Shown piece after piece: positions 1 to 64,000 of a stretch of DNA of 64,000 nucleotides; within the stretch, counting starts at the first letter, position 1, and the number at the start of each line of letters is the position of its first letter. A program made the translations under genes and the position numbers. Under the pieces are notes generated by a model, which was not told where the DNA came from, made no database searches, and worked only from the letters and a program-made list of their open reading frames with translations. The DNA comes from a phage: assembly GCA_020279385.1 (NCBI GenBank), contig GCA_020279385.1_4762.1. One strand, 5' to 3'.

Positions 1-1
1 T

Positions 2-2065
2 AACTTTGTTGCATATCATCATGTTTCTGGTTATGACAATCAATTTTGTGCCATTAATACAAGTGATGACACTTATGATATCTATGCATACTACTCCGAA
101 TTTACTAATATGGTAATGGCTGAATATCAAGCGTCCAGCGATGTTAATTTAACTGTGCTTGACCGTCCTGAATATGTAGGAGAAAAACCTGTAGCTGATC
201 ATATCTATGATGCATATACAATACGCTCTTTTAACAGTTTCAGTAACCGTGGAACATTAAATTTTGCTGGCAACCATCAAGGACAATATGACATTGAGCA
301 TATGAACGAACAACCGACAAATGCTAAAAAGATGTTACGTCGGTTTAGAAGCTCTGCCATCGCGACAATCTGGCATGAAACCGTTGATGACCAGAATTAT
401 CGTCTTGCTACTGGCGGTACAGATTCAGGTCAACAATTATTGTTGTCTTCTGGGACCGGTTTGCATATTCGTAGATTGACCATCGATGGTGGCTTAGGTT
501 CCGGTTCTAATGCTGGTATTGATATTCGTCGAGGACCAAACGAATCAAGCCATTTTAATTTTATGGATTATCGCACTGGTCAAGATGTTCGTAATGGCTG
601 GTTTGGTTTTGGTGATTTGACGACCAAAGATTTTATTTGGTGGAACGATAACGGTCAAAACTCGATAAACTTGATCGAAAATGGTGAATTACATATTACT
701 GGCGGTAAAGGCCAGAAAATTGTAATGAATAGCGAAGTTGCATTATCTGAAAATGCTCGTTTGGCTGTTAAAGGTGGCAATTATGGATTAATTTTTAGAA
801 ATGATGGCGTTGGCTTCCATATTCTTACCACAGACCTCGGTGATTCATTTGGACCGTGGAATACTCGTAGACCATTCAGCTATAATTTTGCTGACGGTGG
901 ATTATATTTAGGTGGTACTAAAACTGCTCGTTGTTTGCATCTTGGAATTGATGGTAGCACTCGTCTTGAAGACAACCTGTTCTTTAAAGCTGGTTCTCGT
1001 CAATCTATGGACTATATGGAACTCGTCCATTGGGGGGCAAGCAATACAGGTCGAAATAACGTTTTAAGTCTTCGTGACTCAAAAGGATTTTTAGCAGAAT
1101 TTGAACGATTGGGTGATAATACCATTAAAAACTCCTTCTTTGGTAAACTTAAAGTTAATCGTGGTTCTGACGCAATCGTCATGAATGCCGAAACGGGTGA
1201 TTCGTCTATATATTTGCTGGGTACTTGTGCTGATAATAACAACTGGTATATCGGTAAAGGTGGTGCTGATAATGGATTAGCGTTCTATAGCTATGCTACT
1301 AATGCTGCTATCAATATTACAAACGCGGGTGATATCGCGCTAAGTCCAAAAGGCGTCGAAATGACTCATGTCAATAACGTTCGATTTTATGTTCATGGTG
1401 AACGTTGGACTGCTAGCCAATCTGGAGGTTGGAACGACCAATGGAGATTAGAAGCGCCGATATTTGTTGACCACGGCTATGTTGGACCAGACAGTTATTA
1501 TCCGATTCTTAAAGGAAGAAGTTTGATCACCAATCAAGGGTATACAACTGCCGTCGATTTTGGTATGCGTCGTGTTCCTCGAAATTGGGGGCAAGCAATT
1601 ATTCGTGTTGGATCTGCGGAGAACTCGCCAGCGGCTGGTCATCCTCAAGCTGTATTCGAGTTCCATCATGATGGTACTTTTTACTGTCCTTCCAATGGCA
1701 ACTTTAACGATGTTTATATTCGTTCTGATGACCGTCTTAAGATTAATAAAGAAGAGTTAGAAAACGGAGCACTTGAAAAAGTATGCCGTCTGAAAGTTTA
1801 TACTTACGATAAAGTTAAGTCTATTAAAGATCGTAGTGTGATTAAACGTGAAGCTGGTATTATTGCTCAGGATCTTGAAAAAGAATTGCCGGAAGCTGTA
1901 TCTAAGGTTGAAGTTGATGGATCTGCTGTTCTGACAATTTCTAATTCGGCAGTGAATGCTCTTTTAATTAAGGCTATTCAGGAAATGAGTGAAGAAATTA
2001 AAGAATTGAAAACTCCTTTCTTTACTAAAATTGCTCGCAAAATTAGTAAATATTTTAAATTCTAA
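2..2065 (+). CDS. 37: Long tail fiber distal subunit gp37, 5'-truncated at window edge, with C-terminal intramolecular chaperone (S74-like auto-cleaving) domain
   Basis: Frame open from window start to stop at 2065; C-terminal ~100 aa carry the intramolecular chaperone signature (SDDRLKINKEEL...IIAQDLEKELPEAV...NALLIKAIQEM); followed by gp38 and holin as in T2/T4. Confidence 0.8.
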   Translation, partial: NFVAYHHVSGYDNQFCAINTSDDTYDIYAYYSEFTNMVMAEYQASSDVNLTVLDRPEYVGEKPVADHIYDAYTIRSFNSFSNRGTLNFAGNHQGQYDIEHMNEQPTNAKKMLRRFRSSAIATIWHETVDDQNYRLATGGTDSGQQLLLSSGTGLHIRRLTIDGGLGSGSNAGIDIRRGPNESSHFNFMDYRTGQDVRNGWFGFGDLTTKDFIWWNDNGQNSINLIENGELHITGGKGQKIVMNSEVALSENARLAVKGGNYGLIFRNDGVGFHILTTDLGDSFGPWNTRRPFSYNFADGGLYLGGTKTARCLHLGIDGSTRLEDNLFFKAGSRQSMDYMELVHWGASNTGRNNVLSLRDSKGFLAEFERLGDNTIKNSFFGKLKVNRGSDAIVMNAETGDSSIYLLGTCADNNNWYIGKGGADNGLAFYSYATNAAINITNAGDIALSPKGVEMTHVNNVRFYVHGERWTASQSGGWNDQWRLEAPIFVDHGYVGPDSYYPILKGRSLITNQGYTTAVDFGMRRVPRNWGQAIIRVGSAENSPAAGHPQAVFEFHHDGTFYCPSNGNFNDVYIRSDDRLKINKEELENGALEKVCRLKVYTYDKVKSIKDRSVIKREAGIIAQDLEKELPEAVSKVEVDGSAVLTISNSAVNALLIKAIQEMSEEIKELKTPFFTKIARKISKYFKF

Positions 2066-2071
2066 CAACAA

Positions 2072-2089
2072 GGGGGCAACGCCCCCTTT
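2072..2089 (+). terminator. Short GC hairpin between gp37 and gp38 (weak terminator or stability element)
   Basis: GGGGGC-AAC-GCCCCC then TTT; only a short U-tract. Confidence 0.35.
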
Positions 2090-2101
2090 GGAGTATAAAT
2101 T

Positions 2102-2884
2102 ATGGCAGTAGTTGGTGTTCCTGGTTGGATTGGAAGTTCAGCCGCAAATGAAACAGGGCAACGATGGATGAGTCAAGCGGCTGGTCAATTAAGATTGGGT
2201 GTTCCTTGCTGGATGAGTCAATTTTCAGGTCGCTCGCGAGAAATTATTCATACACTTGGCGCAGACCATAACTTCAATGGTCAGTGGTTCCGTGATAGAT
2301 GCTTTGAGGCAGGTAGTACACCTATAGTGTTTAATATTACAGGTGATTTGGTATCATATTCTAAAGATGTTCCTTTATTCTTTATGTACGGAGATACACC
2401 GAATGAATATGTTCAGTTGAATATACATGGCGTAGCGATGTATGGTCGTGGCGGGAATGGCGGTAGCAAGGGTCCTGGATCAGCCGGGGGGCATTGTATT
2501 CAAAATGATATTGGTGGGAGACTAAGAATTAATAATGGCGGAGCTATTGCTGGTGGCGGTGGCGGTGGCGGTGGCGGGTATTATTCTCCTTTTCCACAAA
2601 TGAGATTAACCTTTGGCGGTGGCGGTGGGCGTCCGTTTGGTGCGCCGGGCGGATCTATTAATATGCAATCAGGCGCAACTGCTGGTACTCTTTATGCGCC
2701 CGGATCGGGGTCCGTGAACGGTATCTATAATGGCGGAAGCGGTGGTGAGGTAGGTGCTGCTGGAGGTAGATGTAATATTCGTGGTCAAGGTTCTGAATAT
2801 AATGGCGGTGATTCTGGATATGCTGTTATAGGGTCTTCTCCAACGTGGCAAAATCGCGGAGCTATTTACGGACCGGCTGTTTAG
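2102..2884 (+). CDS. 38: gp38 receptor-binding adhesin (T2-type) with glycine-rich motifs
   Basis: N-terminus [13 protein letters not shown]...[22 protein letters not shown] matches T2/T6 gp38 from memory; poly-Gly runs ([20 protein letters not shown]) separated by variable segments; SD GGAG upstream. Confidence 0.85.
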
Positions 2885-2949
2885 ACGCAATTATAAAAAG
2901 AATTAAGGAAAACTCCCACGGAAGGGGAAACTACTAAGGAGAAACGGCT

Positions 2950-3189
2950 ATGGTCTATAATATCGTCATTGGTGCTTTGTCTAATTTCGGAATGAAATTA
3001 TTATCAAAGTTAATTAGTGAAAAGATGCTCACTAAAATTTTCTTCTATTGCGCTCGTCGTCTTGCGGCTTATACCAATACGCCAATTGATGATCGTTTTG
3101 TGGAAGAACTTTATAAGGAGTTTAATAAAGATCAGTCAGAAGATAGCAACGAGCAAGATAAACCTAGTGATAGTCAACTACCTAAATAA
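2950..3189 (+). CDS. Small protein (79 aa), hydrophobic N-terminus and acidic C-terminus, between gp38 and holin
   Basis: Strong SD AAGGAG 7 nt upstream of ATG; late-strand orientation. Confidence 0.55.
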   Translation: MVYNIVIGALSNFGMKLLSKLISEKMLTKIFFYCARRLAAYTNTPIDDRFVEELYKEFNKDQSEDSNEQDKPSDSQLPK

Positions 3190-3222
3190 GAGTACACTGT
3201 CATAGTTATCTTAGGGCATTAT

Positions 3223-3879
3223 ATGCAAGTTTCTGAAAAAGGGAAAGACTTTGCTATCTCAAATGTCCTGCGCGCTATTTTCACAACTAAAAGCACGGAG
3301 TTGCTCGTACTTCGTGTTTTTGCTGCCGTCGTGTTGTCTATATTAGCATTTGTCGTTTATAGCAAAAACGAGTTATTTGCGCTTTATAAAGAGACTCGTT
3401 ATGAGACGTATGCTCACGTTCTCCAGATAGAGAAAGACCGCAATTTTGATAATGCAGCACAGGAGCAGTTACAGATAGTTCATGTGTCGGCTGATGCCGA
3501 TTTTTCTGTTGTTTTTAGTTTTCGTCCGAAAAACCTAAACTATTTTGTTGATTTGGTGGCATATGAAGGAAAGCTACCGCATACAATCGATGAAAAAAAT
3601 TTAGGCGGATTCCCTATCAATAAAACGAGTGAAGAATATCGTAGGCATCTTTTAGGTAAATCCTATTTTACCGATAAAGATTTCCAGTATATTCCATCAA
3701 GAGAAAAGAAATTAGAGAGTATCGATATAGGGTTTATGTATTCTTGCCCTATATTCAATCTCGATAATGTCTATTCTGGTAGTATCGCCATTGCATGGAA
3801 GAATAAACCGGATATTGACATTGAGAATTTAGATACTCTTTGCAATCAATCTGCCAGAATCCTCGGAAGGATTAGATAA
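3223..3879 (+). CDS. t: Holin t
   Basis: 218 aa, N-terminal TM segment; conserved T4 holin blocks (LEQLQIVHVS, FRPKNLNYFVD, AYEGKLP, MYSCPIFNLDN, ARILGR). Confidence 0.9.
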   Translation: MQVSEKGKDFAISNVLRAIFTTKSTELLVLRVFAAVVLSILAFVVYSKNELFALYKETRYETYAHVLQIEKDRNFDNAAQEQLQIVHVSADADFSVVFSFRPKNLNYFVDLVAYEGKLPHTIDEKNLGGFPINKTSEEYRRHLLGKSYFTDKDFQYIPSREKKLESIDIGFMYSCPIFNLDNVYSGSIAIAWKNKPDIDIENLDTLCNQSARILGRIR

Positions 3880-3885
3880 CTTAAA

Positions 3886-3917
3886 GGGGAAGCCTTTCGG
3901 CTTCCCCTTCTTTTTTT
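3886..3917 (+). terminator. Rho-independent terminator after holin t
   Basis: GGGGAAGCC-TTTC-GGCTTCCCC hairpin followed by TTCTTTTTTT. Confidence 0.8.
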
Positions 3918-4164
3918 ATTGACGCATAGACGCGCCTGAATCGCATTTTGACGCTGTGTGATGAAAACAGGTAGCGTACCAGTCATCGGCTTGTTTGTCT
4001 TCGTCAGAAAACGCGTAATTTCGTTGTACGCCGTTTTCTACTTTGACCAGTGCAATAGCTGTTTCTGGAAGATCAATCAATCGGACAAAATCGCCATCTT
4101 CCCATTCTACACGAGCAATATCATAGCCCATCTCAAAGTATACAATCGCTTGTTCTAATTTCAT
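3916..4164 (-). CDS. Hypothetical protein (82 aa)
   Basis: ORF on early strand; ATGA overlap with upstream gene. Confidence 0.55.
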   Translation of the reverse strand: MKLEQAIVYFEMGYDIARVEWEDGDFVRLIDLPETAIALVKVENGVQRNYAFSDEDKQADDWYATCFHHTASKCDSGASMRQ

Positions 4165-4472
4165 TCTGGAAACTTCCCGTAAATGTTCTCTGCCAACATA
4201 CGCGCATCGCTAATGATATCTTTCATGCTATGACCGTAGTGTTCAGCCATTGAGTTGACACAATCAACAAAGAAATTATAACGGCGACGGTTTAAGATTT
4301 CTTCTCTGTTATAGTTTTCATATTTGACGGTCGAGTGTGCTTTCTCGATTGCCTTGATCGCTATATTGACTTCATTGATAATGGTTTTAGCATTGTATGC
4401 GCCACGACGGATCAGGATATTTGTCAATTCTCTTGCAATATCTTGCAATTCTTCATATTCATGTTCAAACAT
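4161..4472 (-). CDS. Hypothetical protein (103 aa; start moved to internal ATG with SD)
   Basis: SD GAGAGGT before ATG at 4472; track ORF extends to 4493 from a TTG. Confidence 0.55.
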   Translation of the reverse strand: MFEHEYEELQDIARELTNILIRRGAYNAKTIINEVNIAIKAIEKAHSTVKYENYNREEILNRRRYNFFVDCVNSMAEHYGHSMKDIISDARMLAENIYGKFPE

Positions 4473-4496
4473 AATCAACCTCTCAAAATACAATCC

Positions 4497-4829
4497 TTAC
4501 AGATGAAAACCTGTTACAATTACCGCATCGATCGTACCGCTAGGAATAAACGGTTCACCCTCTTTTATTTCAACTTTGAATTGATGCCATTTCGCTAATA
4601 CTTCTTCCGGTACACCCAGCGATTCGGCGTCTGCTTTAGTTTCATCCATAATCCAACTAGGCTGCATGAGAGCATAGTTTACATAGTCCATTTCTGGGGT
4701 CATGTCATCAATGTTAATATATTTGCAGTTGACGCGTTTCAGAATTTCAAATTCTTTATTATCAACCTGTACCATGTATAATTCAGTAGTTTCTGGAATC
4801 AGTTCCCACACAATCAGTACATTTTTCAT
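4497..4829 (-). CDS. Hypothetical protein (110 aa)
   Basis: SD GAGGTGA upstream of ATG. Confidence 0.6.
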   Translation of the reverse strand: MKNVLIVWELIPETTELYMVQVDNKEFEILKRVNCKYINIDDMTPEMDYVNYALMQPSWIMDETKADAESLGVPEEVLAKWHQFKVEIKEGEPFIPSGTIDAVIVTGFHL

Positions 4830-4837
4830 AGTTCACC

Positions 4838-5206
4838 TCACTTAACAAAGATTTTCTTTAATGCTTTCAGGATCGTTGCTTCCGGTGCTTCTTCCGGTGG
4901 AGGAAGCAATTCTACCACTTCCTCTTCCAACTCGATATAGTCTACCAGATATTCTACATAGAATGCAAGTGCTTCCATGAAATTAGATGCTACATCCGAT
5001 TCACCACAAGCTCCTACATGCATTGTATAAACATCACTGCGATCAAGTTTGTGGATGCTTCCCAGATAGTTTCGGTTATACCAGACTTCCCACACTTTCA
5101 GCTTTCCGGTTTTGGTTGCTGTTTTATAATCGGTTTCGTAATGATGCAATTGACGTTGCAAATCATTGATAATAACACATTTTTCGTAATTGTTTTGAAT
5201 TTCCAT
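4838..5206 (-). CDS. Hypothetical protein (122 aa)
   Basis: SD GAGGA upstream of ATG. Confidence 0.6.
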   Translation of the reverse strand: MEIQNNYEKCVIINDLQRQLHHYETDYKTATKTGKLKVWEVWYNRNYLGSIHKLDRSDVYTMHVGACGESDVASNFMEALAFYVEYLVDYIELEEEVVELLPPPEEAPEATILKALKKIFVK

Positions 5207-5216
5207 GATGTAATCC

Positions 5217-5408
5217 TCACTTATCGTTAAGAAGTTCTAAAACTTTCTGTCGTACTTTGTCAATATTAGTTGATTCAAAAACTGTACGGTATCCCCAGCT
5301 TTGACCGTATGAGCGCGAGCAATCCCCATATCCCCATTGTTCAACCTGATAGTATTCAAGGAATGGGTGTTGCCGAACTATGATACCATCACGGTTAAAA
5401 ATTACCAT
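5217..5408 (-). CDS. Hypothetical protein (63 aa)
   Basis: SD GAGGA upstream of ATG. Confidence 0.5.
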   Translation of the reverse strand: MVIFNRDGIIVRQHPFLEYYQVEQWGYGDCSRSYGQSWGYRTVFESTNIDKVRQKVLELLNDK

Positions 5409-5431
5409 AATATAATCCTCATGTCAACAAC

Positions 5432-5719
5432 TTATTTTCGGTTGTGGTCACGATATGTTTTAAAATATCCCTCGTACCACGGTAAAACATCTGGATTTTT
5501 ACCACTATACAGACCTTTAACCATCATGTCAATAAGACCGTCCGGTGTTTGATAATTACCAGCTTTTATAAGCTCTCTGATTAAAATTTCCTTGTATATG
5601 TCTTTCGGATCTTCGTAATCAACTTGTATTGTGGTTGTTGTCCCGCTTAATTTGGTTTCTGGAGTATCTTGCATCGCCTTCCACCAATCTTTTGTAATCT
5701 TCATGCTGTTGAATTTCAT
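5432..5719 (-). CDS. Hypothetical protein (95 aa)
   Basis: ATG at 5719 just after stop of upstream gene; track ORF starts from GTG at 5731. Confidence 0.5.
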   Translation of the reverse strand: MKFNSMKITKDWWKAMQDTPETKLSGTTTTIQVDYEDPKDIYKEILIRELIKAGNYQTPDGLIDMMVKGLYSGKNPDVLPWYEGYFKTYRDHNRK

Positions 5720-5721
5720 AA

Positions 5722-6489
5722 TTATCTGCACCCGTACTGGTCAACATAGATTTTAGAGTGTCCTTGTTCGCGGACTTCTAAGCGAATGATATCGCTATCC
5801 TGTTCACGCCACACATAATACTTTTTATTTTCTTTCCAGCCGCTAAAAACGATCATTCCGTTGTCATCAACTACTCGTTTTGTGTTTGCCTTATGAACAT
5901 CATTATTGTCGATGTATGTAAAATGGATAATCTGACCATCTTTTACTTTCAGAGTCAATTCACCTGGATTGTATTCTTTATAAAAAGGCTGTTCTTTCGG
6001 CTTAGTGTTTGCTCCGTCGATATTTTTCCATTTAAAGTGAGATTCACATTGCAAGGTAAACTCGCTGGTTTGTGGTTTCTTTTCTTTCTTCGGTTGCTCT
6101 ACCACTTTTTCTTCCTGTTTCGGTTGTTCTTCTTCAACCTTCGCAGAAGTCTCTGAATCGCTTTCTGACGCTGTTTCTTCTTTAGGTAATACATTCATCA
6201 AGTTTTGGATTTGAGCGTTATATACAGCCTCCAGTGGCTGAATCTGCCCGATATTGATCATTGTATCACGAACGGTTTTATTCCAGTTGCGTTGCTCTTG
6301 TTTCAGAGACGGATCAATCTTAACAGCCTTAACATATACTTCATGAAGTTTAGAATCCAGTGCTGAGATTGACTCATTAGCACAAATAAACTTCTCTGAT
6401 TTGGTAGTAGCTTTAGCGCAATCAAAGGACGCAGCATTAGCACCGAAAGCAGTAGCGGAAAGAACGATAGCAGCGATAATGTTTTTCAT
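5722..6489 (-). CDS. Secreted DUF1311/LprI-like domain protein (255 aa) with signal peptide
   Basis: N-terminal signal peptide MKNIIAAIVLSATAFGANA; DUF1311-like pattern FDCAKA...EKFICANE...LDSKL...VY...EQRNW; acidic/Lys-rich linker; C-terminal domain. Confidence 0.7.
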   Translation of the reverse strand: MKNIIAAIVLSATAFGANAASFDCAKATTKSEKFICANESISALDSKLHEVYVKAVKIDPSLKQEQRNWNKTVRDTMINIGQIQPLEAVYNAQIQNLMNVLPKEETASESDSETSAKVEEEQPKQEEKVVEQPKKEKKPQTSEFTLQCESHFKWKNIDGANTKPKEQPFYKEYNPGELTLKVKDGQIIHFTYIDNNDVHKANTKRVVDDNGMIVFSGWKENKKYYVWREQDSDIIRLEVREQGHSKIYVDQYGCR

Positions 6490-6517
6490 AATATATTCCT
6501 TAATGTTTTGTCTTGAT

Positions 6518-6552
6518 GGGAGTATCTTACTACTCCCTTAATCCGGTGTCAA
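6518..6552 (-). promoter_or_regulatory. Early sigma70-type promoter with stem-loop (PeSL-like) upstream of the LprI-like gene
   Basis: rc reads TTGACA-17nt-TAAGAT; inverted repeat GGGAGTA/TACTCCC flanks the -10. Confidence 0.65.
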
Positions 6553-6560
6553 CTATTTTT

Positions 6561-6716
6561 TTAAATTTCTTCTACAGTAAAGTCTTCAATGTTATTGTGC
6601 TCGGAGAACGTTGCCAGACCAGCATTCCATGCATCATCCTCAGAGAAGAATACACCGTAACGTTCATATCCTTTAGCGCCTTCAAATTTAACCATTAATT
6701 TGTGAGTATGTTTCAT
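6561..6716 (-). CDS. Hypothetical small protein (51 aa)
   Basis: SD AAGGAG before ATG at 6716; longer track ORF would overlap its own promoter. Confidence 0.5.
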   Translation of the reverse strand: MKHTHKLMVKFEGAKGYERYGVFFSEDDAWNAGLATFSEHNNIEDFTVEEI

Positions 6717-6747
6717 TTTGATTCTCCTTCGTTGTCTTGATGAGTTC

Positions 6748-6776
6748 ATTGTAGGGGATCGGCGATCCCCTGTCAA
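6748..6776 (-). promoter_or_regulatory. Early promoter with spacer palindrome (PeSL-like)
   Basis: rc TTGACA-GGGGATCGCCGATCCCC-TACAAT; perfect palindrome fills the 17-nt spacer. Confidence 0.65.
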
Positions 6777-6786
6777 CAACTATTTT

Positions 6787-6999
6787 TTAATTTTTACCCG
6801 CTCGTGCATTAATACGCATTTTCTGAATAGCCATGATCTGGCTTACTGCTTCTTCTTTACGTTCTTGCGTGATAACGTGACCAGATTCCGCAAACTCTCC
6901 CGCAACTTCTTCTACGATCTCGCGAACTTGAGAACGTCCAAAGATGCGGTTTCCTTCGTAGCCCATAAATTCAGTCACTACTTGCTCAATAGATTTCAT
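6787..6999 (-). CDS. Hypothetical protein (70 aa)
   Basis: SD AAGGAG upstream. Confidence 0.55.
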   Translation of the reverse strand: MKSIEQVVTEFMGYEGNRIFGRSQVREIVEEVAGEFAESGHVITQERKEEAVSQIMAIQKMRINARAGKN

Positions 7000-7026
7000 G
7001 TGATTCTCCTTCTTTCGTTTCGGTAT

Positions 7027-7061
7027 GGGAGTATCTTACTACCGACGACCTTTGGCGTCAA
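7027..7061 (-). promoter_or_regulatory. Early sigma70-type promoter
   Basis: rc TTGACG-17nt-TAAGAT followed by ACTCCC as in other cassettes. Confidence 0.6.
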
Positions 7062-7235
7062 CTAATTTTTATGGAATTTTAAATTATCTTCGACCTTCAC
7101 CCATTCCGCGTATTCTTGCGCGGCTACTTTCGGATTTAGGCCGTCTTCGTACATTGCTTCAAGTAATTCTTCGTCGGTGGGCTTATACCCTAGATAAGCC
7201 TCCACCTGATTTTTCCAAATTTTATACCAGTTCAT
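7062..7235 (-). CDS. Hypothetical small protein (57 aa)
   Basis: Internal ATG following stop of upstream gene; start uncertain. Confidence 0.4.
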   Translation of the reverse strand: MNWYKIWKNQVEAYLGYKPTDEELLEAMYEDGLNPKVAAQEYAEWVKVEDNLKFHKN

Positions 7236-7239
7236 ATTA

Positions 7240-7512
7240 TCACCAATCAAGAGCGCGTGTCTCTGCGTCTTCCCATGCTTGATCCATAACAGCCTTGAAA
7301 ACATATTCTAAAGTATCATCTTTCGAGAATCCGAAGATCTTAGACGGAATATCTTCAATTGCTACTCCCGCGACTTCCGCATTACGCGCTTGGCAATAAT
7401 GCAACTCTAAGTTATCGAGATAGCGACCGCCTAATTTCTCCATATCATCCCAGCATTTCCAGTAACCTACTTTATCTGCAATTGCCAACACTTTGCTGTT
7501 TTCGTTGTTCAT
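7240..7512 (-). CDS. Hypothetical protein (90 aa)
   Basis: SD AAGGAG before ATG at 7512. Confidence 0.55.
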   Translation of the reverse strand: MNNENSKVLAIADKVGYWKCWDDMEKLGGRYLDNLELHYCQARNAEVAGVAIEDIPSKIFGFSKDDTLEYVFKAVMDQAWEDAETRALDW

Positions 7513-7543
7513 CTTTGATTCTCCTTTTGTTTGGTATGGGTGT

Positions 7544-7572
7544 ATTATGCAATGCTGGATTATGGAAGTCAA
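7544..7572 (-). promoter_or_regulatory. Early sigma70-type promoter
   Basis: rc TTGACT-17nt-CATAAT. Confidence 0.55.
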
Positions 7573-7583
7573 ACAACTTTTCA

Positions 7584-7612
7584 AATAAAAAAGCCGACCA
7601 CAAGGATCGGCT
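7584..7612 (-). terminator. Rho-independent terminator (- strand)
   Basis: Hairpin AGCCGACC-ACAA-GGATCGGCT with A-run on + strand (U-run on - strand transcript) just after stop at 7623. Confidence 0.7.
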
Positions 7613-7622
7613 TAATAGTCAG

Positions 7623-8003
7623 TTACTTACTAAATTTCTTTTTGGCTTCGTCTACTGCATGAGATGCCAGCACCGCTGCCGCATGTGCACTTTTATCTGT
7701 GTTGCATAGAACACCCAGATAAACATCACGCCAAAGTTTAATCATCTCGTAGATCATATCAATATCATTTTCTTGTTTGTTGGCGATGCTATTCGTCGTT
7801 ATCTGGTAAGGCAACGGCTTGATCTGTACTGGTTCCGCCATCGGGCTAATCGGTTTCGGATCAGTCATAGGCTTTACATCCCATACGCCATTATGCCACG
7901 GTTTAATCGTTGTATCGTAAAGTTTATAAGGATTTTTGTCTGGATTAACCATCCAGGCATGATGAGTACCCAAACCATTTGAAGTAATGCGTCGTTCAGT
8001 CAT
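7623..8003 (-). CDS. Hypothetical protein (126 aa)
   Basis: SD GGAGGG upstream of ATG. Confidence 0.6.
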   Translation of the reverse strand: MTERRITSNGLGTHHAWMVNPDKNPYKLYDTTIKPWHNGVWDVKPMTDPKPISPMAEPVQIKPLPYQITTNSIANKQENDIDMIYEMIKLWRDVYLGVLCNTDKSAHAAAVLASHAVDEAKKKFSK

Positions 8004-8199
8004 ACTTTCCCTCCAAAAATTCTTTCATCAAATAGTCTATCGTTGCTCTGTGTTCTGGTGTGTTTGTTATCTCTGCTAACTTGTTCAGAGATTCAATAGT
8101 GATCCGGTTGGCTTCTTCCATAGTCTCAACGACCATCGGTACAATCTTTTTATTGTTGTACACGAAAGCCACATAACCGCCTTCTGGATATTCTTTCAT
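7996..8199 (-). CDS. Hypothetical protein (67 aa)
   Basis: ATG at 8199 just after gp52 stop. Confidence 0.5.
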   Translation of the reverse strand: MKEYPEGGYVAFVYNNKKIVPMVVETMEEANRITIESLNKLAEITNTPEHRATIDYLMKEFLEGKYD

Positions 8200-8201
8200 A
8201 A

Positions 8202-9566
8202 TCAACCCTTCTTAAGTTCTTTAAGATCTTTCTTATATTCCTTCATTGCGGTCGTCTTTGTCCAATACTCATATTCACTATGATGTTTATCGGCATCTTT
8301 GACCAGTCGATCATACTCTTCTTGAGTAACGCTATACAATGGCATAGAAACTAGCTTATCGGCGTATGGACGCAGTTTTTCATGTCCATTGATGGATTGC
8401 ATTACCTCGGCCTTTTTCTTTCCCTGTAGCTCGATTTCGCCCTTAATTACAAGGTCGATAAATTCAGCTTTAGCCATTGCATAATTGTATGCTTCCAGTG
8501 TTTCCGCTTGCATCAATTCAATGCGTTTATCTACATAGCCTAATCGGATTTCGACGAATCGACGGATCAGATCGCTCGCTTTTTCGAATACTTCTACTAA
8601 ACCACGTTCGTTAACTACTACGATATTCTGGGCTACTAACTGCGTTAGTTTAAAATCCTTCATGATTTGCTCATGTCGAGCGGATTCATCTTCGCTTTTG
8701 AAATAATCACGTTTCAGTGTTACTTCAAATCTGAATCCGTCCTTAGAGCAACGGTCATTATACGATACAATCAGATCTTTTTCTTCCAGTGCATCCAGTA
8801 CCGCTACATATTCTTCACGGTCGAACTTATAAGGAACTTCTGATATTGTCAGTTTAGTCTTGCCGTTTAGTTCATATGTACCCTCAAGAATCACACCATC
8901 GCGATCATCTCGCGGGATAACTTTACCCGTGAATTTCGGGAATTGAACACTAGGTTCTTTATCCAGTTTTCCGGCAAGTGCTAGCTCTGTGCATTCAATA
9001 AGGCTTTCCAGTGAATGCGGTAAAATGTCAGTTTTATACCCTGTAGCAATACCACTAATACCATTAGCCAATACCATTGGCACAACTGGCAAGTAGAACG
9101 CTGGCGGGATGTGTTCCAGATCTTCGTGTTTAGGTGCGCAATTCATATCTTTATAGATTTTAAAGAAGTTTTCATGAACACGAGCAAAGATATAACGTGC
9201 CGCACCTGCTTTCTGGACTAAACGCGATCCGAAGTTACCTTGACCGTCAAGCAGTGGAGTATTATTGCTCCATGTATTCGCCATGAGTGATCCGGCTTCT
9301 ACGGCATTAGTTTCCCCGTGGTGATAACCCAACTCAGCAACACCAGATCCAATATCTGCCATCTTACGGAATTTCTTACGGTCGCCTTTACTCTTTTGAA
9401 GTGCGCACTCCATAACAAAGCGTTGCACTGGTTTAAGCCCATCCACTAATTGAGGAATCCCGCGTTCCTCGGCAGAATAGATCGCATATTCCTTAGCTTC
9501 ATTATGTACAATGCTTTCAAGGCTGCGGTAAGTAAATGTGTTTACAATTTGACTAATTTTATCCAT
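8202..9566 (-). CDS. 52: DNA topoisomerase II medium subunit gp52
   Basis: GyrA/ParC-like breakage-reunion region (PQLVDGLKPVQRFV, HGETNAVEAGSLMANTW, GQGNFGS, ARYIFARV) colinear with T4 gp52. Confidence 0.9.
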   Translation of the reverse strand: MDKISQIVNTFTYRSLESIVHNEAKEYAIYSAEERGIPQLVDGLKPVQRFVMECALQKSKGDRKKFRKMADIGSGVAELGYHHGETNAVEAGSLMANTWSNNTPLLDGQGNFGSRLVQKAGAARYIFARVHENFFKIYKDMNCAPKHEDLEHIPPAFYLPVVPMVLANGISGIATGYKTDILPHSLESLIECTELALAGKLDKEPSVQFPKFTGKVIPRDDRDGVILEGTYELNGKTKLTISEVPYKFDREEYVAVLDALEEKDLIVSYNDRCSKDGFRFEVTLKRDYFKSEDESARHEQIMKDFKLTQLVAQNIVVVNERGLVEVFEKASDLIRRFVEIRLGYVDKRIELMQAETLEAYNYAMAKAEFIDLVIKGEIELQGKKKAEVMQSINGHEKLRPYADKLVSMPLYSVTQEEYDRLVKDADKHHSEYEYWTKTTAMKEYKKDLKELKKG

Positions 9567-9573
9567 CTTCACC

Positions 9574-9936
9574 TCATACACGCTTACAAATCACATTCTT
9601 TACTTTATCAGATTTATCAGCCCAATCCAATAGCCATTTTAACGGAAGGATTGACACAATAAACGGGGCAGCAATCAAAGCAAACATGATACACCGGATA
9701 ATCAGGAAAGCGCAAGTAACAAAGCTAGCGATAGTGATCCCGACAAAACAAAATACCATAGAAAACAGAGTAATGATATAGAAAGGCCAGAATACCCACT
9801 CCCGCATCTTAACTCCTTTGTATTCTCTGAATTGCTTAAAATCTACAAACAACTCTCGGATAGACGCGTACAGGACCGAAAAATCATCTTTCATTGCTCT
9901 GAATGAGCAATCTTCTATTTTAGAATGACCTAGCAT
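9574..9936 (-). CDS. Small integral membrane protein (120 aa)
   Basis: Several hydrophobic helices (FYIITLFSMVFCFVGITIASFV, ALIAAPFIVSILPL). Confidence 0.55.
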   Translation of the reverse strand: MLGHSKIEDCSFRAMKDDFSVLYASIRELFVDFKQFREYKGVKMREWVFWPFYIITLFSMVFCFVGITIASFVTCAFLIIRCIMFALIAAPFIVSILPLKWLLDWADKSDKVKNVICKRV

Positions 9937-9938
9937 TA

Positions 9939-10232
9939 TTAACCGCCTTTAACCATTGATACAGGAATTGTTTTCTGATTTGTGTATAATTGGCCTACTT
10001 CAATTTTTTCTTGAATCACCACGACGTTACAATATCCACTGTCTTTAAGTTTTCTGATAATGACTCGCTTTTGTTCGTCGGTGATAGGATTGACTGTTCT
10101 CACCAATTCACCGCAAATAATAGCACCATCTTTACAATTACCAGTAACTTTCATGCTACGACCGTGAACAACAACCACATCACCGTAAATCACATTTTCG
10201 TCGTCGTATTTGGTAATAACCGTGACCGTCAT
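9939..10232 (-). CDS. Hypothetical protein (97 aa)
   Basis: SD GAGGGAA upstream. Confidence 0.6.
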   Translation of the reverse strand: MTVTVITKYDDENVIYGDVVVVHGRSMKVTGNCKDGAIICGELVRTVNPITDEQKRVIIRKLKDSGYCNVVVIQEKIEVGQLYTNQKTIPVSMVKGG

Positions 10233-10244
10233 AATGTATTCCCT

Positions 10245-10270
10245 CTAAGAAAGGCCGCGCAAAGCGGCCT
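10245..10270 (-). terminator. GC-rich hairpin, probable intrinsic terminator or attenuator
   Basis: AGGCCGC-GCAAA-GCGGCCT between two - strand genes; short U-tract on - strand. Confidence 0.45.
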
Positions 10271-10277
10271 ATGTTTA

Positions 10278-10604
10278 TTATTGTTCTACAGTATAACCGT
10301 TGTTTTCAAGCCATGCAATAACAATCTTTTCGCCAATTTCATCGAGCATTTCATCAGCGCCGTATTCTTTGATGAAAATCGATGGATCGTTATTGCTTAC
10401 TACGTGCTGGATCACAACATGTTCAGGAATTGCGTCTAGCAGTTCGCTATGATCATACTCATTAACGATATCTTCAACACTAACATTATTAACCAAATCA
10501 ACATCATCCATAGTCACAGTAACGCGACCGGACGGACGAAGTGAATATTGGCTACTTTCAACTTCAACATGTGCACTTTCGCAAGTAACTTTCATATCAA
10601 CCAT
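10278..10604 (-). CDS. Hypothetical acidic protein (108 aa)
   Basis: SD AGAGGAA upstream. Confidence 0.6.
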   Translation of the reverse strand: MVDMKVTCESAHVEVESSQYSLRPSGRVTVTMDDVDLVNNVSVEDIVNEYDHSELLDAIPEHVVIQHVVSNNDPSIFIKEYGADEMLDEIGEKIVIAWLENNGYTVEQ

Positions 10605-10618
10605 AATTAATTCCTCTG

Positions 10619-11611
10619 TTAGTAATGGCTAAAACCTTCGGTTACATCTTCAACCACATAGTAACGATGACAGCGCATTTTGGCATTCGCATAATCTTTC
10701 GGGATACTTACAACGTGACGCGGATCAACTTTACATTTAATGATTCGGCCTCGTCCACCGCCATAGTGCGGAATATAGTGTTTCGCTGCAACGTGGAGGC
10801 CATTAGAGCAAGTGCGATCATCATCTGGGTCCACGTCTTTACGCTTCATTTTAACCGTGCGCCCTGGGCTATTATCAAACGTATGCGTAAAGAAATCTTT
10901 ATAATCAACATCAACACGTTTCCATGCATAGAAACAACCATCTTCCACGATCTCAATGTCGTTGTGCTCTAAGAAGTCAAACAGACGATCTACCGCCTTA
11001 CGGCTAGGGTTTTTCTTGCACTTCTCAAAGAAGTTCAGATAGTGCGTATATGGCTTATTCTCTTTAATCGACTCCACAACTCGACGAGTCAGATTATTAT
11101 CAAGAACAATATTATGATAATACACAATACCATTTTCGATACGGAAAGCGCCGTGATAATATACTTCAACCGCTTTCTTAATGTCAATCAGCGTAATAGC
11201 TTTGATGAAATCATTATGTTTAATCGCTTCCAGTGCTTCATTAAAGTTAACATGTGATGGGTCAGCAGTATAAACAATGTCACCACATGTAATAGTAATA
11301 AATTTAGATGAGGCTATTGCTACGATTTTTGAGGAAGTAGTCACGGGCTTTTTTGCGCGTTCACCGCCTTTTCCTTTACTGGTTTTACGGCGTGCTTTAC
11401 GGTTTTCCAGTGCCTTGCGACCTTCCGCTACTGCGTCTTTCTGAATCAGTAATACACGGGAGGCAGTACGACGAGATACCCCAAATGCTGCCGCAAGTGC
11501 TTCGCGGGTAGTAAACTTACCTTCACCCCACTGTTTAGCCAGTTTGATTTGTTTCGCAGAATCCAGGCATTGAACGTTACGGTCAGAGACGGTGATTTTT
11601 GCTTTAGTCAT
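10619..11611 (-). CDS. rIIB: rIIB-like protein (by position) with N-terminal HTH-like segment
   Basis: Immediately downstream of rIIA in T4 order; ~330 aa; sequence not independently recognised. Confidence 0.5.
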   Translation of the reverse strand: MTKAKITVSDRNVQCLDSAKQIKLAKQWGEGKFTTREALAAAFGVSRRTASRVLLIQKDAVAEGRKALENRKARRKTSKGKGGERAKKPVTTSSKIVAIASSKFITITCGDIVYTADPSHVNFNEALEAIKHNDFIKAITLIDIKKAVEVYYHGAFRIENGIVYYHNIVLDNNLTRRVVESIKENKPYTHYLNFFEKCKKNPSRKAVDRLFDFLEHNDIEIVEDGCFYAWKRVDVDYKDFFTHTFDNSPGRTVKMKRKDVDPDDDRTCSNGLHVAAKHYIPHYGGGRGRIIKCKVDPRHVVSIPKDYANAKMRCHRYYVVEDVTEGFSHY

Positions 11612-11673
11612 AGTATTCATTCCTCTATTAGTTGGGCGACTATCGCCGCCCGATTCACATCATTATACCAGAA

Positions 11674-11805
11674 TTACTTTGCTTCGACAACCTTGCGGAT
11701 TGTGCGGTCTGATACATTATAGATTCGTGCCAGTTCGCCTTTAGTCAAGCCGCGAGCGTATTGTTTACGGATGGTTTCTTTCTGGATAGCGGTCAGTTTA
11801 GTCAT
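11674..11805 (-). CDS. 43-aa helix-turn-helix microprotein between rIIA and rIIB (not in ORF track)
   Basis: rc reads MTKLTAIQKETIRKQYARGLTKGELARIYNVSDRTIRKVVEAK; SD GAGGTGA upstream. Confidence 0.5.
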   Translation of the reverse strand: MTKLTAIQKETIRKQYARGLTKGELARIYNVSDRTIRKVVEAK

Positions 11806-11816
11806 AATATCACCTC

Positions 11817-13925
11817 TTAAAATTTAACATTCTTAACCAGTTTCATAAAGTCTTGTGCGCGTTTGTCGTTATGCAGAATACGATACCAGTTATCTACAAT
11901 ATCATACAGTAACGGGCTATTCTCTTTAAACTTCGCACAAACTGCTTTAATTCGTTCGTTTGCTACCGTGAATTTTTCATCACAGATCTTTTTAGTTTCT
12001 TCGTCCATAATCCAACGAGTACGAAGGAGTAACTTGGAAACCTCTTTATTATAATGACGACCGTACAGTCTGTCAATAAATTCTGGAACACAGCGTTCTA
12101 GTTCATCGTCATGAAACAACATAGTGATCACACCCAGATATTCGCCATACCCCAGATGATTGGTCTTAACCTTCTTAGCCAGACCAGCCAGCTTACCGCG
12201 AACAAATTCTAGCGCACATTCCAATTGTTCGTCAACGAGATATTTTTGTGTCTCGTTTCGAGTAATAATATACTTTGTTACCCCGAAGTAGTCAAGCGCC
12301 GTGTGTAATGTATTTTCACTATAGATCGATTTACGACTACGGCTTTCGAATGCATCACCTACGCGGAACATGTGCAAGCCTGATAACTCGCGAATCTCTG
12401 CCGCTTTCATGTGATGGCTGGTTTTATGCCAACTGTCACCAATCTTTTCCATGATATACACGTTAGGCAGCTTGGGAGTCGCTTCACGTTGTGTACGCTC
12501 GGTCTTTTCCGGTTTAACTGCTTTAGCACGCAGATCATCGGCCTCTGATACCTTAATCACGGTCATTTCAGAATCATCATAATACTGTTTGATGTACTCG
12601 AACGTCTCCATATGTTTTTCGTTGTTCTGACGGAACACCAGTACCTTTTTATTGATTCCGTATTCCTGGACCATGCCGTTAAGAGTCAGTGCACGCAGTT
12701 TCGGTTTATCGGTATCATCAATAAGACACGTAATATCTTCTTTATGCATCCATACAAAATGCGTAATGTTGTATTGACTGCTAACGAAAGCAGGGCGCAA
12801 TTTACTGATTGTGTGACGAGTACGATACAGAGTATACACCTGACCTTCTACGTCATTAGGAGAATCTTTACCCGCATTAACAAACTTATTATAGATTGCT
12901 ACCGGATCATCCCATTGTCCGATCTTACCCATCTTGCTAATAATATTGCGTTGAGTCGATGAATACTCGCTCATAAATTGCGCAAGTTTACGCTCTGTTT
13001 TAATGTTGGCGATCTTTTCTTTAACCTTTTCCAACATCATTTCATTGATTTCTGCAATGCGTTTTTCGATGTTCGCTTTAGTCTCAATTGACAAGTGAAC
13101 TTCTTCACGCGATGGCATAAGGTCCAGATCACCCAACTCAAAATTAATGTAAATGGTCTGGTGCTGGCGGTTTACAGCTTCTAACCATGTTCCGCGAACA
13201 TATTCATACGGGATCGGATACTGGATCTTACCCATGATTGCATATACTACATAGGAATCGTTATCACGCCCATTACAAACATAATAATTATCAAAGCTAG
13301 GGAAATAATTAATTTCGATTGCATTGATATTAGGTTTGTGTTCCCCAAAATGACGCAGTACAAACTGTGCTTCTCGATGCCACGTCTGAATGTCTTTTTC
13401 TTTCACCGGAATAGTGATTTTCAGACCATTGTCTTCATAGGTCGGTTCGTCGAAAATCTGCACCATTTTCGGCATAGAGTTTTGCACAAATGCCGTAAAG
13501 CCATAAGCGCGACCATTGTAATAGTTTACGATTGTAAAGGTGTCGGTATAGCTATAAGCAGACTTCGCACCTAAACCAAAAGATCCGATATAATCATTAG
13601 TCTGGTCTTTGGTTGATTCAAAGTAAACAGTAAACAGTTGTTCTAATTCTTTCTTAGATGGAATACCAGTACCATAATCGCGCACAGAAAAATACGGTTC
13701 GATTGCAGTCGGTAAATGAATGTCAAACGGACGATCTAAGGTTCCGGCTTCTTTGTGAGTGTCGGTAGCATTGCACGAATACTCACGGACGCAAGCACGT
13801 TCACAATATTGATAAGTGTTCTTAGAAAGCACCATAAAAGCCTTGCTACTTGCTTTCAGTGAAAAATCAACCGCACCGCTCAAGTCACTGCCAAATACTT
13901 CTTCATTATCAATATGCATTTTCAT
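11817..13925 (-). CDS. rIIA: rIIA protein (GHKL-type ATPase fold N-terminal region)
   Basis: 702 aa; GHKL motifs (N-box NATDTH, G1 DYGTGI, G2 GSFGLGAKS); T4 synteny between 39 and rIIB. Confidence 0.8.
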   Translation of the reverse strand: MKMHIDNEEVFGSDLSGAVDFSLKASSKAFMVLSKNTYQYCERACVREYSCNATDTHKEAGTLDRPFDIHLPTAIEPYFSVRDYGTGIPSKKELEQLFTVYFESTKDQTNDYIGSFGLGAKSAYSYTDTFTIVNYYNGRAYGFTAFVQNSMPKMVQIFDEPTYEDNGLKITIPVKEKDIQTWHREAQFVLRHFGEHKPNINAIEINYFPSFDNYYVCNGRDNDSYVVYAIMGKIQYPIPYEYVRGTWLEAVNRQHQTIYINFELGDLDLMPSREEVHLSIETKANIEKRIAEINEMMLEKVKEKIANIKTERKLAQFMSEYSSTQRNIISKMGKIGQWDDPVAIYNKFVNAGKDSPNDVEGQVYTLYRTRHTISKLRPAFVSSQYNITHFVWMHKEDITCLIDDTDKPKLRALTLNGMVQEYGINKKVLVFRQNNEKHMETFEYIKQYYDDSEMTVIKVSEADDLRAKAVKPEKTERTQREATPKLPNVYIMEKIGDSWHKTSHHMKAAEIRELSGLHMFRVGDAFESRSRKSIYSENTLHTALDYFGVTKYIITRNETQKYLVDEQLECALEFVRGKLAGLAKKVKTNHLGYGEYLGVITMLFHDDELERCVPEFIDRLYGRHYNKEVSKLLLRTRWIMDEETKKICDEKFTVANERIKAVCAKFKENSPLLYDIVDNWYRILHNDKRAQDFMKLVKNVKF

Positions 13926-13939
13926 AATATAATCCTCAC

Positions 13940-14197
13940 TTAATTAAAATCTTCTTTGTCCATCTCTGCGTAGATTACATCCCACGCCCATAAATCAATA
14001 AACGCATTATATGTCACGGTGCAATCGTTGTCAATCACTTCTTTCGCATATTTCTTGATGTTTTCGTAGGAAACTTGCGGATCAATTTTGTGTTTACGAA
14101 GGTGTGCATATTCATACCTCAAACATTTCATAAACAGGTCCATCGATTTCTTTTCTCGATGACACTTGGCGATCAGAAAATCAAAACTTCGACTCAT
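13940..14197 (-). CDS. Hypothetical protein (85 aa)
   Basis: ORF on early strand. Confidence 0.55.
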   Translation of the reverse strand: MSRSFDFLIAKCHREKKSMDLFMKCLRYEYAHLRKHKIDPQVSYENIKKYAKEVIDNDCTVTYNAFIDLWAWDVIYAEMDKEDFN

Positions 14198-14207
14198 TTT
14201 CTACTCC

Positions 14208-14402
14208 TTATACATTTTCAATCACCCATTGCAGATGGGCTTCTGCGTCAACCAGTTCAGCGCGGCTTTTCTCTAAGCACTTGCTGTATTCTTTACGTTC
14301 CCAATCAGCAATTTCGTTTTTCAGGACTTCTTCATAGTAAGCAATTACGCCTTTCAGATCGGAAACTTTACGGCTTGCCAGTTCGATGTAATGGTTACGC
14401 AT
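14208..14402 (-). CDS. Hypothetical protein (64 aa)
   Basis: ORF on early strand. Confidence 0.5.
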   Translation of the reverse strand: MRNHYIELASRKVSDLKGVIAYYEEVLKNEIADWERKEYSKCLEKSRAELVDAEAHLQWVIENV

Positions 14403-14589
14403 TTTGATTCTCCTTTGTTACTAGATAACGAATTTGGTCTTGCATTGCGATCAGTTCCCAGCGTGCTACTTTCATCATGGAAACTGACTCTTTGAACATA
14501 ATATTAGCTTTTTCCATCTCCCCTGTCAAGTAGATTTCTGCAATTTTTTCACAAAATTTTTGAGTTTCTTCATTCTTAAACGGTTTCAT
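14395..14589 (-). CDS. Hypothetical protein (64 aa from first ATG)
   Basis: Track ORF begins with TTG at 14598; first ATG at 14589. Confidence 0.5.
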   Translation of the reverse strand: MKPFKNEETQKFCEKIAEIYLTGEMEKANIMFKESVSMMKVARWELIAMQDQIRYLVTKENQNA

Positions 14590-14619
14590 ATAAGTCAACC
14601 TTTTGTTTTCGATGGGGAC

Positions 14620-14648
14620 ATTATGATATATCCCCGATCCAGTGTCAA
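14620..14648 (-). promoter_or_regulatory. Early promoter with inverted repeat around -10 (PeSL-like)
   Basis: rc TTGACA-17nt-CATAAT; GGGGA/TCCCC arms flank the -10. Confidence 0.6.
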
Positions 14649-14655
14649 CAGATTT

Positions 14656-14955
14656 TTAATCTTTTTTCAATGCATCCATTACTCGCTCTGCGATCAGTTC
14701 TCGTAAGCACTGATAACCATGATATTTGATGGCAATGTCACGCAGATCATTAACCAGTTCCCGTACTTCATGGTCTTTCAGATCGTCTCTGTATTTCGAT
14801 TTAATCGTATCTTTAGGTGGATTGCGGATAACCTGAAAACCTTGTTCTGCAATCACTGCGGCTTCTCGCTGGCGTTCATGCTGTACTGTATTTTTGATCA
14901 GGTCTGCTTCCATGAACTTTGCCATACTCATCATCATGTTATTCTTTTTGCTCAT
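14656..14955 (-). CDS. Hypothetical protein (99 aa)
   Basis: SD GAGGA before ATG at 14955; longer track ORF overlaps the promoter. Confidence 0.55.
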   Translation of the reverse strand: MSKKNNMMMSMAKFMEADLIKNTVQHERQREAAVIAEQGFQVIRNPPKDTIKSKYRDDLKDHEVRELVNDLRDIAIKYHGYQCLRELIAERVMDALKKD

Positions 14956-14978
14956 TATTAAATCCTCATAAAAGAAAA

Positions 14979-15017
14979 GGGAGACTCCCATTATAGAGAA
15001 TCTCCCTTGTATGTCAA
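14979..15017 (-). promoter_or_regulatory. Early promoter with flanking inverted repeat, immediately downstream of gp39 stop
   Basis: rc TTGACA-16nt-TATAAT; GGGAGA/TCTCCC arms flank the -10. Confidence 0.6.
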
Positions 15018-15020
15018 GTG

Positions 15021-16844
15021 TTATGATTGCATCCAAATTTTGCGGCGGTTTGAATCTTCGCTATAGAGCAAATCGAATAGCTCTTTATAGTTTTCCGGTA
15101 ACGTGATGATCTCCATTACAGGATCGTTGATCACGCGATGATAGTCTGATTCTGTGAGCGATGCTAAACCTTTGATATATCGAATGTTGTAACCTTTGAT
15201 ATTATCTCGATCGTTCTCGAAATCTTCTAGGTCATAATACCATCGAACATCATCACCTTTCTTTGGTTCAGCAATGATAATAGGTGTTTTGATAAACCGG
15301 ATTCGTCCATCTTCGAACAATTCAGGCCAACGTGCAAAGAAAGAGATCAGACTAGGTTTAATAGACCCGATCCCGTCAGTATCAGCGTCGGTCATAATCG
15401 CAATATTTTTGTATTGCATAACTTCCAATGCATCAACACCAAATTGCAAGCCAGTGATCGCCATGATGTTAAAAATTTCGGCGTTCTTAACGATCTTTGC
15501 CTCTGGTTGTTCCCACGTTGTAAGAGTTTTGCCTCGCAACGGGAAACCGCCATGTAAATCTTGATCACGTACAGAGATCAGATAGTTGATCGCGGAATCA
15601 CCTTCCGTCAAAAACAGGGTAGTTTCTGCGTCAGTTCCAATAAGGTTAGCTTTAACGTGTTTTGCTACCTTAGCCCGTTTCGCTGCCTTTGCTGCCTTAG
15701 TCGCTGCCGCTTTATCTGCTGCCTCTTTGCGTGCCAGGACTACAGCAATAATAGGCATGATAATGTTTTCTTTCTTCGCAATGACTTTAGCCAGTTTTTT
15801 AAAATCCAGATCAATATGACGCTTGATATCACCAGTTGGATTAGTCAATCGTTCTTTTGTCTGTGAATCAAAGCGCAAGTTAGGCAATTCACGAACAATA
15901 AGAATACAGGTCAATCCAGATTTAACCGCAGCTTTAGTAACATCAACCTTATATTCTTTCTTGATTCGTTTTACAATCTCTTCACAAAGATCATCTGTCA
16001 CATAATCAACGTGTGTTCCCCCGTTTTTGGTAAACAGACCATTAGCAAAGGATACTGATTTAAAACCTTCACCCTCAACCGCAGGAACTAGGGCAAGTGA
16101 AAAGTTTTTATCTTCAATGACAAACGGATCATCATTGTATAGTTTAGCATAATCCTTGAACTTACTAACAATGCGTTTACCATTAAACTTAAACGTGATC
16201 TTAGGAAAGATTACGCTCAATGATTGCAGACGATCATGAACAATATCTAAAACAGAGTTGTCCATCATATAACCTTCGAAGTGGTCGAAGTCTGGACAAA
16301 ATGTAACCTTCGTTCCCTTCAATTTTGATGGTTTTGATGACCATGTGATATTTTCAGCACCGTTTGTGCATTGAACGGTCATTTCTGTTTCGCCGTCACA
16401 GGTCACACCAGTAAACCAATCGCTAAAGAAATTTGATAACGACGACCCAACACCGTTCATCCCTTGCGTTAATCGATTGGTATCATCAAAGTTAGACCCT
16501 GCTTTTGTTCGTGTCCATGCGGCTACAGGTTGCGGAATCTGCGTGCCCTCTGGGGTAGTAACCATATGTTGAGGAATACCGCGACCATTGTCTGTTACCG
16601 TAACAATATTGTTTTGGATATCGACGCTAATCACATTGGCAAATTCAAAGTTAGTGCGGATCGCCTCGTCTACAGAGTTGTCGATGATCTCATCAATGAT
16701 TTTAACCAGTCCAGGAACGTATGAAATTTTTGTCCATTTACCGAACAGGAAACGTTGATGTTCTTCGTAAGTTGTTGATCCTATATACATTCCTGCACGC
16801 TTAAGGACATGTTCACGATCAGATAAAATGCGAAACTCACTCAT
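15021..16844 (-). CDS. 39: DNA topoisomerase II large subunit gp39 (GyrB-like ATPase + Toprim; uninterrupted 39+60 type)
   Basis: 607 aa; GyrB-like N-terminus (ILSDREHVLKRAGMYIGS), ATPase and Toprim regions. Confidence 0.9.
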   Translation of the reverse strand: MSEFRILSDREHVLKRAGMYIGSTTYEEHQRFLFGKWTKISYVPGLVKIIDEIIDNSVDEAIRTNFEFANVISVDIQNNIVTVTDNGRGIPQHMVTTPEGTQIPQPVAAWTRTKAGSNFDDTNRLTQGMNGVGSSLSNFFSDWFTGVTCDGETEMTVQCTNGAENITWSSKPSKLKGTKVTFCPDFDHFEGYMMDNSVLDIVHDRLQSLSVIFPKITFKFNGKRIVSKFKDYAKLYNDDPFVIEDKNFSLALVPAVEGEGFKSVSFANGLFTKNGGTHVDYVTDDLCEEIVKRIKKEYKVDVTKAAVKSGLTCILIVRELPNLRFDSQTKERLTNPTGDIKRHIDLDFKKLAKVIAKKENIIMPIIAVVLARKEAADKAAATKAAKAAKRAKVAKHVKANLIGTDAETTLFLTEGDSAINYLISVRDQDLHGGFPLRGKTLTTWEQPEAKIVKNAEIFNIMAITGLQFGVDALEVMQYKNIAIMTDADTDGIGSIKPSLISFFARWPELFEDGRIRFIKTPIIIAEPKKGDDVRWYYDLEDFENDRDNIKGYNIRYIKGLASLTESDYHRVINDPVMEIITLPENYKELFDLLYSEDSNRRKIWMQS

Positions 16845-16947
16845 TATTAAACCTCTTCATAACATAACCATAACTTACTGCAACCGCCACAAAGACGGCT
16901 GCAACAATCATATTAAAAATTGAGTGATTGTCAAGTATATGACTCAT
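16837..16947 (-). CDS. Possible 36-aa hydrophobic microprotein coupled to gp39 start
   Basis: rc reads MSHILDNHSIFNMIVAAVFVAVAVSYGYVMKRFNNE; ATGA overlap upstream, stop overlaps gp39 start. Confidence 0.3.
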   Translation of the reverse strand: MSHILDNHSIFNMIVAAVFVAVAVSYGYVMKRFNNE

Positions 16948-17117
16948 GACACGCGCACATTTTTATCATAGTACCCGCCATTAATCCCGCGCGGGGCAGT
17001 TAATCCCTGTTTGCATTCTTTACCACATTCAGGGCATTCTGCCTTTTCACGCTCGGAAATTTTGCGGATTTTCTGAAATTGACCGTGTTCTTCACAAGAA
17101 TAATCGTATAATGGCAT
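16944..17117 (-). CDS. Zinc-ribbon small protein (FmdB-like CxxC...CPxCG)
   Basis: MPLYDYSCEEHGQF...CPECGKEC; start moved to internal ATG after dexA stop. Confidence 0.55.
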   Translation of the reverse strand: MPLYDYSCEEHGQFQKIRKISEREKAECPECGKECKQGLTAPRGINGGYYDKNVRVS

Positions 17118-17118
17118 A

Positions 17119-17787
17119 TTATCCCCTTTGTTTCTTAACTGAATTTGGATCTGGATTTTCTGGTAGGTCTTCCAGACCCATAGCATAACGTTGTGCATAG
17201 ATTAGCATAAGAATATCGCGAGCGCAATCATGAATTGCATCATGTGCGATAAAACCATCTAGCGTACCCATTGGTAACGGACACTCACACATCCCGCGAT
17301 GCATCAATGTACGCTCAATGGCGGTGCGAACATCTCGGATATTCCAGAATCGCACAGGTTCAAGGCTGAACGTCTCTCGTGTATTGTGTGCACGGCGGAT
17401 CATATCAACTAGTAACGGAATATCAAACGCATTACCGCGTGACCACAATACGGATTTAACCGGATCTACTCCTACGGCTTCACAGAATGCGTTAAAACGC
17501 GCTAAACCTTCTTTAGTTGATACTTCCGTACCATTTGTGATTAATTGCTTTCTCATGCCTTCTGAGGCGGTATTCTTCCACCATTCAACCACACCATGAT
17601 CAAACACCCTTACACCTTTCTGGGAAGGAATATCAAATTTTACCAGAAAGGAATTGTCAACCAGTTCTTTAAATGTAGGTGGATTGTGCGGATCTTCTTT
17701 AAATCCGATTGCCGCCATATTGATAACCGCCCCATCAGGCGGATAACCTAAACTTTCAAAGTCAATCATTAAATCCACTGGAAGCAT
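17119..17787 (-). CDS. dexA: Exonuclease A (DexA, DnaQ-like 3'-5' exonuclease)
   Basis: N-terminus MLPVDLMIDFESLGY resembles T4 DexA; SD GGAGG upstream; position between 39 and dda. Confidence 0.75.
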   Translation of the reverse strand: MLPVDLMIDFESLGYPPDGAVINMAAIGFKEDPHNPPTFKELVDNSFLVKFDIPSQKGVRVFDHGVVEWWKNTASEGMRKQLITNGTEVSTKEGLARFNAFCEAVGVDPVKSVLWSRGNAFDIPLLVDMIRRAHNTRETFSLEPVRFWNIRDVRTAIERTLMHRGMCECPLPMGTLDGFIAHDAIHDCARDILMLIYAQRYAMGLEDLPENPDPNSVKKQRG

Positions 17788-17788
17788 T

Positions 17789-18031
17789 TTAAATATCCTC
17801 CGCGATATGCCGGAACAACTCCAGATCGTTTTTATCCAGAATGAAACCGCTACAATCAATAATCCCGTTACCGTAATTATCGGTTAACAGTCGTTCCGTT
17901 GCCATGTATGCGCGTACTTTGTTGTTAAAATTCATTACATGTTGTGCATAGTCACAATGAATCTTTTGACGGTTCCACGCGACAATTGATTGTAGATGTA
18001 TTACATTAGCCACATTATTAATAACAACCAT
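17789..18031 (-). CDS. Hypothetical protein (80 aa)
   Basis: ATG coupled (TGAtATG) to upstream small ORF. Confidence 0.5.
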   Translation of the reverse strand: MVVINNVANVIHLQSIVAWNRQKIHCDYAQHVMNFNNKVRAYMATERLLTDNYGNGIIDCSGFILDKNDLELFRHIAEDI

Positions 18032-18087
18032 ATCAAAACCCTCGCTTAGTGGAATGTTCTGGCATTTTATTGATACATTCAGCTTGG
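18028..18087. repeat. Direct repeat copy A (~60 bp)
   Basis: catatcaaaacc-ctcgcttagtgg-aatg...attttattgatacattcagctt; ~85% identical to copy B. Confidence 0.6.
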
Positions 18088-18209
18088 TAGTCACGAGATT
18101 TTTTTGACGAATTAAGAGCTACAGCCAAAAAATCCTGTAACTGTTCGTTTGTCATTTTTGGCTTACACCGCGTATCTAAACCCTTCGTTCTTCTAGCTTC
18201 ATTAGCCAT
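18033..18209 (-). CDS. Hypothetical small protein (58 aa) with repeated C-terminal module
   Basis: rc reads MANEARRTKGLDTRCKPKMTNEQLQDFLAVALNSSKKSRDYQAECINKMPEHSTKRGF; not in ORF track. Confidence 0.45.
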   Translation of the reverse strand: MANEARRTKGLDTRCKPKMTNEQLQDFLAVALNSSKKSRDYQAECINKMPEHSTKRGF

Positions 18210-18266
18210 ATCAAAAACCTCGCTTAGTGAAATGCTCGATCATTTTATTGATACATGCAGCTTCAC
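18207..18266. repeat. Direct repeat copy B (~60 bp)
   Basis: catatcaaaaacc-tcgcttagtga-aatg...attttattgatacatgcagctt. Confidence 0.6.
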
Positions 18267-18378
18267 TATCGCCGGACACGTTCCAGCCGTATAGACCCCA
18301 TCTAAAGCACATGGTAACAGTTCCATTGTGACGGCTTACCGTCACATCATTAAATTCTGGGATACTTCGCATAATCAT
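18211..18378 (-). CDS. Hypothetical small protein (55 aa) with repeated C-terminal module
   Basis: rc reads MIMRSIPEFNDVTVSRHNGTVTMCFRWGLYGWNVSGDSEAACINKMIEHFTKRGF; SD GAGGAAA upstream. Confidence 0.45.
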   Translation of the reverse strand: MIMRSIPEFNDVTVSRHNGTVTMCFRWGLYGWNVSGDSEAACINKMIEHFTKRGF

Positions 18379-18388
18379 AATAATTTCC

Positions 18389-19780
18389 TCAAATATAGTC
18401 TACTCGATACCTCGCACGGGTAACACCCACATATAATAACTGCATTGCCAATTCAAAGTCAACATTGTCTGTACACATGCAAGGAGTATACAGGAACACT
18501 CGGTCTACGCTGATCCCTTGTGACTTATGAATGGTGCAAGCTGGTAATGCTTTTACATTCAAGAACATACGCTTCATCGTCCAGAATGAATCCCAATCTG
18601 GTTTAAATTTTGGATTCTCTTTCTTCATTTCGCGATATTGTCCGGCGACCGTATTCAGATAGATAGAGAAAATGTTCTTCTGACGTTGTTCTGTCAGAAT
18701 GTTGATTTCTACTAAATCTGGTTTATCTGTAGTGATTCCGACTGCATCTAAACCTACTTTCTGATTTAGGATTTCTTTGTCTTCGTCATCATCGACGCTT
18801 TCCACTTTCAGAGTATATCCTAAAACTGGTTGCGGATCTACCCCCGTGCAACGTAATGTAAATTCACGCGGGATGACCTCTTTAACTCGGATCATCTCAC
18901 CATTGTTAAAAATAACATTGGGAATCTTCTTCCCGCGTTCATCTCGCAGATATTCGATCAATGGTTCCTGAGTAACCAGAATTTCATCTACAATCACTGG
19001 TTCATCGGTGTTATAAACGCGCTTACGTACAATTTCATTGAGTTTTTCGACGCTCTTGTTAGTGTAGGCCAGAATACGGTTTTCTAGAAGGTCTTCCGGC
19101 GTTTTAACGGTTTCGAAATAATGCTTCATAAACTCCGGCAGAGTTGAGCTATGGAATACACCCTCGTTACCGCACTGCTTTTCGAATACCCATTTACCAT
19201 TACGGACAGCGGTCGCCACATCAATTATTGGCGCATTAGATCGTTTAATCTCTGTAAGTTCTACATTCTGGAATCTTTCATCGGTGAAGAAAGGAGAGAT
19301 CGACGTTGCACCGCTCGGATCAACTGGTCGTAACTGGTACAGATCACCCACGGCAATAATAACAATTCGACCGTTGATACTCTTCATGAGAATATCAAAT
19401 AGTTTCTTATCGACCATACTCGCTTCATCAACAATGATGATCTGAACATCATCTAGCTTAGGAGTATCTTTTTGCTCAAATACTTGAGTATCTTCATAGT
19501 TGGTCGGGTTTAGTCGCAGTAGTGCATGTAAAGTAAATGCTTGACGACCTACCGCTTTACTCAAAACTTTTTTAGCCTGGTGGGTAGGCGTTGCCAAAAC
19601 CACACCAGTTACACCACGGCGGACCATTTCCTGAACAATGAATTTCATCATTGCGGTTTTACCAGTACCCGCCGCACCACGGACAGTTGTATGCTTCTTT
19701 TGTTCAATGCGTTTCATTAGAACATCAAAAGCATGTTTTTGCCCGTCTGTTAACATATCGAAAGTTAATACTCTGCTCAT
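18389..19780 (-). CDS. dda: Dda-like SF1 DNA helicase
   Basis: Walker A GAAGTGKTAM, Walker B IIIVDEASM; T4 synteny. Confidence 0.85.
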   Translation of the reverse strand: MSRVLTFDMLTDGQKHAFDVLMKRIEQKKHTTVRGAAGTGKTAMMKFIVQEMVRRGVTGVVLATPTHQAKKVLSKAVGRQAFTLHALLRLNPTNYEDTQVFEQKDTPKLDDVQIIIVDEASMVDKKLFDILMKSINGRIVIIAVGDLYQLRPVDPSGATSISPFFTDERFQNVELTEIKRSNAPIIDVATAVRNGKWVFEKQCGNEGVFHSSTLPEFMKHYFETVKTPEDLLENRILAYTNKSVEKLNEIVRKRVYNTDEPVIVDEILVTQEPLIEYLRDERGKKIPNVIFNNGEMIRVKEVIPREFTLRCTGVDPQPVLGYTLKVESVDDDEDKEILNQKVGLDAVGITTDKPDLVEINILTEQRQKNIFSIYLNTVAGQYREMKKENPKFKPDWDSFWTMKRMFLNVKALPACTIHKSQGISVDRVFLYTPCMCTDNVDFELAMQLLYVGVTRARYRVDYI

Positions 19781-20094
19781 TATCCTAAAATCCTCACCTT
19801 GCGAACACAGATAGTATTGAGTTCTCGCCGTACCCGTTCTTTTTCATAATCAGGAATTTTATATTCGATACCATCCCGAACAATTTCAGAAGACCGGATT
19901 ATACCAAATTTTCGTTTAGGCACAACCTTGTATTTCGGTTCACCTGCCAATAGACTCTCACAATAATCTATCTGATCACACATTGACGCTAACGCAGCAT
20001 CATGTGTTTCGCAAGTTAGGACGCGACCCTTCGCGTCCACTGAGTATTGAAAGAATCCGTCTTTATCACGATAACATACAGCAAATACATGCAT
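19780..20094 (-). CDS. Hypothetical protein (104 aa)
   Basis: ORF on early strand, coupled to dda. Confidence 0.55.
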   Translation of the reverse strand: MHVFAVCYRDKDGFFQYSVDAKGRVLTCETHDAALASMCDQIDYCESLLAGEPKYKVVPKRKFGIIRSSEIVRDGIEYKIPDYEKERVRRELNTICVRKVRILG

Positions 20095-20849
20095 TATAAA
20101 CCTACCTTCGCTTTCATCAATTCAATCCACGACGCATCAATCGGAAGCCCGTATTTCACGCGTTCTTTTTGTGCTGGCGTTAAGTTCTCATACTTAGAAA
20201 GAGATTCAATCAAAACGCTGGTATATTTTAGCACGATTTCGGTATTGTTTGCAATAGCCTTAAGTTTTTCTTCTTTCTTGTTGATTTCGCTAAGGGCTTG
20301 CTTGAGATCTGCAATTTTCTGATAACGTTCTTCCATACGTAAGAGAGTATTTTTAATCGCTCGCTCGGCTGCCTCTGCTTTCTCCGGTTCGTTGTGCTTT
20401 TTGTGGCGCTCTATTGCTAATTTCTTTTCTTCGATTGCCATTTCCTGATTTTTGATGCGATTCTCGTTAAGTTCGATCCACTCGATGTACTTCGCACGTA
20501 GGGCAATTTCATCATCAGAAAGTTTACCGTTAGTTCCTAGTTCCTGGATCTCTTTAAGAGATTCGATAGTGTGATTGCCATGGAAAGAATTGTATTTCAG
20601 TTTAACCGGAATTACATTGCCATCAACATATCCCAGATTGCAATCAATGCGCTCTAAGGAGAGTCCATCATCACCTTCACCGAAAGCCTCACCGGAATAG
20701 GCGCAATGAGTCTGACGGTAAATGTTACGCACAGTGACTAAGCTCATAGAGAAGTCTTTGTTGCGACGTGAAGCGCCAGCCATGATAGAGTTCAGACGGA
20801 AAACAACCAGCGCCAATTCTTCGTTAGATTTAAAAGCAAACAGTTTCAT
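20094..20849 (-). CDS. Hypothetical coiled-coil protein (251 aa; T4 dda.1/srd position)
   Basis: SD AAGGAG upstream; identity not established. Confidence 0.55.
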   Translation of the reverse strand: MKLFAFKSNEELALVVFRLNSIMAGASRRNKDFSMSLVTVRNIYRQTHCAYSGEAFGEGDDGLSLERIDCNLGYVDGNVIPVKLKYNSFHGNHTIESLKEIQELGTNGKLSDDEIALRAKYIEWIELNENRIKNQEMAIEEKKLAIERHKKHNEPEKAEAAERAIKNTLLRMEERYQKIADLKQALSEINKKEEKLKAIANNTEIVLKYTSVLIESLSKYENLTPAQKERVKYGLPIDASWIELMKAKVGL

Positions 20850-20878
20850 AATTGATTCTCCTTAGTTGGTATGTGTGT

Positions 20879-20907
20879 ATTATTGTCTATCTGGTTTGTG
20901 CTGTCAA
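20879..20907 (-). promoter_or_regulatory. Early sigma70-type promoter
   Basis: rc TTGACA-17nt-AATAAT. Confidence 0.5.
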
Positions 20908-20910
20908 CAC

Positions 20911-21414
20911 TTAAATTAAAGAAAATTTGTAAATCTCTATCAGATCGCCGTTACACGCGTAAACTTCCTCGATCTCATCAAGGATCATGGTCGTCCCTGT
21001 CTTGTATATGCACTCGCGCTCATCTGCCAACATAGCATACAAAGACAGTCGAGTAGTCGGATTGTCATACTCTTTAGACACCACTCGGTCAATAGCATGT
21101 TCGTAATAATTCATGCAAGGCTTGGTAGGTTTTATTGCAATAATCTTTCCTGTTGCATAAACATCGGTTGCAAAGTCCTCTGCTGTTGATTGCAGTGGCG
21201 TAAAGCTCATAGGACGCTCTACAACGAAAGAATCGCCTACAATTAAGGTATCCAGCTTACGGCCTTCTCTTTTGCTCACACCGCGATACAAGGCTTCATG
21301 ATGCACTAACCGCTCAGTCTTTTCGATCAATCCATTAAGGATCGACATATCGATATTTTCTTTAGAGTTCATCACTTCATCAATGATGTTAAGTTCTTCT
21401 GGTGTAAATTGCAT
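20911..21414 (-). CDS. modA: ADP-ribosyltransferase, ModA/ModB-like
   Basis: ART signature: R (ALYRGVS), S-T-S-like (SFTPLQST), E-x-E (ADERECIY); start at internal ATG with SD GGAGG. Confidence 0.7.
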   Translation of the reverse strand: MQFTPEELNIIDEVMNSKENIDMSILNGLIEKTERLVHHEALYRGVSKREGRKLDTLIVGDSFVVERPMSFTPLQSTAEDFATDVYATGKIIAIKPTKPCMNYYEHAIDRVVSKEYDNPTTRLSLYAMLADERECIYKTGTTMILDEIEEVYACNGDLIEIYKFSLI

Positions 21415-21418
21415 AATA

Positions 21419-21448
21419 AAAAAAGCCTCCAATCTTTCGACGGGAGGC
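21419..21448 (-). promoter_or_regulatory. Hairpin plus U-tract in the modA leader that sequesters the SD (terminator/attenuator-like)
   Basis: - strand RNA GCCUCC-loop-GGAGGC then UUUUUUUAUU then AUG; the 3' arm is the SD. Confidence 0.45.
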
Positions 21449-21496
21449 ATAATAAAACCATTATAGAGTAGTGTCAATCACAAAGTGTATGTGATC

Positions 21497-21504
21497 TATA
21501 AATA
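21497..21504 (+). promoter_or_regulatory. T4-type late promoter TATAAATA upstream of HNH endonuclease gene
   Basis: Exact TATAAATA about 30 nt upstream of ATG at 21534, then SD AGGAG. Confidence 0.6.
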
Positions 21505-21533
21505 AGTTTGCTAGAACTAAAGGAGACCACAAA

Positions 21534-22463
21534 ATGAACTATAAACGTATTTATGATAACCTGATTGAACGTGCTAAGACTAGAACTATCGACGGATATA
21601 CAGAAAAGCATCACATCATACCACGTTGTATGAATGGAAGCGATGATGATAGCAATCTAGTTAGACTCACCCCAGAGGAACATTACATTGCTCACCTTCT
21701 GTTAGTTAAGATTTACCCAGATAACAGTAAATTGGTTTATGCTGCAAATATGATGTGCGTTTCTTCTGATTCACATAATGGAGAAAGACAGTCAAATAAA
21801 CGTCATGGTTGGTTGCGTAGAAAAATGGCAGAGGCACATAGTAAAAGAATCCGCGATAGAATGGAGAACGATCCTGAATATAGAGCTAAGGTTTCGGAAT
21901 GGGCTAGAAAAATGGGTAAAGCCATGAAAGGAGTTAAGCGAGGACCGGAATTTAGCAGAAAGTTGGCAGAAAGAAACAGAAATACCGTGATGAAAGAAGA
22001 AACTAAACGTAAAATCGGGGAAGCCAACAAAGGAAGGAAACGTACAGAAGAATATAAAAGAAAACATAGTGAGCGGTATAAGGGTGAAGGTAATCCGATG
22101 TATGGTAAACGAGGAAAGGAACATCCGGCATATGGTACTAAACCGTGGAACAACCAAACATCATTTGTTGAGCAGAAAGCATGGTGGCGGTTCGCTGGCA
22201 TGTTCTATGACTGGTATCAGATGGATATTGACCGTGGGAAACATAAACGCCACGGTCATAAAAGAATGCTTGATGAATTGGGTTTTGTTGGTTGGCGAGA
22301 AAAAGAGCCAGCCGCAGCAAGACGATCAATTGAAATGTTTGCTAAAGGCTGGAATCCTTATGAAGACCAAGAATGGTTAGATTATATTAATACCCGCTTT
22401 CCAAACGACGATAGTTTTCCGCGTTCTTCAACATATACAAAACAAACAAATCCTTTGCAGTAA
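21534..22463 (+). CDS. Free-standing HNH homing endonuclease with NUMOD-like repeats
   Basis: HNH motif (EKHHIIPRCMNGSDDDSNLVRLTPEEHYIAH); repeated basic NUMOD-like modules; opposite strand to neighbours; 3' end overlaps gp56 3' end. Confidence 0.85.
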   Translation: MNYKRIYDNLIERAKTRTIDGYTEKHHIIPRCMNGSDDDSNLVRLTPEEHYIAHLLLVKIYPDNSKLVYAANMMCVSSDSHNGERQSNKRHGWLRRKMAEAHSKRIRDRMENDPEYRAKVSEWARKMGKAMKGVKRGPEFSRKLAERNRNTVMKEETKRKIGEANKGRKRTEEYKRKHSERYKGEGNPMYGKRGKEHPAYGTKPWNNQTSFVEQKAWWRFAGMFYDWYQMDIDRGKHKRHGHKRMLDELGFVGWREKEPAAARRSIEMFAKGWNPYEDQEWLDYINTRFPNDDSFPRSSTYTKQTNPLQ

Positions 22464-22911
22464 GACCTAATGCTAGGAATTTACACATAATAAAATGGAG
22501 TTGGTCCACCGCCTCTAGGTATGTTTCGAGACGATCCGCCTCTGGCAAATCACTAAAGAGGCGGTTTCGTGCTTCCATGTGATTTGCTTTCCAGTGTTTC
22601 CATACCGCGCTCGCGTCCTTCCCGTTAGACATTCCACCTAATGCAGTATACAATTCTCGTGTTTCGTCGTCAAGAGCATTATCATTCGCTCGAATAAAAT
22701 CTAAAATTTCTCCACACGTTTTCAATTCGTCAATTTTTGCTACCCACGGACGGTCCTTAGACACCTGATCCTGTAACGCTTTTTGCATATTCATCATGTG
22801 TTGGAACGGGTTATCACCGTTGGCGATGATTTCTTTATATTTTTCTTCTGCAAAATTCAGAGTTTCCGCATTTACTAAGTGTGCACAAGAATTAAATTCT
22901 GACATATTCAC
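22387..22911 (-). CDS. 56: dCTP pyrophosphatase gp56-like
   Basis: 174 aa, size and position (next to primase 61) match T4 gp56; assignment by synteny. Confidence 0.6.
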   Translation of the reverse strand: MNMSEFNSCAHLVNAETLNFAEEKYKEIIANGDNPFQHMMNMQKALQDQVSKDRPWVAKIDELKTCGEILDFIRANDNALDDETRELYTALGGMSNGKDASAVWKHWKANHMEARNRLFSDLPEADRLETYLEAVDQLHFIMCKFLALGLTAKDLFVLYMLKNAENYRRLESGY

Positions 22912-22919
22912 CTCATTAA

Positions 22920-23948
22920 TTAAAATTTACAATATTTCATAAACCGCATTTTAGCCATCAGACCTTGTACGGTGTTCTCTTTGATATATTCCATGATCTG
23001 GTCGCGTGTAGCGCCCTCGTCCTGAATCATGGCGTTAACGTCTTTAGAATGCCACGGGCAACGGTCCCACAATACAATCTTTTCCCCTGCATTGATAAAC
23101 TTTTCCAGTCGGTGCATTGTATCGGCAGACCGTGGTTCCGCATCAAGTACAAACACTCGCTGATCAGGGAAAGGAATTTCATCTAATCCCAAAGTACCGC
23201 CAGTAATTGCACACCCGTTATCAATAAACAATGAATCGATCGGACCTTCTAAGAAATACACTGGTTTACTCGGATCGGCGCGTTCAAGACCATAGACCTT
23301 ACTCGCTAACTCATGAGTTTTAATCGTCATATATTTGGTCTTTCCGTAATCCTTTCTCAATGCTCGCCCCTGAATGGATTCTATCTTGTTCTCGCGGTTA
23401 AAGATAGGAATCACTAAACGCGGTTCAGGTTGTGGATTCTTGAAAGTATCAGCCTTAATGTGATTTGCTACCTTTTGCCATTCTCTCGTGAAATACAGAA
23501 GATCCCATTTATCGTGAGGGATGCAACGATCACTGACATACTTTATTATAGGATGATTAGCCGGAAGAGTATCTAATCTCTCGCAGAAAGGCAATGTTTG
23601 CACTTTCTTAATCTCCGGCTTTTCTACCTTTTTCAGTGGCTTGAACGTGGTGTTCTTGTGGTCGCCTTGTTCCTTCCGTCGTTCCATAAGCCATTCCCTG
23701 AATAGGTCCGGCTTATACTGTTTGAGAAATTCACCTAACGGCTGATTGTAGTTACAGTTGAAACAACCACAACGCAAACTATCCTTATAGGTATAGATAC
23801 GGAATCGCGCTTGAGTATGATTTTTCTTTGAGTCACCGCAGATCGGACAACTACAGACCAGCGTAAATGAGCTAGTATGCAACCGTTTAAAATTTCGTTC
23901 GCCGTATATGGCTTTTTCCGCTATTTCATAATCTGCGTAGTAAATCAT
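22920..23948 (-). CDS. 61: DNA primase gp61
   Basis: 342 aa; zinc ribbon (CSCPICGDS...CFNC); Toprim motif (EGPIDSLF). Confidence 0.9.
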   Translation of the reverse strand: MIYYADYEIAEKAIYGERNFKRLHTSSFTLVCSCPICGDSKKNHTQARFRIYTYKDSLRCGCFNCNYNQPLGEFLKQYKPDLFREWLMERRKEQGDHKNTTFKPLKKVEKPEIKKVQTLPFCERLDTLPANHPIIKYVSDRCIPHDKWDLLYFTREWQKVANHIKADTFKNPQPEPRLVIPIFNRENKIESIQGRALRKDYGKTKYMTIKTHELASKVYGLERADPSKPVYFLEGPIDSLFIDNGCAITGGTLGLDEIPFPDQRVFVLDAEPRSADTMHRLEKFINAGEKIVLWDRCPWHSKDVNAMIQDEGATRDQIMEYIKENTVQGLMAKMRFMKYCKF

Positions 23949-23957
23949 AATAACCTC

Positions 23958-24161
23958 TTATAGCTCAAATTTCATGAAAGTTCCTACACTTTCATTTTCA
24001 TTCTCTCCGTTTTCATCTAAGCCAAATTTGTAGACACTGCCATCTGGCGATGTGTAAGAGAATACACGAAAACGGCCTACCGAATCAAGTTCTGTAAATT
24101 CATATTCTTTTCCGGCTTCAAAAAGTGCATATGTGCTTTTAAGACATTTCATCGTAATCAT
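23958..24161 (-). CDS. Hypothetical protein (67 aa)
   Basis: ATGA coupling to upstream small ORF. Confidence 0.55.
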   Translation of the reverse strand: MITMKCLKSTYALFEAGKEYEFTELDSVGRFRVFSYTSPDGSVYKFGLDENGENENESVGTFMKFEL

Positions 24162-24316
24162 TTAAGCGCCACCGACAACAGAATGAGAACTACACCAACA
24201 TACATTGTGATCTCGGATAACTTTTCTGTTTTTGTTTTGTGTCCAGATAATCCGAAAACAACAACACCGACAATAGCGGACAGCAAGCCAACGATAAACA
24301 TGATGATACTAAGCAC
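24158..24316 (-). CDS. Possible small membrane protein (~50 aa)
   Basis: rc reads (V)LSIIMFIVGLLSAIVGVVVFGLSGHK...; GTG or ATG start; not in ORF track. Confidence 0.3.
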   Translation of the reverse strand: MLSIIMFIVGLLSAIVGVVVFGLSGHKTKTEKLSEITMYVGVVLILLSVALK

Positions 24317-24485
24317 CGTCTTTCTCCTTTTTGCGTTTTTCTTTACCCGCTACACTAGGTCCACGATTGGTAATAGATCCGCTCGTTTCACCTGCTGCGA
24401 TCTTCTCAGGATTGCCGCCACCATCGCCAGCGGTCATATCTTCTTTGAGTTTATTTTCTTCAACAAACTGTTTAAATCCAATCAT
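24309..24485 (-). CDS. Possible small protein (58 aa), Gly-rich
   Basis: rc reads MIGFKQFVEENKLKEDMTAGDGGGNPEKIAAGETSGSITNRGPSVAGKEKRKKEKDGA; ATGA overlap upstream. Confidence 0.35.
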   Translation of the reverse strand: MIGFKQFVEENKLKEDMTAGDGGGNPEKIAAGETSGSITNRGPSVAGKEKRKKEKDGA

Positions 24486-24859
24486 AGAATAATCTCTTTC
24501 AGTAAGTCAACAATCTGGTCTTTCGTCAGTTTATCCTGATTCTCTACAATCTTGATAACACAAGCATTAACATCTTTTCGAGTCACGCGGGAGATCGTTT
24601 TAATACGATGAAACGGTTCGTAGAAATATACTGCTTCATTATAGAGCGCAGCAATTTTTCGACGCATTTGATCTTTATCTGACAAGAAAACAAGTGCTGT
24701 TTTATGACCTTCTACACCCGCCACGTTATATAGTTCAGCAACACCCCAGCGACCTTCCGGTTCAATCATTCCGGCGTGTTTACCGTCGATAAAAATAAGA
24801 ATATCTCCGTTGAATGCGGTTTTGAATGCTACATCTTCCGGCGTAATCATATTTTTCAT
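24482..24859 (-). CDS. Hypothetical protein (125 aa)
   Basis: ORF on early strand. Confidence 0.6.
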   Translation of the reverse strand: MKNMITPEDVAFKTAFNGDILIFIDGKHAGMIEPEGRWGVAELYNVAGVEGHKTALVFLSDKDQMRRKIAALYNEAVYFYEPFHRIKTISRVTRKDVNACVIKIVENQDKLTKDQIVDLLKEIIL

Positions 24860-24889
24860 AATATAGTCTCCTTAGAGTTTCATTATAGA

Positions 24890-25525
24890 TCAAGCGAACG
24901 TAGAAAGCAAATGTTTTGTTTCTTTCAGTTGTCTTTCAAGATCTTTGCGTTTCTCTTTAAGTTGCATTTTAGCATTATTTCGCTGTTTTTCAACATCTTT
25001 ATCGATGTGCTTAGTCCAATTATCAATATCAGAATAAGTTGGCATACCCAATTCTAGACCTAATGCGGTTGGATACAGGGTAACAGTCCATAAACCGCTA
25101 ATCTTCTTAAATAGGTCTGGGTGTAGTGTACTATCTACATCTTCCGGTGTCAACTCTTTTTCTTCTTTCAGTGGTGGGATCTCGTCATATGGTTCCAGTG
25201 CATTTACTTTAATATCAGATACCTCATCAAAGAATCCGCGTACATCCGCAGGAAATACACAAGCAATTTCCCAACCGTGATCACGCAGAGAAGTAATATT
25301 TTTCACTCCCCCACCATGTGTGATGATTGATGTGACATTGCCATCAAGGTCCACCGAATTTACGAGAAATGGCTTATCGTCTGTCAGATCATTATAAAAC
25401 TGTGCTTCGGCTGTAGTCATCTCCAGAAACAGATCTCGGATCGGACGACCATCCGGTGCGTTACCTTCCTTGAGAGTATAAAAGCGACTTACGATCCATT
25501 TTGGCGGTAAAGCATTAGCGATCAT
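24890..25525 (-). CDS. Hypothetical protein (211 aa) in the T4 61.x position
   Basis: SD AGGAG upstream; between primase and helicase. Confidence 0.6.
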   Translation of the reverse strand: MIANALPPKWIVSRFYTLKEGNAPDGRPIRDLFLEMTTAEAQFYNDLTDDKPFLVNSVDLDGNVTSIITHGGGVKNITSLRDHGWEIACVFPADVRGFFDEVSDIKVNALEPYDEIPPLKEEKELTPEDVDSTLHPDLFKKISGLWTVTLYPTALGLELGMPTYSDIDNWTKHIDKDVEKQRNNAKMQLKEKRKDLERQLKETKHLLSTFA

Positions 25526-25575
25526 GTTATATCTCCTATCAAATCATTCACCAGCGCCCCGCAGGGCGCATTTTA

Positions 25576-26988
25576 TTAGAAAGTCATGTTATTTGCTAGC
25601 TCGTCGAGTTTTTCTCGTTTCTCGGCTTGCTGTGCGCTTTGTGGTTTAACTTGTGCATTCTCCTGATCTGCGATCTGGTTTGGTACTTCATACCAACGCT
25701 GATTGCCTTTCTTCACACCAACGTTAAACCGTGAATAGTAGTTCTTATCACCGTAACGAGACTTGATCTGCTTCATGAGTTGGACGCCCATTTTAGCCAA
25801 GTCTTCGGTTTCGATAACACCCAACATAAAGTCGGCAGTAGCCGGAAGACCTGCTGATTCAGCGGTATCACTCATGTTAAGGTCGGAAGCATCCCAACCC
25901 GCGCGGGTAGTCTGTGCCGCAGTCCAACCAACAACATCCCACTTAACAAAAAATCCTCGCAGTTCTTCCGCAATCGCCTTAACTAGTGTGTAACTATTTT
26001 CAGAGTATACACGCAAGCGAGACGATGCGCAAATCCCCAGATAGTCAACAATCACAACATCAGGTTTAAACTGTTTCTTGAGTCGCAATTCATTCATTAA
26101 CGCCTCAAAGTGATTGGAGTTTGCGCCACCAGTCGGATACTGCTTGATCATCAATTTTCCAACCGGACGATCTCCGATCTTCTTATTCTTAACACGCTTC
26201 ATGCGTGCGGAATATTCCGCAAAAGAAACATTACCATTATCCAATTCATCTAATGTAATGTCAAGCAAGTTTGCGTCGATACGTTTGGCTACGACATGCT
26301 CTGCCATCTCCATTGAGATATACAATACATCATAACCACATTCCATATAATCCGCAGCAAGAGAACACAAGCCAAGCGATTTACCAACATTTACACCAGC
26401 AAGCAACACATTTAGCGTTTTTCTTTCCGCCCCTCCTTTCGTGATTTTATTCAACATCGGCAGCTTAAACGGGATCTTATTCGCCTTAGTCTGATATAAC
26501 AAGAATCGTTTTTCGAAGTCATTAAACCAGTCATGACCCACATCAGAATCAAACGTAATTGATAGTGCTTCCTGCATAATTTCAGGAATAGCGCCCTCAC
26601 TAGGCAATTTCTTATTCTGTTTCTCTTTTGGTAGTTGTGCGTTCGCCTGAATCTCTAGCGCCCGTGACATTGCATTGTACATAGCACGGTCACGAATAAA
26701 TTTTTCGGTTTCCTTCATTAACCAATCAAGGTCTTCCGGTGTATTCTCCAGCGAATCGAGAAGAGTTTTAGCCCCTTCATATGTTGTCTGACTGCCTCTC
26801 TCCTTGTCTAAAGCAATCTGTAATGCAGTTGGCGTAGGAATATTGGAATATTCGTCTACGTGCTTTTTAATCAGCTTATAAATCAGTTTTTCTTCGTCTT
26901 CGGTGAAGTAGTCCGCTTTAAGGTGAGGCCATACATTCGTAAAGAATGCGCCATTGTAAATCAACTGTGAAAAGATAGTTTTAATCAT
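25576..26988 (-). CDS. 41: Replicative DNA helicase gp41 (DnaB-like)
   Basis: 470 aa; Walker A LLAGVNVGKSLG; position next to primase. Confidence 0.9.
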   Translation of the reverse strand: MIKTIFSQLIYNGAFFTNVWPHLKADYFTEDEEKLIYKLIKKHVDEYSNIPTPTALQIALDKERGSQTTYEGAKTLLDSLENTPEDLDWLMKETEKFIRDRAMYNAMSRALEIQANAQLPKEKQNKKLPSEGAIPEIMQEALSITFDSDVGHDWFNDFEKRFLLYQTKANKIPFKLPMLNKITKGGAERKTLNVLLAGVNVGKSLGLCSLAADYMECGYDVLYISMEMAEHVVAKRIDANLLDITLDELDNGNVSFAEYSARMKRVKNKKIGDRPVGKLMIKQYPTGGANSNHFEALMNELRLKKQFKPDVVIVDYLGICASSRLRVYSENSYTLVKAIAEELRGFFVKWDVVGWTAAQTTRAGWDASDLNMSDTAESAGLPATADFMLGVIETEDLAKMGVQLMKQIKSRYGDKNYYSRFNVGVKKGNQRWYEVPNQIADQENAQVKPQSAQQAEKREKLDELANNMTF

Positions 26989-27302
26989 ACATAGCCCCCA
27001 ACTACACGCATAACAAAGGTCTTGAGTTTATACCAGAAAGTTTCTTTTTTCAACTTTTCTTCTGCTTCTTTGATCTGCGCGGTTAACGCCTTAATGACGT
27101 GTGGATATACCACATCACGATCTGACGGCGTGGAGTAGTCGACCACAATACCTTTAGTGTCTGGATCGTATTCAACATTATGAATATAGACAATATGATG
27201 TTCTCCCTCTTCATCAACAATTATCAGTTCCTGGATAACTGTCTTCATTGCTTCTTGAATCAAGCTGTGTGCTTCTTCTAAACTTGTTGGTTTCTTATCC
27301 AT
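26985..27302 (-). CDS. Hypothetical protein (105 aa) at the gene 40 position
   Basis: Coupled to gp41; identity by position only. Confidence 0.5.
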   Translation of the reverse strand: MDKKPTSLEEAHSLIQEAMKTVIQELIIVDEEGEHHIVYIHNVEYDPDTKGIVVDYSTPSDRDVVYPHVIKALTAQIKEAEEKLKKETFWYKLKTFVMRVVGGYV

Positions 27303-27357
27303 AATATAATCCTCTCTAGATATGAAAAAGGGGCACGTAGCCCCTTTACTACCATTG

Positions 27358-28428
27358 TTATGCTAACATATCTTCGATTTCTTTGTCAACTGCTTCGTCG
27401 CTGATCACTTGCCCCAGTTTATAATGATCGTTGATTGCTTCGTTAAACTTATCGTTTGTCAGAAGTGGTTTCCAGAACTCAATGCTATTGGTTTCTTTAG
27501 CACGGAACTTGCGTTCTTCGGTTTCCATCTCTCCGGTCTCGGTATTTAGGATTGAACGAGAATACCAGCCGTTTGACGGTTTCACTACCCAGCCTAACTC
27601 TACAGCCAATTCCAGCAAGCCGGAATAAGGATCGATGCCACCGCTAAATGTTACGCTAATCGGGAACTTCGATTTTTCTTTAACTGTTCGTGATTTTTCC
27701 GCATTCAGGATAAAATCATAACCAGTAATTTCGGTTCCTTCTTTCTGCTGACGACGACCAATAATGAAAACTTCATTGGCTGAATACATCGCGCCCGTAC
27801 CGCCGGACATAACGGTCTTACTAAACATTTCTTGCGTTTCGTAAGTGTGGTTAATAGCGATGCACGGGATATCATTCATAGTCAGATATGGCGTCACCAT
27901 ACGGAACAAGCCTTTAAGTGCTTTAGCTCGCGTCATATCCTGTGCGGATTTCTCATTAATCGCGTCTTCAACTTCTTTTTTACTTGCTAAGTTACCGATT
28001 GAGTCAATAAAGATGATCACTTTATCTTCACGGGTAATTTGCTCAAGCTGGTTCATGATTTCAAATTTAAGTTCTTCGATGTTCTTGATTGGAACATGCA
28101 CCACGCGATCAGGATCTACACCCATAGATTCCAGATATGCGGAAGTAATACCGAACTCAGAATCAAAGAACAAACAAGCCGCATCGGGATTCTGTTTCAT
28201 GTATGCACTAACACAAGTTAATCCCATGTTTGATTTAAAGTGCTTAGACGGACCAGCAAAGAAAATCAGACCAGATTGAAAGCCCTTTTTAAGATCACCT
28301 GAAAACGCAATATTCAGCATCGGGATCTTAGTGCGAGTATTTGTTTTTTCGTTAAAGAAGCTGGATTTAGACAGTACCGCAGTAGTTTTCAGGGTAGAGT
28401 TCTTTTTCAGTTTTTCCAGTACAGACAT
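27358..28428 (-). CDS. uvsX: UvsX recombinase (RecA-like)
   Basis: Walker A FAGPSKHFKS; RecA-like core; T4 synteny. Confidence 0.85.
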   Translation of the reverse strand: MSVLEKLKKNSTLKTTAVLSKSSFFNEKTNTRTKIPMLNIAFSGDLKKGFQSGLIFFAGPSKHFKSNMGLTCVSAYMKQNPDAACLFFDSEFGITSAYLESMGVDPDRVVHVPIKNIEELKFEIMNQLEQITREDKVIIFIDSIGNLASKKEVEDAINEKSAQDMTRAKALKGLFRMVTPYLTMNDIPCIAINHTYETQEMFSKTVMSGGTGAMYSANEVFIIGRRQQKEGTEITGYDFILNAEKSRTVKEKSKFPISVTFSGGIDPYSGLLELAVELGWVVKPSNGWYSRSILNTETGEMETEERKFRAKETNSIEFWKPLLTNDKFNEAINDHYKLGQVISDEAVDKEIEDMLA

Positions 28429-28439
28429 TATTAATACCT

Positions 28440-28667
28440 CTATTCAGTTAATCCGTAATACTTTAATTGCTTCATTGTTATTCGATCTTTGTAGTGCTCT
28501 TGAATTAACTTTTTCATCGCACCAACATCGATCGTCACAAATACTTCGTTGCTGTGATTTCCGTGAACTTTCTTGAAATGCTCTATGCCTTCCTCACGTT
28601 CACGTTTAATCTTTTCAATGTCTCTCATAGTATATTTCTCACATTGGCGGGTATCGTCACCCAACAC
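28440..28667 (-). CDS. Hypothetical protein (75 aa; start uncertain)
   Basis: Only ORF between uvsX and gene 43. Confidence 0.45.
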   Translation of the reverse strand: MLGDDTRQCEKYTMRDIEKIKREREEGIEHFKKVHGNHSNEVFVTIDVGAMKKLIQEHYKDRITMKQLKYYGLTE

Positions 28668-28689
28668 CCGCCATTATACACACTTTATC

Positions 28690-31368
28690 TTAAATGTCAA
28701 ACAGGTCTGTAAGAGATGCCACTTTTTCATATTGCAGCTTTGTAGCCGTGGTAATGTTCTCCAGTGGTTTGACAAAAGTCTTATTAAACAACAAAGGCCA
28801 GTCTAACCACTTTAACACCTCGCTTTCAATTTCTGGAGGAATACGAGTACCGGACAACCAACCAAAACAGATTTCTCCAAACGGATTTCGATCTTTAAGC
28901 GGTACAATCATAACCTTCTCGCCCTCACGAATCGGATCTAGTCCAAATTTTCGAGCATTACGATTATAACACAATACACTCTTAACCGCATACGGACAAC
29001 CCTTAATCGGATACCCGTTTGAATCGCTGTATTTCTGTAGGTTGTTTGCAGATGATACCGCAGCAACCTCAAGATAGTCAAGTTTTCTAAACTCTTGCTC
29101 AAAAATACCGTAGTATTCCTGTAGCGATTCTTCCCCTTCCTGCAACATACGGCGAATACATTCTTTCAGTGATTTCTGACATGCTTTAGGGGTAGAGCTA
29201 CGTTGCGTTTCCAAGCCCATGATTTTTAGCTTAGGTTCAGCAAATCGCGTTCCTTCCATATCCCAAACATTAAGAGCATAACGCTTTTTACCAGTCCAGA
29301 ATCCACCGATACCCGCAGATTTCAACGGAGGACCAGCAATTGCTTCACGGTCCATAAACATCAAGTGCTCATAGTTGTTCATGTACTCGCATAACTCGCG
29401 ATATCCCTTGTCGATAATAGGTTCCATTCGATGTTTACCGAAATTATCAAGGAAGTCAACAAGTTTTTCGGTATCGTCGAAACGGTCTTCCCCGCCAACC
29501 TTATCAACAACATTGTTAACCAGCACATAAACGGAGTCAGTATCACAATAACGAACATATGCAAAATCGGTTGTTCCGCAAAGCTCGTTTAAGTATTCGT
29601 TAATCTTACGCTCAATCCACTGAATTGCAAGCTGACCGAACAGTGTGATCGCACTAGCGTTACGGAGATCATAAAAACGGAATTTAGGATTCCCCAACGC
29701 ACCATAAAGGGAGTTGATCAAAACTTTTCGAGAAAGCTGGTTTGTATTGCACAAGATCGACTCGTCTTTACATTCTTCCAGCAATTTCTCTAAGGTATCT
29801 TTGCTTAATTCAGAAAGCATCGATTTAAACGCTTCATCGAAGTCGTGACGCACTTCAACGCTATAGCTAATGGTTCCCCCATAAACATGATTTTCATCGT
29901 GTAGAATCGCTTTACATAGTTCAGCATTGCGATCACATGCCAACATCATGTTTTTGTACTGCTTACGCTGATCGAATACCTTTTTAATCTCAATCGGTAC
30001 GATACCATGAATATCTTTTCTATACATCCATCCGTTAGGCGAGCAAGAATACTCATCACTCGGACGTGGTGCAGTTTTATTGATATACTCGTGCATCGGT
30101 GCAGCATCAAAAGATCCGGCGATTGTTTCAGGCGAAATATTAACCTGTCGAATAATAGATGGATACAGACTTGTTAAGTCAAAGCTCATCATCCAACGGT
30201 AAGCATTAGGTACTGGCTCTTTTACAAATGCGCCCGGATAAGTCTGCTTAGGCTGTATCTTGTTCTCCGGTACTACTTTACCCTCAGCTTTCAGAGATCC
30301 GAAAATAATAGCATCCCATACTTTCATCGGGTTATAAACATGGTTAAATTTAATCTTTGCATAGAAACATAGACTATACACAAGATCGATAAATCCACGC
30401 TTTTTATCAATCGCCAGCACACGATCAACGTCGCCGATGTTATAATCGATGTAAAGTTGATGGTTATCATCGCGCAATTTCTTTAACGGACCATCATAAT
30501 CAACCTTACCGATTCCTGTCTCATATTCAGCAACATAATCTAACGCATATGTTGGTTGAGTCGTAAAGCTAAATTTCTTGTACAGGTCAATATAATCAAG
30601 GCTTTCGATCCCCATGATCGTAAATGCTTCACGCTCGTTACCAAAATCATCCTGTGAGATTCGGGATTTAATCTTACCGCACGGGCTTAGACGGTTAGCG
30701 GTTCTACTTCCGAACTTATTACTGATACGTTTAATGATATATGGAATATCGAATGTTTCTGTGTTCCAGCCAGTGAAACCAACGGGTCGGTTTTCCTCAA
30801 AGAATCGGATGTATTCTAACAGCAATTCATCTTCTGTGTCATAGACGTTATAAACAACGCGCTCTACAATATCAGGTCGAAGAATAGACTTGCTAGATTC
30901 CCAGATTTCACCGTTTTTTCCTTTCAAATCAAATACAAAGAAACGATCATGTACGGAATCATAATGCGTAATTGCATCGATAGGATATTTCGCTTCTTCT
31001 GGTTTAGGAAATTCTGGGGCAGTGACCTCAATATCAACCCATGCTACACGGATTTTATTTCGGTCATATCGAATCTCGCCTTTATATGTATCGGACAGAT
31101 AGGAGATGATAAAATCATCCATCCCTAGTGCCTCCTGCCCCATTTCTCCCATCTTTTTACGCCATTTGTTGGCCTCGTTCATAGATGGGAATTTTTTAGC
31201 AATGCAAGGCTTGCCGTAGATATCTTTATAATTCGTAACCATACCAGGCGCGGCATGATGAAATAAAGTTGGCGTATATTCAACGTAACGCTCTTGTTCT
31301 TGTCCAGCATCATCAATATAACGCTCGTAGATCTTATCACCCACTCGCTCACATGACAGAAAATACAT
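28690..31368 (-). CDS. 43: DNA polymerase gp43 (family B)
   Basis: Exo motifs (FDIE), pol motifs (SLYPSII, YCDTDSVYV); N-terminus aligns with T4 gp43; SD AAGGAG before ATG at 31368. Confidence 0.95.
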   Translation of the reverse strand: MYFLSCERVGDKIYERYIDDAGQEQERYVEYTPTLFHHAAPGMVTNYKDIYGKPCIAKKFPSMNEANKWRKKMGEMGQEALGMDDFIISYLSDTYKGEIRYDRNKIRVAWVDIEVTAPEFPKPEEAKYPIDAITHYDSVHDRFFVFDLKGKNGEIWESSKSILRPDIVERVVYNVYDTEDELLLEYIRFFEENRPVGFTGWNTETFDIPYIIKRISNKFGSRTANRLSPCGKIKSRISQDDFGNEREAFTIMGIESLDYIDLYKKFSFTTQPTYALDYVAEYETGIGKVDYDGPLKKLRDDNHQLYIDYNIGDVDRVLAIDKKRGFIDLVYSLCFYAKIKFNHVYNPMKVWDAIIFGSLKAEGKVVPENKIQPKQTYPGAFVKEPVPNAYRWMMSFDLTSLYPSIIRQVNISPETIAGSFDAAPMHEYINKTAPRPSDEYSCSPNGWMYRKDIHGIVPIEIKKVFDQRKQYKNMMLACDRNAELCKAILHDENHVYGGTISYSVEVRHDFDEAFKSMLSELSKDTLEKLLEECKDESILCNTNQLSRKVLINSLYGALGNPKFRFYDLRNASAITLFGQLAIQWIERKINEYLNELCGTTDFAYVRYCDTDSVYVLVNNVVDKVGGEDRFDDTEKLVDFLDNFGKHRMEPIIDKGYRELCEYMNNYEHLMFMDREAIAGPPLKSAGIGGFWTGKKRYALNVWDMEGTRFAEPKLKIMGLETQRSSTPKACQKSLKECIRRMLQEGEESLQEYYGIFEQEFRKLDYLEVAAVSSANNLQKYSDSNGYPIKGCPYAVKSVLCYNRNARKFGLDPIREGEKVMIVPLKDRNPFGEICFGWLSGTRIPPEIESEVLKWLDWPLLFNKTFVKPLENITTATKLQYEKVASLTDLFDI

Positions 31369-31450
31369 AATATAAACTCCTTCACTTACGAAAGACACTC
31401 ATTATAGGGGAATCGACTTAGTTTGTCAATACCCCTATCCCATCAGTATC

Positions 31451-31813
31451 TTAGCGTCCGATCTGATATTTCTCGATCAGCGTCCACTCTTCTTTCTGTT
31501 TGAAAGACAGTACACGGAAATTATTAACTTCGGTAGTTTCAAAATCACTATCAATCAGGGTACACAGATTCCACTGCGCCAGAAGTTTTGCAATGTTATT
31601 ACGGCGTAATTCATCTTCCCACGTCATTTTAACACTACGACCATCTAATTTCAACAACTCCTTGAAATGAACGATGTAATAGCGCCCCTTCTTCTGGAGA
31701 ATATGACAAGACTGATACAGTGTCTTGTCTCGATTGTTGGCAATGCCGCAGCGGGTTAAAGTCTCCTTAATTTTAAGGAAGTTTTCAGGACTAATTAAAT
31801 TAATTTCAATCAT
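31451..31813 (-). CDS. regA: Translational repressor RegA
   Basis: 120 aa, near-identical blocks to T4 RegA (KETLTR.GIANN.DK.LYQSCHILQKKG.YYIVHFKE). Confidence 0.95.
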   Translation of the reverse strand: MIEINLISPENFLKIKETLTRCGIANNRDKTLYQSCHILQKKGRYYIVHFKELLKLDGRSVKMTWEDELRRNNIAKLLAQWNLCTLIDSDFETTEVNNFRVLSFKQKEEWTLIEKYQIGR

Positions 31814-31814
31814 T

Positions 31815-32393
31815 TTACCACCTTTCTATAATCTTTTTAAGTCGTTTCCTTTCTGTCTGATTCTTAGTAACACCCGCCAAAAGTTCATCGGTCGCATACG
31901 GTTTAATGTGCTTCAATAACTTGTCCATATATCCCTTTTCATTAGCCAAATCGAGATAAAACCGGGCGTCATCCATATTTACACAATATGCTTTCGCCAC
32001 TGCCATTAAAACCAATTTTTGGTCCAATTCTTCTGTTAGTTTAGCCCATTTACCGTATCGTTTCCCCTTAGAAATACTCTGTAAGAGATAATCAAAATGC
32101 ATTTGATCTGGGAGGCCATGACCGATTAAATTCATCACATACGCGCTATATAGGCAATCTGCGTGCTGGGAAAGAGCGGTATTAATCCATCTCTGATTGT
32201 ATGCAGAATTATTCCCAACATTCACGCGCTGTTTATCTAAGGTGATATGATCCATCAGAGCAAATAATGCATTGTCGGTTTTCTCGGTGAATGTATCCGC
32301 TAATTCAGACACCTTTTCCCAATCACGAGAGCGCCATGCAATTTCATGCTCGTTTAATTGTGTATCATCTTCACCGAAAAATTGACCTAACAT
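31815..32393 (-). CDS. 62: Clamp loader small subunit gp62
   Basis: 192 aa; position between regA and 44. Confidence 0.8.
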   Translation of the reverse strand: MLGQFFGEDDTQLNEHEIAWRSRDWEKVSELADTFTEKTDNALFALMDHITLDKQRVNVGNNSAYNQRWINTALSQHADCLYSAYVMNLIGHGLPDQMHFDYLLQSISKGKRYGKWAKLTEELDQKLVLMAVAKAYCVNMDDARFYLDLANEKGYMDKLLKHIKPYATDELLAGVTKNQTERKRLKKIIERW

Positions 32394-33367
32394 TATACGA
32401 ACTCCAATTCAACCATTAATTGCATTAACAAAAAGACAATGTGAATCTCTTTATCAGCCGCGTGCGCAAACATCTGATTATTTTCACCGATAATCTCGGT
32501 CAGACGAATAATCGACGCTGGCTTAACTTGAGTATACAACTCATTATAAAGTTTCTTGACAAATTGAGAGTATGTATTGGTATATCGCGGTGCAAGTTTA
32601 CGCACATTAGCAAACTGTTTAGTTTTAAGTGCTTCCACCACTTCGGTTACTTCGGTATTGCTACTTTCGATAACCATGCTCAATACGCCAGCATCAATTT
32701 TACCATGTTTAGCGTAGCGGTCCAAAAGTTTCATTACGCGTCGGAAGTCGGGGAAGTTCTGCTTAACCAATTCCGCTAATACGCGCATTTCTTCTACTGG
32801 CACACCTTCTTTATCAAGAATTGCTTTACACCGGACGATCATTTCTTTCATCATGCGAAGCTGATCATCTTTAGTCGGAGATCCAAACGTGATGGGGTCA
32901 AATCGAGATCGTAACGCTGGGATAATACCTTCTAGATCGTTTGCTGTGATAATGAATGTCACGTTGTTTGAGTATGCCTCAGAGAAACTACGCAAGTGTC
33001 TTTGAGCGTCAGCCAACCCCGCTCGGTCATACTCATCGATAATAACAACTTTGCCTTTTTCTCTTTTTTCTTCATCGAGTGATACACTCTGCGCAAAGCG
33101 TGTAATCTCATCGCGGATAAAATCAATCTTACAATCTGCGCCGTTAACAAACAGATAATCAACACCCACATCTTCGCAAAGCGCCTTAGCAACGGTTGTT
33201 TTACCAGTACCTGGCGATGGGCTATGCAGGATCATAGAAGGGATTCGGCCTTGCTTAACAATCTGCGCGAAGATCTTTTTATCTGCTTCCGGCAGAATAC
33301 ATTCAGAAATTGATTTCGGACGGTATTTCTGTTCCCACTGAAACTCATTTTCATTAACACTCAGCAT
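32393..33367 (-). CDS. 44: Clamp loader ATPase gp44 (AAA+)
   Basis: Walker A SPSPGTGKTT, Walker B VVIIDEYD; colinear with T4 gp44; SD GAGGTGA before ATG at 33367. Confidence 0.9.
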   Translation of the reverse strand: MLSVNENEFQWEQKYRPKSISECILPEADKKIFAQIVKQGRIPSMILHSPSPGTGKTTVAKALCEDVGVDYLFVNGADCKIDFIRDEITRFAQSVSLDEEKREKGKVVIIDEYDRAGLADAQRHLRSFSEAYSNNVTFIITANDLEGIIPALRSRFDPITFGSPTKDDQLRMMKEMIVRCKAILDKEGVPVEEMRVLAELVKQNFPDFRRVMKLLDRYAKHGKIDAGVLSMVIESSNTEVTEVVEALKTKQFANVRKLAPRYTNTYSQFVKKLYNELYTQVKPASIIRLTEIIGENNQMFAHAADKEIHIVFLLMQLMVELEFV

Positions 33368-33432
33368 ATAATCACCTCTCACAAATTACATCATTAAAAC
33401 GGGGAGTATTTACACTCCCCACAAACATTATA

Positions 33433-34122
33433 TTAGTCGGTGTAGCTGGAGTCAAGGTCACACGCGATCATATAAGATACGGTTTCACTTGCCAGCCATA
33501 CAGCCTTACGGCGAGTGAAGCTCAGTTTGTAATCTCCGAAGTCCGTAGCAACCAGTTTCATGTTATCTTTACGAATAAAGAAATGGAAGTCGGCGGTTCC
33601 GGTATATTCGCCCATATCAAGACAAAACATCTCATTAGGATTATTTTTGTCAATCTCTTCCCAACCTTTGATCATCAGACGACCATCAATCGGTAGAAAT
33701 TCAAGGCGATCCACTTTAAGCTGATTGCTCATTTTCATAAGCTGTTTCAGATCGTCGTTGCTCAGTTCGTAATCTACATCGCTTGCCGGTGGAGTAACTC
33801 GGCCTTTCGGTGATACGATAGCAGCAGCACTAGCACCAGGATAATTAATTTTCAGACGATCATTAGACACACGAATGTTACCAGTGCGGTTATCAACCGT
33901 AATATCTGCTTCATCGCCTACCAGATTCAGAATACCCAAGAAAGAGTTAAGATCATAGATCCCAATTTCGTGTTCCAGTTCTTGATTCAGAGTCGCTTCA
34001 CCATATACAACGTTTGTCATGTTTTTGGTGATCAGGACGTTTCCTTTTTTCAGGATGATACCTGGGTTAATAGCGGAAAAGTTTTTCAGGGTAGCAATGG
34101 TTTCTTTAGTCAGTTTCATCAA
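33433..34122 (-). CDS. 45: Sliding clamp gp45
   Basis: 229 aa; N-terminus MKLTKETIATLKNFSAINPGI resembles T4 gp45. Confidence 0.9.
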   Translation of the reverse strand: MMKLTKETIATLKNFSAINPGIILKKGNVLITKNMTNVVYGEATLNQELEHEIGIYDLNSFLGILNLVGDEADITVDNRTGNIRVSNDRLKINYPGASAAAIVSPKGRVTPPASDVDYELSNDDLKQLMKMSNQLKVDRLEFLPIDGRLMIKGWEEIDKNNPNEMFCLDMGEYTGTADFHFFIRKDNMKLVATDFGDYKLSFTRRKAVWLASETVSYMIACDLDSSYTD

Positions 34123-34149
34123 ATCACCTTTATCATGTTAATCAATTAA

Positions 34150-34548
34150 TTACGGGTTTACTTCGTGCTCATTTTGAATCTTTAGCATTCTTTCGATAAA
34201 TTTTTTCTCGGCTTCCTTATCGGATGAGTGAGTATACTTCAATCCAATGTAAGCTGTCAAGTATTGTTGCAGAGCATAGACAGTAACAGGATTCTTTGCG
34301 GTCTTTTTTCCGTCGAGATATACCAGATCACCACGAACATCAAACGCAAGTTTACGACGAATCACATCATCAACAAATTTATCTAGGACAAAATACCACT
34401 CAATACACTCTATCCCGTGACGGTAGTTCATTACATCATTATCTTTGATATAGTCAAACGGAATATGACATAATTTACTATTTTGTAGGATGAATAGCAT
34501 TTGTTCTTTTAAGCTCATACGTTTCATTCTATCACTTCCCATCAGCAA
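34150..34548 (-). CDS. Hypothetical protein (132 aa) at the rpbA position
   Basis: Position after gene 45; identity not established. Confidence 0.5.
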   Translation of the reverse strand: MLMGSDRMKRMSLKEQMLFILQNSKLCHIPFDYIKDNDVMNYRHGIECIEWYFVLDKFVDDVIRRKLAFDVRGDLVYLDGKKTAKNPVTVYALQQYLTAYIGLKYTHSSDKEAEKKFIERMLKIQNEHEVNP

Positions 34549-34924
34549 TTGCGATCAGACGAGTTACTACTACGCTAGCGGCTTCAATCAGCAGTTCATC
34601 AGTGTCAATCTGATAACCCTTTTCGAGAATATCTTTACCTCGAATAGTTTTAGCGCCTTTAGCAATTGAATCATCGTAATACTTGCGCATTGCCGCGATC
34701 CATTCTTTTTGCACCATATCATCAATATGCGCGTACAGTTCAAAGCGTGCTTGCTGCGGGATAACCTTCATTTTAGCTTTCTCGCTTTCCGGCATTTGTA
34801 GTACCCACGCTTTACGGATCTTGTTCATTGCTCGGTCAAATTCGAGACTGGTTTTCTTGTTCTGAATGTCTGCTACAGTAATTTTAGCCAGGTTTGCGGA
34901 AGTAGTCATAATATTAATCTCCAA
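34532..34924 (-). CDS. Hypothetical protein (130 aa)
   Basis: ORF on early strand. Confidence 0.55.
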   Translation of the reverse strand: MEINIMTTSANLAKITVADIQNKKTSLEFDRAMNKIRKAWVLQMPESEKAKMKVIPQQARFELYAHIDDMVQKEWIAAMRKYYDDSIAKGAKTIRGKDILEKGYQIDTDELLIEAASVVVTRLIAIADGK

Positions 34925-34939
34925 AATAAAATCAGTATA

Positions 34940-35170
34940 TCACGTTCTAAAGTTTGTTGCAACCCCAGCATCAGGGTAATCGAGTTTATCAAAGTTGGGG
35001 ACCAGCATAAACTCATGATGACGACAAGACAACATTTTTGTTATGTCTGCATCGCTGTATATGCTGTTTTTCATATCCCCCATACTAACTACATATTCTT
35101 CACCGGAATATAGATTGATTAAGGTATACAATTCTAACTCCGGCTGCGTTACTCTATCAAATGTTAACAT
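34940..35170 (-). CDS. Hypothetical protein (76 aa)
   Basis: ORF on early strand. Confidence 0.5.
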   Translation of the reverse strand: MLTFDRVTQPELELYTLINLYSGEEYVVSMGDMKNSIYSDADITKMLSCRHHEFMLVPNFDKLDYPDAGVATNFRT

Positions 35171-36839
35171 TCATTTCAGTGAATCGCCCACGTTTAACCA
35201 TCTTGAGATGACGGCTAAAATCATCAGGGTTATGGTCACGATGGCTGATAATATACACGTTATCATCTAACTTGTCAATGATGGAATCAAGTGCTTTTAC
35301 GCCCTGAACGTCCGTAGCCCCATCATAAATTTCGTCGAGTACCAACAAAGAAATATTAGTACCAGATACTTTACCAGCAACATCACGCCATGTAAAGAGC
35401 ATCGCAAGGTCAATACGTGCCTTTTCGCCTTGACTGAATGATGTATACGAAAACGATTCACGCCCCCGTGATTTGATTGTTTCGTTAAACTCTTCATCTA
35501 GCGTAAAGATATAATCCGCTTCCATGATATCAAGATAATACGCAATCCGATCATTGAAATATGGAATATATTTCTTGACGATAGACGCCTTAACACCGGA
35601 ATCCTTCAACATTTCTGTTACAAATCCACGATGATATTTTTCAAGAACTAGCTTTGATTTTTCATTAGTAATCTCTACCAGTTCGTGTTCCAGTTTAGCA
35701 AGTTCTTCGGAATTGTCAACCCTTTCTTTTTGCAATTCTTGCATTGCTTTCTGGATCTGTTTAGCCCGGCCTACAGATGCCGTTAAATTCGCTCTCTGTG
35801 ACTCTATAGCGCGTTTAATTTCCAAGACCTTAGTTTGTGCTGTCTGGAAAGAATTGGCCTTCTCCGCGTATTCTACGCGTTTCTCGTCAATCAGAGACAG
35901 TTTATGTTCTGCTTGTGCTTTTTGTTCGCGTACAGCTTGATCATTACCCTGAATGATCGGTTGTGTGCACGTAGGACAGATCCCGCCTTTCTCGTGCATA
36001 TGGATAACACGGTCAAAGTTCTGGATCTGCGCACCAATCTGTGCGATAGCAGTATTAATTTTAGCCAATGCCGCGCTAGGATCTTCCGGCATAACAACAG
36101 CCAATAGCTCATCGGTCAAGCGCGTTTCTTCGGCTTTAAATGCTTTAGCCGATTCTACCTCTTTATCATACATATTCTGCAAACGCTGTAGATTCTCGGC
36201 ACTAGCCTTGCTCGCGTCCTCTATGTACTTTTTATGAGTGTTGATTTGTTGCTGAACGTGATTAGCTTTCATTTCCTGCATTTGGATATTCTGGGTAATC
36301 TCGCGCACATACGCTTTATTCAGTTTATCCATTTCGCCTAGCGTAGCAATATCAAGCAAATCCTCGACCAGTTTACGGCGACCCGCTGCCGGAAGACTCA
36401 TAAACGGAACATAACCAGCAGTGCCTAAAACAACGATCTGTTTAAAGCTGGCTAGGTTCATTCCTATGATACCTTCAAAATATTCCTGAAAGTCTTTGGT
36501 GCTTGCGCTCTCGTCGATCTTTTGACCGTCGCGATGCACTTCGAATACTTCCGGTTTTTGACCACGTTTGATATAAAACTCTTTCCCGTCCAGTTCAAAC
36601 CAGACTTCGACTAACAGTTTCTTTTTGTTGACGCTGTTAATCAATTGGCCTTTCTTGATACTACGAAACGGTTTACCGAACAACACAAAGCAAAGCGCCT
36701 CGATCATTGTTGATTTACCAGCACCGTTAACACCAGTGATTAGTGTCTTTTTGAATCCGTCTAGCTGAATCTCTACAGGTTCAGCACCCACGCTCATTAT
36801 ATTTTGATAGCGCAAGGTTTTAAAATTTAACTTTGCCAT
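35157..36839 (-). CDS. 46: Recombination endonuclease subunit gp46 (Rad50/SbcC-like)
   Basis: 560 aa; N-terminal Walker A GVNGAGKST; coiled-coil middle; C-terminal ABC signature/Walker B (LLVLDE). Confidence 0.9.
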   Translation of the reverse strand: MAKLNFKTLRYQNIMSVGAEPVEIQLDGFKKTLITGVNGAGKSTMIEALCFVLFGKPFRSIKKGQLINSVNKKKLLVEVWFELDGKEFYIKRGQKPEVFEVHRDGQKIDESASTKDFQEYFEGIIGMNLASFKQIVVLGTAGYVPFMSLPAAGRRKLVEDLLDIATLGEMDKLNKAYVREITQNIQMQEMKANHVQQQINTHKKYIEDASKASAENLQRLQNMYDKEVESAKAFKAEETRLTDELLAVVMPEDPSAALAKINTAIAQIGAQIQNFDRVIHMHEKGGICPTCTQPIIQGNDQAVREQKAQAEHKLSLIDEKRVEYAEKANSFQTAQTKVLEIKRAIESQRANLTASVGRAKQIQKAMQELQKERVDNSEELAKLEHELVEITNEKSKLVLEKYHRGFVTEMLKDSGVKASIVKKYIPYFNDRIAYYLDIMEADYIFTLDEEFNETIKSRGRESFSYTSFSQGEKARIDLAMLFTWRDVAGKVSGTNISLLVLDEIYDGATDVQGVKALDSIIDKLDDNVYIISHRDHNPDDFSRHLKMVKRGRFTEMNVNI

Positions 36840-37083
36840 TAATCCACTCCGCGATCACACATTCCATAATATTAAATGCTAACACATCTTCATCAATGTT
36901 GTAAACACTTGCCGCCTTCACTTTAACTAGTGTGTCTCTGCGATCTGGCAACATGATCACATAATCCAGTGTCGCCGGATCATATGTCATAAAGGGATCA
37001 ATGTAAATCCCTTTATTCAATGCCAGATATTCGCGAAGACCTTCTATAACCCTGTGTCTAAGGTAGGTCATCGATAGAATCAT
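36820..37083 (-). CDS. Hypothetical protein (87 aa)
   Basis: ORF between 46 and 47. Confidence 0.5.
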   Translation of the reverse strand: MILSMTYLRHRVIEGLREYLALNKGIYIDPFMTYDPATLDYVIMLPDRRDTLVKVKAASVYNIDEDVLAFNIMECVIAEWINGKVKF

Positions 37084-37664
37084 TTTAGTTTATGTTCCTC
37101 TAAAAATTCTTCAATTTCACCTTGCAGGTCTTCCGCTTGTTGTTCCAGAATATCACGAAATTCACCTACAGTCAAGCGGTGATCACATTTCACCAGTCGA
37201 TGCGGGAGAATATATCCCTTGTACATTGTCTCTGACGCTTCCAGGAATACACCGCTATGCATGACAGAGATCCAACCTGTTAGCGTCAACGGAGTATTCG
37301 GAAAATAATATTTGCTGGATTGTTTCCACTGGACGAAAGCACCATATACAATCGGATTATATTCACCAACCACACTCCTAATAATGGATTCTACTTTGTC
37401 TTTTACAAAGTCGCCAATGTCCATAGTTATCATCAACTCTTTTGGATGAATGATTTTAAGGTAACGACGGTAGCCGTCATCATACCACATCTTAACAACT
37501 GACCGTTCAATATTCGCTTTCAGATAGCCATAGATCGGATTCTTGTAATATGATTGTTTTAGTGTGTATGTGTGCACCAATTTAATAAAATGTTCCATTA
37601 CCAGCAAATCAGAATCAGCCGCGACCATAGTCGTATTCATAATATGTTCCTCGTTCAATCTCAT
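37080..37664 (-). CDS. Hypothetical protein (194 aa)
   Basis: ORF between 46 and 47. Confidence 0.55.
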   Translation of the reverse strand: MRLNEEHIMNTTMVAADSDLLVMEHFIKLVHTYTLKQSYYKNPIYGYLKANIERSVVKMWYDDGYRRYLKIIHPKELMITMDIGDFVKDKVESIIRSVVGEYNPIVYGAFVQWKQSSKYYFPNTPLTLTGWISVMHSGVFLEASETMYKGYILPHRLVKCDHRLTVGEFRDILEQQAEDLQGEIEEFLEEHKLK

Positions 37665-37932
37665 ATTGTTTCAGGTCTTCTAAAAGTTCATCCACTGCTT
37701 GTTTCAGCACATGACGCAGCGTAAAGTAATAACTTTCATCAAATTCTATTTCCGCGCGAGGAATAGAGCGAAACTTACACTTAACAGTAGTATCGGTGAG
37801 TCGCTTTTCGACCATCATCCGAACTTCTTCATGCTCTTTGGAATACCATACATCAACGGAGATCCCCTTGCGTCGAGCAAACATAGGCAACGCTGCATTA
37901 AATTCCATTACTTTTTGTGCAAGTGTTTTCAT
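37615..37932 (-). CDS. Hypothetical protein (105 aa)
   Basis: ORF between 46 and 47. Confidence 0.5.
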   Translation of the reverse strand: MKTLAQKVMEFNAALPMFARRKGISVDVWYSKEHEEVRMMVEKRLTDTTVKCKFRSIPRAEIEFDESYYFTLRHVLKQAVDELLEDLKQYEIERGTYYEYDYGRG

Positions 37933-38180
37933 CGTACAGACCCCATAGATCCACGCGCAATAACATTCTGGGTAATATCAGCAACCTTACGAGATACGAT
38001 GTTTGTTAGCCCCTCTTTGGTGATATTTTCACGATCAAATGGGATTTCGTCATGAGTCCACAAACCATAGTTAGACCGAAATGATAGCATATACTGACCA
38101 TCTCGCACAACCTCAAATACATGGATCTTAGTGAATTTCGATAAACCTTCGTTGATTTCTTTCAGTGCATTAGTAATCAT
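37929..38180 (-). CDS. Hypothetical protein (83 aa from ATG)
   Basis: SD GGAGG before ATG at 38180; track ORF starts from TTG at 38192. Confidence 0.5.
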   Translation of the reverse strand: MITNALKEINEGLSKFTKIHVFEVVRDGQYMLSFRSNYGLWTHDEIPFDRENITKEGLTNIVSRKVADITQNVIARGSMGSVR

Positions 38181-38205
38181 AACAACCTCCAATCAATTTT
38201 TAGAG

Positions 38206-38234
38206 AGTATAACGGGGATTTCTCCCCGCGTCAA
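38206..38234 (-). promoter_or_regulatory. Early promoter with spacer palindrome (PeSL-like)
   Basis: rc TTGACG-CGGGGAGAAATCCCCG-TATACT; same palindrome as the cassette near 58090. Confidence 0.6.
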
Positions 38235-39260
38235 CTAACTTTTTGCGTTATTTACTTCGGCTAAAAGTTCATCAGAAATACGCTTGACCGCCGCAAGTTC
38301 TTCCGGTTCTAGGTTTTGTTCTTCCAGATATTCATAGACCATCTGAATAGTGCTTTTAACTTCAATAACACCTGTTTCCTGTGATGCGCTACTCTCCAGT
38401 TTATGGACCACTTTTAGCTTGTGTACAACGGCCTCTAACGCGCTTTCTAACTTAGTTAATCCATTATCAGCGACCGTTGCGATAAGACGCACACTAAGCC
38501 CTTTAAAGCGTTCTACATCGATTTTATCATCTGACGGGTAAGTGATACGCACATGATAAGTTTTGTCATTCTGAATAAACTCTTTTTTGTGTGTATCGGT
38601 ATCGAATACCCAAAACCCACGCGGATCGTTTTCGTCACCCGCCGTTAGTGTGTATGGTGCACCAATATACGTTACGTTACCGCCATCACTGATAGTATGA
38701 AAGTGACCCGAAAACACTTCACGGTATTTCTTGAGGAAGTCCGCGCTATAACCTTCGGATTTTAGCCCTTTATAGAAATAGTAACCGGACAATTCCCAAT
38801 GGCCTACACAATATTCGCTGAATGAGTTTTGAATAAACTCTAAAATCTCTGATTTATTGTCATCACAAAACCACGGGAACAGATCAAATGATACACCATC
38901 AAAGGTAACTGTTTCAGGTTTATCAATGACCTTAATGCAATCATACTGGCTTAACACTTCACGCGGTGCGTTAGGCTGGATCTTGTTTCGTTTAAACATA
39001 TCATGATTCCCGACCGTGGTATAACAAGTAATATCAGCCTCTTCCAGTAACGGGATGACCTTAGTACGGTTAAATTTCATGGTTTCATGGGTAATTGCTT
39101 TTCGGCAATCAAACCAATCCCCTGTTTGAATCCATGTCTTAATATTATGCTCTTTGGAGTATTCAACCGCTTTCTTGATGGTATCAAGAATATACTCATG
39201 CACCCACGGATCATCGCCACCGATACCAGTATGCAGATCACCTAAAAGCAAAATTTTCAT
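38235..39260 (-). CDS. 47: Recombination nuclease subunit gp47 (Mre11/SbcD-like)
   Basis: 341 aa; metallophosphatase motifs (LGDLH, GNHD, GHFH) and extensive identity to T4 gp47 (ITHETMKF, PNAPRE, FCVGHWEL, TAGDENDPRGFW). Confidence 0.95.
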   Translation of the reverse strand: MKILLLGDLHTGIGGDDPWVHEYILDTIKKAVEYSKEHNIKTWIQTGDWFDCRKAITHETMKFNRTKVIPLLEEADITCYTTVGNHDMFKRNKIQPNAPREVLSQYDCIKVIDKPETVTFDGVSFDLFPWFCDDNKSEILEFIQNSFSEYCVGHWELSGYYFYKGLKSEGYSADFLKKYREVFSGHFHTISDGGNVTYIGAPYTLTAGDENDPRGFWVFDTDTHKKEFIQNDKTYHVRITYPSDDKIDVERFKGLSVRLIATVADNGLTKLESALEAVVHKLKVVHKLESSASQETGVIEVKSTIQMVYEYLEEQNLEPEELAAVKRISDELLAEVNNAKS

Positions 39261-39351
39261 AGTCTCTTCCTCTCTTCGTTTTCGATGCTCTCACTATATC
39301 ACAGAAAAATAAAAAGGGAAACCCCTTTCAGAGTCTCCCTTATAAAAGCCA

Positions 39352-39639
39352 TTACAGCATACTTAATACCGTTTGCCGTGTACTGACCCACATAGCAGAA
39401 AGCAGTTCTGGCGTGTGTGGCTGTTTGTAGATATCACGTAATTTTCCGATAGCGTAGATATACGCATCACGGTTATCATCGATGATAGCTTGTTCAGCCC
39501 ACCGCTTAAGGCGTGCAATCTCTCGCGAGTTCTTACGCAAGATCTTTTCCGCTTTCTTAGCGGCTTTAGCCTCTAGTTCTGCTTGTACTTTGTCTACTTC
39601 ATTCACTGCAATCTGGTCATGCTGTTCATTGCAAGTCAT
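39352..39639 (-). CDS. Hypothetical protein (95 aa)
   Basis: ORF on early strand. Confidence 0.55.
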   Translation of the reverse strand: MTCNEQHDQIAVNEVDKVQAELEAKAAKKAEKILRKNSREIARLKRWAEQAIIDDNRDAYIYAIGKLRDIYKQPHTPELLSAMWVSTRQTVLSML

Positions 39640-39640
39640 A

Positions 39641-39874
39641 TTATTTTACCTCTGGGATATAATCAATTATTAAAGAAAATTCATCTTCTGATACATTATA
39701 GCTATGTGAGATTGTACCCGTCAAGACCTCAAGATCCGGTGATTTGATATTGCACGGATCGATAATCACCGGAACGCCGCAATCTCTCAAAAATAATTTG
39801 GCGAAATACGGCACGAGGTCAGTTTCAAACTCTGCTTCTTCCAGCAAACGGGAAATGTTAATTTTCAATCTCAT
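39641..39874 (-). CDS. Hypothetical protein (77 aa)
   Basis: ORF on early strand. Confidence 0.5.
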
Positions 39875-40391
39875 AAAATTGGTCCAGGCTAGGCAATTCC
39901 TCAGTCAATACATCTTCAACCTTTGGCGCTTTCGGTTTATTGACCGATTCCTCGTAGTTGTTGATTTTATCGTAAATGTCCTGTATGAATGCCTCATCAG
40001 CAATCTGGCACATATCAGCGTCGCGTTCGTCATATACATGATGCACAAAATATTTGTATTTTGCGGCTGTCGCTGTTCTCTCTTTTTTAATGCGCTGTAC
40101 AAAAGCATTAAAGCACGCTTGCGTGATGTAAGCATGAGGATTTTTATACTTTGTCTCGTCAAAATTAATCAAACCCTTGACCGCCGCTTCGATTCCGTCG
40201 TCGATCATTTCTTCGCGCCATGTTTGACTATAACCAGAAAAGTTAAAACGACGTGATAGATTTTTAGAGATTTGCATAATTGCTAGGCCGATTTGATCGC
40301 TCATTGGAACTTGCCGACCTTCTGCTGCAATTTGTTGTTTCCAACGGCAAATTTCTTCGTAAAGCTCTTTATTGTTTACATAATCAGACAC
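39858..40391 (-). CDS. 55: Late transcription sigma factor gp55
   Basis: 177 aa with long identity to T4 gp55 ([64 protein letters not shown]); GTG start with SD GAGGGTG. Confidence 0.95.
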
Positions 40392-40431
40392 TTCGCACCC
40401 TCGCTATTATTTAGGAAATAACCCTTTCGGG

Positions 40432-41901
40432 CTATTCCCCATTGCCATTATACTTTCTTTGCTTAGTTATCCACACTCTAACCATCTCTACTGATTCACC
40501 GTCAGACGGATCAAGAGTTTTTCCTTTTTTCTTCATGCGGTACTTAAATCCGTTAAATCTTGCATTCTCTTGCTCGTTAAAGTCGAACATCTTTTTAAAT
40601 GATTTTCGCCCTTTACGCTCACCGCATTCTAGCGGAATCATTCGGTCTGTTATTACATTGGCATCAGGTAGAAACGTTTTTAGATAATCTACCAACGCCC
40701 AATCAGGAACATATAGATTAACATTCTCCTTGCTCTCGTTGTCTCTCAGGTTACAACGCAAACATAATTGAAATGCTGGTTCCAGATAATCAGACACATG
40801 ACGCGCTTTCAAAAACTCGTTTGTTGGGAGATCGCAACTATTAGCAAGACCTTTTAAAATATCAATCTCCCATCGTTGAGGGTTAAAGCTGAACATCACA
40901 GCAACATTTTTATGATGAATGTAAGAGTTAAGACCATAAGATCCGTAAGGTATCCGCTCACCAATACCATTTGTGCACGCTTCTCGGTCCCGATTAACGG
41001 TATAAATGAAGTCATCGCCACATTCATTTTTAACCATATCAACAAGACGTTCAAAGGTATTGTTTGTTTCTGACTGGTGACGCGACCAGCGTTCGGAGTC
41101 AGTCATAAGGATGATGTTAACTCTATCTGTATTTTTATACTCTTTGAAATATAGTCTGGATTCTAGCGCACTCGGAACAAAATCGCAATTTGCATAGTAT
41201 CGTAGATACTTCCCGCTATATGTATCAAAGAGATTTGCACATGCTATCGTAACCTTTTTAAAGTCTCCCCACGTACCGTGTTTGTTATCGTTCAAGAAAA
41301 CAATTTTCGACCCATTCTTCCGGTGTCCTTCGTTATGTTTTACCATAACGTTGATTTTCTTCTCTAATAACGCCTCATAAAGCCCTCTAAGAGAAGAATC
41401 GATCATATCAGTACCATCCTTTGCACTTTCTATCTTTTCTTTGATAGCGGCCTTCTCAGAGTCTTTTAGAACTAAGTTCTGTAGGCATTCCGATTCGTCG
41501 GCGATTGGTTCGCAATGCTTCGTGATAAGTTCAAGATTAGACTTAAACGGATACTCATTAAATTCAACCAGTTGAGGAACTTCATCAATGTAAAGAGCAT
41601 AATCACCAAACATTTTTGAACGTTCCATATTAGATAACGCTGTATGTGTAATGAATATCACATCAGCACCGTCTTTAACTGATTGCATTATCGACGCTTG
41701 CACTGTCTTAAGGCTTCTTAGTCTGGTGCTATCAATCAAGACAGCACGACCGCCCATTCTTTTAAACTTATTGTAAGATTGTTCACTTAAAACACGAGAT
41801 GGCGAAGCAATAACCGCTTTTTCTTTTGTCTCTAGGACGTGGGAAAGTATAGCATCAGTTTTCCCCGCCGCTGGCAATGCGATTAATGTTTCAATCTTCA
41901 T
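40432..41901 (-). CDS. P-loop NTPase of unknown function (489 aa)
   Basis: N-terminal Walker A (ALPAAGKTDA), Walker B-like (ALYIDEVPQ); no confident family match by eye. Confidence 0.65.
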   Translation of the reverse strand: MKIETLIALPAAGKTDAILSHVLETKEKAVIASPSRVLSEQSYNKFKRMGGRAVLIDSTRLRSLKTVQASIMQSVKDGADVIFITHTALSNMERSKMFGDYALYIDEVPQLVEFNEYPFKSNLELITKHCEPIADESECLQNLVLKDSEKAAIKEKIESAKDGTDMIDSSLRGLYEALLEKKINVMVKHNEGHRKNGSKIVFLNDNKHGTWGDFKKVTIACANLFDTYSGKYLRYYANCDFVPSALESRLYFKEYKNTDRVNIILMTDSERWSRHQSETNNTFERLVDMVKNECGDDFIYTVNRDREACTNGIGERIPYGSYGLNSYIHHKNVAVMFSFNPQRWEIDILKGLANSCDLPTNEFLKARHVSDYLEPAFQLCLRCNLRDNESKENVNLYVPDWALVDYLKTFLPDANVITDRMIPLECGERKGRKSFKKMFDFNEQENARFNGFKYRMKKKGKTLDPSDGESVEMVRVWITKQRKYNGNGE

Positions 41902-42188
41902 TAGAAACCCTTACGTCGTGCTTTCTGGCATTTCTTGATCATTTTATCAGAAATTTCGCGCTTAGGTGCAATCTCTTTCACACCGAAAGCACTAATGCCA
42001 AATTCAGAGAGAATATATTCAACTAACAATTCACGCACACGCGCTTTACCGATATTCACGCCGTTATTTTTCAGATATGTCTGGCCTTCGACTTGCATCA
42101 GATCTAAATCTGCGTCGGTAATATTGATTTCTTCCATGCGCCCAAATCGAGAATAAACCATGTGTGCGATTGCATTGTGTACTAACAT
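41901..42188 (-). CDS. Hypothetical protein (95 aa), coupled to the P-loop NTPase gene
   Basis: SD GAGGAA before ATG at 42188; stop overlaps the NTPase start (ATGA). Confidence 0.5.
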   Translation of the reverse strand: MLVHNAIAHMVYSRFGRMEEINITDADLDLMQVEGQTYLKNNGVNIGKARVRELLVEYILSEFGISAFGVKEIAPKREISDKMIKKCQKARRKGF

Positions 42189-42209
42189 AATATATTCCTC
42201 ACTCAAGAA

Positions 42210-42368
42210 TTACTTAATGATACTTACTTTACCAGATCCATGACAATGAGCGCAACACCCATCACCACGCAATCCTGTTCCGTTACAGTGTTTACACTTC
42301 TTCAACGGTAAAGCCATTATAGCAAATAAAGCAATAATGAATACCGAAACTAAATTCTCAATAATCAT
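42210..42368 (-). CDS. 52-aa membrane microprotein with DnaJ-like Cys-rich zinc-finger motif (not in ORF track)
   Basis: rc reads MIIENLVSVFIIALFAIMALPLKKCKHCNGTGLRGDGCCAHCHGSGKVSIIK; TM helix then CxxCxGxG...CxxCxGxG. Confidence 0.5.
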   Translation of the reverse strand: MIIENLVSVFIIALFAIMALPLKKCKHCNGTGLRGDGCCAHCHGSGKVSIIK

Positions 42369-42627
42369 AAATCGCCCTCAGTTCTTTATAGCCTCCAATG
42401 TGCTCGTTGTCAATGAATATCTGGGGGTATACAAACCGGAGGCTCTTTGAGTTTAGCCTCCCCGCCAGTTCTTCAATCATATCACGGTCGGGAATAATGT
42501 CAACCCCGACCTGCTTGAATACTGGTTTAAGTGTATACGGAATACCCAGATCATCCAGTAGCTTCATTGCACTAATACAACCATAACAATGATAAGCCTC
42601 TTTCGGTATACCGTATATCTCGATCAT
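42358..42627 (-). CDS. nrdH: Glutaredoxin-like protein (NrdH-like)
   Basis: 89 aa; CxxC redox motif (HCYGCISA); thioredoxin-fold size; near nrdG/nrdD. Confidence 0.65.
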   Translation of the reverse strand: MIEIYGIPKEAYHCYGCISAMKLLDDLGIPYTLKPVFKQVGVDIIPDRDMIEELAGRLNSKSLRFVYPQIFIDNEHIGGYKELRAIYDY

Positions 42628-43130
42628 TTCTCAGCCTTTAATCTTTCTAGTTCTTCTTCCAGTTCCTTGATCCGTTGGTCACGTTCAAAGTCACGCTGTA
42701 ACTTAGTGGCAAATACTCGCTTAAACTGATTGTAATCATCGATTTTAAACACTTCTTCTTCGCCATAGCGACGCACAGAAACTTCGTAGTTATTGAAGAA
42801 TTGTTGCATCATTGCATCAGTAGTCAGTTCTGACGACACCACTTTAAAATAACGTTCTTCTGATTGCAAAAACCAGTTGTGCGCGTATTCCCGTACATCA
42901 TCAACATTGCGGCAGGGGTATACCGTGCCATCAATTTCAATCACAGAAACATAATCGATATCTGGTTCATGGCGATCAAACGCAATAACTTTAAATGGAC
43001 GGTCTCCGATAAACTCTGCTATTGCATCATTTGCAACGCTAGAGTTTGCAAAATCTTCTCTCGTTTTATAATCTTTCCACTGATAGGTCATACCAACAAC
43101 AAACATATTACCAACCTCGCTCTTCACCAA
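42624..43130 (-). CDS. Paralog family A member 1 (168 aa)
   Basis: Shares PFKV...IDG..Y core and C-terminal coiled coil with neighbours. Confidence 0.6.
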   Translation of the reverse strand: MVKSEVGNMFVVGMTYQWKDYKTREDFANSSVANDAIAEFIGDRPFKVIAFDRHEPDIDYVSVIEIDGTVYPCRNVDDVREYAHNWFLQSEERYFKVVSSELTTDAMMQQFFNNYEVSVRRYGEEEVFKIDDYNQFKRVFATKLQRDFERDQRIKELEEELERLKAEK

Positions 43131-43656
43131 TCAAAAATTCAACTTCACGACGTTTAATATCTTCTTGAAGGTCTTTAATCTTCTGGCGATCTTGCATGAT
43201 TTCGTCCATCTTGTCAAGTGCTGCAATAAAATCATCGAAACGTTCAAAGGTTTTACCTTCATTTGCTTCGCCAAATTTAACCATTGTCAGACCATAACGA
43301 CTACTAAACAGACGTTTCAACTGTCCAACGATCTTAGAATCATCGTTCACCTTTTCTTCTGGTTCTTTCACTGTTTCAACTTCACGAAAGAATTTTCTAT
43401 CGAATGGACTAAAGAAATATGTTGCAGTCCAAATGTCTTTTCCTGTAGCAGTTTTCGCCGTATGATAAACACCGTCTAGCTCTATTGCATCAATCCATCC
43501 GTTACCCTCGATCTCGATGATGGTAAATGGCTTGTCACCAATAGCTGCACTAATATCGCTGTTAAGTGGAGAAAGAACACCTTCTCCGTTAGTAATAAAC
43601 TCAGTTTTAGCGTTTTCATCTTTCCAAGTGTAAGTTTTACCAATTTCCCATTTCAT
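43108..43656 (-). CDS. Paralog family A member 2 (182 aa)
   Basis: N-terminus MKWEIGKTYTWKD; PFTIIEIEG...IELDGVY core. Confidence 0.6.
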   Translation of the reverse strand: MKWEIGKTYTWKDENAKTEFITNGEGVLSPLNSDISAAIGDKPFTIIEIEGNGWIDAIELDGVYHTAKTATGKDIWTATYFFSPFDRKFFREVETVKEPEEKVNDDSKIVGQLKRLFSSRYGLTMVKFGEANEGKTFERFDDFIAALDKMDEIMQDRQKIKDLQEDIKRREVEFLIGEERGW

Positions 43657-43668
43657 AATATATTCCCC

Positions 43669-44148
43669 TTAACCGATTTTATCAAGTTCGTTTAATGCTT
43701 TCTCTGCTTCCTGTATAGCTTGCACCCTTTCCGGCATTTTGTCAAGAAAATCTTTCAACTCTTCAAAACTGGAGATATGACGCAAGGCGTTAGCACCGAT
43801 AGCCGCATGTGATTTGCATTCAAAGCGGATTTTATAATTATCCATCGCCAACTTGAGAAGATCAATTAATTTAGATTCTTCTGGAATAATAATTTCTTCA
43901 AATCTGCTACGGTCATGATCCAGAAACCAACAAGATAGACCTACATCGGTTGAACTCATATAAGTTCCATCATGAAGATAAACAGACCGCACGTATCCTT
44001 TTTTCGCATCAACCGACGCAACTTTAAACGGTAATCTCAGATATTTCAAATAATCAACATCATACCATTTAAAAAATTGGTTTGCATCTTTTACATCTTT
44101 CCACGCATAGGTCTTACCAGCTTCCCATTTCATAATATCATCTCTCAT
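43669..44148 (-). CDS. Paralog family A member 3 (159 aa)
   Basis: MKWEAGKTYAWKD motif (after short N-extension); PFKVASVD core. Confidence 0.6.
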   Translation of the reverse strand: MRDDIMKWEAGKTYAWKDVKDANQFFKWYDVDYLKYLRLPFKVASVDAKKGYVRSVYLHDGTYMSSTDVGLSCWFLDHDRSRFEEIIIPEESKLIDLLKLAMDNYKIRFECKSHAAIGANALRHISSFEELKDFLDKMPERVQAIQEAEKALNELDKIG

Positions 44149-44674
44149 TTTTGATACGTGATTCTAATTGGATCATACGGTCGCGCGTTTGTTTGTATTC
44201 TCGGATAGCACCGATCCGGCTAGGCATACCATCCAGTACGCTCTTAATACCTTCTAGGGTAGTAATTTTGGCAATGCTATTATGTAACCCCATCTTATCG
44301 ATCAACTGAATGTCGTAGGCTTCCATAAGCAGACCCAGTCGTTCTAAAGTTAGGTCTTCTTCTTTTTCTTCCGAATCTGGAATCTTAGGTTCAATAGTAA
44401 CTTCGGTAAAGAAACGACGCTCACCTGCCCAAAACCACACGCCGGAACAGCCAATAGGGGATTCTTTTAACGTCATAGAGTCGAAATTACTACCAATAAT
44501 AGTAATTTCTCTAACATCACCATCATCGTCAAGGTCTTCTACCCTAAACGGGCGACCAGCCAACAAGTCAACAATACATCTGTTAATAGACGACGAAAAT
44601 TTAGTCAGTTCGGCTTTCGACGCTTCGCATTCAATCTTGTAAGTTTTACCAACTTCCCATTCCATAATAATCAC
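44138..44674 (-). CDS. Paralog family A member 4 (178 aa)
   Basis: MEWEVGKTYKIE motif; PFRVEDLD core. Confidence 0.6.
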   Translation of the reverse strand: MIIMEWEVGKTYKIECEASKAELTKFSSSINRCIVDLLAGRPFRVEDLDDDGDVREITIIGSNFDSMTLKESPIGCSGVWFWAGERRFFTEVTIEPKIPDSEEKEEDLTLERLGLLMEAYDIQLIDKMGLHNSIAKITTLEGIKSVLDGMPSRIGAIREYKQTRDRMIQLESRIKNER

Positions 44675-44675
44675 C

Positions 44676-45179
44676 TCAAATAATTTTCACTGGAATACTA
44701 TTAACAATCTTGTATTGTACTTGATTGTCAGACCCCCGCCACGGCTTCTTCGTTGGCATATCTTTAATATAACGACCATCTATGAACATGTCAACTGATT
44801 CTACAATTTTTCTTTGCTCATCATTCAATTGGTCAAGGGTATAACCGGACCATAGCCAAATATCTTTATTTGGCATCCATGATTTTACTTCATCGATGAT
44901 CCGCTGTACACCCTTTAAATTGCGTTTATACAGTGGATCGCCACCTAAGAATGTTAGCCCCTGAATAAAATCAGGTCTAAGCAGATCCAGAATCAATCCC
45001 ATTGTATCATCTGTGAATGGTTCCCCGTTCTTAGGATTGAGTAGACTGGAATTAAAGCAACCATCACATGCGTGTGAACATCCGGTAACGTAAAGGGAGA
45101 CTCTCACTCCCTCACCGTTAACCATATCACAATCTTTAATATCGGCATAGCGTAGTTTGCCGTATGTATCAGAACTCAT
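44676..45179 (-). CDS. nrdG: Anaerobic ribonucleotide reductase activating protein NrdG (radical SAM)
   Basis: CxxxCxxC cluster (GCSHACDGC); ~165 aa; adjacent to nrdD region. Confidence 0.85.
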   Translation of the reverse strand: MSSDTYGKLRYADIKDCDMVNGEGVRVSLYVTGCSHACDGCFNSSLLNPKNGEPFTDDTMGLILDLLRPDFIQGLTFLGGDPLYKRNLKGVQRIIDEVKSWMPNKDIWLWSGYTLDQLNDEQRKIVESVDMFIDGRYIKDMPTKKPWRGSDNQVQYKIVNSIPVKII

Positions 45180-45321
45180 ATTCAATTACCCCGAACTCGT
45201 TTACAATCTGCGCTTTATAGTAACCACCGCGAGATGCTAATAGATAAGCTGGGCTTAGGTATTCGTATTCACGGATTTCTACTTGTGCGTTTTCAGTTTC
45301 CCAAATCAGTAAAGTCCACAT
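45169..45321 (-). CDS. Possible small protein (50 aa) overlapping nrdG start
   Basis: rc reads MWTLLIWETENAQVEIREYEYLSPAYLLASRGGYYKAQIVNEFGVIEYEF; SD AGGAG upstream. Confidence 0.3.
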   Translation of the reverse strand: MWTLLIWETENAQVEIREYEYLSPAYLLASRGGYYKAQIVNEFGVIEYEF

Positions 45322-45363
45322 GTTCGATTCTCCTGTAAAGTTGTATCTCGTCTTGATGAATAT

Positions 45364-45392
45364 AGTATAGGGGATCTCGCGATCCCCGTCAA
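45364..45392 (-). promoter_or_regulatory. Early promoter with spacer palindrome (PeSL-like)
   Basis: rc TTGACG-GGGATCGCGAGATCCCC-TATACT. Confidence 0.6.
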
Positions 45393-45396
45393 GCGT

Positions 45397-45930
45397 TTAT
45401 TTTAAATTTTTTCGAATGTATTCAGACCATTCCTTCCCTGTCATTTCGGACCCGTTCTGGAAACTGAAATATTCATACGGCATCGAGTCAAGATAAAACA
45501 GGATCATACATCGCGCCATATAATACCAATCACGATTAAAGTAAACTACGTTATCACCAGTACCATCAGCACCTTTATCATAACCATCTCGGGTACGGGC
45601 GACCCATTGAATAGTATCATTTTTCTCACGGATAGTCACAGGTTCCCAATATCCAGCACATCCAGCATGACCACACGAACAAGTAAGGAAATATTGCCCT
45701 TTTGCTTTGTTGTCATCCCATTCACGATGGATTGGTTCGATCTCGTGAAACAGTGCCAAACAATCATGATTATGCAACACTGGCTTACCATCAATCAATG
45801 CATGGAATGTATACAAACGACCAGTAGACAAATAGCTATCCTCGCGCTCACAGAGTTCAATAGCAATCTTTTTAGCTCGTTCTTTGTGTCGTTGTGCTTT
45901 ACGTTTACGGTTTAATGATTTCATAGTCAC
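45397..45930 (-). CDS. Hypothetical protein (177 aa), Cys/His-rich
   Basis: ORF on early strand. Confidence 0.55.
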   Translation of the reverse strand: MTMKSLNRKRKAQRHKERAKKIAIELCEREDSYLSTGRLYTFHALIDGKPVLHNHDCLALFHEIEPIHREWDDNKAKGQYFLTCSCGHAGCAGYWEPVTIREKNDTIQWVARTRDGYDKGADGTGDNVVYFNRDWYYMARCMILFYLDSMPYEYFSFQNGSEMTGKEWSEYIRKNLK

Positions 45931-45941
45931 CTCACATTATT

Positions 45942-46346
45942 TCAAAGATCGCGATATTGTACATTATGAAAATGAGAACTTGCATTACCAATATTGTAGA
46001 TAATAAATTCTTCATCCGGCGCTTGCGCTACAAATTGAGTATGAGCAACCGCCACAACCTTAAAAATACGATCCGTGATCTTGTGTTTAATTTCTGCCCC
46101 TACTTCCATAGGAACATATTCATTTGTTTCTGTTTCAGTCGCAAAACAGCCATCTTCTTCATAAGCACGAACAAATCGGTCGCAATCAGTACGCTTAACA
46201 AATTCAAGAGTATATAATTCTCGTGAATTGTCGGTATAGACCAATACAGAATTATTATGATAGCGAATCACATACAGGTTATTATCATCGTCAATTACGC
46301 AAAAGCTACGGATTCCTTCGCCTTGACTCCAGCAGATATTAACCAC
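45942..46346 (-). CDS. Hypothetical protein (134 aa)
   Basis: ORF on early strand. Confidence 0.55.
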   Translation of the reverse strand: MVNICWSQGEGIRSFCVIDDDNNLYVIRYHNNSVLVYTDNSRELYTLEFVKRTDCDRFVRAYEEDGCFATETETNEYVPMEVGAEIKHKITDRIFKVVAVAHTQFVAQAPDEEFIIYNIGNASSHFHNVQYRDL

Positions 46347-46480
46347 CGTTCCTCTAATAAAAAACTTTCCTTTAAATTAAAACTAGTCAATGTGCTAGCG
46401 TGCATTTTAACAACAACACCATCGCCAATTTCCAGTTTACGAAGTTTAACTTCTTTGCTCAGTACACAAAACATCATCAT
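46295..46480 (-). CDS. Hypothetical protein (61 aa from ATGATGATG)
   Basis: SD AGAGAGG upstream; longer track ORF overlaps the promoter. Confidence 0.45.
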   Translation of the reverse strand: MMMFCVLSKEVKLRKLEIGDGVVVKMHASTLTSFNLKESFLLEERWLISAGVKAKESVAFA

Positions 46481-46508
46481 GTTGTCCTCTCTTTGTTTCG
46501 ATGTGAGC

Positions 46509-46536
46509 ATTATACATGAGCTAATCATGTTGTCAA
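46509..46536 (-). promoter_or_regulatory. Early sigma70 promoter (part of repeated terminator-promoter module)
   Basis: rc TTGACA-16nt-TATAAT directly downstream of the nrdD terminator. Confidence 0.6.
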
Positions 46537-46542
46537 CACCCC

Positions 46543-46574
46543 AAAACGAAAAAGCCGACCCTTTCGGATCGGCT
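46543..46574 (-). terminator. Rho-independent terminator after nrdD
   Basis: - strand RNA AGCCGAUCC-GAAA-GGGUCGGCU then UUUUCGUUUU. Confidence 0.75.
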
Positions 46575-46579
46575 AAAAA

Positions 46580-48442
46580 TTACATGTGCTTAACGCGGTT
46601 TACCATCTCGGAGTGTTTCCCGTGGTTAAATGGACGCAGATCAACAGATCCAAGATATCCACTAACGCGACGGATAACATTCATATTTTCCAGATTGTCA
46701 TTTCCGCAATCAGGGCAAACAAAACCCAACTCGGTCGCTCTCATTTCCTTATTAGATCCGCATACATGACATACATCAGAAGGAGTATTAACACCGAAGT
46801 AGTGCAATTTATCCATTGCATAGTCTACTACAGTTTCAAGACCTTTCAGGTTGTTTTTCATGTCTGGGAACTCAACATAAGAGATCATGCCACCGGACGC
46901 CAGCCAGTGATAATCTTTCTCAAAGTCGATTTTCTCAAATGGTGTGACTTTCCGGTCTACGTCAAGGTGGAATGAGTTGGTGTACCAGTCTTTATCGGTA
47001 GCACCCTTAACAATACCAAATTGCGCTCGGTCCAGTCGATTAAATCGATAGCAAAGGCTCTCGGCTGGCGTACCGTAAAGACTAAACCCAAGTCCGGTTT
47101 CATCCTTCCATTTTTCAGTATAATGACGCAAGATCTTAAGAATATGTTTACCGTATCGCTGCGCATCTTCCGAATCAAACGGATGAACACCAAACAGGAC
47201 GCTCAATACCTCATGTAAACCAATATATCCAAGAGAGATACTAGCGCGACCATCTTTCAACACTTCCAAAATTTCATCGTTTTGATGAATACGGAAAAAT
47301 GCACCTTCTGTATACAGCACCGGAGCAACATTGGCTTTAGCCCCTTTTAAAGCGTCTACGCGACTCATGAGCGCATCAAAACAAATAGGCATACGATTAG
47401 CTAGCTCTTGTTCGAATAGCTCAATTCTGCGCATTACAGACGCTTTACCAGCACGACGCGCGGCAATAATGGCAATACGCGGAAGATTTAGAGTCACAAC
47501 ACCTAAGTTATTACGTCCGTCTAATACTTCTTCGCCTTTCTCATTATGCCACACACCCAGGAAGCTACGACAACCCATCGGGCTAACCGGAACACTAGAT
47601 CCGGTGATACTACGGTTATTCTTCGCAGAGATATAATCAGGGTAAAGACGCTTACTAGAACATTCCAATGCAAGTTGCTTAATGTCGTAGTTCGGATCTT
47701 CCGGTTTAAGGTTTAATCCTTCTTCTAAGAACATCACCAGCTTAGGAAACACCGGAGTGATACCATCTTTACCTAAACCTTTAGTTCGAACTTTCAGGAT
47801 CGCTTTCTGAATCAGTTTTTCTTCCCAGCTAGTCCCCATACCAAAGGTTAAAGTCACAAAAGGCGTTTGACCGTTGGTGGAGAACAAAGTGTTGATCTCA
47901 TATTCCAACGCCTGATATCCGTCTAGCGTTTCTTTTTCTGTCTTCTCTTGTGCATAGAGAGTATCAGCTTTGATTCCGTAGGTTTCGGCATCAGCAAGGT
48001 GTTTATGATATGTTTTCTCAACGTATGGCGCTAAAACCTGATCGATGTTTGCAATTGTGGTCCCTCCATATTGATGACTCGCCACCTGTGCGATAATTTG
48101 AGCGGTTACAGCACATGCAACACCGATCGATTTCGGACTTTCGATTTGTGCGCTACCCAATTTAAAACCATTCTCTAACATGTCTTTGAGATTAACAAGA
48201 CAGCAGTTAGTAAACGGCATAGCGGGTGCATAATCCATATCATGATAATGAATGTCACCGTCTACATGCGCTTTATAGATGTGCTCAGGTAACACGGTTT
48301 TAGCAATCTGTTTAGACACAGCACCAGCAATCAGATCTCGACGTGTCGGGAATGTTCGCGCGTCTTTGTTCGCGTTCTCTTTGCTTACTTCGTTTTCTTT
48401 ACCCGTTGCGATCTCTGTAATGTCTTTGATTAGTTTTTCCAT
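46580..48442 (-). CDS. nrdD: Anaerobic ribonucleoside-triphosphate reductase NrdD (uninterrupted)
   Basis: 620 aa; C-terminal glycyl-radical motif (IRRVSGYLGS) and Cys cluster (CHVCGS...CPDCGN). Confidence 0.9.
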   Translation of the reverse strand: MEKLIKDITEIATGKENEVSKENANKDARTFPTRRDLIAGAVSKQIAKTVLPEHIYKAHVDGDIHYHDMDYAPAMPFTNCCLVNLKDMLENGFKLGSAQIESPKSIGVACAVTAQIIAQVASHQYGGTTIANIDQVLAPYVEKTYHKHLADAETYGIKADTLYAQEKTEKETLDGYQALEYEINTLFSTNGQTPFVTLTFGMGTSWEEKLIQKAILKVRTKGLGKDGITPVFPKLVMFLEEGLNLKPEDPNYDIKQLALECSSKRLYPDYISAKNNRSITGSSVPVSPMGCRSFLGVWHNEKGEEVLDGRNNLGVVTLNLPRIAIIAARRAGKASVMRRIELFEQELANRMPICFDALMSRVDALKGAKANVAPVLYTEGAFFRIHQNDEILEVLKDGRASISLGYIGLHEVLSVLFGVHPFDSEDAQRYGKHILKILRHYTEKWKDETGLGFSLYGTPAESLCYRFNRLDRAQFGIVKGATDKDWYTNSFHLDVDRKVTPFEKIDFEKDYHWLASGGMISYVEFPDMKNNLKGLETVVDYAMDKLHYFGVNTPSDVCHVCGSNKEMRATELGFVCPDCGNDNLENMNVIRRVSGYLGSVDLRPFNHGKHSEMVNRVKHM

Positions 48443-48486
48443 TGTATCACCTATGAAAAAGCGGGATTTCTCCCGCTCGTTGATAG

Positions 48487-48981
48487 TTATTTTACCAGTT
48501 CTGCTAATTCTTTTTCCGCCGCTTCCAGTTCAGCTTTCAGTTGTTTGATCTCTTGTCGCTTCTTATTAGCGGCTTCCTGCTTACTATTTCGGATAATCTG
48601 ATCTAGATATGAATCCCACTCCTGAATATTTTTGATAATGTAACCGTCAACATTAATTGGTCGGAGATTTAGTACAGCTTCCAGTTTAGTTGCAAAAACT
48701 TTAATTGCTGGTGTGAAGTATTCATACTCGTTATCTTCAAACCAATAACCTAGACTTGCATTATCAATACGAAGACGAAGTTTAAGATCAAGGTCTTTAT
48801 CTTCGGTGTAAAGATCTTTCACCTGCCCCATCGAGCTAACAACAACTTTAAAACGAATTTTATCTACACCGCCAAAAACATCTTCAAGAATATCAGCAAT
48901 TGAGCTATTAGCGCAAGATTGGTCGCTGAATGCGTCAAGATTTTCTTTAGTTACAGTATACCAAATATCTTGTTTCCACAT
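48487..48981 (-). CDS. Paralog family A-related protein (164 aa)
   Basis: ANSSIADILEDVFGG...IRFKVVV core and C-terminal coiled coil resemble 42624-44674 genes. Confidence 0.55.
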   Translation of the reverse strand: MWKQDIWYTVTKENLDAFSDQSCANSSIADILEDVFGGVDKIRFKVVVSSMGQVKDLYTEDKDLDLKLRLRIDNASLGYWFEDNEYEYFTPAIKVFATKLEAVLNLRPINVDGYIIKNIQEWDSYLDQIIRNSKQEAANKKRQEIKQLKAELEAAEKELAELVK

Positions 48982-49011
48982 AATATAATCCTCTCGTTGT
49001 TAAGTGGGAGT

Positions 49012-49039
49012 ATTATAGCATACTCCCTTTGCATGTCAA
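49012..49039 (-). promoter_or_regulatory. Early promoter with inverted repeat around -10 (PeSL-like)
   Basis: rc TTGACA-16nt-TATAAT; GGGAGTA/TACTCCC arms. Confidence 0.65.
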
Positions 49040-50214
49040 GCACCAACTTTTTTCTTTACTGCTTTCACCTTCTGGCGAATTGCTCGAATCTCTTCGATCT
49101 CTTTTTCAGTCTCTTTAACAATTTCTTTGCGATTCTGAATATCTGTATCGAGATTATCATCAAGTTTAGGCAGCATGTCAATCAAGAACTTTTTAAGGTC
49201 TTTCAGGTTTCGGATAACAGCACCTTCACCCATTACCGCAACACCAACACCATCCGGCAGATCACCAAACAGTTTAACCAGTTCAGACAGATGATCATGG
49301 TCTTCTAATGCTTCCTCCGGTTCAGATGGCAGTTCAACAAAGTTATAACGTTCATCATTGCTGATCAAGTGATACCAGCAAAGCCCGAAAGATTTCGGTG
49401 TATATTCTACACCATCAATTTCAACCGCGTCAACACTTCCATAATCATCTACTTTAGTTACCTTAAATCCTTGTCCCAGCTTTTGAACAATTTCAACAAC
49501 ATGACTTGATACAGTTTCAGCGGTAAACCAATATGGCAAATTATGCTGATTTGGCTTGTAGCGTTCACCTACTTTAAATCTCTGACCATCCGCTTGCATA
49601 GAATGAAATTGTTGTTTCGTGATTTCCGCGAAGTATTCAAATTCGCCACCATCAAACACACAAGCCCATTGATCACAAAAACGATCTGCCTTAACAGTTT
49701 CACCTTTCGCGGTGATCATGGTAGCCGATCCATGAAATTCTTCTTCAACTAAAAAGCCATATTCGACAAAATCAACAAGTTTCATAGCTTCTTTGTGGTC
49801 TGGATCATGCTCTCCCCAGAATCGCTTAAATTCTTGCAAACCTTCTGGGGTAAACGAATAACATTTACCTTTTTCAAAGTAAGTCGGCATTGCATCCTCT
49901 TTCTTGTTCATCGCTTCGTATGCCTCTTTTGAGATGCGTTTAAAGTATTTACGCTCATTGTGCATAATCATAGTGGCCCAATAATCAACAATATCATTAG
50001 CGGAATAAACTACATCTCCAGCTTCAATAGTAATAACATGACCGTGGTCATCTTTTTCTAATACTTTAAAGCCCTTTTCTACGATTTCAGCAACCCGAAT
50101 ATGACCACGGCGCGAAGCATCGGTCAGAATAATTGAATAGCGAGAAAAGTCTAGAAACTCATCTTTACCGCCTTCACGGAATGCATAGTAATGACCTTCA
50201 AAGAATTTAGCCAT
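49036..50214 (-). CDS. Paralog family A-related protein (392 aa) with internal duplication
   Basis: Two copies of KGFKV...G.V..IE.DG.EY module. Confidence 0.6.
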   Translation of the reverse strand: MAKFFEGHYYAFREGGKDEFLDFSRYSIILTDASRRGHIRVAEIVEKGFKVLEKDDHGHVITIEAGDVVYSANDIVDYWATMIMHNERKYFKRISKEAYEAMNKKEDAMPTYFEKGKCYSFTPEGLQEFKRFWGEHDPDHKEAMKLVDFVEYGFLVEEEFHGSATMITAKGETVKADRFCDQWACVFDGGEFEYFAEITKQQFHSMQADGQRFKVGERYKPNQHNLPYWFTAETVSSHVVEIVQKLGQGFKVTKVDDYGSVDAVEIDGVEYTPKSFGLCWYHLISNDERYNFVELPSEPEEALEDHDHLSELVKLFGDLPDGVGVAVMGEGAVIRNLKDLKKFLIDMLPKLDDNLDTDIQNRKEIVKETEKEIEEIRAIRQKVKAVKKKVGA

Positions 50215-50244
50215 AATATAATCCTCTCGTTGTTAAGTGGGAGT

Positions 50245-50273
50245 ATCTTACTACTCCCGTTTCATCATGTCAA
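50245..50273 (-). promoter_or_regulatory. Early promoter with inverted repeat around -10 (PeSL-like)
   Basis: rc TTGACA-17nt-TAAGAT; GGGAGTA/TACTCCC arms. Confidence 0.65.
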
Positions 50274-50836
50274 GCGTTAAATGACTTTTGGATCTCTTTC
50301 AGTTCAGCTACTTTATCGGCGCTGAATTTAGCGTAGGTATCATGTCGAATAATTTCACTTTCAAGAAAGGTTTCCAGCCGAGATCTATTTTCAATAAGGA
50401 ACTCTTTCAGGTCTTCCGCGTTCTTGATAAAGATTTTATTGTCAGTAATGTCATCTTCAATCGCAAAGGAGATAGAGCGAACTTTACCAAACAAGTTAAT
50501 CAGATCTTCCAGCGATTCTTCTTTCTTAACTGGTTTCATTTCTTCAAACTGCTTTTTAGTGATTCGTTTAAAGTATTTGCGCTCGCTTGCGTCAATCATG
50601 ATTGACGCGCCCTCATAATCATGAGTTTCTACCAAATACACTTTACCCATAACATTAACCGTAAGAACTTTAAAGCCCCTGTGAAGCACACCATACAGGA
50701 ACTTGTTATGTTGTGGATAGCGTTTGATAAATTCCTCTGCGGACTCAGCATTACGGAAAGTGTAATAACGACCTCGTTCAAAAACAGCATCATTTGAAGA
50801 CTTAGCTGGATACAATTTATACGTTTTCTGTACCAT
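50270..50836 (-). CDS. Paralog family A-related protein (188 aa)
   Basis: RGFKVLTVNVMGKVYLVETHDYEG and ERKYFKRITK shared with the 49036 gene; SD GAGGA. Confidence 0.55.
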   Translation of the reverse strand: MVQKTYKLYPAKSSNDAVFERGRYYTFRNAESAEEFIKRYPQHNKFLYGVLHRGFKVLTVNVMGKVYLVETHDYEGASIMIDASERKYFKRITKKQFEEMKPVKKEESLEDLINLFGKVRSISFAIEDDITDNKIFIKNAEDLKEFLIENRSRLETFLESEIIRHDTYAKFSADKVAELKEIQKSFNA

Positions 50837-50850
50837 AATATAATCCTCTA

Positions 50851-51123
50851 TCATTTCACTAATTGAACAGCACGAAACAGAATGCGGTCACACGGAAGAA
50901 GCATAAATTCCCAACGCGGATCAAAGTCTTTAGCGGTATATGTTTTCCCATCAACCGAGATTTCACTTACATAACCAATAGGTGACACTTTAAGAACAGT
51001 AAACCCATTCTTGATGACTTCGTAGGTATCTTTCAATCCTTCGTAGTCATCCTCTAGGAAGTCTTTACGTGCTTGCTCAGATTTAAAAACATAGGCCACA
51101 CCGGATTTAAACATCTTACGCAT
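50851..51123 (-). CDS. Paralog family A-related protein (90 aa)
   Basis: NGFTVLKVSPIGYVSEISVDGKTY module; SD AAGGAG before ATG at 51123. Confidence 0.55.
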   Translation of the reverse strand: MRKMFKSGVAYVFKSEQARKDFLEDDYEGLKDTYEVIKNGFTVLKVSPIGYVSEISVDGKTYTAKDFDPRWEFMLLPCDRILFRAVQLVK

Positions 51124-51154
51124 TGTTGATTCTCCTTCTTGATTAGATGGGAGT

Positions 51155-51183
51155 ATTTTACTACTCCCATTTCTTATTGTCAA
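51155..51183 (-). promoter_or_regulatory. Early promoter with inverted repeat around -10 (PeSL-like)
   Basis: rc TTGACA-17nt-TAAAAT; GGGAGTA/TACTCCC arms. Confidence 0.65.
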
Positions 51184-51186
51184 CTA

Positions 51187-51660
51187 CTATCTTAATCTTT
51201 GTATAAATTGTTTCTTATACTTCTTCGTGATCTCTTCTCTTGTATCCGCGTCACAGTAATCGAAACCTTCTGCGTCCATAATAGCAACCATCTCCGAGCG
51301 TGTCAAGCGTGAAAATCGTTTTACTTTATCAACAGCATATTGAGGATGTAAATGATTGTTGGTGTAGTCTCCTTTGATGTAATTAACATAGTTTGTAGCC
51401 CAAACAACGAAATCAGCACCTAAAGCACCAACACCAAACCGTTTAAAGTCTCCGGTCAACGATCCTTCTAGGCGGTTGCAACACGAATGAAGCAATCCCC
51501 TTACGCGGCCTTGCCCTTTCCCATCTAGATCATGATCATGGTCAAGATGGTTTTTGCTCATATCCTCAAAAAGTGGCAATTGACAAAGGGGGCAAATGCC
51601 CCCCTGTTTTTCGAATAGTTCTTGTTTATACTCTTTAGCACTCTTAGCAGTCAGTAACAT
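51187..51660 (-). CDS. 49: Endonuclease VII gp49 (Holliday junction resolvase)
   Basis: Zinc-binding CPLCQ...HLDHDHDLDG...VRGLLHSCCN and C-terminal identity to T4 gp49; SD GGAGGGTGA. Confidence 0.9.
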   Translation of the reverse strand: MLLTAKSAKEYKQELFEKQGGICPLCQLPLFEDMSKNHLDHDHDLDGKGQGRVRGLLHSCCNRLEGSLTGDFKRFGVGALGADFVVWATNYVNYIKGDYTNNHLHPQYAVDKVKRFSRLTRSEMVAIMDAEGFDYCDADTREEITKKYKKQFIQRLR

Positions 51661-51684
51661 AAATTCACCCTCCAAAGAAGGTAT

Positions 51685-51966
51685 TTAACCATTAATCTTG
51701 TTTTTGACTACAAAGGATCGGAACTCATCAAAACCACCTATATAATCACCATTATAGAAAATCTGCGGCATGGTGGCAATAACTTCTACCCCTGCGCGAT
51801 CCTGAATGTCGGCAATGATAGAATCAATCTTTACCGGACGACCGTTTTCGTCCACACCATCATTAACCGGAATGTAGATGTAAGGGATCTTACGCGATTC
51901 ACAAAGGCGCTTTGCATTCTGGCAATACTTACAGTTATAACCTTCAAAACCAAAAATTTCTACCAT
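51685..51966 (-). CDS. nrdC: Phage thioredoxin/glutaredoxin NrdC
   Basis: CKYCQNAKRL active-site region and PQIFYNGDYIGGFDEF match T4 NrdC pattern. Confidence 0.8.
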   Translation of the reverse strand: MVEIFGFEGYNCKYCQNAKRLCESRKIPYIYIPVNDGVDENGRPVKIDSIIADIQDRAGVEVIATMPQIFYNGDYIGGFDEFRSFVVKNKING

Positions 51967-51967
51967 G

Positions 51968-52723
51968 TTATACCTCATTCAGTTCTATATCAAGTTCATT
52001 TTCAATAATATAGGCATTAACTGCCCGTGCCGCATCATCTTCTGTGTCAAATCTTCCTATATACACACCGCGAACTTTAGCACCGTAATTACCTTGTTTT
52101 GGTACTTTGTAAACGTATCTATGACGGGAACTTGCTGCTTTTTGGAGCTTCTTGCCATATTCAGACTTTGCATATTCTATATCATCAATCTCGTTTATAC
52201 AAGACCTATCACCAAAATGTTTCAACGCTGCAAGATTATATGCATACGCCGCACCGATCTCGGAGGGAAAATATCCTAAATGTATAGACTTCCCATCCAA
52301 CATTATTGCACCAGTCCAATAACCTTTATTCTTATTAAACGACACACCTTTATACTTCGAATATGTTTTGCATTTGGTCTTGCTCATATTCATATTATTT
52401 TGTTTGCTTGTCGTCTCTCTAAGGTTTTCAATGCGGCTATTATAACGATCTCGGTCTTTATGATCTATATACTTAGGACAATGACCATGAAACATATGAT
52501 AGATAACACGGTGCATACGTTCGTATCGCTCGCCAGTCCATACAATACGATACCCATCGGGGGTATCACTTCCAGCTAATCCGTTTATAACACCTTTTCG
52601 GTGCGGGTGAATCTTCCACCTAAGAAAACCATCATCATAATAAAACCGTGAATGATATAAATCATACAAACGTTTATCTTCTGGAGTCTTGTGTATAACA
52701 TCATATTTTAACATTGGTGACAT
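51968..52723 (-). CDS. HNH endonuclease with AP2 DNA-binding domains (homing endonuclease-like)
   Basis: HNH motif (IDHKDRDRYNSRIENLRETTSKQNNMN); two AP2-like segments (YKGVSFNKNKGYWTGAI..., KVRGVYIGRFDTEDDAARAVNAY). Confidence 0.8.
   Translation of the reverse strand: MSPMLKYDVIHKTPEDKRLYDLYHSRFYYDDGFLRWKIHPHRKGVINGLAGSDTPDGYRIVWTGERYERMHRVIYHMFHGHCPKYIDHKDRDRYNSRIENLRETTSKQNNMNMSKTKCKTYSKYKGVSFNKNKGYWTGAIMLDGKSIHLGYFPSEIGAAYAYNLAALKHFGDRSCINEIDDIEYAKSEYGKKLQKAASSRHRYVYKVPKQGNYGAKVRGVYIGRFDTEDDAARAVNAYIIENELDIELNEV
51968..52723 (-). mobile_element. Free-standing HNH-AP2 endonuclease gene inserted between nrdC and dam
   Basis: Homing-endonuclease architecture in an intergenic position of conserved genes. 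Confidence 0.6.
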
Positions 52724-53516
52724 AAACTTCCTTAGTATCGGATTTTTTACCCCCGCTACGATCTAAACAATATGTTTTATCCAGTTCAACAACAGAAACA
52801 TCATTACGTTCGATAAAATCAAGCAAATGGTTGTTAACTTTCCCTTTGTGGTGAGTAACATTGCTTAATCCAAACTTAGTACCGCTAGACATTAATGATT
52901 CTATCCACATGTAGAATTTAATCTCTTCTTCTTCACTCCAGAACTTATTATATTCTGCCGACGTGATCCAATATGGCGGATCAAGGAAAACGAAATCATC
53001 CGGCAAGATCTCGATCTCGTCATAGCGACCAGACGTAAAACTGATTCGACCGTCTTTGTTTTCTTCCTTAAAATTCAGGACACGCTCTACCGCGTTTTCG
53101 TTAAAAGTCCGGCGACCAAAATTAGCATTAAATTCTCCCTTCCGGTTATGGCGGTTAATGTTGCTAAAACTGTGCTGAATCAGAACAAACAGAGATAGCG
53201 GATCTGGATTCTCGTTATACTTCTTGCGGAATGCCATGTAAGCATCTTTATCATCACGAGACAAATCATTTTCGGCAATAATCCGCTTGATCGTAGAAAC
53301 CGGATCAGGACACTCGTCAATCGCTTTGTACGCGTCAATTAAGCGGTGATCATAGTCATTCGCCAGAACATCCCCTTCGACGTACAGAGACACGCTCAAG
53401 CCGCCACAAAAGGCATCAACAAAGCGGTTATAGTGCTTAGGGAAATACTTACTAACACCTGGCAATAACTTTTCCTTATTGCCAGTATAGGGAATTAAAC
53501 CTAATGCTTTCTTCAT
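52701..53516 (-). CDS. dam: DNA adenine methyltransferase (Dam-like, N6-adenine)
   Basis: SAM-binding FxGxG (DAFCGGLSVS) and catalytic DPPY (FLDPPYW); 271 aa. Confidence 0.85.
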   Translation of the reverse strand: MKKALGLIPYTGNKEKLLPGVSKYFPKHYNRFVDAFCGGLSVSLYVEGDVLANDYDHRLIDAYKAIDECPDPVSTIKRIIAENDLSRDDKDAYMAFRKKYNENPDPLSLFVLIQHSFSNINRHNRKGEFNANFGRRTFNENAVERVLNFKEENKDGRISFTSGRYDEIEILPDDFVFLDPPYWITSAEYNKFWSEEEEIKFYMWIESLMSSGTKFGLSNVTHHKGKVNNHLLDFIERNDVSVVELDKTYCLDRSGGKKSDTKEVYVTNVKI

Positions 53517-53947
53517 TATCCCTTCCTCAAATAAGTTCGCTCAATCTCTACCAGTTCGAAAAATTCATCCCAATCACACGGAAAGTTGCAGTTTCCAAAA
53601 TGGTCTTCGTTATAGAGTTCTTTACCGGATGGCAGCTTAATATCTGTTACAGTATACCAACCGCAACAATCGCAATCACCCTCAGCAACAGAAACCTTCG
53701 TAGGAATTTGCATCATTGCTAGATAGGTCGGTACGTCAGACTGTTCAAAGATCATGTAACCTTCATGGTCAAACGAGACAAAATTGTCATCACCCAAAAA
53801 AGGAATGTAATGGTCATAATCGGTTACAGGTTGACCGTGCAATTCCCACTCTACAATTTTAACATTACCGCTAAACTTGATACCCATAATGTCAACAAGA
53901 AAATGAGTATCGTCAATGTAAATCTTACTAGGAGTTGGATAAACCAT
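53516..53947 (-). CDS. Hypothetical protein (143 aa), Cys cluster
   Basis: ORF coupled to dam. Confidence 0.55.
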   Translation of the reverse strand: MVYPTPSKIYIDDTHFLVDIMGIKFSGNVKIVEWELHGQPVTDYDHYIPFLGDDNFVSFDHEGYMIFEQSDVPTYLAMMQIPTKVSVAEGDCDCCGWYTVTDIKLPSGKELYNEDHFGNCNFPCDWDEFFELVEIERTYLRKG

Positions 53948-53957
53948 TATATAATCC

Positions 53958-54254
53958 TCATATCTCAGAGAATAGAATCTCTGTTAGCTTCACTGACTGC
54001 TCTCTGAATGTTAGCGTATACTCGAAAGGAAAGTCAACACCTAATTTCAGAAGAGAATAGCCTACCGCCTCTTTATGCTTATCGGTTAGGGCGATCCTAA
54101 CCAATTCCCGTTGAATCTCTTTAGGCGGTGAATGGATAGTAACACGGGTATCATGCAATGTCCAGTCACCATTACGAATCAAGATTAACGGGTTATCATC
54201 ATTGAAGATCACCGACCCCTTTCCGGTCGGTGAGTGTTTTATACTAATCATCAA
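53958..54254 (-). CDS. Hypothetical protein (98 aa)
   Basis: ORF on early strand. Confidence 0.5.
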   Translation of the reverse strand: MMISIKHSPTGKGSVIFNDDNPLILIRNGDWTLHDTRVTIHSPPKEIQRELVRIALTDKHKEAVGYSLLKLGVDFPFEYTLTFREQSVKLTEILFSEI

Positions 54255-54465
54255 ATTCTAAGAAATATTCTGGAACGATATACCCGTTAAAGTCATTGCA
54301 CTTATAAAAATGTGGTGCATTTAATGCTGGATGAGCATTAGTAAAGAGTTTACCCTCTAGAAACAGAATGTAATTAATAGGTCTAATACCTACAGAATCA
54401 GGGTCTAAACCTTTTTCTTTCAGTTCAGCCAGCGTTAAAACTCGTCCAGATCGTAACTTAGCCAT
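54244..54465 (-). CDS. Hypothetical protein (73 aa)
   Basis: ORF on early strand. Confidence 0.5.
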   Translation of the reverse strand: MAKLRSGRVLTLAELKEKGLDPDSVGIRPINYILFLEGKLFTNAHPALNAPHFYKCNDFNGYIVPEYFLEFDD

Positions 54466-54751
54466 GATTTACCCCTAATTCATCAAGATTATGTCGCAGC
54501 ATTTCAGAGTATTTTTCTACTTCCTTGATCTTAGTGTGGATCTCCACGATCTCATCTTCACTATCAGATAGTTTAATGGCAATCGCGAGCGTGCTTTTAC
54601 CAGCTTTCATAGTCTCTTTCCGTTCAACCAATAGATCCGCGTGTTTCAATAGCAATTCTTCACGTTGAACATAAGCGACGGTCAAAGCCTCATCAGCAAT
54701 TTCTAAAGCGTTTTCAGCGACACCAACAACCATTTTACGAGTAGACAGCAT
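54458..54751 (-). CDS. Hypothetical protein (97 aa)
   Basis: ORF on early strand. Confidence 0.5.
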   Translation of the reverse strand: MLSTRKMVVGVAENALEIADEALTVAYVQREELLLKHADLLVERKETMKAGKSTLAIAIKLSDSEDEIVEIHTKIKEVEKYSEMLRHNLDELGVNHG

Positions 54752-54765
54752 AAATTCACCTCACA

Positions 54766-55074
54766 TTATTTCACGTTAACGCCGTCATCAATCCAGCCGA
54801 CGCTATTTGGTTTAACAGTTTTACCATAGGATGCATACTTAATCAAGCATGGTTTAACATCATTATCAAATCTTCCTAAACGTACTCCCAAATCAGGAAT
54901 ATCCATGTATGCGGCTTTATATCCCCATGTACCGTATTCAGAATCAATCTCAACCGGACGGCCTTTAAAAGCATACACTACACCGTGACGGTCAACGATA
55001 ACATAGCGATAGCCAGCCGGAAGATACACAGTTTCGCCGTAAACTTTAACTGGAGTAGCAGAAGAGATAAACAT
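54766..55074 (-). CDS. Hypothetical protein (102 aa)
   Basis: SD GAGGA before ATG at 55074. Confidence 0.55.
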   Translation of the reverse strand: MFISSATPVKVYGETVYLPAGYRYVIVDRHGVVYAFKGRPVEIDSEYGTWGYKAAYMDIPDLGVRLGRFDNDVKPCLIKYASYGKTVKPNSVGWIDDGVNVK

Positions 55075-55108
55075 AATATAATCCTCACATCGTTCATTTG
55101 ATGCGGTC

Positions 55109-55137
55109 ATTATATGATAACCGCATTTTCATGTCAA
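55109..55137 (-). promoter_or_regulatory. Early promoter with inverted repeat around -10
   Basis: rc TTGACA-17nt-TATAAT; GCGGT/ACCGC arms. Confidence 0.6.
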
Positions 55138-55144
55138 CAGTTTT

Positions 55145-55567
55145 TTAAAAATCTTCTTCCGGTTTATATCGACCGTCATCGACTGGTTTTGGACTGAATC
55201 CTTTATGCGTGCGCGGCTTCGCTTCCGGTTTACCAGCAATCATCAAACCAAAACATTTCAGCCCCTTATAACACATAACAATATCAACCACGATCCACGT
55301 TATAGGCCATAAGATTGCAGCAATACAAAATGCTCCTGTATCGACCTCTTTGGTGTCCTTGTCGAATCTGGCGTACAAGCAGAATACTAGATACGAGATC
55401 ATTGCACCAGTAGTCCAGATATAAAGCACATTAACAATATCTTGTGTTGTCACATTATCCTCCTTACATGTCTTGCAGTGCATAAAAGCATTTTTCTTCA
55501 TAGTCATAGAAAATGTCAAAGTATGCTTTTTCCACATACTCGCCATTAATCCAAGCGGCAGTAACAA
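55145..55567 (-). CDS. Membrane protein (up to 140 aa; start uncertain)
   Basis: Two hydrophobic helices; overlaps upstream ORF, true start probably internal. Confidence 0.45.
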   Translation of the reverse strand: MLLPLGLMASMWKKHTLTFSMTMKKNAFMHCKTCKEDNVTTQDIVNVLYIWTTGAMISYLVFCLYARFDKDTKEVDTGAFCIAAILWPITWIVVDIVMCYKGLKCFGLMIAGKPEAKPRTHKGFSPKPVDDGRYKPEEDF

Positions 55568-55742
55568 TCAGAGTGGTCCAGTTAGATCCGCTCTCAACGG
55601 TAAAGGTTTTAATACCCAGCTTCGCTGCCAAGTCGAACGCAAACCGGACGCAACCACGGCAGGAAGTGATATTGGAAGTTTTTATTTTAAAGCCACCGCG
55701 AGTTTTAGAAATTTCTACTTTAGCGAAAGACAGGTTGCTCAT
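55464..55742 (-). CDS. Hypothetical protein (92 aa)
   Basis: SD AAGGAG upstream. Confidence 0.55.
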   Translation of the reverse strand: MSNLSFAKVEISKTRGGFKIKTSNITSCRGCVRFAFDLAAKLGIKTFTVESGSNWTTLIVTAAWINGEYVEKAYFDIFYDYEEKCFYALQDM

Positions 55743-55784
55743 TTTGATTCTCCTTAAGAAAGTGTGTTTCGTTTTGATGTGTGT

Positions 55785-55813
55785 AGTATAGGGGATACGT
55801 GATCCCCTGTCAA
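55785..55813 (-). promoter_or_regulatory. Early promoter with spacer palindrome (PeSL-like)
   Basis: rc TTGACA-GGGGATCACGTATCCCC-TATACT. Confidence 0.65.
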
Positions 55814-55821
55814 CAATTTTT

Positions 55822-56085
55822 TTATGATTTTAGTGAATTAACCACTACATCAAAATGATGTACAGAGCACACCCTACGAAACACATATTCATCATGTTTC
55901 GGAATCGCCCCCAACCGCTTTATTTCGCTCGCTGACACGATAAACCGTTTATCAGGTGCATTTACCTTATATGCTTCAACAACGCACGGAAAACGCGTTT
56001 TAGAGAGTTCGGGATAGTTTTCTGACTCCATCAGGACAATGAATACCCTATTACATTGATTGTAGAATCCGGTTTTTGATTTCAT
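55822..56085 (-). CDS. Hypothetical protein (~87 aa; start uncertain)
   Basis: ORF on early strand. Confidence 0.45.
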   Translation of the reverse strand: MKSKTGFYNQCNRVFIVLMESENYPELSKTRFPCVVEAYKVNAPDKRFIVSASEIKRLGAIPKHDEYVFRRVCSVHHFDVVVNSLKS

Positions 56086-56392
56086 CAAGTTTTCTTCTCT
56101 GTGAAATTCGTGCAATCTTCCTTTCATGATTTCGTTGGTTCTTGTCTTCACAGTTTACCCACTCAACAAGGTCTTTGCCTAACTCGAAAGCCCATTCTCG
56201 GTCCTGCTTTACGTTTTGTAGGTATGGACTTTCCGACACTCGACGAAGTGATCTTGTCGTAACAAGAATGATCCCAGGAATGTTCGGATGTTCCTTTCCA
56301 TATACAATAGGACGCGAGTCACTATCAATACCCTGTAAGAAGGTGTATCCTGAATCACTTAGGATCATATACATTTTCATTTCATCCATCAC
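56051..56392 (-). CDS. Hypothetical protein (113 aa)
   Basis: ORF on early strand. Confidence 0.5.
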   Translation of the reverse strand: MMDEMKMYMILSDSGYTFLQGIDSDSRPIVYGKEHPNIPGIILVTTRSLRRVSESPYLQNVKQDREWAFELGKDLVEWVNCEDKNQRNHERKIARISQRRKLDEIKNRILQSM

Positions 56393-56646
56393 AGTTTCCT
56401 CAACCAGTTATTAAAGCGAGTAAACCATGATGCTTTTCGTGCTTCTTTTACTTTATGTGCCCGCAAACCACTGAAACACCATTCATAATCATCACTGAAA
56501 CATGATTCAACAGGAACACCCGCATTTCGTAGTTCTCTGGTCTTTATCATGAATCCTTGACATAAGGGGCGACCTTCAACAATGATAGGAAGTTTAACTT
56601 TTTCCATGAAAGTATACCCAGCACGGTCAATAATTTCAATCTTCAT
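56389..56646 (-). CDS. Paralog family B member (85 aa)
   Basis: GYTFMEKVKLPIIVEGRP...AGVP motif shared with 56665 and 58115 genes. Confidence 0.55.
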   Translation of the reverse strand: MKIEIIDRAGYTFMEKVKLPIIVEGRPLCQGFMIKTRELRNAGVPVESCFSDDYEWCFSGLRAHKVKEARKASWFTRFNNWLRKL

Positions 56647-56664
56647 AATATAATCCTCAATTGA

Positions 56665-56868
56665 TTACACTTCCCAGGCTTCTTTGCTAAGAAAACACCA
56701 TTTATACTCAGGAGAATAACCTTTAATCGGTACTCCAGCTTTTTGTAATTCCTGCGTTTCAACAACATAATCATGCCCATACGGTCGGCCTTCCACGATG
56801 ATAGGAAGTTTAACACCTTTCATGAAAGAATATCCACCATCGTCAAAAATTTCAATTTTAATTTTCAT
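56665..56868 (-). CDS. Paralog family B member (67 aa)
   Basis: GYSFMKGVKLPIIVEGRP...AGVP motif. Confidence 0.55.
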   Translation of the reverse strand: MKIKIEIFDDGGYSFMKGVKLPIIVEGRPYGHDYVVETQELQKAGVPIKGYSPEYKWCFLSKEAWEV

Positions 56869-56891
56869 TTTACATTATCTCCATAGTTCTT

Positions 56892-57113
56892 TCAATCAAT
56901 ATCAATTTCACCAGCACGAACATCTAGGATAAGATGCGGTAGGTGTATGCAATTTTCCCAACCAATGCGCTTCATTTCTTCTACGGTAACGTAAGCCCAC
57001 CCGTTCGCTGTAATAAAGTCTACTTCAACCTTGAGAGGAAAGCAAGACTTTTCTATGTCTTCAAATCCGATAATGTGTTTTGTCGTTGAATATGGAATAT
57101 ATCCGGTGATCAT
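56892..57113 (-). CDS. Hypothetical protein (73 aa)
   Basis: ORF on early strand. Confidence 0.5.
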   Translation of the reverse strand: MITGYIPYSTTKHIIGFEDIEKSCFPLKVEVDFITANGWAYVTVEEMKRIGWENCIHLPHLILDVRAGEIDID

Positions 57114-57571
57114 TTTGTGATCTCCTTATACTCAACACACCATAAGCGGGTAGCCCATGATAAACGCTCATAACGCTGGCAGAAATTGGACCATAGATAT
57201 TGTGTACCGTCTTGCATGGTTGAAATATGCGTTTTCTCACCTAATTTCACGAAAGAAGTATTCGATTTTGTGATCTCGACCGGAGTATATCCGAAAGCGG
57301 GTTCCAACTCAACATCTGAACTAAATGCCAATTTAACAGAATTTGTTTTCCTGACCGCTGTCCGGTTTCCTTCTGGGTATAGCACAGCAGGTTTAGCGCC
57401 TAAGCGGATAAACTCAGTGTTTTTAATAAACAGAATATCATGATAACCGTCATATTCCGACACTTCCATAGTAACAGGAAAATCGATATGTGCTAAACCT
57501 GGTAGATCTCGCATATCATGAAATGTAGCCATCAACTTTTTCATCTTGTATTCCTCACTCTTCTGTTTCAT
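57110..57571 (-). CDS. Hypothetical protein (153 aa)
   Basis: ORF on early strand. Confidence 0.55.
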   Translation of the reverse strand: MKQKSEEYKMKKLMATFHDMRDLPGLAHIDFPVTMEVSEYDGYHDILFIKNTEFIRLGAKPAVLYPEGNRTAVRKTNSVKLAFSSDVELEPAFGYTPVEITKSNTSFVKLGEKTHISTMQDGTQYLWSNFCQRYERLSWATRLWCVEYKEITK

Positions 57572-57752
57572 TTCTTTTATATGGTACTATAACAGGATTA
57601 ATACAGCAAGCACCAATTACGTTATGAGCACCACAATTTAAGCATTTATAATCATGGAACTTATTAAGGAATCGCCCGAACTCATAACCGACTAACGCCG
57701 CGTGTACTTGAGTCTCGATCTCATCCATATCAGCCAATGTTTTAACCTTCAT
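57555..57752 (-). CDS. Small Cys-rich protein (65 aa)
   Basis: CLNCGAHNVIGACC motif; SD GAGGA before ATG at 57752. Confidence 0.5.
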   Translation of the reverse strand: MKVKTLADMDEIETQVHAALVGYEFGRFLNKFHDYKCLNCGAHNVIGACCINPVIVPYKRNETEE

Positions 57753-57762
57753 AATATAATCC

Positions 57763-58053
57763 TCAAATACTGGTTTTGCGAAGATGGTCATTACATGCTT
57801 TTAATGCATCAGTCGCGGTGTCATAGCGAGTATTATCATAGCACCAGTAACCATCTGTCAACTGATAAATTAATCCATCCTTTTTAGCGTCGATGAAAGA
57901 CAATTCTTTGAAAGTTTCTACTTTCTTTGCTGATACTCCACGGTCACGGCGTTTATAGAGTTTAGCTAAAATGCGTTCAGCTTGTTCCTCTTTATCGCCA
58001 GACAGATCTCAGATGATGTTTCTGATATGCTTGATTAATTGTTCAGTGGTCAT
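57763..58053 (-). pseudogene. Early ORF interrupted by in-frame TGA at codon 15 (pseudogene or read-through candidate)
   Basis: Promoter and SD AAGGAG intact; ATG...14 codons...TGA (58009-58011) then 81 further in-frame sense codons. Confidence 0.5.
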
Positions 58054-58083
58054 ATTTGATTCTCCTTAGTTGGTATGGTTATC

Positions 58084-58111
58084 ATTATACGGGGATTTCT
58101 CCCCGTGTCAA
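58084..58111 (-). promoter_or_regulatory. Early promoter with spacer palindrome (PeSL-like)
   Basis: rc TTGACA-CGGGGAGAAATCCCCG-TATAAT. Confidence 0.65.
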
Positions 58112-58114
58112 CAA

Positions 58115-58336
58115 TTAAATGATCTCTGCTTCACCGTTAAGGAAGAAAGACCATGTTTTGTTAGGATAACGAAGCGCCCACGATTCAGCAGTTTTAACAC
58201 CAGCTTCGAACAATTGACGGCTGGTTACTTTAGCCATACCATCTTCGATGGCAACGTTTTCAATAATCATCGGGTACTTAGCGCCACGCATGAAACCGAA
58301 GCCAGCGGAAGATTTGATAATTTTAACAGTTGCCAT
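58115..58336 (-). CDS. Paralog family B member (73 aa from ATG)
   Basis: GFGFMRGAKYPMIIEN...AGV motif; SD AGGAG. Confidence 0.55.
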   Translation of the reverse strand: MATVKIIKSSAGFGFMRGAKYPMIIENVAIEDGMAKVTSRQLFEAGVKTAESWALRYPNKTWSFFLNGEAEII

Positions 58337-58375
58337 TTTTGATTCTCCTAGAAAGTGTCGTGTTTCGATGGGTGT

Positions 58376-58404
58376 ATTATGCAATAACACCGGATCGCTG
58401 TCAA
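58376..58404 (-). promoter_or_regulatory. Early sigma70-type promoter
   Basis: rc TTGACA-17nt-CATAAT. Confidence 0.55.
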
Positions 58405-58423
58405 CACTTTCTAAGAAAAATTT

Positions 58424-58708
58424 TTAAACTAATCGAATATAACCAAGAATTTCAGCGCCTTTAGCCAGTCCTAAAACTTCCCATTCAAGGTCGCCGTAGT
58501 CATAATTTGCAACCATCAACTGACCATTTTTCATGCAGCAATCATGAGAGAAAATTTGCCCCGCATAAACTACGATAGTAATAAACTTTCCTGATTCTGG
58601 CGGTGTGGAAGACAAAGCGACCATATGACCATTCAGCTTAGTAACCAGTGATGGAACAATAAAATTCGGGCTTACCTTAATACCGTTAAATTCGTTTGTG
58701 TCTTTCAT
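58424..58708 (-). CDS. Hypothetical protein (94 aa)
   Basis: ORF on early strand. Confidence 0.5.
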   Translation of the reverse strand: MKDTNEFNGIKVSPNFIVPSLVTKLNGHMVALSSTPPESGKFITIVVYAGQIFSHDCCMKNGQLMVANYDYGDLEWEVLGLAKGAEILGYIRLV

Positions 58709-59055
58709 GCCAGACCTCGCAAAACACTAATAGCATAATCATGCTGGTTATTCATAATATCAATTGCATTGTGATAACGAGCTAAACCATCAAGGATAAA
58801 TTCTTGTTTATCCTGTTTCAGTTTGGTATCACGCGCAGCCATAAGAGCATCAAGAACAGGTCCAAAGTGATTATCTAATTCATCTTCGGTTGCAATGTTT
58901 CCTATTGCCTCGTCGATCCGTGATTCTAATGCTTGCTTTTCGTTGATCACTTGCTGGGTATATTCCAACACATCAAGAATATCGCGGGTAACGTCGCCAT
59001 GATAAGGTATTCCCGCATGAAGATGATCAATTAATCGCTGAATATCAATGTTCAT
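58705..59055 (-). CDS. Hypothetical protein (116 aa)
   Basis: ORF on early strand. Confidence 0.55.
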   Translation of the reverse strand: MNIDIQRLIDHLHAGIPYHGDVTRDILDVLEYTQQVINEKQALESRIDEAIGNIATEDELDNHFGPVLDALMAARDTKLKQDKQEFILDGLARYHNAIDIMNNQHDYAISVLRGLA

Positions 59056-59390
59056 TTGTAACCCTCCTCTGAAAGCACATCCCAGATCGTTGAGTCAAGA
59101 TGCATTAAATTCCACATAATAGAGTCATAACTACCGAAGCCAGAAGTAAAAATTACATCACACTGGCGATAGGTCTTATGAAAATCGGTGGCTGTCTCTG
59201 CATCAATCGGCATATCGTCACCTGAAAGCACCAGACATTTAAGAATCATAACTCTGTTAGCCGTTGGCGCTTGCTTAGTCTTTTCAGCATATTTTTCGAT
59301 GATCCGTTTTGCCTTTTCTTCTTTGATACGTCCAGACCAAATCCGGTTTCGGTATTGATTCATAATAATTTCAATCACATCATTTTGCAT
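59052..59390 (-). CDS. Hypothetical protein (112 aa)
   Basis: ORF on early strand. Confidence 0.55.
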   Translation of the reverse strand: MQNDVIEIIMNQYRNRIWSGRIKEEKAKRIIEKYAEKTKQAPTANRVMILKCLVLSGDDMPIDAETATDFHKTYRQCDVIFTSGFGSYDSIMWNLMHLDSTIWDVLSEEGYK

Positions 59391-59589
59391 TCTTCACGGT
59401 CTCCATAATGGTTTTGTAAGCCAGTTTAAGATGATCACCGAAAAACTTTGCGGTGTTACCCTTCGGATCGCGGAGCATGGTTTCTACGATCTCATCGGCA
59501 GTAACAATTTCTCCTTTCTTTGCTGAATGTTCTACCATATACTTCAAAGTTTCTTCGGAAGCAAGTGCTGCCGCTACTGGATTAATCAT
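59380..59589 (-). CDS. Hypothetical protein (69 aa)
   Basis: ORF on early strand. Confidence 0.5.
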   Translation of the reverse strand: MINPVAAALASEETLKYMVEHSAKKGEIVTADEIVETMLRDPKGNTAKFFGDHLKLAYKTIMETVKNAK

Positions 59590-59619
59590 TTTTGATTCTC
59601 CTTTGTTTTCGATGTGTGC

Positions 59620-59648
59620 ATTATGCTATACCCTATTCCGGTTGTCAA
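59620..59648 (-). promoter_or_regulatory. Early sigma70 promoter (part of repeated terminator-promoter module)
   Basis: rc TTGACA-17nt-CATAAT directly downstream of the terminator hairpin. Confidence 0.6.
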
Positions 59649-59652
59649 CACC

Positions 59653-59684
59653 TAAAAACGAAAAAGCCACCCTTTCGGATGGCT
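59653..59684 (-). terminator. Rho-independent terminator
   Basis: - strand RNA AGCCAUCC-GAAA-GGGUGGCU then UUUUUCGUUUUU; near-identical to the module at 46543-46574. Confidence 0.7.
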
Positions 59685-59917
59685 TTTGATTATATTTTAT
59701 TCACGTCCATTTGTATAGTAGTGTTTGAATCGACCTTTGCTAAACTAGTTAAACATAGTAACCAATTCACCATCCCTTTCCAATGATAACCCTTCCTCGT
59801 CTTAGACGGGTCTTCCGATTCGGCAGTAATTGAACACGCGAAAGTATGAGGAAGCCAAATAGTTGTGTTAATGCTAGTATTCTTTTACTTCTGGTATGCA
59901 TCCCACGGTGACTAACA

Positions 59918-60316
59918 TTAAGACAGTCGAGTGAGTTTATAAATTGTTTTAAAACATAGAGCTTTGATATCGTCTAAAACGCTCTGTAACGAGCTATCAA
60001 CATCATTATAAATCTCACTAGCCATTTGCGTTAACTCTTGCAAATAGGCAATTTCGCTAATCTCCTTGCGGACGACCAACGTTGGCTGATAACGACCAGT
60101 GATCCCAATATTGGTTTCAGTGAAATCATCAACCAATTCTTGCATTTCAAGATAGAACTCTTCTAGAGCCTTATGTTTTGCATAAGATCCAGGACCAGTT
60201 ACCCCAAAATGCGCAGAATGCATATAAGTAACACTCATCAGACATTCACCGATAAAGCGGTCAACTTTATTAGCTTTCCCCTCTTCGGACGTCTTTCGAA
60301 AATCACTGAATTTCAT
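59918..60316 (-). CDS. Hypothetical protein (132 aa)
   Basis: ORF on early strand. Confidence 0.55.
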   Translation of the reverse strand: MKFSDFRKTSEEGKANKVDRFIGECLMSVTYMHSAHFGVTGPGSYAKHKALEEFYLEMQELVDDFTETNIGITGRYQPTLVVRKEISEIAYLQELTQMASEIYNDVDSSLQSVLDDIKALCFKTIYKLTRLS

Positions 60317-60606
60317 GTTCTCGATTCTCCATATTTATGCAACATAACAAACTGTTGTGCGGCATATTCCCCCATAATAAAACACTGCTTAGAATCCATA
60401 CATTTACTACGAGCATACATCTTCATAATATGGGCATGAAATTTCTGGCTGGTTTCAATGGAAGGAGATATTTTGTTTACATATACTATCATTGCACCGT
60501 CGAAATAATCAGTAAAGTCACCAGTTGGATCATATTGATCAGCACTGACACTTCCGACCGCAGTCAAGCATATTGCCGCTGTTAGAGTTTTACGAATAAA
60601 TGACAT
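60313..60606 (-). CDS. Small secreted protein (97 aa) with signal peptide
   Basis: N-terminal MSFIRKTLTAAICLTAVGSVSA; preceded by a late-type promoter. Confidence 0.6.
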   Translation of the reverse strand: MSFIRKTLTAAICLTAVGSVSADQYDPTGDFTDYFDGAMIVYVNKISPSIETSQKFHAHIMKMYARSKCMDSKQCFIMGEYAAQQFVMLHKYGESRT

Positions 60607-60639
60607 AAGTCATTCCCCCAGATTAAAAATATTCAGTTA

Positions 60640-60647
60640 TATTTATA
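60640..60647 (-). promoter_or_regulatory. T4-type late promoter TATAAATA (- strand) within a 10-bp inverted repeat
   Basis: rc TATAAATA ~34 nt upstream of ATG at 60606; flanked by CCCCAGATTA/TAATCTGGGG inverted repeat. Confidence 0.5.
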
Positions 60648-60674
60648 ATCTGGGGCTTTATTTATGATTAACTC

Positions 60675-61271
60675 TTATTTGGTAGTACCGTCAATAAAAT
60701 GTTTACGGCACACAGAGACATATTTATCCTCTGCACCAACTTCTATTTGAGCACCATCGCGAATAACATTACCATCTTTATCTACGCGAAGGACCATAGT
60801 CGCTTTCTTGCCACAATGACAAATACCCTTCATTTCGACCAGTTTATCAGCAAATGCCATTAATGCCGCAGATCCTTCAAATAGATTGCCCTGAAAGTCA
60901 GTGCGAAGGCCATAGCACAGTACAGGGATATTTGCATCATCAACAAGCGCACACAAGCCTAAAACATGCTCTTTAGTCATAAATTGGGCTTCATCTACAA
61001 ATACTGCATCTGGACGCCAGCGATCCGTTCTACGCTTACCTAGTGATTCACGATAAACCAAGTCGAAAAGATCATCCGATTTAGTGAAGGTGATCGCTGG
61101 AGCACTTAGACCAATTCGGGAAACGACTTCACTTTCTGAATCTCGATTATCAATCGCTGGCTTAAGAATTAATACTCGCATATCACGTTCGGTATAGTTA
61201 TAAGCACTTTGTAACAGAGAAGTTGATTTGCCAGCGTTCATAGATGCATAGTAGAAATATAATTGCGCCAT
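60675..61271 (-). CDS. tk: Thymidine kinase
   Basis: Walker A YASMNAGKST; zinc-binding cysteines near C-terminus; ~198 aa. Confidence 0.9.
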   Translation of the reverse strand: MAQLYFYYASMNAGKSTSLLQSAYNYTERDMRVLILKPAIDNRDSESEVVSRIGLSAPAITFTKSDDLFDLVYRESLGKRRTDRWRPDAVFVDEAQFMTKEHVLGLCALVDDANIPVLCYGLRTDFQGNLFEGSAALMAFADKLVEMKGICHCGKKATMVLRVDKDGNVIRDGAQIEVGAEDKYVSVCRKHFIDGTTK

Positions 61272-61564
61272 TAATTAATCTCCAAAAATCCAACAAGACC
61301 TAAACCGATATAAGTCCAGATACCAATAAAAAAGATGTTAATGCTCATGGCAAGGATAAACCCTTTCAGAGTTTTGGGATACCCGACCCAATATTCCCGA
61401 CCATCTTCTAACCGGATCAACTTATTTCCTTGCGAGTCCATATCAACCACAACATGTTTATTTCGAGATTGCAATAGATATTGTTTTACAATCTCTACAC
61501 CCGCCATAATAACAATAACGAAAATAAAAGTCCACACAACAAGATTAATGATAGTCTCAAGCAT
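61271..61564 (-). CDS. Small membrane protein (97 aa)
   Basis: Two hydrophobic helices; coupled to tk. Confidence 0.55.
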   Translation of the reverse strand: MLETIINLVVWTFIFVIVIMAGVEIVKQYLLQSRNKHVVVDMDSQGNKLIRLEDGREYWVGYPKTLKGFILAMSINIFFIGIWTYIGLGLVGFLEIN

Positions 61565-61799
61565 TTTCTATCACCTCCACCCAATCAGGTGTTTCCTGAA
61601 AGACTCCTTCACCTTCATGATGGTCGCAACCTTTATTGCTGCAATACATCCACCAATCCCACATTCCCCACGGTAAACGCTGCATATCGTCGTTACAGCA
61701 AGTGAAGATGATAGGCCAACCACATCTAACACATCGGCAGTTTTCCTTCATGTGAGCGGTATTAGACTTCTTCATAGATGACTCCAATATAATCGACAT
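61557..61799 (-). CDS. Hypothetical Cys-rich protein (80 aa)
   Basis: ORF on early strand. Confidence 0.5.
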   Translation of the reverse strand: MSIILESSMKKSNTAHMKENCRCVRCGWPIIFTCCNDDMQRLPWGMWDWWMYCSNKGCDHHEGEGVFQETPDWVEVIENA

Positions 61800-62002
61800 T
61801 TACATTTAGGACAATGCGGTTCTTTAATATAATACCCGTCTGTCTTTGGAACACTAACAGGAGCGGTTTTTATATTGTATTCAGTGAAACAACGAAAACA
61901 AGTTACGTTTTCTACAGACTGACGTTTCACCCAATCACCGGAATATAGATCATTTTTATTTGTCATATTCAACCACCACAATGTTAATGTCTGGAGTAGC
62001 AA
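61772..62002 (-). CDS. Hypothetical Cys-rich protein (76 aa)
   Basis: ORF on early strand. Confidence 0.5.
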   Translation of the reverse strand: MLLQTLTLWWLNMTNKNDLYSGDWVKRQSVENVTCFRCFTEYNIKTAPVSVPKTDGYYIKEPHCPKCKCRLYWSHL

Positions 62003-62411
62003 TATTAATGATCTCTTCTACACATTCCCACTCAAGGCCACCGATACCGCAACCGATTTTAGGAATATAGAAAGGCTGTATAGCACCTTCAAAAACATCA
62101 TTGATAGTCTCAAATCCTTTCAGGATAGCACCATATTCAGCATTTGGACCCGGTCGGAATTGGGTATATAGATTCACCCCGCACCAGTTATAACCATTAA
62201 CTTGATGCGTCCAGACACTAAACCCACCCAGCTTTTCTACCTTACCGCGAGAAGTTTGCTTGTCAATCTCTAACGCTTGCGGGAACTCTTTCGCGATCTT
62301 TGCAGCAATACCAGCACCCATAGTATGAAAACAATTACAACCATGAATTAAATGACCGTTTCCTTGTTTAAACAGGGCGATGAGATCGCCCTTTACAGTA
62401 TCAATAATCAT
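61956..62411 (-). CDS. Macro-like domain protein (ADP-ribose binding/processing family, tentative)
   Basis: Motif LIHGCNCFHTMGAGIAAKIAKEFP resembles macro-like (Macro_2-type) domains; 151 aa. Confidence 0.55.
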   Translation of the reverse strand: MIIDTVKGDLIALFKQGNGHLIHGCNCFHTMGAGIAAKIAKEFPQALEIDKQTSRGKVEKLGGFSVWTHQVNGYNWCGVNLYTQFRPGPNAEYGAILKGFETINDVFEGAIQPFYIPKIGCGIGGLEWECVEEIINIATPDINIVVVEYDK

Positions 62412-62426
62412 AATATAAACCTCTCA

Positions 62427-62786
62427 TTAGTCACGGGAAGACAACCCAGCCATAAAACGGCTTAACAGTGTGTCGCGATAAGCAAAGCATAATTGCTTAT
62501 CAGGGGCAGTATCACAAAGGTTGCGTTTTGTTTTAGCAAAGCTGGCAATACTCAGATCCCATGCTCGATTTTTTCGTTTTTCGTCTCGACCTTGTTTGTA
62601 TGCTTCGTCAAGTTCGAGCGCGATAAAATCGCTACACATGTTATCATCATCACAGAAGGTTTTAATGATCTTTTTGTTGATCTCAAATCCTTTGTATTCG
62701 AACTTTGGATAAGGGCGCTCATTACTAGCAAGCGCACCAGCAGAGAACATCATAGCAATCATAGCAATTATTGTCAACTTTTTCAT
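62427..62786 (-). CDS. Secreted small protein (119 aa) with signal peptide
   Basis: N-terminal MKKLTIIAMIAMMFSAGALA; several Cys. Confidence 0.6.
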   Translation of the reverse strand: MKKLTIIAMIAMMFSAGALASNERPYPKFEYKGFEINKKIIKTFCDDDNMCSDFIALELDEAYKQGRDEKRKNRAWDLSIASFAKTKRNLCDTAPDKQLCFAYRDTLLSRFMAGLSSRD

Positions 62787-62793
62787 ATATTCC

Positions 62794-63384
62794 TCAATAG
62801 CGTTTAGTTTTAAGAATGCCTTTACTCTTTAGATGGTTAGCCTTTTTTAGTACGTCATCAGCATAACCTAAACCGGCTTTATAGTTCCACCCAGCATTGT
62901 AAGAAGCTAGCGCGAGTCGGATATTACCGTTTCGAACATCCAGCCAGTATGCTAACTCATCCATCGCGTAGAATGCAGAAACCTCGCGATTCATGATAAA
63001 GTTGATAGTCTGGCGATCACTCATTTTAACACCGCGCTTTGCATTTTTCGCTTTCACCGTTTTAAGGTAATTTTGAAATAATCCATAAGCATGATGATTT
63101 TTCTTTGGTGCTAAGTTTGCACCCGCGCTTGATTCTTGCCATGCGATACCCGCCAGGATGTGACCTAAACCCTTTCCGTTATAGCGAATATTCGGATGGT
63201 ACTTTTTCAACTTACCGCTTTTCTCGAATTGCTCGCCGTATTGATAGGCGAAATGTAAATTATCTAGTTGGTGTGCTGTAAAGTTGTCTATCGGCGCTTT
63301 TTTGATCGGTGCGCTAGTCGATGCGTGTGTAGCACCAACGGCTAGTGACAGACTCAATAATATCGCTTTTAGAACTTTTAACAT
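62794..63384 (-). CDS. Secreted lytic transglycosylase (SLT domain)
   Basis: Signal peptide MLKVLKAILLSLSLAVGATHA; SLT motifs (AWQESS, GLFQ, SYNAG); SD AGGAG. Confidence 0.7.
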   Translation of the reverse strand: MLKVLKAILLSLSLAVGATHASTSAPIKKAPIDNFTAHQLDNLHFAYQYGEQFEKSGKLKKYHPNIRYNGKGLGHILAGIAWQESSAGANLAPKKNHHAYGLFQNYLKTVKAKNAKRGVKMSDRQTINFIMNREVSAFYAMDELAYWLDVRNGNIRLALASYNAGWNYKAGLGYADDVLKKANHLKSKGILKTKRY

Positions 63385-63418
63385 TAATTTCTCCTGTTTG
63401 GCTTAACTTTCTGATTCC

Positions 63419-63447
63419 ATAATATAGCCAGATCACCAGAAAGTCAA
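63419..63447 (-). promoter_or_regulatory. Early sigma70-type promoter upstream of the SLT gene
   Basis: rc TTGACT-17nt-TATTAT. Confidence 0.5.
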
Positions 63448-63470
63448 GCATTATTTTTAACCAATTTCCA

Positions 63471-63893
63471 TTATTGGTCTACCTTCAAAACAACCGCCGA
63501 CATTTTACCCGCCAGTCGTTTTGGATTCTCTATAATCATTCGGCAGCATAGACCGTGATATGGCTTACCCTCTTCGATTAGATCTACTGTCATCCCGATC
63601 CACATGTTACCGTCAGTAATTTCTAATCGATTCGGTCGGTCTTCCATTTTCAGGAAGTCGAAGATCTCCGGCAAACGAGTTTCTATCTTATTGAATAGTT
63701 CCATTGTCTTATGTTCATCAATATGACGATCGGTTAGACGGTCGATCATATGCGGACTAAAGCGAATGAAAATATACTCACCGTAACCATCATTCAAGCA
63801 CTTTTCTTTGATCTGCGCATTGGTTTTGCGCATTTCGGTTTCGAAGAATCTACGCAGCTTACTACGGCGAACATGTACGTTAATTGTTTCCAT
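63471..63893 (-). CDS. regB: Endoribonuclease RegB
   Basis: Strong identity blocks to T4 RegB (RRSKLRRFFE, RLEITDGNMW, CRMIIENPKRL.GK); start at internal ATG. Confidence 0.9.
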   Translation of the reverse strand: METINVHVRRSKLRRFFETEMRKTNAQIKEKCLNDGYGEYIFIRFSPHMIDRLTDRHIDEHKTMELFNKIETRLPEIFDFLKMEDRPNRLEITDGNMWIGMTVDLIEEGKPYHGLCCRMIIENPKRLAGKMSAVVLKVDQ

Positions 63894-64000
63894 TTTATTA
63901 TCCTTTCTTAAACAAATTGCGAATCCAGTATACAAACGGGATTTCTTTAAACTTGAATTTCTCTATAGTTAATTCTTTAGTAGCAAAATGAATACCATAA

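Follow-up and report, generated by a model that had tools for sequence, protein, structure and literature searches.

A Mob-type HNH gene and a heterologous gene 56 lie next to each other in the window, a 64,000-nt stretch of phage DNA from a Krischvirus, that is, an RB49-like T4-type phage. We consider it probable that a Mob (HNH) homing endonuclease is carried here on a cassette with a late promoter, a probable terminator and a divergent, presumably cleavage-resistant gene 56, and that this cassette homes into gene 56 of endonuclease-free relatives. This reading draws on sequence comparison and on analogy; intronless homing into gene 56 of such relatives is the most likely explanation because the T4 endonuclease SegF has the same site and a gene 56 target. 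The Mob-type class of homing endonucleases, and the annotation of the JSE and G37-3 copies as such, are already known, and current concepts are unchanged.

A Mob-type HNH gene on the opposite strand

The gene (21534 to 22463, + strand) is an ORF of 309 aa with an ATG start, assigned by homology to the Mob-type free-standing HNH homing endonucleases. It lies between modB and gene 56, both of which are intact ORFs, and it is free-standing in the sense that it is intergenic, with no intron or intein around it. A preliminary description of this DNA had named the left neighbour modA; the gene is annotated modB in RB49 and JSE. The same description had the HNH gene as the only + strand gene in a long run of − strand genes, and over about 50–60 kb this is what two surveys show. 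In the window, all ORFs of at least 90 aa from about 4161 to 64000 are on the − strand, the HNH ORF excepted (ORFs inside a longer opposite-strand ORF were left out of this count), and in the G37-3 annotation the HNH gene is the sole + strand CDS within the first 50 kb.

The HNH catalytic motif, GYTEKHHIIPRCMNGSDDDSNLVRLTPEEHYIAH (residues 21–54; 21594 to 21695, + strand), is intact. Across the 36-member family alignment (A1), residues H26, H27, C32, G35, N41, E49, H50 and H54 were invariant, and the pattern E24-x-H26-H27 ... N41 ... H50 ... H54 was constant. Pfam HNH (PF01844) matched residues 22–44 at 16.5 bits (E = 0.0094), below the gathering cut-off of 21.4, a point against the homing reading; this annotation is missing from most homologues too, a sub-threshold score being common for Mob-type HNH domains. 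The A1 profile aligned residues 21–50 to the HNH motif of EcoKMcrA (6ghc; E = 0.0028) and to those of a group II intron maturase and Cas8-HNH. The AF2 model predicts a strand-strand-helix arrangement at the motif with a pLDDT of ~96. A single-protein sequence search of the PDB returned chance matches only. The NUMOD3 motif (residues 167–192; 22032 to 22109, + strand; Pfam PF07460, E = 9.5e-7; 29.1 bits, cut-off 20.4) sits in a basic, helical linker, which is shorter in the Slopekvirus homologue, and alignment A1 gives the protein ~70 extra residues relative to 219-aa homologues. With the HNH motif intact and NUMOD3 above its Pfam cut-off, the 309-aa HNH/NUMOD ORF of the preliminary description is upheld.

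By BLASTP, the N-terminal domain is similar to T4 MobB (44% over 150 aa, E = 6e-32), MobE (48% over 107 aa, E = 2e-28) and MobC (57% over 65 aa, E = 1e-17), with similarity ending at about residues 60–143, and tblastn with the HNH protein matched the T4 mobA remnant (E = 9e-11). The protein also matches PHROG 655, “homing endonuclease” (4.5e-78); it had no match in NCBIfam, and Pfam found no GIY-YIG domain. Like MobB, MobE and MobC, it combines a homologous N-terminal HNH domain with a member-specific C-terminal region, although its C-terminal two thirds, a NUMOD3 linker followed by the GWNPxED..W domain of PHROG 655, are unlike those of the T4 Mobs, and its insertion site differs from those of MobE, MobB and MobC. 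Mob-family homology, the PHROG 655 match and the sporadic presence described below agree with the earlier view of a free-standing homing endonuclease, and the product is a Mob-type enzyme of this kind with predicted activity.

Predicted expression signals and the overlap with gene 56

An exact T4 consensus late promoter box, TATAAATA (21497 to 21504, + strand), stands 30 nt upstream of the HNH ATG. Its role as a late promoter is predicted from the T4 consensus. As the preliminary description had reported, the box is exact; it is also rare in the window: counting both strands, the 64 kb contain 2 exact copies, where shuffled sequence predicts 5.8. In JSE and G37-3 the box is kept identical. With its opposite strand and its own TATAAATA, the gene differs from mobE, which is promoterless, runs in the direction of the genes around it and is limited by an internal terminator.

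A Shine-Dalgarno sequence, AGGAG (21521 to 21525, + strand), can be read 8 nt before the ATG. Hairpins that sequester the ribosome-binding site are found with I-TevI, mobE of Aeh1 and segB. Such a hairpin is not expected before the HNH gene because no early transcription enters on the + strand here, and it was ruled out, the leader (21505–21560) being unstructured (−3.8 kcal/mol, z −0.21). An operator in the style of I-TevI, in which the HNH promoter region would resemble RB49 gene 56, was likewise rejected, as the best match of 13/20 was equal to that of shuffled controls.

Downstream, a candidate intrinsic terminator for the late + strand transcript (22536 to 22575, + strand) lies antisense within gene 56. 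It consists of a stem, CCGCCTCT/AGAGGCGG, followed by TTTCGTGCTT, and its fold (−20.6 kcal/mol, z −3.06) was equalled by 0 of 200 shuffles; the JSE version folds at −16.9 kcal/mol (z −4.06), and there is an ARNOLD terminator prediction in the G37-3 record. The T-run of the candidate is weak, and a simple scan scored only a weaker neighbouring stem.

The HNH gene and gene 56 are convergent, and their ORF coordinates give an overlap of exactly 77 nt (22387 to 22463), in line with the approximate figure proposed earlier. The overlap comprises the last 25 codons and the stop of both genes. On the HNH side it encodes a tail, INTRFPNDDSFPRSSTYTKQTNPLQ, beyond the conserved C-terminal GWNPxED..W motif, at which most homologues stop. 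This tail varies among the window, G37-3 and JSE (K/R, N/D, P/L, L/S), whereas gp56 has no amino-acid difference in this stretch, so the constraint is on gene 56 and not on the HNH tail. A functional overlap, for example a conserved C-terminal extension, was rejected: the tail is unconserved in the family and changes with synonymous gene 56 changes. The overlap is instead a by-product, an unconstrained read-through tail in which translation would continue into gene 56 antisense to the first stop.

A heterologous cassette with its own gene 56

Comparison with RB49, which has no HNH gene, by blastn and direct alignment delimited a heterologous cassette of 1405 nt (21478 to 22882) that stands in place of 503 nt of RB49. 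It contains the late promoter, the HNH gene and gene 56 minus its first 23 nt. Identity to RB49 is 99% up to 21477 and 100% from 22883 (98–100% overall in the flanks); inside the cassette it is ~56% or there is no alignment, with sharp junctions at 21477/21478 and 22882/22883. In RB49, just 7 nt separate the insertion point, which falls right at the modB promoter, from the stop codon of gene 56. The preliminary description had taken the locus for a homing endonuclease insertion and had suggested a comparison with endonuclease-free relatives, and RB49 provides one, with a gene 56 allele that differs inside near-identical flanks. The mobile gene is borne out by this comparison, but a plain insertion is not, since the block replaces 503 nt including nearly all of gene 56.

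Gene 56 (22387 to 22905, − strand; 172 aa) encodes a dCTPase/dUTPase-type NTP pyrophosphohydrolase and is a heterologous allele linked to the HNH gene. Its product aligns to RB49 gp56 without gaps at 56% aa identity, and nucleotide identity is ~56%, evenly along the gene; the Krischvirus comparison singled out no part of gene 56 as the target. Because the gene differs along its whole length, the target site cannot be placed from Krischvirus sequence alone. In the phage collection searched, no record other than the three with the HNH gene had the allele at ≥95% identity. We looked for its donor lineage and did not find it, which tells against the homing reading; the best relatives are 64–66% identical and are on uncultured T4-like contigs with no adjacent HNH gene, where a Mom-like gene follows gene 56.

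The preliminary description had opposed its claim to a gene present in all relatives, a distribution that we did not see: the HNH gene is in 3 of 59 Krischvirus records and is absent from the other 56 otherwise near-identical genomes, so that the Krischvirus population evidence is thin, consisting of three sequenced carriers and the window. At the same position, G37-3 has G37_3_00018 (97% aa identity, annotated “putative HNH endonuclease”) and JSE has EpJSE_00015 (92% aa identity, annotated “homing endonuclease”). These copies show allelic differences only from that of the window, including a 3-codon deletion in JSE, and the linked gene 56 diverges patchwise. Relative to JSE, the HNH gene has 41 synonymous and 22 non-synonymous codon changes; it is intact in all carriers and under moderate purifying selection. 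Gene 56 has 38 synonymous and 3 non-synonymous codon changes among carriers. While the flanks are 98–99% identical among the four phages, HNH-less RB49 included, the cassette differs by 2.5–9% among carriers, in patches and, in gene 56, mostly at synonymous sites. As cassette diversity exceeds flank diversity, the cassette lineage is probably older than the backbones and moves among them. Among 25 IMG/VR loci with relatives of the HNH protein, none had gene 56, modB or gene 61 nearby; the association with gene 56 is therefore specific to Krischvirus and Slopekvirus members.

The left junction abuts an early promoter with a stem-loop, of PeSL type, before modB (21415 to 21477, − strand). The promoter reads TTGACA-17-TATTAT (11/12 matches), and downstream of it are a stem-loop, GCCUCC...GGAGGC, and a U-run (−15.6 kcal/mol, z −2.9). 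RB49 identity stops exactly at the −35 edge of this promoter, and modB and its promoter are 99–100% identical between carriers and non-carriers up to the junction. PeSL elements have been described for RB49 and phi1, where elements of this class are reported to mediate endonuclease-independent module shuffling (PMC2839356). Given where the left junction falls, ordinary recombination may have put the block there.

Such recombination is central to an alternative that we regard as unlikely, in which the HNH gene is a passenger or is decaying. The Mob-type gene would be inactive or would never have cut Krischvirus DNA, and the block would have come from an unsampled T4-like phage by ordinary or PeSL recombination and been kept by linkage to a functional gene 56. 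Besides the exact position of the left junction at an element of the kind that drives shuffling in RB49 and phi1, this account draws on the small number of carriers, on an HNH protein that changes faster than gp56 (22 against 3 non-synonymous codons), and on the state of the T4 mob genes, many of which are defective or have not been characterised (PMC2988022 Table 1), as the mobA remnant illustrates. The right junction, however, is 23 nt inside gene 56 and not at a PeSL element. In addition, the ORF is intact and the catalytic residues are invariant in four carriers and in an 18-member metagenomic cluster, synonymous changes in the HNH gene are about twice the non-synonymous ones, the greater diversity of the cassette than of the backbone argues for repeated transfer, and a classic conversion tract lies beside the Slopekvirus homologue.

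The purifying selection on the HNH gene and its predicted expression from a late promoter on its own strand also fit a nuclease that is kept mainly for the benefit of the phage, by late exclusion of competing relatives or by DNA processing, with homing-like footprints as a side effect. Recent work describes phage homing endonucleases with host-beneficial roles, for instance SegB and the amplification of anti-defence genes (PMC13096335). We find this explanation very improbable: 56 of the 59 Krischvirus genomes do without the gene, which is thus dispensable for growth, and the cassette consists of the HNH gene and gene 56 only, with no defence or anti-defence gene.

Gene 56 as a probable homing target in Slopekvirus and a known one in T4

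Outside Krischvirus, the nearest homologues are in Slopekvirus (43–44% aa identity over residues 1–288), where about 22 Klebsiella/Escherichia phage records have a homologue and about 90 do not (~110 in total). As in the window, the homologue (phT4A KNT56_gp018) is at the same site, convergent with and abutting gene 56, and the Slopekvirus cassette has TATAAATA just inside its left junction; at that position Prick1 has CATAAATA. The two arrangements differ in detail. The Slopekvirus protein has 219 aa, a single NUMOD3-type repeat and a gene 56 overlap of 7 nt, compared with 309 aa and 77 nt in the window, and an extra small ORF lies between promoter and HNH gene. The cassette there is a clean insertion of ~890 nt with a recoded tract of 120 nt, whereas the window has a replacement of the whole of gene 56.

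Between Slopekvirus carriers and non-carriers, the 2.5-kb right flank has 44 differences, of which 33 are crowded into the final 120 nt of gene 56 and mostly affect third codon positions; the left flank is 99.96% identical. Mosaic gene 56 tracts were found in ~10 Slopekvirus records, and in KM2 and Lychee the carrier-type tract is present and the HNH gene is absent. The recoded tract, the heterologous adjacent gene 56 in the window and the SegF precedent all point to a target in a neighbouring conserved gene, as had been suggested before, and specifically to gene 56.

An active homing endonuclease with its target outside gene 56, either in the intergenic promoter region between gene 56 and modB or in modB itself, would make the foreign gene 56 hitch-hiking, co-converted DNA. 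The RB49 insertion point, so near the end of gene 56 and right at the modB promoter, would suit such a target, as would the even divergence of gene 56 in the Krischvirus comparison, and SegE and SegB cut intergenic DNA (PMC2330249). We nevertheless think this highly unlikely. With modB and its promoter nearly identical up to the junction, the carrier's own site would be cut unless it spanned the junction, and the recoded tract of Slopekvirus falls within gene 56, the left flank being almost unchanged.

A target in gene 56 also has a close precedent. In T4, segF is directly 3′ of gene 56, which is the target of SegF; the T2 allele is excluded by the enzyme (PMC2988022 Table 1; PMC2330249). As in the window, the endonuclease gene is 3′ of gene 56 and patchy among relatives, and carriers have a gene 56 allele unlike that of non-carriers. 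The replacement of the recipient gene 56 documented for SegF (Belle, Landthaler and Shub 2002, as cited in PMC2988022 and PMC2330249) matches the replacement seen here. The enzymes themselves are unrelated, SegF being GIY-YIG and the window enzyme HNH (BLASTP E = 0.8, in the basic linker only). Moreover, segF is on the strand of gene 56 with an overlap of 11 nt and is reported to lack its own promoter (PMC2988022), whereas the window gene is convergent and has a late-promoter box to itself. For SegF, both cleavage and exclusion have been demonstrated; the window enzyme is known from its sequence. The window gene is thus best seen as an analogue of SegF outside its Seg (GIY-YIG) family. Among the Mob enzymes, MobE nicks nrdB, the conserved gene beside it, at a specific site, with co-conversion of polymorphisms in the flanking DNA (PMC2790892).

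Homing of the cassette into gene 56, the reading we favour, would proceed as follows. Late in infection, gp55-RNA polymerase would start at TATAAATA and transcribe the HNH gene against the surrounding early genes. In a co-infection with an endonuclease-free Krischvirus, the enzyme would nick or cut the other DNA in or beside the RB49-type gene 56, probably in its 3′ third by analogy with Slopekvirus, and T4-type recombination-dependent repair would then copy the carrier genome. As the alleles are only ~56% identical in DNA, repair would first meet homology at the start of gene 56 on one side and at the modB promoter on the other, and for this reason the whole 1.4-kb block, nuclease gene and linked gene 56 together, would be copied. 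The outcome would be what has been shown for T4 SegF and T2 gene 56, namely intronless homing with localized marker exclusion.

More tentatively, and with somewhat less than even confidence, we propose that the 3′ end of gene 56 is a recurrent landing site, colonised independently by two unrelated nuclease families in at least three T4-type genera: by the GIY-YIG enzyme SegF in Tequatrovirus and by Mob-type HNH enzymes in both Krischvirus and Slopekvirus. The Krischvirus unit would then be a self-contained opposite-strand module, made up of a late promoter, a nuclease gene and an antisense terminator inside a co-travelling, cleavage-immune gene 56, which would spread as an all-or-none 1.4-kb block as the alleles are too different to recombine; in Slopekvirus, the KM2 and Lychee alleles, converted but without the endonuclease, would place the cut at gene 56 nt ~412–516, which encode a conserved D..HF..CKF.ALG segment.

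HNH enzymes often nick, and SegF, a GIY-YIG enzyme, makes double-strand breaks. If confirmed, the window would add a second case of intronless homing at gene 56, independent of SegF in mechanism, with two nuclease families converging naturally on one essential-gene target. It would also show that a homing endonuclease can carry an entire heterologous allele of an essential gene of nucleotide metabolism from one phage to another that is otherwise 98–99% identical. This would bear on gene exchange and mutual exclusion of T4-type phages in mixed infections, including therapy candidates such as JSE. For target-site mapping, RB49 paired with JSE or G37-3 and the mosaic alleles of Slopekvirus are ready substrates.

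The HNH gene and its protein

Around the HNH gene, the window was 94-99.5% identical in DNA to Krischvirus genomes (RB49, JSE and phi1-like T4-type coliphages), with the minus-strand gene order dda, an ORF, srd, modB, the HNH gene, 56 and 61. The left neighbor had been called modA in the preliminary description; the annotation of RB49 and JSE makes it modB. We recovered the 309-aa plus-strand ORF reported there at 21534..22463 (+), with an ATG start and AGGAG 8 nt upstream, and its reported isolation within a ~50-kb run of minus-strand genes was also confirmed. Once shadows of longer opposite-strand ORFs were set aside, all long ORFs from ~4161 to 64000 besides the HNH gene were on the minus strand, and the HNH gene is the sole plus-strand CDS annotated in the first 50 kb of G37-3, another phage that carries it. 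Three plus-strand ORFs (651, 260 and 218 aa) at 110-3879 (+) precede this run, which starts near 4161, and are presumably the end of a late-gene block.

Pfam detected NUMOD3 above threshold and HNH slightly below threshold in the encoded protein, and PHROG 655 (“homing endonuclease”) matched residues 1-300 (4.5e-78). A search of a large protein collection found 2582 relatives (E <= 1e-10). Across 36 aligned full-length members, E24, H26, H27, C32, G35, N41, E49, H50 and H54 were invariant, and the profile of this alignment matched, over residues 21-50, the HNH motifs of EcoKMcrA, a group II intron maturase and Cas8-HNH. BLASTP against T4 proteins found MobB (E 6e-32), MobE (2e-28) and MobC (1e-17) through the N-terminal domain only, which agrees with the definition of the Mob family by a common N-terminal HNH domain and a C-terminal region individual to each member (PMC2790892). 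The AF2 model (pLDDT 80.6 overall, ~96 over the N-terminal 70 residues) has a strand-strand-helix at the HNH motif, then a long basic helical linker and a helical C-terminal domain; fold searches with the whole model returned nothing informative. The HNH/NUMOD homing endonuclease identity first proposed thus holds on the NUMOD3 and PHROG matches, the invariant HNH residues and the homology to MobB, MobE and MobC. We consider it close to certain that this is a Mob-type homing endonuclease gene, annotated as “homing endonuclease” in JSE and “putative HNH endonuclease” in G37-3, and its protein is probably an active nuclease.

Gene 56 (22387..22905, -) ends at 22387, giving the convergent overlap of 77 nt described earlier, which coincides exactly with the final 25 codons of the window HNH gene. 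In the 36-member alignment, the family's conserved C-terminal motif GWNPxED..W finishes near residue 284, and the majority of homologues end within a few residues of it. Comparing this tail among the window, G37-3 and JSE, we found K/R, N/D, P/L and L/S changes in the HNH protein and identical residues in gp56, the gene 56 product, on the opposite strand, so selection in the overlap acts on gene 56. On this sequence comparison, the overlap is a by-product of an endonuclease frame that runs on to the first stop.

A replacement cassette with its own gene 56 allele

The locus had been described as a free-standing homing endonuclease insertion; the endonuclease gene stands, and a plain insertion does not. 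The window is 99% identical to the HNH-less RB49 up to 21477 and 100% identical from 22883, and between these points 1405 nt replace 503 nt of RB49. The left junction of this cassette (21477/21478) coincides with the upstream limit of the modB promoter's -35 box, and the right junction (22882/22883) is 23 nt inside gene 56. At 21415-21477 (-), a near-consensus sigma-70 promoter (TTGACA-17-TATTAT) and a stem-loop (GCCUCC...GGAGGC followed by a U-run) precede modB, whose Shine-Dalgarno GGAGG is in the 3' arm of the stem. This looks like a promoter/attenuator of the PeSL type, early promoter and stem-loop elements described in RB49 and phi1 (PMC2839356), and it could gate modB translation too.

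The gene 56 allele of the window equals that of RB49 in length and is only 56% identical to it in protein and ~56% in DNA, with the divergence spread evenly over the gene. In the phage collection, gp56 sequences at least 95% identical were confined to the three HNH-carrying records, all others being below 60%. The nearest relatives in the large protein collection were just 64-66% identical and came from uncultured T4-like contigs without an adjoining HNH gene, so the donor lineage of the allele is unsampled.

Comparison with insertion-free relatives, proposed as a check in the preliminary description, revealed a sporadic distribution, the cassette being confined to 3 of the 59 Krischvirus records, two of JSE and one of G37-3. 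The flanks (2.2 kb left, 1.2 kb right) were 98-99% identical in all pairs of the window, G37-3, JSE and RB49, and carriers were no more similar to one another there than to RB49. Within the cassette, carriers diverged by 2.5-9%, with 38 synonymous and 3 non-synonymous codon changes in gene 56. This excess over flank diversity implies that the cassette lineage is older than its backbones, and the patchwise pattern of divergence that cassettes recombine with each other. Distribution and diversity together are evidence of a mobile cassette. It is rather unlikely that recombination, PeSL-mediated or ordinary, brought in the HNH gene as an inactive passenger: the ORF is intact in every carrier, and the codons that differ between window and JSE (41 synonymous, 22 non-synonymous) indicate moderate purifying selection. 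We give very little weight to a nuclease retained mainly for the phage's own benefit. Close to the HNH gene, the patch at 24100-24400, around a small membrane-protein ORF (24158..24316), is 69-89% identical to JSE and 99-100% to RB49 and G37-3, and is probably another local allele swap.

Gene 56 as the predicted target

Beyond Krischvirus, the closest homologues (43-44% aa identity) were in ~22 Slopekvirus-type records, where they again converge on an abutting gene 56, with an overlap of just 7 nt; ~90 related records do not have the gene. Between the carrier phT4A and the non-carrier Roth23, we found a clean ~890-nt insertion at the gene 56 stop codon, with a 99.96% identical left flank. The right flank had 44 differences over 2.5 kb, of which 33 fell within the 3'-terminal 120 nt of gene 56, mainly at third codon positions. 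Mosaic tracts occurred in ~10 records. About ten Slopekvirus-type genomes have no HNH gene yet show, in full or in part, the recoded gene 56 3' end of carriers. In the HNH-less KM2 and Lychee, gene 56 is of the carrier type over nt 412-516 or 412-504 and of the non-carrier type over nt 525-536; Prick1, which has the HNH gene, is non-carrier type at nt 456-484. Such tracts are what break repair near a cut site within gene 56 would be expected to leave, and we infer a Slopekvirus site at nt ~412-455 (or 489-516), encoding E-x-I-D-Q-x-H-F-x-x-C-K-F-x-A-L-G. For mapping the target site, HNH-less genomes with the carrier tract would offer natural “immune but empty” alleles.

We therefore favor, with somewhat better than even confidence, a mechanism with gene 56 as the target. 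During mixed infection, the late-expressed nuclease would nick or cut the RB49-type gene 56 region of an endonuclease-free phage, and recombination-dependent repair would use the carrier, whose own allele is presumed resistant, as template. On one side the nearest homology would be gene 61 together with the initial 23 nt of gene 56, and on the other it would be the promoter of modB; since the two gene 56 alleles could not pair, repair would reach this outer homology and transfer the entire 1.4-kb block. The observations behind this are family membership, the intact motif, sporadic distribution, sharp junctions, the linked heterologous allele, greater diversity in the cassette than in its flanks and the Slopekvirus conversion tract. 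That an active enzyme cuts an intergenic target instead is improbable, as the modB side is the same in carriers and non-carriers right to the junction.

In T4, the GIY-YIG gene segF directly follows the 3' end of gene 56 in the same orientation; Table 1 of PMC2988022 gives soc/56 as its insertion site and gene 56 as its target, and according to PMC2330249 it is SegF that excludes T2 gene 56 when T4 is crossed with T2. The HNH gene shares this position and predicted target, but by sequence it belongs to the Mob family, outside the Seg family. It also differs from most T4 mob and seg genes in lying opposite in strand to its neighbors with its own late-promoter box; T4 segD is opposite-strand as well, yet no segD-specific promoter was found (PMC2988022). 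Two public genomes already carry an annotation for the gene, its family is well studied, and the proposed spread is the textbook mode for T4 free-standing endonucleases. In the literature searched, there appears to be no description of the HNH gene's linkage to an entire heterologous gene 56 allele, of a shared site in two further genera or of convergence with SegF on gene 56. In UPEC03 (MW250785.1) and vB_Eco_F26 (OP870145.1), T4-type phages of other genera, an annotated homing endonuclease adjoins the dCTPase gene, which hints that the gene 56 site is used more widely still.

Late-promoter box and candidate terminator

The exact T4-type late-promoter box reported before the HNH ORF, TATAAATA, is present at 21497-21504 (+) and is kept in JSE and G37-3. 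Both strands of the 64 kb hold 2 copies, against 5.8 expected from shuffles, so a copy 30 nt before the ORF is unlikely by chance, and the gene is probably transcribed late from it. The leader 3' of the box is unstructured, with a free ribosome-binding site; a hairpin sequestering this site was sought in the leader and none was present, and it would be needless because early transcription does not enter the plus strand here. About 75 nt past the HNH stop, antisense within gene 56, a hairpin at 22536-22564 (+) (-20.6 kcal/mol, z -3.06) is followed by UUUCGUGCUU. Its stem is conserved and its loop variable in JSE and G37-3, and in G37-3 ARNOLD predicted a terminator here. It may be a terminator that limits how far late antisense transcripts extend into genes 56 and 61, a tentative reading because the T-run is weak.

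The Slopekvirus cassette also starts with TATAAATA, the Prick1 counterpart being CATAAATA. Between the box and the HNH start, phT4A (L004) has an unannotated small ORF at 2291-2500 (+) with its own AAGGAG (MISTVSTIVVHAHYTTTPVFEGDIYTFKYTFPIEQIVQLMKNRHPIGW...), which overruns the HNH gene start in another frame; the Krischvirus cassette lacks an equivalent. The second and last copy of TATAAATA in the window, at 60640-60647 (-), is within an inverted repeat, CCCCAGATTA...TAATCTGGGG (region 60590-60660), whose 3' arm reaches the G-rich ribosome-binding region of ORF 60313..60606 (-, 97 aa, start 60606). This region (-) resembles the T4 layout of a late promoter within a hairpin that masks the ribosome-binding site of longer early transcripts.

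Follow-up and report, generated by a model that had tools for sequence, protein, structure and literature searches.

Background

The closest described relatives of the phage analysed here are the T4-like phages of the RB49 type (RB49, phi1, JSE), which form the genus Krischvirus and are also known as 'pseudo-T-even' phages. In Table 4 of Petrov 2010 (PMC2993671), the RB49-type phages are excluded for gene 42, denB and alc and included for genes 56 and denA, and the same work reports that the distribution of alc and denB follows that of gene 42. A survey published in 2026 (PMC13390438) records the genus Krischvirus as lacking known gene 42 and glucosyltransferase genes. HpaII and NheI cut the DNA of RB49, which, as judged by restriction digest, carries neither hmC nor glucosyl-hmC (PMC4041780), and canonical cytosine was found by HPLC/MS in the Krischvirus TB34 (PMC13390438). 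The 2026 report also describes 5-hmdC and alpha-gentiobiosyl-methyl-dC in the DNA of the Krischvirus vB_Eco_SAP (hereafter SAP), which was sensitive to BrxU. Lack of tRNA genes is a trait of the genus (PMC7552041), and PeSLs have been described on both sides of gene 43 in RB49 and phi1 (Arbiol 2010, PMC2839356). Such PeSL cassettes have been reported as module-boundary marks in RB49-type genomes.

The T4-related coliphages of the RB43 group (Pseudotevenvirus) form a further lineage, which is reported to lack all known non-canonical-base enzymes while keeping homologues of denA and gp56, and resembles RB49 in its capacity for generalized transduction (PMC8056088, PMC12115623). According to the published descriptions it differs in belonging to another genus and in its reported ndd and C5-cytosine methylase homologue.

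In T4, beta-gt, gene 42 and imm lie between uvsX and gene 43, and alpha-gt lies between genes 47 and 55. The initial annotation of the present phage DNA, a stretch of 64,000 nucleotides referred to below as the window, quoted this order correctly and proposed that the hydroxymethylase and glucosyltransferase genes are missing from these positions. The gene content of the window, its relationship to the RB49 group and the use of restriction sites in it are examined here.

Methods

Three complete Krischvirus genomes (RB49, SAP and OZ035808), each 96-98% identical to the window, were used for comparison. Gene 42 was defined as a paralogue of thymidylate synthase in which Asp replaces the dUMP-specifying Asn. 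In the analysis of restriction sites, palindromic hexamers were counted only if their expectation was at least 5, and a 68-kb sample of T4 served as the control.

Assignment to Krischvirus

Over most of its length the window aligns with RB49-type relatives in collinear blocks at 96-98.7% nucleotide identity, and its core proteins are 99-100% identical to those of RB49. At least 80% of positions 27000-32000 is spanned by 59 phage records with identities of 95-99%, the top-listed of which are all RB49-like; SAP is 98.3% identical to the window in this region. By identity and collinearity with RB49 the phage is thus a member of Krischvirus, and it shows the further traits of the genus: no match to motA or asiA and no tRNA genes were found in the window, and PeSL cassettes flank gene 43.

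With RB49, phi1 and JSE the window shares a nucleotide identity of 96-98.5%, a collinear gene order, the junction of uvsX, a 62-aa ORF and gene 43 with its flanking promoter and stem-loop cassettes, and the content of the interval between genes 47 and 55. Also common to them are the presence of 56, dam, denA, cd and 1, and the absence of 42, the glucosyltransferase genes, alc, denB, arn, motA, asiA and tRNA genes. The window also differs from RB49: cassettes at 21478-22882 and 51981-52710 are missing from RB49, an HNH-AP2 ORF lies between nrdC and dam in the window, the HNH gene that RB49 carries between 47 and a-gt.4 is lacking, and the distal tail-fibre and adhesin genes are unlike those of RB49.

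Intervals occupied by modification genes in T4

The gene uvsX (27358..28428, minus strand) encodes a RecA-like recombinase of 356 aa, which is 100% identical to RB49 UvsX and 63% identical to T4 UvsX (tblastn, E=9e-151) and matches the Pfam families T4_UVSX_C and RecA. Gene 43 (28690..31368, minus strand) encodes a DNA polymerase of 892 aa, 99.6% identical to RB49 gp43 and 55% identical to T4 gp43 over 903 aa. Its true start is the ATG at 31368, preceded by a GGAG ribosome-binding site and yielding the 892 aa of the RB49 annotation; a GTG at 31398 was rejected as the start, since it sits between the -10 box of the promoter at 31429-31401 and the ribosome-binding site.

The gap between the two genes is 261 bp in the window as against 3,635 bp in T4, and its longest stop-free stretch is of 77 codons. 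Its sole gene is a hydrophilic ORF of 62 aa (28440..28628, minus strand), homologous to RB49p025, with no match in Pfam or NCBIfam and no similarity to T4 Imm. The initial annotation had described only a 75-aa ORF here; a single ORF is indeed present, but its true length is 62 aa, as in the RB49 annotation. The match to PHROG 12120 (E=6.6e-41) spans residues 14-75 of the 75-aa ORF as called mechanically (28440-28667), and the GTG at 28667 lies at about the expected transcription start of the adjoining promoter. This promoter (TTGACA-16-TATAAT, 28700-28673, matching at 12/12 positions) overlaps the stop codon of gene 43 and is followed directly by the inverted repeat GGCGGGT...ACCCGCC at 28672-28646, the two together forming a PeSL-type early promoter and stem-loop at the junction of gene 43 and the small ORF (28646..28700, minus strand). 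A second cassette of the PeSL type lies upstream of gene 43 (31401..31435, minus strand) and combines a perfect sigma-70 early promoter (TTGACA-17-TATAAT, 12/12, 31429-31401) with a stem formed by GGGG (31435-31432) and CCCC (31410-31407).

The second interval is bounded by gene 47 (38235..39260, minus strand), a recombination nuclease subunit gene whose product is 56% identical to T4 gp47 (E=1.5e-115), and gene 55 (39858..40391, minus strand), which encodes a late sigma factor 61% identical to T4 gp55 (E=3e-68). The gap measures 597 bp in the window and 3,152 bp in T4, with no stop-free stretch longer than 97 codons. The two small ORFs noted earlier in this interval were both recovered and are homologues of T4 a-gt.4 (39352..39639, minus strand; 95 aa; tblastn E=2.7e-12, Pfam DUF2654 at 80.7 bits, PHROG 951) and a-gt.5 (39641..39874, minus strand; 77 aa; tblastn E=2e-7, PHROG 1169 at E=4e-29). 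Neither gap contains a homologue of the hydroxymethylase or glucosyltransferase genes, which are therefore missing at their T4 positions, as had been proposed.

Search for gene 42, glucosyltransferases and companion functions

No homologue of T4 gp42, alpha-gt, beta-gt, imm, imm.1, alc, denB, arn or ndd was found in the window or in the whole genomes of RB49, SAP and OZ035808; the cytosine-DNA exclusion functions Alc and endonuclease IV (DenB) are thus lacking in all four. In the window and the three complete genomes, tblastn gave no match to the alpha- or beta-glucosyltransferase with an E value below 0.7. Beside rIIB, where T4 carries denB and which falls inside the window, there is no denB. 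Pfam and PHROG scans of the 20 unassigned ORFs of the window detected no glycosyltransferase, thymidylate-synthase-family or Tet/JBP domain, and the sole large unknown ORF, of 489 aa, is a P-loop/DEAD-like NTPase.

A weak match to gp42 (E about 0.01) in the genomes of the relatives was considered as a hidden gene 42 and rejected, being the true thymidylate synthase, td. Against TIGR03284 (cut-off 108) the td product of RB49 scores 283 bits and T4 gp42 30.6 bits; td has kept its catalytic Cys (in GVCHPF) and, in LPFNVASY, the Asn that specifies dUMP, and is the only gene of the thymidylate synthase family in RB49, SAP and OZ035808. No gene with the Asp substitution of gp42 was found. The initial annotation had allowed for a gene 42 located beyond the window; as gp42, alpha-gt and beta-gt are all lacking in three complete relatives 96-98% identical to it, gene 42 is probably absent from the rest of this genome as well.

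Comparison with T4 (Tequatrovirus) shows that uvsX, 43, 47, 55, a-gt.4, a-gt.5, gp56, Dam, denA, cd and gp1 are common to both phages, whereas gp42, alpha-gt, beta-gt, imm, alc, denB and arn are not found in the window, the two intervals (3.6 and 3.2 kb in T4) are correspondingly short, and dam occupies another locus.

Restriction-site avoidance

Of the 52 palindromic hexamers considered in the window, 12 are absent, as compared with 9 of 3,485 non-palindromic hexamers. TCCGGA and GAATTC do not occur at all, against expectations of 25 and 15, respectively. RB49 shows the same pattern, with 19/60 palindromic and 10/3,934 non-palindromic hexamers absent, and for individual sites the z-scores go as low as -9.4 (window) and -14.8 (RB49). 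In the T4 control none of 45 palindromic hexamers is absent and the median observed/expected ratio is 0.98. CCWGG and CCSGG occur at 0.2-0.4 of expectation in the window and at 0.9-1.9 in T4. Restriction sites have thus been purged in the window and not in T4, whereas for GATC the reverse holds, with avoidance in T4 and none in the window (observed/expected 1.05). The depletion is selective for palindromes, as is characteristic of phages that leave their DNA unmodified and escape type II restriction by avoiding sites, and it fits a DNA exposed to such restriction. The absence of the genes is covered by published work; the avoidance of restriction sites is the evidence that the window adds. As a cheap indicator of cytosine status that requires the sequence only, purged cytosine-containing palindromes may be applied to other T4-like genomes in order to predict their modification state.

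Cytosine status and alternative explanations

The window represents about 39% of a roughly 164-kb genome, and Krischvirus genomes are mosaic, as seen in the two cassettes missing from RB49, so that gene 42 and the glucosyltransferase genes might have been relocated to sequence beyond these 64 kb. The chance of this appears practically negligible: the genes occur in none of the three complete Krischvirus genomes, with which the 2026 survey and Table 4 of Petrov 2010 concur, alc and denB, the constant companions of gene 42, are absent from the relatives, denB is missing at its T4 position inside the window, and hypermodified DNA would not maintain strong restriction-site avoidance. It is also rather unlikely that canonical cytosine is accompanied by site-specific methylation by phage methyltransferases, with CCSGG as the candidate site. 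Besides Dam, the relatives encode two putative methyltransferases, RB49p143 (Pfam MTS, Eco57I, N6_Mtase) and RB49p189 (PHROG 757), but both genes lie outside the window. In the error-prone assembly of TB34, 14 of the 32 CCSGG sites appear wrongly as CCWGG, with only 2-3 other substitutions in 165 kb; such miscalls at one motif can be the sign of a modified base, but could also arise from base-caller bias. HPLC/MS of TB34 revealed no modified nucleoside, though about 32 sites per genome would probably fall below detection, and HpaII cuts RB49 DNA, though only part of the HpaII sites overlap CCSGG.

The report of a T6-like modification in SAP (PMC13390438) raises another explanation, namely that Krischviruses make hmC or glycosyl-hmC by a pathway independent of both a thymidylate-synthase-family hydroxymethylase and the known glucosyltransferases; in its favour, homologues are present for each of gp56, gp1 and cd, which serve hmC synthesis in T4. 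We regard such a pathway as highly improbable, and it is scarcely credible that one or more of the unassigned small genes encode a new cytosine-modifying chemistry, in the present phage as in SAP, as this explanation would entail. The deposited genome of SAP, which lacks 42, the glucosyltransferase genes, alc and denB throughout, offers no candidate gene, leaving the reported 5-hmdC and gentiobiosyl-mdC devoid of a sequence basis, whereas its near-twin TB34 is unmodified, as is RB49. The 64 differences between SAP and TB34 (40 homopolymer deletions together with motif-specific miscalls) are essentially assembly errors of TB34, RB49 agreeing with SAP. The modification profile of SAP is that of seven Tequatroviruses from the same collection, and its DNA was the least cut by BrxU (PMC13390438), which would fit a mixed or mislabelled DNA preparation. 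In addition, cytosine-containing restriction sites have been purged throughout the genus, which speaks for unmodified cytosine having been exposed over a long time. A mixed sample accounts for the published SAP data better than a new pathway does, and a sample problem is favoured both by the signature in the genome and by the kind of differences seen between SAP and TB34.

The reading preferred here, with high confidence, is that of a Krischvirus coliphage that replicates with ordinary dCTP and makes neither 5-hydroxymethylcytosine nor glucosylated DNA. The earlier suggestion that the DNA is not glucosylated and that its cytosine status is unlike that of T4 finds support in the genomes of the relatives, in the literature on RB49 and TB34 and in the avoidance of restriction sites. 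The lack of the hmC and glucosylation genes is real but expected; for the 'pseudo-T-even' phages around RB49 it is textbook knowledge. On this reading the genome of the lineage does not include the cassettes that T4 carries as segA / beta-gt / 42 / imm / imm.1 and 47.1 / alpha-gt / mobB / a-gt.2 / a-gt.3, the uvsX-43 junction holding only the small ORF behind a PeSL cassette. Protection from host restriction may be provided by the purging of cytosine-containing palindromes and by Dam methylation of GATC rather than by base hypermodification. With their cytosine unmodified, the RB49-type phages can be cut and cloned, offer targets to Cas9 and to restriction enzymes, and are able to perform generalized transduction, a matter that bears on the safety of phage therapy.

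Retained nucleotide enzymes and Dam

The dCTPase and Dam methyltransferase recognised at the outset were both confirmed as homologues of the T4 proteins, and are assigned these putative activities on sequence similarity. The dam gene (52701..53516, minus strand) encodes a predicted D12-class N6-adenine DNA methyltransferase, 45% identical to T4 Dam (E=3e-61), with a match to Pfam MethyltransfD12 (106.8 bits) and a DPPY motif in the translation; it lies beside nrdC in the window and between 56 and 61 in T4. Homologues of denA, cd and gp1 are also present, and genes for dCMP deaminase, thymidylate synthase and dNMP kinase are located elsewhere in the relatives.

The homologue of gene 56 (22387..22905, minus strand) encodes a predicted NTP pyrophosphatase of the dCTPase/dUTPase family, 40% identical to T4 gp56 (E=4e-42) and matching PHROG 173 (NTP pyrophosphohydrolase). 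Its acidic motif residues are conserved, E81, E84, E127, E131 and D134 showing no variation among the proteins of T4, RB49 and SAP, and a sequence search for a related solved structure returned none. A strong dCTPase activity of this protein would be difficult to reconcile with cytosine DNA and would count against the ordinary-cytosine reading.

The occurrence of gp56 without gp42 is the documented norm in the RB49 group. Together with dCMP deaminase, thymidylate synthase and dNMP kinase, the gp56 homologue most likely serves to balance nucleotide pools and not to exclude cytosine: dCTP and dUTP would be converted to dCMP and dUMP and further to dTMP for a genome of 60% A+T, and dUTP would be kept out of the DNA.

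The gp56 allele of the window is itself rare and divergent, being only 56% identical to that of RB49 and found at 95% identity or above in only three phage records, and it is adjoined by a convergent HNH endonuclease ORF.

Relationship of the window to the Krischvirus genomes

The window belongs with the RB49-like Krischvirus coliphages, which provide all the best records among the megablast matches listed for the region 27000-32000. At least 80% of this region is covered by 59 phage records with identities of 95-99% (98.3% for RB49), and both flanking 25-kb stretches show the same relatives at 96-97% identity, with no identical record among the matches found. Direct alignment revealed collinearity with RB49 from about 152 kb across the origin of the RB49 record to about 52 kb, interrupted by a few cassette differences. 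The G+C content of the window is about 40%, and no tRNA genes were found in it. OZ035808, recorded as 'Krischvirus RB49', was used as a third complete Krischvirus genome; it had also been considered as a re-sequencing of RB49 for the examination of CCSGG miscalls described below, but was rejected for that purpose, being a separate isolate that is about 97-98% identical.

The products of the distal long-tail-fibre gene and of the gp38-like adhesin gene located downstream of it (1-2893) are only 35-47% identical to those of RB49, and no nucleotide match to RB49 was found for these genes, which implies a predicted receptor specificity other than that of RB49. The homologue of RB49p055 (178 aa) is split into two ORFs, 45942-46346 (134 aa) and 46295-46528 (77 aa), by a 1-nt deletion relative to RB49 at about 46358; either the gene is a genuine pseudogene or the deletion is an error of sequencing.

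Organisation of the uvsX-43 and 47-55 intervals

The landmark genes were located by tblastn using proteins from the T4 record: uvsX at 27358-28428, gene 43 ending at 28690, gene 47 at 38235-39260, gene 55 at 39858-40391, the gp56 homologue at 22387-22905 and dam at 52701-53516. The gp56-like protein and the Dam methyltransferase noted earlier are thus present. The gap between uvsX and gene 43 measures 261 bp in the window as against 3,635 bp in T4, and that between genes 47 and 55 measures 597 bp as against 3,152 bp; stop-free stretches in the two gaps do not exceed 97 codons. These dimensions, together with the lack of tblastn matches, bear out the absence of gene 42 and the glucosyltransferase genes at their T4 positions. 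Of the two small ORFs reported between genes 47 and 55, one is homologous to T4 a-gt.4 (E=2.7e-12, Pfam DUF2654) and the other to a-gt.5 (E=2e-7). The conserved neighbours of T4 have thus been retained, while 47.1, alpha-gt, mobB, a-gt.2 and a-gt.3 are absent.

The initial annotation placed a single 75-aa ORF between uvsX and gene 43. A single ORF is indeed present, although its length is 62 aa (28440-28628), as judged by the PHROG 12120 profile, which matches residues 14-75 of the longer version, and by the RB49 annotation of the same ORF. The GTG at 28667 lies approximately at the expected transcription start of a perfect promoter (28700-28673) that overlaps the stop codon of gene 43 and has the inverted repeat GGCGGGT...ACCCGCC downstream of it (28672-28646). 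Upstream of gene 43, the GTG at 31398 lies directly past the -10 box of another perfect promoter, TTGACA-17-TATAAT (31429-31401), which is enclosed by GGGG...CCCC; the gene itself starts at the ATG at 31368, preceded by a GGAG ribosome-binding site, and encodes 892 aa. Both promoter and stem elements around gene 43 are PeSL cassettes (early promoter plus stem-loop), which border gene 43 on both sides in RB49 and phi1 and are sites of modular shuffling (Arbiol et al. 2010, PMC2839356). The 62-aa product was considered as an analogue of Imm and rejected, being hydrophilic, charged, devoid of similarity to Imm and assigned to an uncharacterised PHROG.

Search for modification genes elsewhere

The initial annotation had allowed for gene 42 lying outside the window. 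The search covered the complete genomes of the relatives RB49, SAP and OZ035808, and neither there nor in the window was a significant tblastn match obtained for T4 gp42, alpha-gt or beta-gt, nor for imm, imm.1, alc, denB, arn and ndd. The sole weak match to gp42 (E ~0.01) is the thymidylate synthase gene td, as expected because gp42 is a paralogue of thymidylate synthase. RB49 td (36870-38102 of RB49 segment L004, outside the window; 410 aa) was rejected as a disguised dCMP hydroxymethylase: it scores 283 bits with the thymidylate synthase equivalog TIGR03284 (cut-off 108; T4 gp42, 30.6) and keeps both the catalytic Cys (GVCHPF) and the dUMP-specifying Asn (LPFNVASY), the latter being replaced by Asp in gp42. 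The two halves of the td Pfam domain are separated by about 140 residues inserted in frame, a feature common to RB49, SAP and TB34.

Pfam and PHROG scans of 20 unassigned ORFs in the window detected no glycosyltransferase, thymidylate-synthase-family or Tet/JBP domains. The largest of the uncharacterised products, an ORF of 489 aa immediately downstream of gene 55 (40432-41901; genus-conserved, PHROG 2467), matches a DEAD-helicase Pfam model weakly and contains a DE box as well as the Walker A motif PAAGKT; it is a predicted P-loop/DEAD-like NTPase and was rejected as a hidden glycosyltransferase. A 392-aa ORF and its neighbours were likewise rejected, as goF-like paralogues. At least six ORFs constitute this family of paralogues (PHROG 5347/622), which is related to the 'goF mRNA metabolism modulator' of T4 and forms a pair of clusters around nrdG/nrdD (42624-44674 and 49036-50854); the 392-aa member contains the module twice. 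Searching the PDB by sequence identified no related solved structure for the 489-aa ORF and nothing useful for RB49p189.

Restriction-site avoidance

Depletion of palindromes is a classical signature of phage DNA exposed to type II restriction, and the general phenomenon is well known; literature searches yielded no paper that describes it specifically for RB49 or Krischvirus. Observed word counts were compared with maximal-order Markov expectations, considering hexamers with an expectation of at least 5. Twelve of the 52 palindromic hexamers are absent from the window (AAGCTT, AGCGCT, AGGCCT, AGTACT, CACGTG, CAGCTG, CCGCGG, GAATTC, GCATGC, GGATCC, GGTACC and TCCGGA), each of them containing cytosine, as against 9 of the 3,485 non-palindromic ones. 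The corresponding values for the whole RB49 genome are 19/60 and 10/3,934, whereas a 68-kb sample of T4 lacks none of 45 palindromes (median observed/expected 0.98). TCCGGA is absent against expectations of 25 in the window (z=-9.4) and 65 in RB49 (z=-14.8), and for GAATTC the window has none of 15 expected occurrences and RB49 has 2 of 46. Similarly, CCWGG, CCSGG, GGCC and AGCT occur at 0.2-0.6 of expectation in the window, compared with values near or above 1 in T4 (0.9-1.9), while GATC is strongly avoided in T4 (0.35) but not in the window (1.05). This pattern is consistent with cytosine that is unmodified and GATC that is protected by Dam.

Cytosine status and its probable biological context

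The observation in the initial annotation is a correct re-derivation of a documented and already known trait. Gene 42, denB and alc have been recorded in T-even phages, JS98, RB69, CC31, Acinetobacter phages and some Aeromonas phages, a distribution that does not include the RB49-type phages, while gene 56 and denA are listed for almost every relative of T4 (Petrov et al. 2010, PMC2993671, Table 4). RB49 lacks the hydroxymethylase and beta-gt, and digestion with HpaII, NheI and XbaI indicated neither hmC nor glucosyl-hmC in its DNA (Yaung et al. 2014, PMC4041780). The RB43 and RB49 groups lack every known enzyme for non-canonical bases but retain denA and a dCTPase-dUTPase (Nikulin and Zimin 2021, PMC8056088). 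The 2026 Durham Collection study found no 5-hmdCMP/5-hodCMP synthases or DNA glucosyltransferases at syntenic positions in Krischvirus genomes, and canonical cytosine by HPLC/MS in the Krischvirus TB34 (PMC13390438). Gene absence, the RB49 digests, the TB34 measurements and the purging of sites thus all support the earlier suggestion that the DNA is not glucosylated and differs from T4 in its cytosine status.

A discordant observation from the same study concerns SAP, which is 99.96% identical to TB34 and in whose DNA 5-hmdC and alpha-gentiobiosyl-mdC were reported at roughly one third and two thirds, respectively, without a genetic basis to explain them (PMC13390438). No candidate modification gene was detected by tblastn in the complete SAP genome. 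The 64 differences between SAP and TB34, examined as leads to such a gene, were rejected: 40 are single-base homopolymer deletions in TB34, 8 are additional bases at GGTCTA/TAGACC and the remaining 16 are substitutions, 14 of which read CCSGG in SAP and CCWGG in TB34. RB49 agrees with SAP almost everywhere at these positions and many essential genes are split in TB34; the differences are therefore attributable to assembly noise in TB34. Taken at face value, the reported modification leaves a small probability for a new chemistry. A mixed or mislabelled DNA preparation appears more likely than a new pathway, as the SAP profile equals that of seven co-isolated Tequatroviruses, SAP DNA was the least cut by BrxU (PMC13390438), and the genus-wide purging of restriction sites points the same way. 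The miscalling in TB34 of 14 of the 32 CCSGG sites could reflect a base modified by one of two extra putative methyltransferases present in relatives, both outside the window, or could equally be a bias of the base-caller.

Modification genes are absent, genes of nucleotide metabolism are present and restriction sites are purged. The RB49 genome has homologues of denA, cd, frd, pseT, rnlA and gp1 (the last matching Pfam DNMK with 230 bits). The phage would replicate with dCTP, and the gp56 homologue, along with dCMP deaminase and thymidylate synthase, most probably serves to increase the supply of dTMP and remove dUTP for a genome of 60% A+T, a role other than cytosine exclusion. Defence against restriction would then consist of site avoidance and methylation.

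Gene 56 allele and endonuclease ORFs

The acidic motif residues of gp56 do not vary among the proteins of T4, RB49, SAP and the window; a PDB sequence search with gp56 gave nothing useful. The gene 56 of the window is a rare allele, its protein being 56% identical to that of RB49 and 58% to that of SAP, and just 3 of the 1,409 phage records with a gp56 match reach at least 95% identity to it, the best being vB_EcoM_G37-3. On the opposite strand, an ORF for a 309-aa HNH/NUMOD3 (mobB-like) endonuclease (21534-22463) overlaps the 3' end of gene 56 by 77 nt (locus 21478-22911). As gene 56 adjoins segF in T4 and a homing endonuclease gene in SAP, the locus looks like a hot spot of homing endonucleases with co-converted alleles.

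Two further endonuclease differences distinguish the window from RB49. An HNH_3 and AP2-domain ORF (51968-52723, 251 aa) lies between nrdC and dam in the window and is not found in RB49, whereas the HNH/AP2 endonuclease between gene 47 and a-gt.4 of RB49 (RB49 26380-26934) is missing from the window at 39261-39351. Gene 43 is split by an HNH insertion in some relatives (ECD7, G5211, MIZ4/5).

What the first reader, a model, noticed from the sequence alone, without database searches (positions are those of the whole stretch)
40432..42627. Uncharacterised P-loop NTPase cluster beside gene 55
A 489-aa protein with an N-terminal Walker A (ALPAAGKTDA) and a Walker B-like hhhhDE (ALYIDEVPQ) sits where T4 has only small 55.x ORFs. 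It is translationally coupled (ATGA) to a 95-aa ORF, followed by a 52-aa TM + CxxCxGxG zinc-finger microprotein and an NrdH-like glutaredoxin. I could not place the NTPase in any familiar T4 family (not Dda, UvsW, gp41, gp44, Pnk or dNMP kinase by motif order). A large ATPase with coupled partners in a hyperplastic region is the best candidate here for an undescribed module, possibly anti-defence, host takeover or nucleotide metabolism.
Basis: partly seen in the sequence, partly recalled or inferred. Interest (0 to 1): 0.7.

Follow-up and report, generated by a model that had tools for sequence, protein, structure and literature searches.

The report
Uncharacterised XPD/DinG-like helicase in RB49-type phage
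The 489-aa "mystery NTPase" next to late-sigma gene 55 of this RB49-like phage is a very divergent DNA-helicase-type motor, shaped like the repair helicases XPD and DinG but without their iron-sulfur cluster; nobody has tested its function, and its small neighbours are ordinary T4 genes, not partners in a new module.

Summary
The window is a Krischvirus (RB49/JSE/ECD7-like, about 97-98% nucleotide identity).

- **What it lacks:** It has no 4-Cys FeS domain and no DEAD_2/Helicase_C_2 sequence signature.
- **The wider family:** An exhaustive profile search finds 1,367 clusters. About 30% of the proteins retrieved are long forms fused to a primase-like domain plus PriCT-1. Three of the five long-form loci examined sit beside integrases in bacterial islands, which points to DNA replication.
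- **The "partners":** The 95-aa ORF is a homolog of T4 gp55.2, a published host topoisomerase I inhibitor found in 1,093 phage records, most of them without the helicase. NrdH is also a standard T4 gene. I found no evidence for an anti-defence role.
- **Prior art:** A weak helicase hint was published in 2006, and a probably identical family was predicted in 2018.

Verdict: a real, untested, structurally unusual helicase of moderate interest. It is not a new module.

The parts
40432..41901 (-). 489-aa SF2 helicase-type ATPase (ortholog of RB49ORF044c; phrog_2467), with XPD/DinG-like architecture and no FeS cluster
41857..41874 (-). Motif I / Walker A, PAAGKT (residues 10-15)
   Evidence: P10, G13, K14 and T15 are invariant in 38 homologs. 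The sequence was read directly.
41575..41592 (-). Motif II / Walker B, YIDEVP (residues 104-109). This is a DEVP variant of DExH/D.
   Evidence: D106 and E107 are invariant; Y104, I105, V108 and P109 are at least 90% conserved.
41257..41568 (-). Insertion of about 100 residues (roughly 112-215) in RecA domain 1 between motifs II and III. This is the position of the XPD/DinG Arch domain (inferred).
40744..40770 (-). Motif VI-like QLCLRCNLR (residues 378-386), the candidate arginine-finger region
   Evidence: Q378, L379, C380, R382 and R386 are invariant in 38 homologs. The corresponding Q382, R386 and R390 of P0049 are invariant in 40 long forms.
40435..40614 (-). Basic helical C-terminal tail (residues about 430-489), specific to the short phage forms
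   Evidence: Model helices 443-458 and 468-486. W477 is invariant and R482 is at least 90% conserved. Function unknown.
41901..42188 (-). 95-aa homolog of T4 gp55.2. Its stop overlaps the helicase start by 1 nt (TAATG).
   Evidence: Pfam DUF7570 E 1.4e-28. tblastn 41.7% identity to T4, E 1e-11, 1,093 phage records. T4 gp55.2 is an inhibitor of E. coli topoisomerase I (PMC4396842). RB49 annotates this gene as 55.2.
42210..42368 (-). 52-aa predicted membrane-anchored microprotein with two CxxCxGxG repeats (one DnaJ-type zinc centre). Neighbour only; not shown to belong with the helicase.
   Evidence: phrog_3931 E 4e-10. Weak DnaJ_CXXCXGXG and DnaJ hits. Absent between nrdH and 55.2 in RB43.
42358..42627 (-). 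NrdH-like glutaredoxin (CYGC active-site motif). A conserved T4-type gene and a neighbour only.
   Evidence: Pfam Glutaredoxin 23.4 bits against a cutoff of 22.9. phrog_22. TIGR02181 E 1e-7. Annotated nrdH in RB49, JSE, RB43 and phage 65.
39858..40391 (-). Gene 55 late sigma factor, the downstream neighbour that anchors the locus
   Evidence: phrog_234 E 4e-63. RB49 annotation.

Best explanation
The 489-aa protein is an active ATP-driven nucleic-acid motor of helicase superfamily 2. It has two RecA-like domains, an insertion after motif II at the position of the XPD/DinG Arch domain, no iron-sulfur domain, and a short basic helical tail. It is the stand-alone (helicase-only) form of a large helicase family restricted to viruses and mobile elements. 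In other members, the same helicase core is fused to a primase-like domain plus PriCT-1, and the gene occupies the replication-gene slot of small integrative islands.

The most likely role in the phage is as an accessory DNA helicase for replication or recombination. It would be made early, from the leftward transcription unit that also carries nrdG, nrdH, 55.2 and 55. It would bind single-stranded DNA and use ATP to translocate and open duplex, R-loop or D-loop structures at origins or forks.

- **Shown:** gene reality and conservation, the catalytic motifs, the fold class, the absence of FeS cysteines, and the primase fusions and island contexts of relatives.
- **Inferred:** DNA (rather than RNA) as substrate, 5'-3' polarity by analogy with XPD/DinG, early expression, and the replication/recombination role.

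The 1-nt overlap with gene 55.2 most likely reflects only co-expression.
For: - **Motifs:** Invariant GKT, DE and Q..R..R across 38 homologs at 32-74% identity.
- **Selection:** pN/pS about 0.05 against RB49, from small counts.
- **Model:** pLDDT 88.3.
- **Fold, long form:** An independently modelled distant long form (P0049, 24% identity to the window protein) gives the same top five.
- **Family size:** 1,367 clusters at 50% identity with E 1e-3 or better. 59 of the 194 proteins retrieved are 700-900 aa; 56 of these have the helicase at the N-terminus.
- **Primase-like extension:** It matches PriCT_1 in 4 of 16 (best E 1.5e-4). It matches primase-annotated PHROGs: phrog_9765 in 6 of 16 (1.1e-12), phrog_2135 in 2 of 16 (7.9e-12) and phrog_17236 in 1 of 16.
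- **Reverse order:** P0125 has the domains reversed, with N-terminal IVFDFDEDED and GSGHVYVKV motifs that I read as AEP motifs I and II.
- **Contexts:** Long forms lie next to integrases in 3 of 5 loci examined, once with AlpA.
- **Literature:** PMC5862659 reports AEP primases fused to remote SF2-like helicases whose closest homologs are in some T4-like phages (pVOG1685), and predicts a new helicase family of viruses and plasmids. PMC1524935 lists RB49ORF044c with a weak DEAD-helicase Pfam hit (E 0.069) and argues that novel ORFs co-oriented with early genes are expressed early.
Against: - No biochemical or genetic data exist for any member.
- Sequence similarity to DinG is undetectable (hhalign not significant). 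The only Pfam hit is the N-terminal DEAD domain, barely above its cutoff (27.3 against 26 bits).
- The phage form lacks the primase domain, and T4-like phages already encode gp41, gp61, UvsW and usually Dda. A replication role is therefore not required and may be redundant.
- The primase fold of the long-form extension was not confirmed structurally (one search is dominated by helicase hits; PDB profile search empty; hhalign to a motif-bearing AEP-like domain not significant).
- Promoter-like matches are not clearly above chance (21 found against 16.5 +/- 3.3 expected), so expression timing is inferred only.
- I could not verify that pVOG1685 is this family, because Figure S5D is held only as an image.
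Confidence: 0.6

Rival explanations
1. Anti-defence or host-takeover effector. The motor would strip, displace or mislead a host immunity or repair complex. It would fill the same slot where T4 carries gp55.1, which interferes with host UvrA/NER and FolD.
For: - The gene lies in a plastic region and replaces 55.1.
- Its neighbour gp55.2 is a host-protein modulator (PMC4396842).
- The gene is present in only a subset of T4-like genera.
- Structurally related helicases (CasDinG, Hna, DdmD) work in defence, so a mimic or antagonist is conceivable.
Against: - There is no meaningful PADLOC hit.
- The position is syntenic and the gene is vertically conserved across distant genera at 35-42% identity, unlike patchy anti-defence genes.
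- The wider family is fused to primase-like domains in the replication slot of integrative elements.
- Presence does not track DNA modification status. Aeromonas phage 25 has both a gp42 homolog and the helicase.
Confidence: 0.15
2. Functional partner of gp55.2 and host topoisomerase I. The helicase and the Topo I-binding protein would act together, like RecQ-Topo III or reverse gyrase, to manage supercoils or resolve replication and recombination intermediates.
For: - The 55.2 stop overlaps the helicase start in the window and in RB49, RB43 and Aeromonas phage 65.
- The two genes are 6 nt apart in Proteus phage phiP4-3.
- T4 gp55.2 acts on Topo I (PMC4396842).
Against: - gp55.2 occurs in 1,093 records against 244 for the helicase, and it works in T4 without the helicase.
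- In Aeromonas phage 25 and Serratia PS2 other genes lie between the two.
- None of the loci examined outside the T4-like phages showed a DUF7570 neighbour in the precomputed Pfam lists.
- No co-folding could be run.
Confidence: 0.1
3. RNA helicase or RNA chaperone of the DEAD-box type, acting on phage or host transcripts.
For: - The only significant Pfam hit is PF00270 DEAD (16 of 38 members).
- Motif Ia, SPSRVLSEQS, resembles the DEAD-box motif PTRELAxQ (from memory). The hhalign alignment to E. coli RhlE is colinear over motifs I-II.
- The adjacent paralog array shows weak GoF-like (mRNA metabolism) similarity.
Against: - There is no Q motif, since the protein begins 9 residues before the P-loop. 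Motif II is DEVP, not DEAD, and there is no SAT motif.
- The hhalign match to RhlE is not significant (E 0.04).
- Relatives are fused to DNA-primase-like domains.
Confidence: 0.1

Closest known systems
XPD/Rad3/DinG family SF2 DNA helicases, especially FeS-less members such as type IV CRISPR CasDinG
   Different: Sequence identity is only 9-16%. There are no Pfam DEAD_2 or Helicase_C_2 hits, and hhalign to E. coli DinG is not significant. There is no 4-Cys FeS domain, because only C130 and C380 are invariant and only about 60 residues separate motifs Ia and II. At 489 aa it is much smaller than the 550-740 aa of those helicases. Motif II is DEVP rather than DEAH. Polarity and substrate are untested.
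pVOG1685/pVOG9714 'novel helicases of viruses and plasmids' (Kazlauskas et al. 2018, PMC5862659), equivalent to phrog_2467/phrog_31024
   Same: They are described as uncharacterised proteins of some T4-like phages with only remote SF2 similarity, whose homologs are fused to AEP primases of mobile elements. My searches reproduce this picture independently. The window protein matches phrog_2467 end to end (E 3e-175).
   Different: Identity with pVOG1685 could not be verified, because the alignment figure is held only as an image. That paper describes the primase-N/helicase-C order. Most fusions I found have the opposite order, helicase-N then primase-like domain then PriCT-1, with at least one primase-N example (P0125). 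The XPD/DinG-like architecture is not mentioned in the passages I read.
Primase-helicase replication proteins of integrative satellites and plasmids (e.g. P4 alpha-type proteins, prim-pol plus helicase fusions)
   Same: Long-form relatives combine a primase-like domain, PriCT-1 and a helicase in one polypeptide. They sit next to integrase and AlpA genes, which is the layout of P4-like elements (the P4 layout is from my own knowledge).
   Different: Those proteins use SF3, SF4 or RepA-type helicases C-terminal to the primase. Here the helicase is SF2 and usually N-terminal. The window protein has no primase domain at all.
T4 UvsW (SF2) and Dda (SF1B), the known accessory helicases of T4-like phages
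   Same: They are accessory DNA helicases of the same phage group, encoded among early genes.

Membership tests
Superfamily 2 helicase-type ATPases | Two tandem RecA-like domains with Walker A (motif I), Walker B DExx (motif II) and a motif VI arginine-containing element, in colinear order | tested here: met
XPD/Rad3/DinG family | 4Fe-4S cluster domain with four conserved cysteines inserted in RecA1 between motifs Ia and II | tested here: not met
   Only two cysteines (C130, C380) are conserved in 38 homologs, and neither lies between motifs Ia and II. That interval is only about 60 residues. Some bona fide relatives (CasDinG, Gram-positive DinG) also lack the cluster (my knowledge).
XPD/Rad3/DinG family | Arch domain inserted in RecA1 after motif II | tested here: inconclusive
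   An insertion of about 100 residues lies at that position, and 70-120 more residues align to XPD/DinG than to plain SF2 cores. No residue-level superposition was available to prove that the insertion is the Arch.
XPD/Rad3/DinG family | Sequence signature (Pfam DEAD_2 PF06733 / Helicase_C_2 PF13307; DEAH box) | tested here: not met
   Neither model is hit in any of the 38 members at E 1 or better. Motif II is DEVP. hhalign to E. coli DinG has probability below 1%.
XPD/Rad3/DinG family | 5'-3' ssDNA translocation and unwinding | not testable with these tools
   This requires biochemistry.
DEAD-box RNA helicases | Q motif upstream of motif I, D-E-A-D motif II, SAT motif III | tested here: not met
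   The protein starts 9 residues before the P-loop. Motif II is DEVP and there is no SAT. hhalign to RhlE gives E 0.04, not significant.
phrog_2467 (probably pVOG1685) virus/MGE helicase family | Full-length match to the family profile | tested here: met
   E 3.1e-175 over residues 1-489, against profile positions 8-502 of 502. Equivalence to pVOG1685 was not verified.
MGE helicase-primase fusion proteins (long forms, phrog_31024-like) | Primase-like alpha/beta domain plus PriCT-1 helical bundle fused to the helicase | tested here: not met
   The window protein ends at residue 489 after a 60-residue basic tail. It matches phrog_31024 only over the helicase part (profile positions 11-471 of 893). 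It is the stand-alone form.
T4 gp55.2 (DUF7570), for the 95-aa neighbour | Full-length profile match and conserved position upstream of the gene-55 region | tested here: met
   DUF7570 E 1.4e-28, profile positions 1-94 of 94. 41.7% identity to T4. Same position as in T4 and RB49. Topo I inhibition by this ortholog was not tested.

The most novel reading that the evidence does not exclude
The FeS-less, minimal XPD/DinG-like helicases of this family may be a distinct class of replication-initiation helicase for viruses and mobile elements: an SF2 motor that opens origins and works with an AEP primase, functionally like herpesvirus UL9 or UL5-UL52. The RB49, RB43 and Aeromonas-type T4-like phages would keep a stand-alone copy that gives them an origin- or fork-opening route T4 itself lacks, possibly coordinated with Topo I control through the overlapping gene 55.2.
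Probability: 0.15. Interest if true: 0.65.

Novelty: new variant of a known kind. Interest (0 to 1): 0.4.

Why it matters
T4-like phages are the reference system for replication and recombination enzymology. Yet a helicase-type motor conserved in about 240 sequenced relatives, including therapy candidates such as JSE, phi1 and ECD7, has never been tested. The same core is used by more than a thousand clusters of phage and island proteins. Many of these are fused to a primase-like domain, in integrative islands that in two of the examined cases carry defence cargo. Defining its substrate and polarity would annotate a large block of viral "dark matter". It would also show how such islands replicate, and whether an XPD-like architecture can work without the FeS domain as a minimal helicase. 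The result corrects the idea of a novel multi-gene module here: the small neighbours are known T4 genes.

Tried and rejected
1. **PDB sequence searches.** The single sequence, the family profile and the C-terminal-extension profile all found nothing.
2. **NCBIfam and PADLOC.** NCBIfam found nothing and PADLOC gave one marginal hit (E 0.0089) for the helicase.
3. **hhalign of the family profile.** The comparisons with E. coli DinG and RhlE were not significant.
4. **gp55.1 as a helicase remnant.** Rejected: there is no similarity.
5. **Helicase restricted to phages without hydroxymethyl-cytosine.** Rejected: Aeromonas phage 25 has both a gp42 homolog and the helicase, although RB49 itself has unmodified DNA (PMC4041780).
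6. **The "DprA-like" neighbour in Aeromonas phages as a recombination clue.** The annotation has no Pfam support.
8. **Promoter and terminator scan.** Promoter-like matches were not clearly above chance and terminator-like matches were no more than expected.
9. **AFDB50 fold library.** Not available.
10. **Co-folding of the helicase with gp55.2.** Not possible with the tools provided.
Full report
**1. What is in the sequence**

All genes in 38-46 kb run on the minus strand. The region is 96.6-97.9% identical in nucleotides to Krischvirus genomes (ECD7, PHB13, JSE, RB49, phi1), so the window comes from an RB49-like T4-type phage.

Read in the direction of transcription, the order is as follows:
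- nrdG (44676-45185);
- four tandem paralogs of phrog_5347 (42624-44674);
- an NrdH-like glutaredoxin (42358-42627);
- a 52-aa ORF with a hydrophobic N-terminus and two CxxCxGxG repeats (42210-42368);
- a 95-aa ORF (41901-42188);
- the 489-aa ORF (40432-41901);
- gene 55 (39858-40391);
- a-gt.5-like and a-gt.4-like ORFs;
- gene 47.

One detail is wrong. The 95-aa ORF and the 489-aa ORF overlap by one base as TAATG (41899-41903). The ATGA overlap is at the nrdH start.

T4 has only the 71-aa gene 55.1 between 55.2 and 55. gp55.1 shows no similarity to the helicase family.

**2. The gene is real and under constraint**

tblastn finds the protein in 244 phage records. It is at least 95% identical in Krischvirus. 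It is 35-42% identical over its full length in T4-like phages of Proteus, Serratia, Erwinia, Morganella, Aeromonas (44RR, 25, 31, 65, PX29 types) and the RB43 group (Cronobacter, Citrobacter, Klebsiella, Enterobacter). All copies are annotated as hypothetical.

Against RB49 the gene has 11 synonymous and 2 non-synonymous differences (pN/pS about 0.05, small counts). An alignment of 38 homologs at 32-74% identity has 49 invariant columns. These include P10, G13, K14, T15 (motif I), D106 and E107 (motif II), and Q378, C380, R382, R386 (a motif VI-like QxxxRxxxR).

**3. What it is**

Sequence methods say little:
- phrog_2467, unknown function (E 3e-175);
- Pfam DEAD/DEAH N-terminal domain at 27.3 bits, just over the cutoff of 26;
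- no meaningful match in NCBIfam, PADLOC or the PDB sequences.

An AlphaFold2 model built on the 38-sequence alignment is confident (mean pLDDT 88.3, pTM 0.77).

| Search | Best matches | Next tier |
|---|---|---|
| Foldseek vs PDB | XPD, DinG, CasDinG, Rad3 fill the top 15 (E 3e-10 to 9e-7, TM 0.37-0.50) | other helicase superfamilies |

P0049 is a distant relative of 799 aa and 24% identity, modelled separately, so the architecture holds across the family.

The model places an insertion of about 100 residues (roughly 112-215) in RecA1 between motif II and the next core strand. XPD and DinG carry their Arch domain at that position. The extra 70-120 aligned residues suggest that this insertion is matched, but I had no residue-level superposition, so that step is inferred.

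The family lacks the other hallmark of XPD/DinG. Only two cysteines are conserved, neither lies between motifs Ia and II, and that interval is only about 60 residues. No member hits Pfam DEAD_2 or Helicase_C_2, and profile comparison with E. coli DinG is not significant.

The protein therefore works like, and is shaped like, a minimal FeS-less XPD/DinG helicase. I do not file it as a member of that family.

**4. The wider family points to replication**

An exhaustive profile search of 1.84 billion representative proteins found 1,367 clusters with E 1e-3 or better, and 801 with E 1e-10 or better. Of the 194 proteins retrieved, 124 are 450-600 aa and 59 are 700-900 aa. In 56 of the long ones the helicase is N-terminal and is followed by an extension of 300-450 residues.

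Evidence on that extension:
- It carries conserved LDxDGG, NTxS...RYR..IPT, GxDxSK...SxFYxP and G..N..FF motifs.
- The P0049 model shows it as an alpha/beta domain followed by a four-helix bundle.
- The bundle matches Pfam PriCT_1 in 4 of 16 members (best E 1.5e-4).
- The alpha/beta part matches PHROGs annotated as DNA primase: phrog_9765 in 6 of 16 (1.1e-12), phrog_2135 in 2 of 16 (7.9e-12), phrog_17236 in 1 of 16 (1.7e-9).
- One protein (P0125) has the reverse order. Its N-terminal IVFDFDEDED and GSGHVYVKV motifs read, from my knowledge of the family, as archaeo-eukaryotic primase motifs I and II.

I could not confirm the primase fold structurally.

I examined five long-form loci:
- L010 and L013 have an integrase immediately upstream.
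- L015 has an AlpA-type gene upstream and an integrase downstream, with GmrSD and an R-M/Vsr cargo.
- L009 has a resolvase and a type I R-M system.
- The P0049 contig is short and uninformative.

This is the place a replication primase-helicase occupies in P4-like integrative elements (my knowledge). Public sources call these proteins hypothetical or "DEAD/DEAH box helicase family protein".

**5. What was already known**

Nolan et al. 2006 listed RB49ORF044c with a weak DEAD-helicase Pfam hit (E 0.069). They argued that novel ORFs co-oriented with early genes are expressed early (PMC1524935).

Kazlauskas et al. 2018 described AEP primases of mobile elements fused to domains with "only remote similarity" to SF2 helicases. 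[quoted passage not shown] This is very probably the same family, but the alignment figure is held only as an image, so I could not verify it.

I found no functional study and no mention of the XPD/DinG-like architecture.

**6. The "partners"**

The 95-aa ORF is a homolog of T4 gp55.2 (Pfam DUF7570 E 1.4e-28; 41.7% identity to T4). T4 gp55.2 is an inhibitor of E. coli topoisomerase I that improves phage fitness (PMC4396842). It occurs in 1,093 phage records, most without the helicase, including T4, T2 and T6.

Its position relative to the helicase varies:
- Its stop overlaps the helicase start in the window, RB49, RB43 and Aeromonas phage 65.
- It is 6 nt away in Proteus phage phiP4-3.
- Other genes intervene in Aeromonas phage 25 and Serratia PS2.

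NrdH is a standard T4 gene. The 52-aa zinc-finger microprotein (phrog_3931) is missing from RB43.

The locus is therefore the ordinary nrdG-to-55 early region, with the helicase in the slot where T4 has 55.1. It is not a dedicated module.

**7. Most likely mechanism and rivals**

Best supported (confidence about 0.6): an ATP-driven DNA helicase or translocase made early, acting as an accessory enzyme in replication or recombination by opening duplex, R-loop or D-loop structures.
- *Shown:* the fold class, the motifs and the family's primase and island associations.
- *Inferred:* the substrate, the polarity (5'-3' by analogy), the timing and the role.

Rivals:
- An anti-defence or host-takeover effector (0.15). 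No positive evidence supports it, and the syntenic vertical conservation and primase fusions argue against it.
- A functional partner of gp55.2 and Topo I (0.1). Gene overlap in several genera supports it, but gp55.2 is widespread without the helicase.
- An RNA helicase (0.1). The weak DEAD hit supports it, but the Q, DEAD and SAT motifs are absent, and the best structural and fusion evidence points to DNA.

The idea that the gene marks phages without hydroxymethyl-cytosine fails. RB49 DNA is unmodified (PMC4041780), but Aeromonas phage 25 has both a gp42 homolog and the helicase.

**8. Verdict**

The interpretation as an unplaceable NTPase heading a novel module is not supported.

It is a new variant of a known kind: a minimal, FeS-less, XPD/DinG-shaped SF2 helicase belonging to a large virus/MGE family. 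That family has already been flagged in the literature as a predicted new helicase family. Interest is moderate (0.4). It is a good target for biochemistry, and it is relevant to how primase-helicase islands replicate, but it would not surprise a specialist.

Noticed in passing
window 42624-44674 (-): Four tandem paralogous genes (168, 182, 159 and 178 aa). The two scanned (42624-43130, 43108-43656) match phrog_5347 (unknown function), with weak N-terminal similarity to PHROGs annotated 'GoF mRNA metabolism modulator'. The other two (43669-44148, 44138-44674) were assigned from their shared N-terminal sequence. RB49 has four ORFs here too, but of 158, 274, 154 and 175 aa, so the array varies within the genus.
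   Followed up: no
window 39261-39351: Only 91 nt separate gene 47 from the a-gt.4-like ORF. RB49 carries a 184-aa HNH/AP2 homing-endonuclease ORF (RB49ORF040c) at this spot, so this phage lacks that mobile endonuclease.
   Followed up: partly
window 40392-40431 (-): A short CCCGAAAGGG hairpin followed by TTATTT lies directly after the helicase stop codon and before the GTG start of gene 55. The terminator scan did not call it.
   Followed up: no
L015:1-13804; L009:4552-8486: The bacterial integrative islands that carry the long helicase-primase forms also carry defence cargo. L015 has GmrSD, a Dcm-like methylase, RE_HindVP and Vsr. L009 has type I R-M HsdM/HsdS and a resolvase. These look like small self-replicating defence islands.
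   Followed up: partly
L011:6444-9497 and L012:1480-4533: In a 146-kb phage-like metagenomic contig, a short-form helicase (P0056) follows a 495-aa protein made of five CapR-homology repeats and an N6/N4 DNA methyltransferase. The significance is unknown.
   Followed up: no
L004:2929-3504 (Aeromonas phage 25 PHG25ORF050c): The ORF whose end overlaps the helicase start in Aeromonas phage 25 and AS-gz is annotated 'DprA-like DNA recombination-mediator protein' in RefSeq. It has no Pfam hit at E 0.01 or better, so the annotation looks unsupported.
   Followed up: partly
window 42210-42368 (-): The 52-aa ORF pairs a predicted transmembrane helix with a single DnaJ-type CxxCxGxG...CxxCxGxG zinc centre (phrog_3931). 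It has weak similarity to the DnaJ zinc domain and to anti-TRAP. A membrane-anchored mini zinc finger of unknown role.
   Followed up: no
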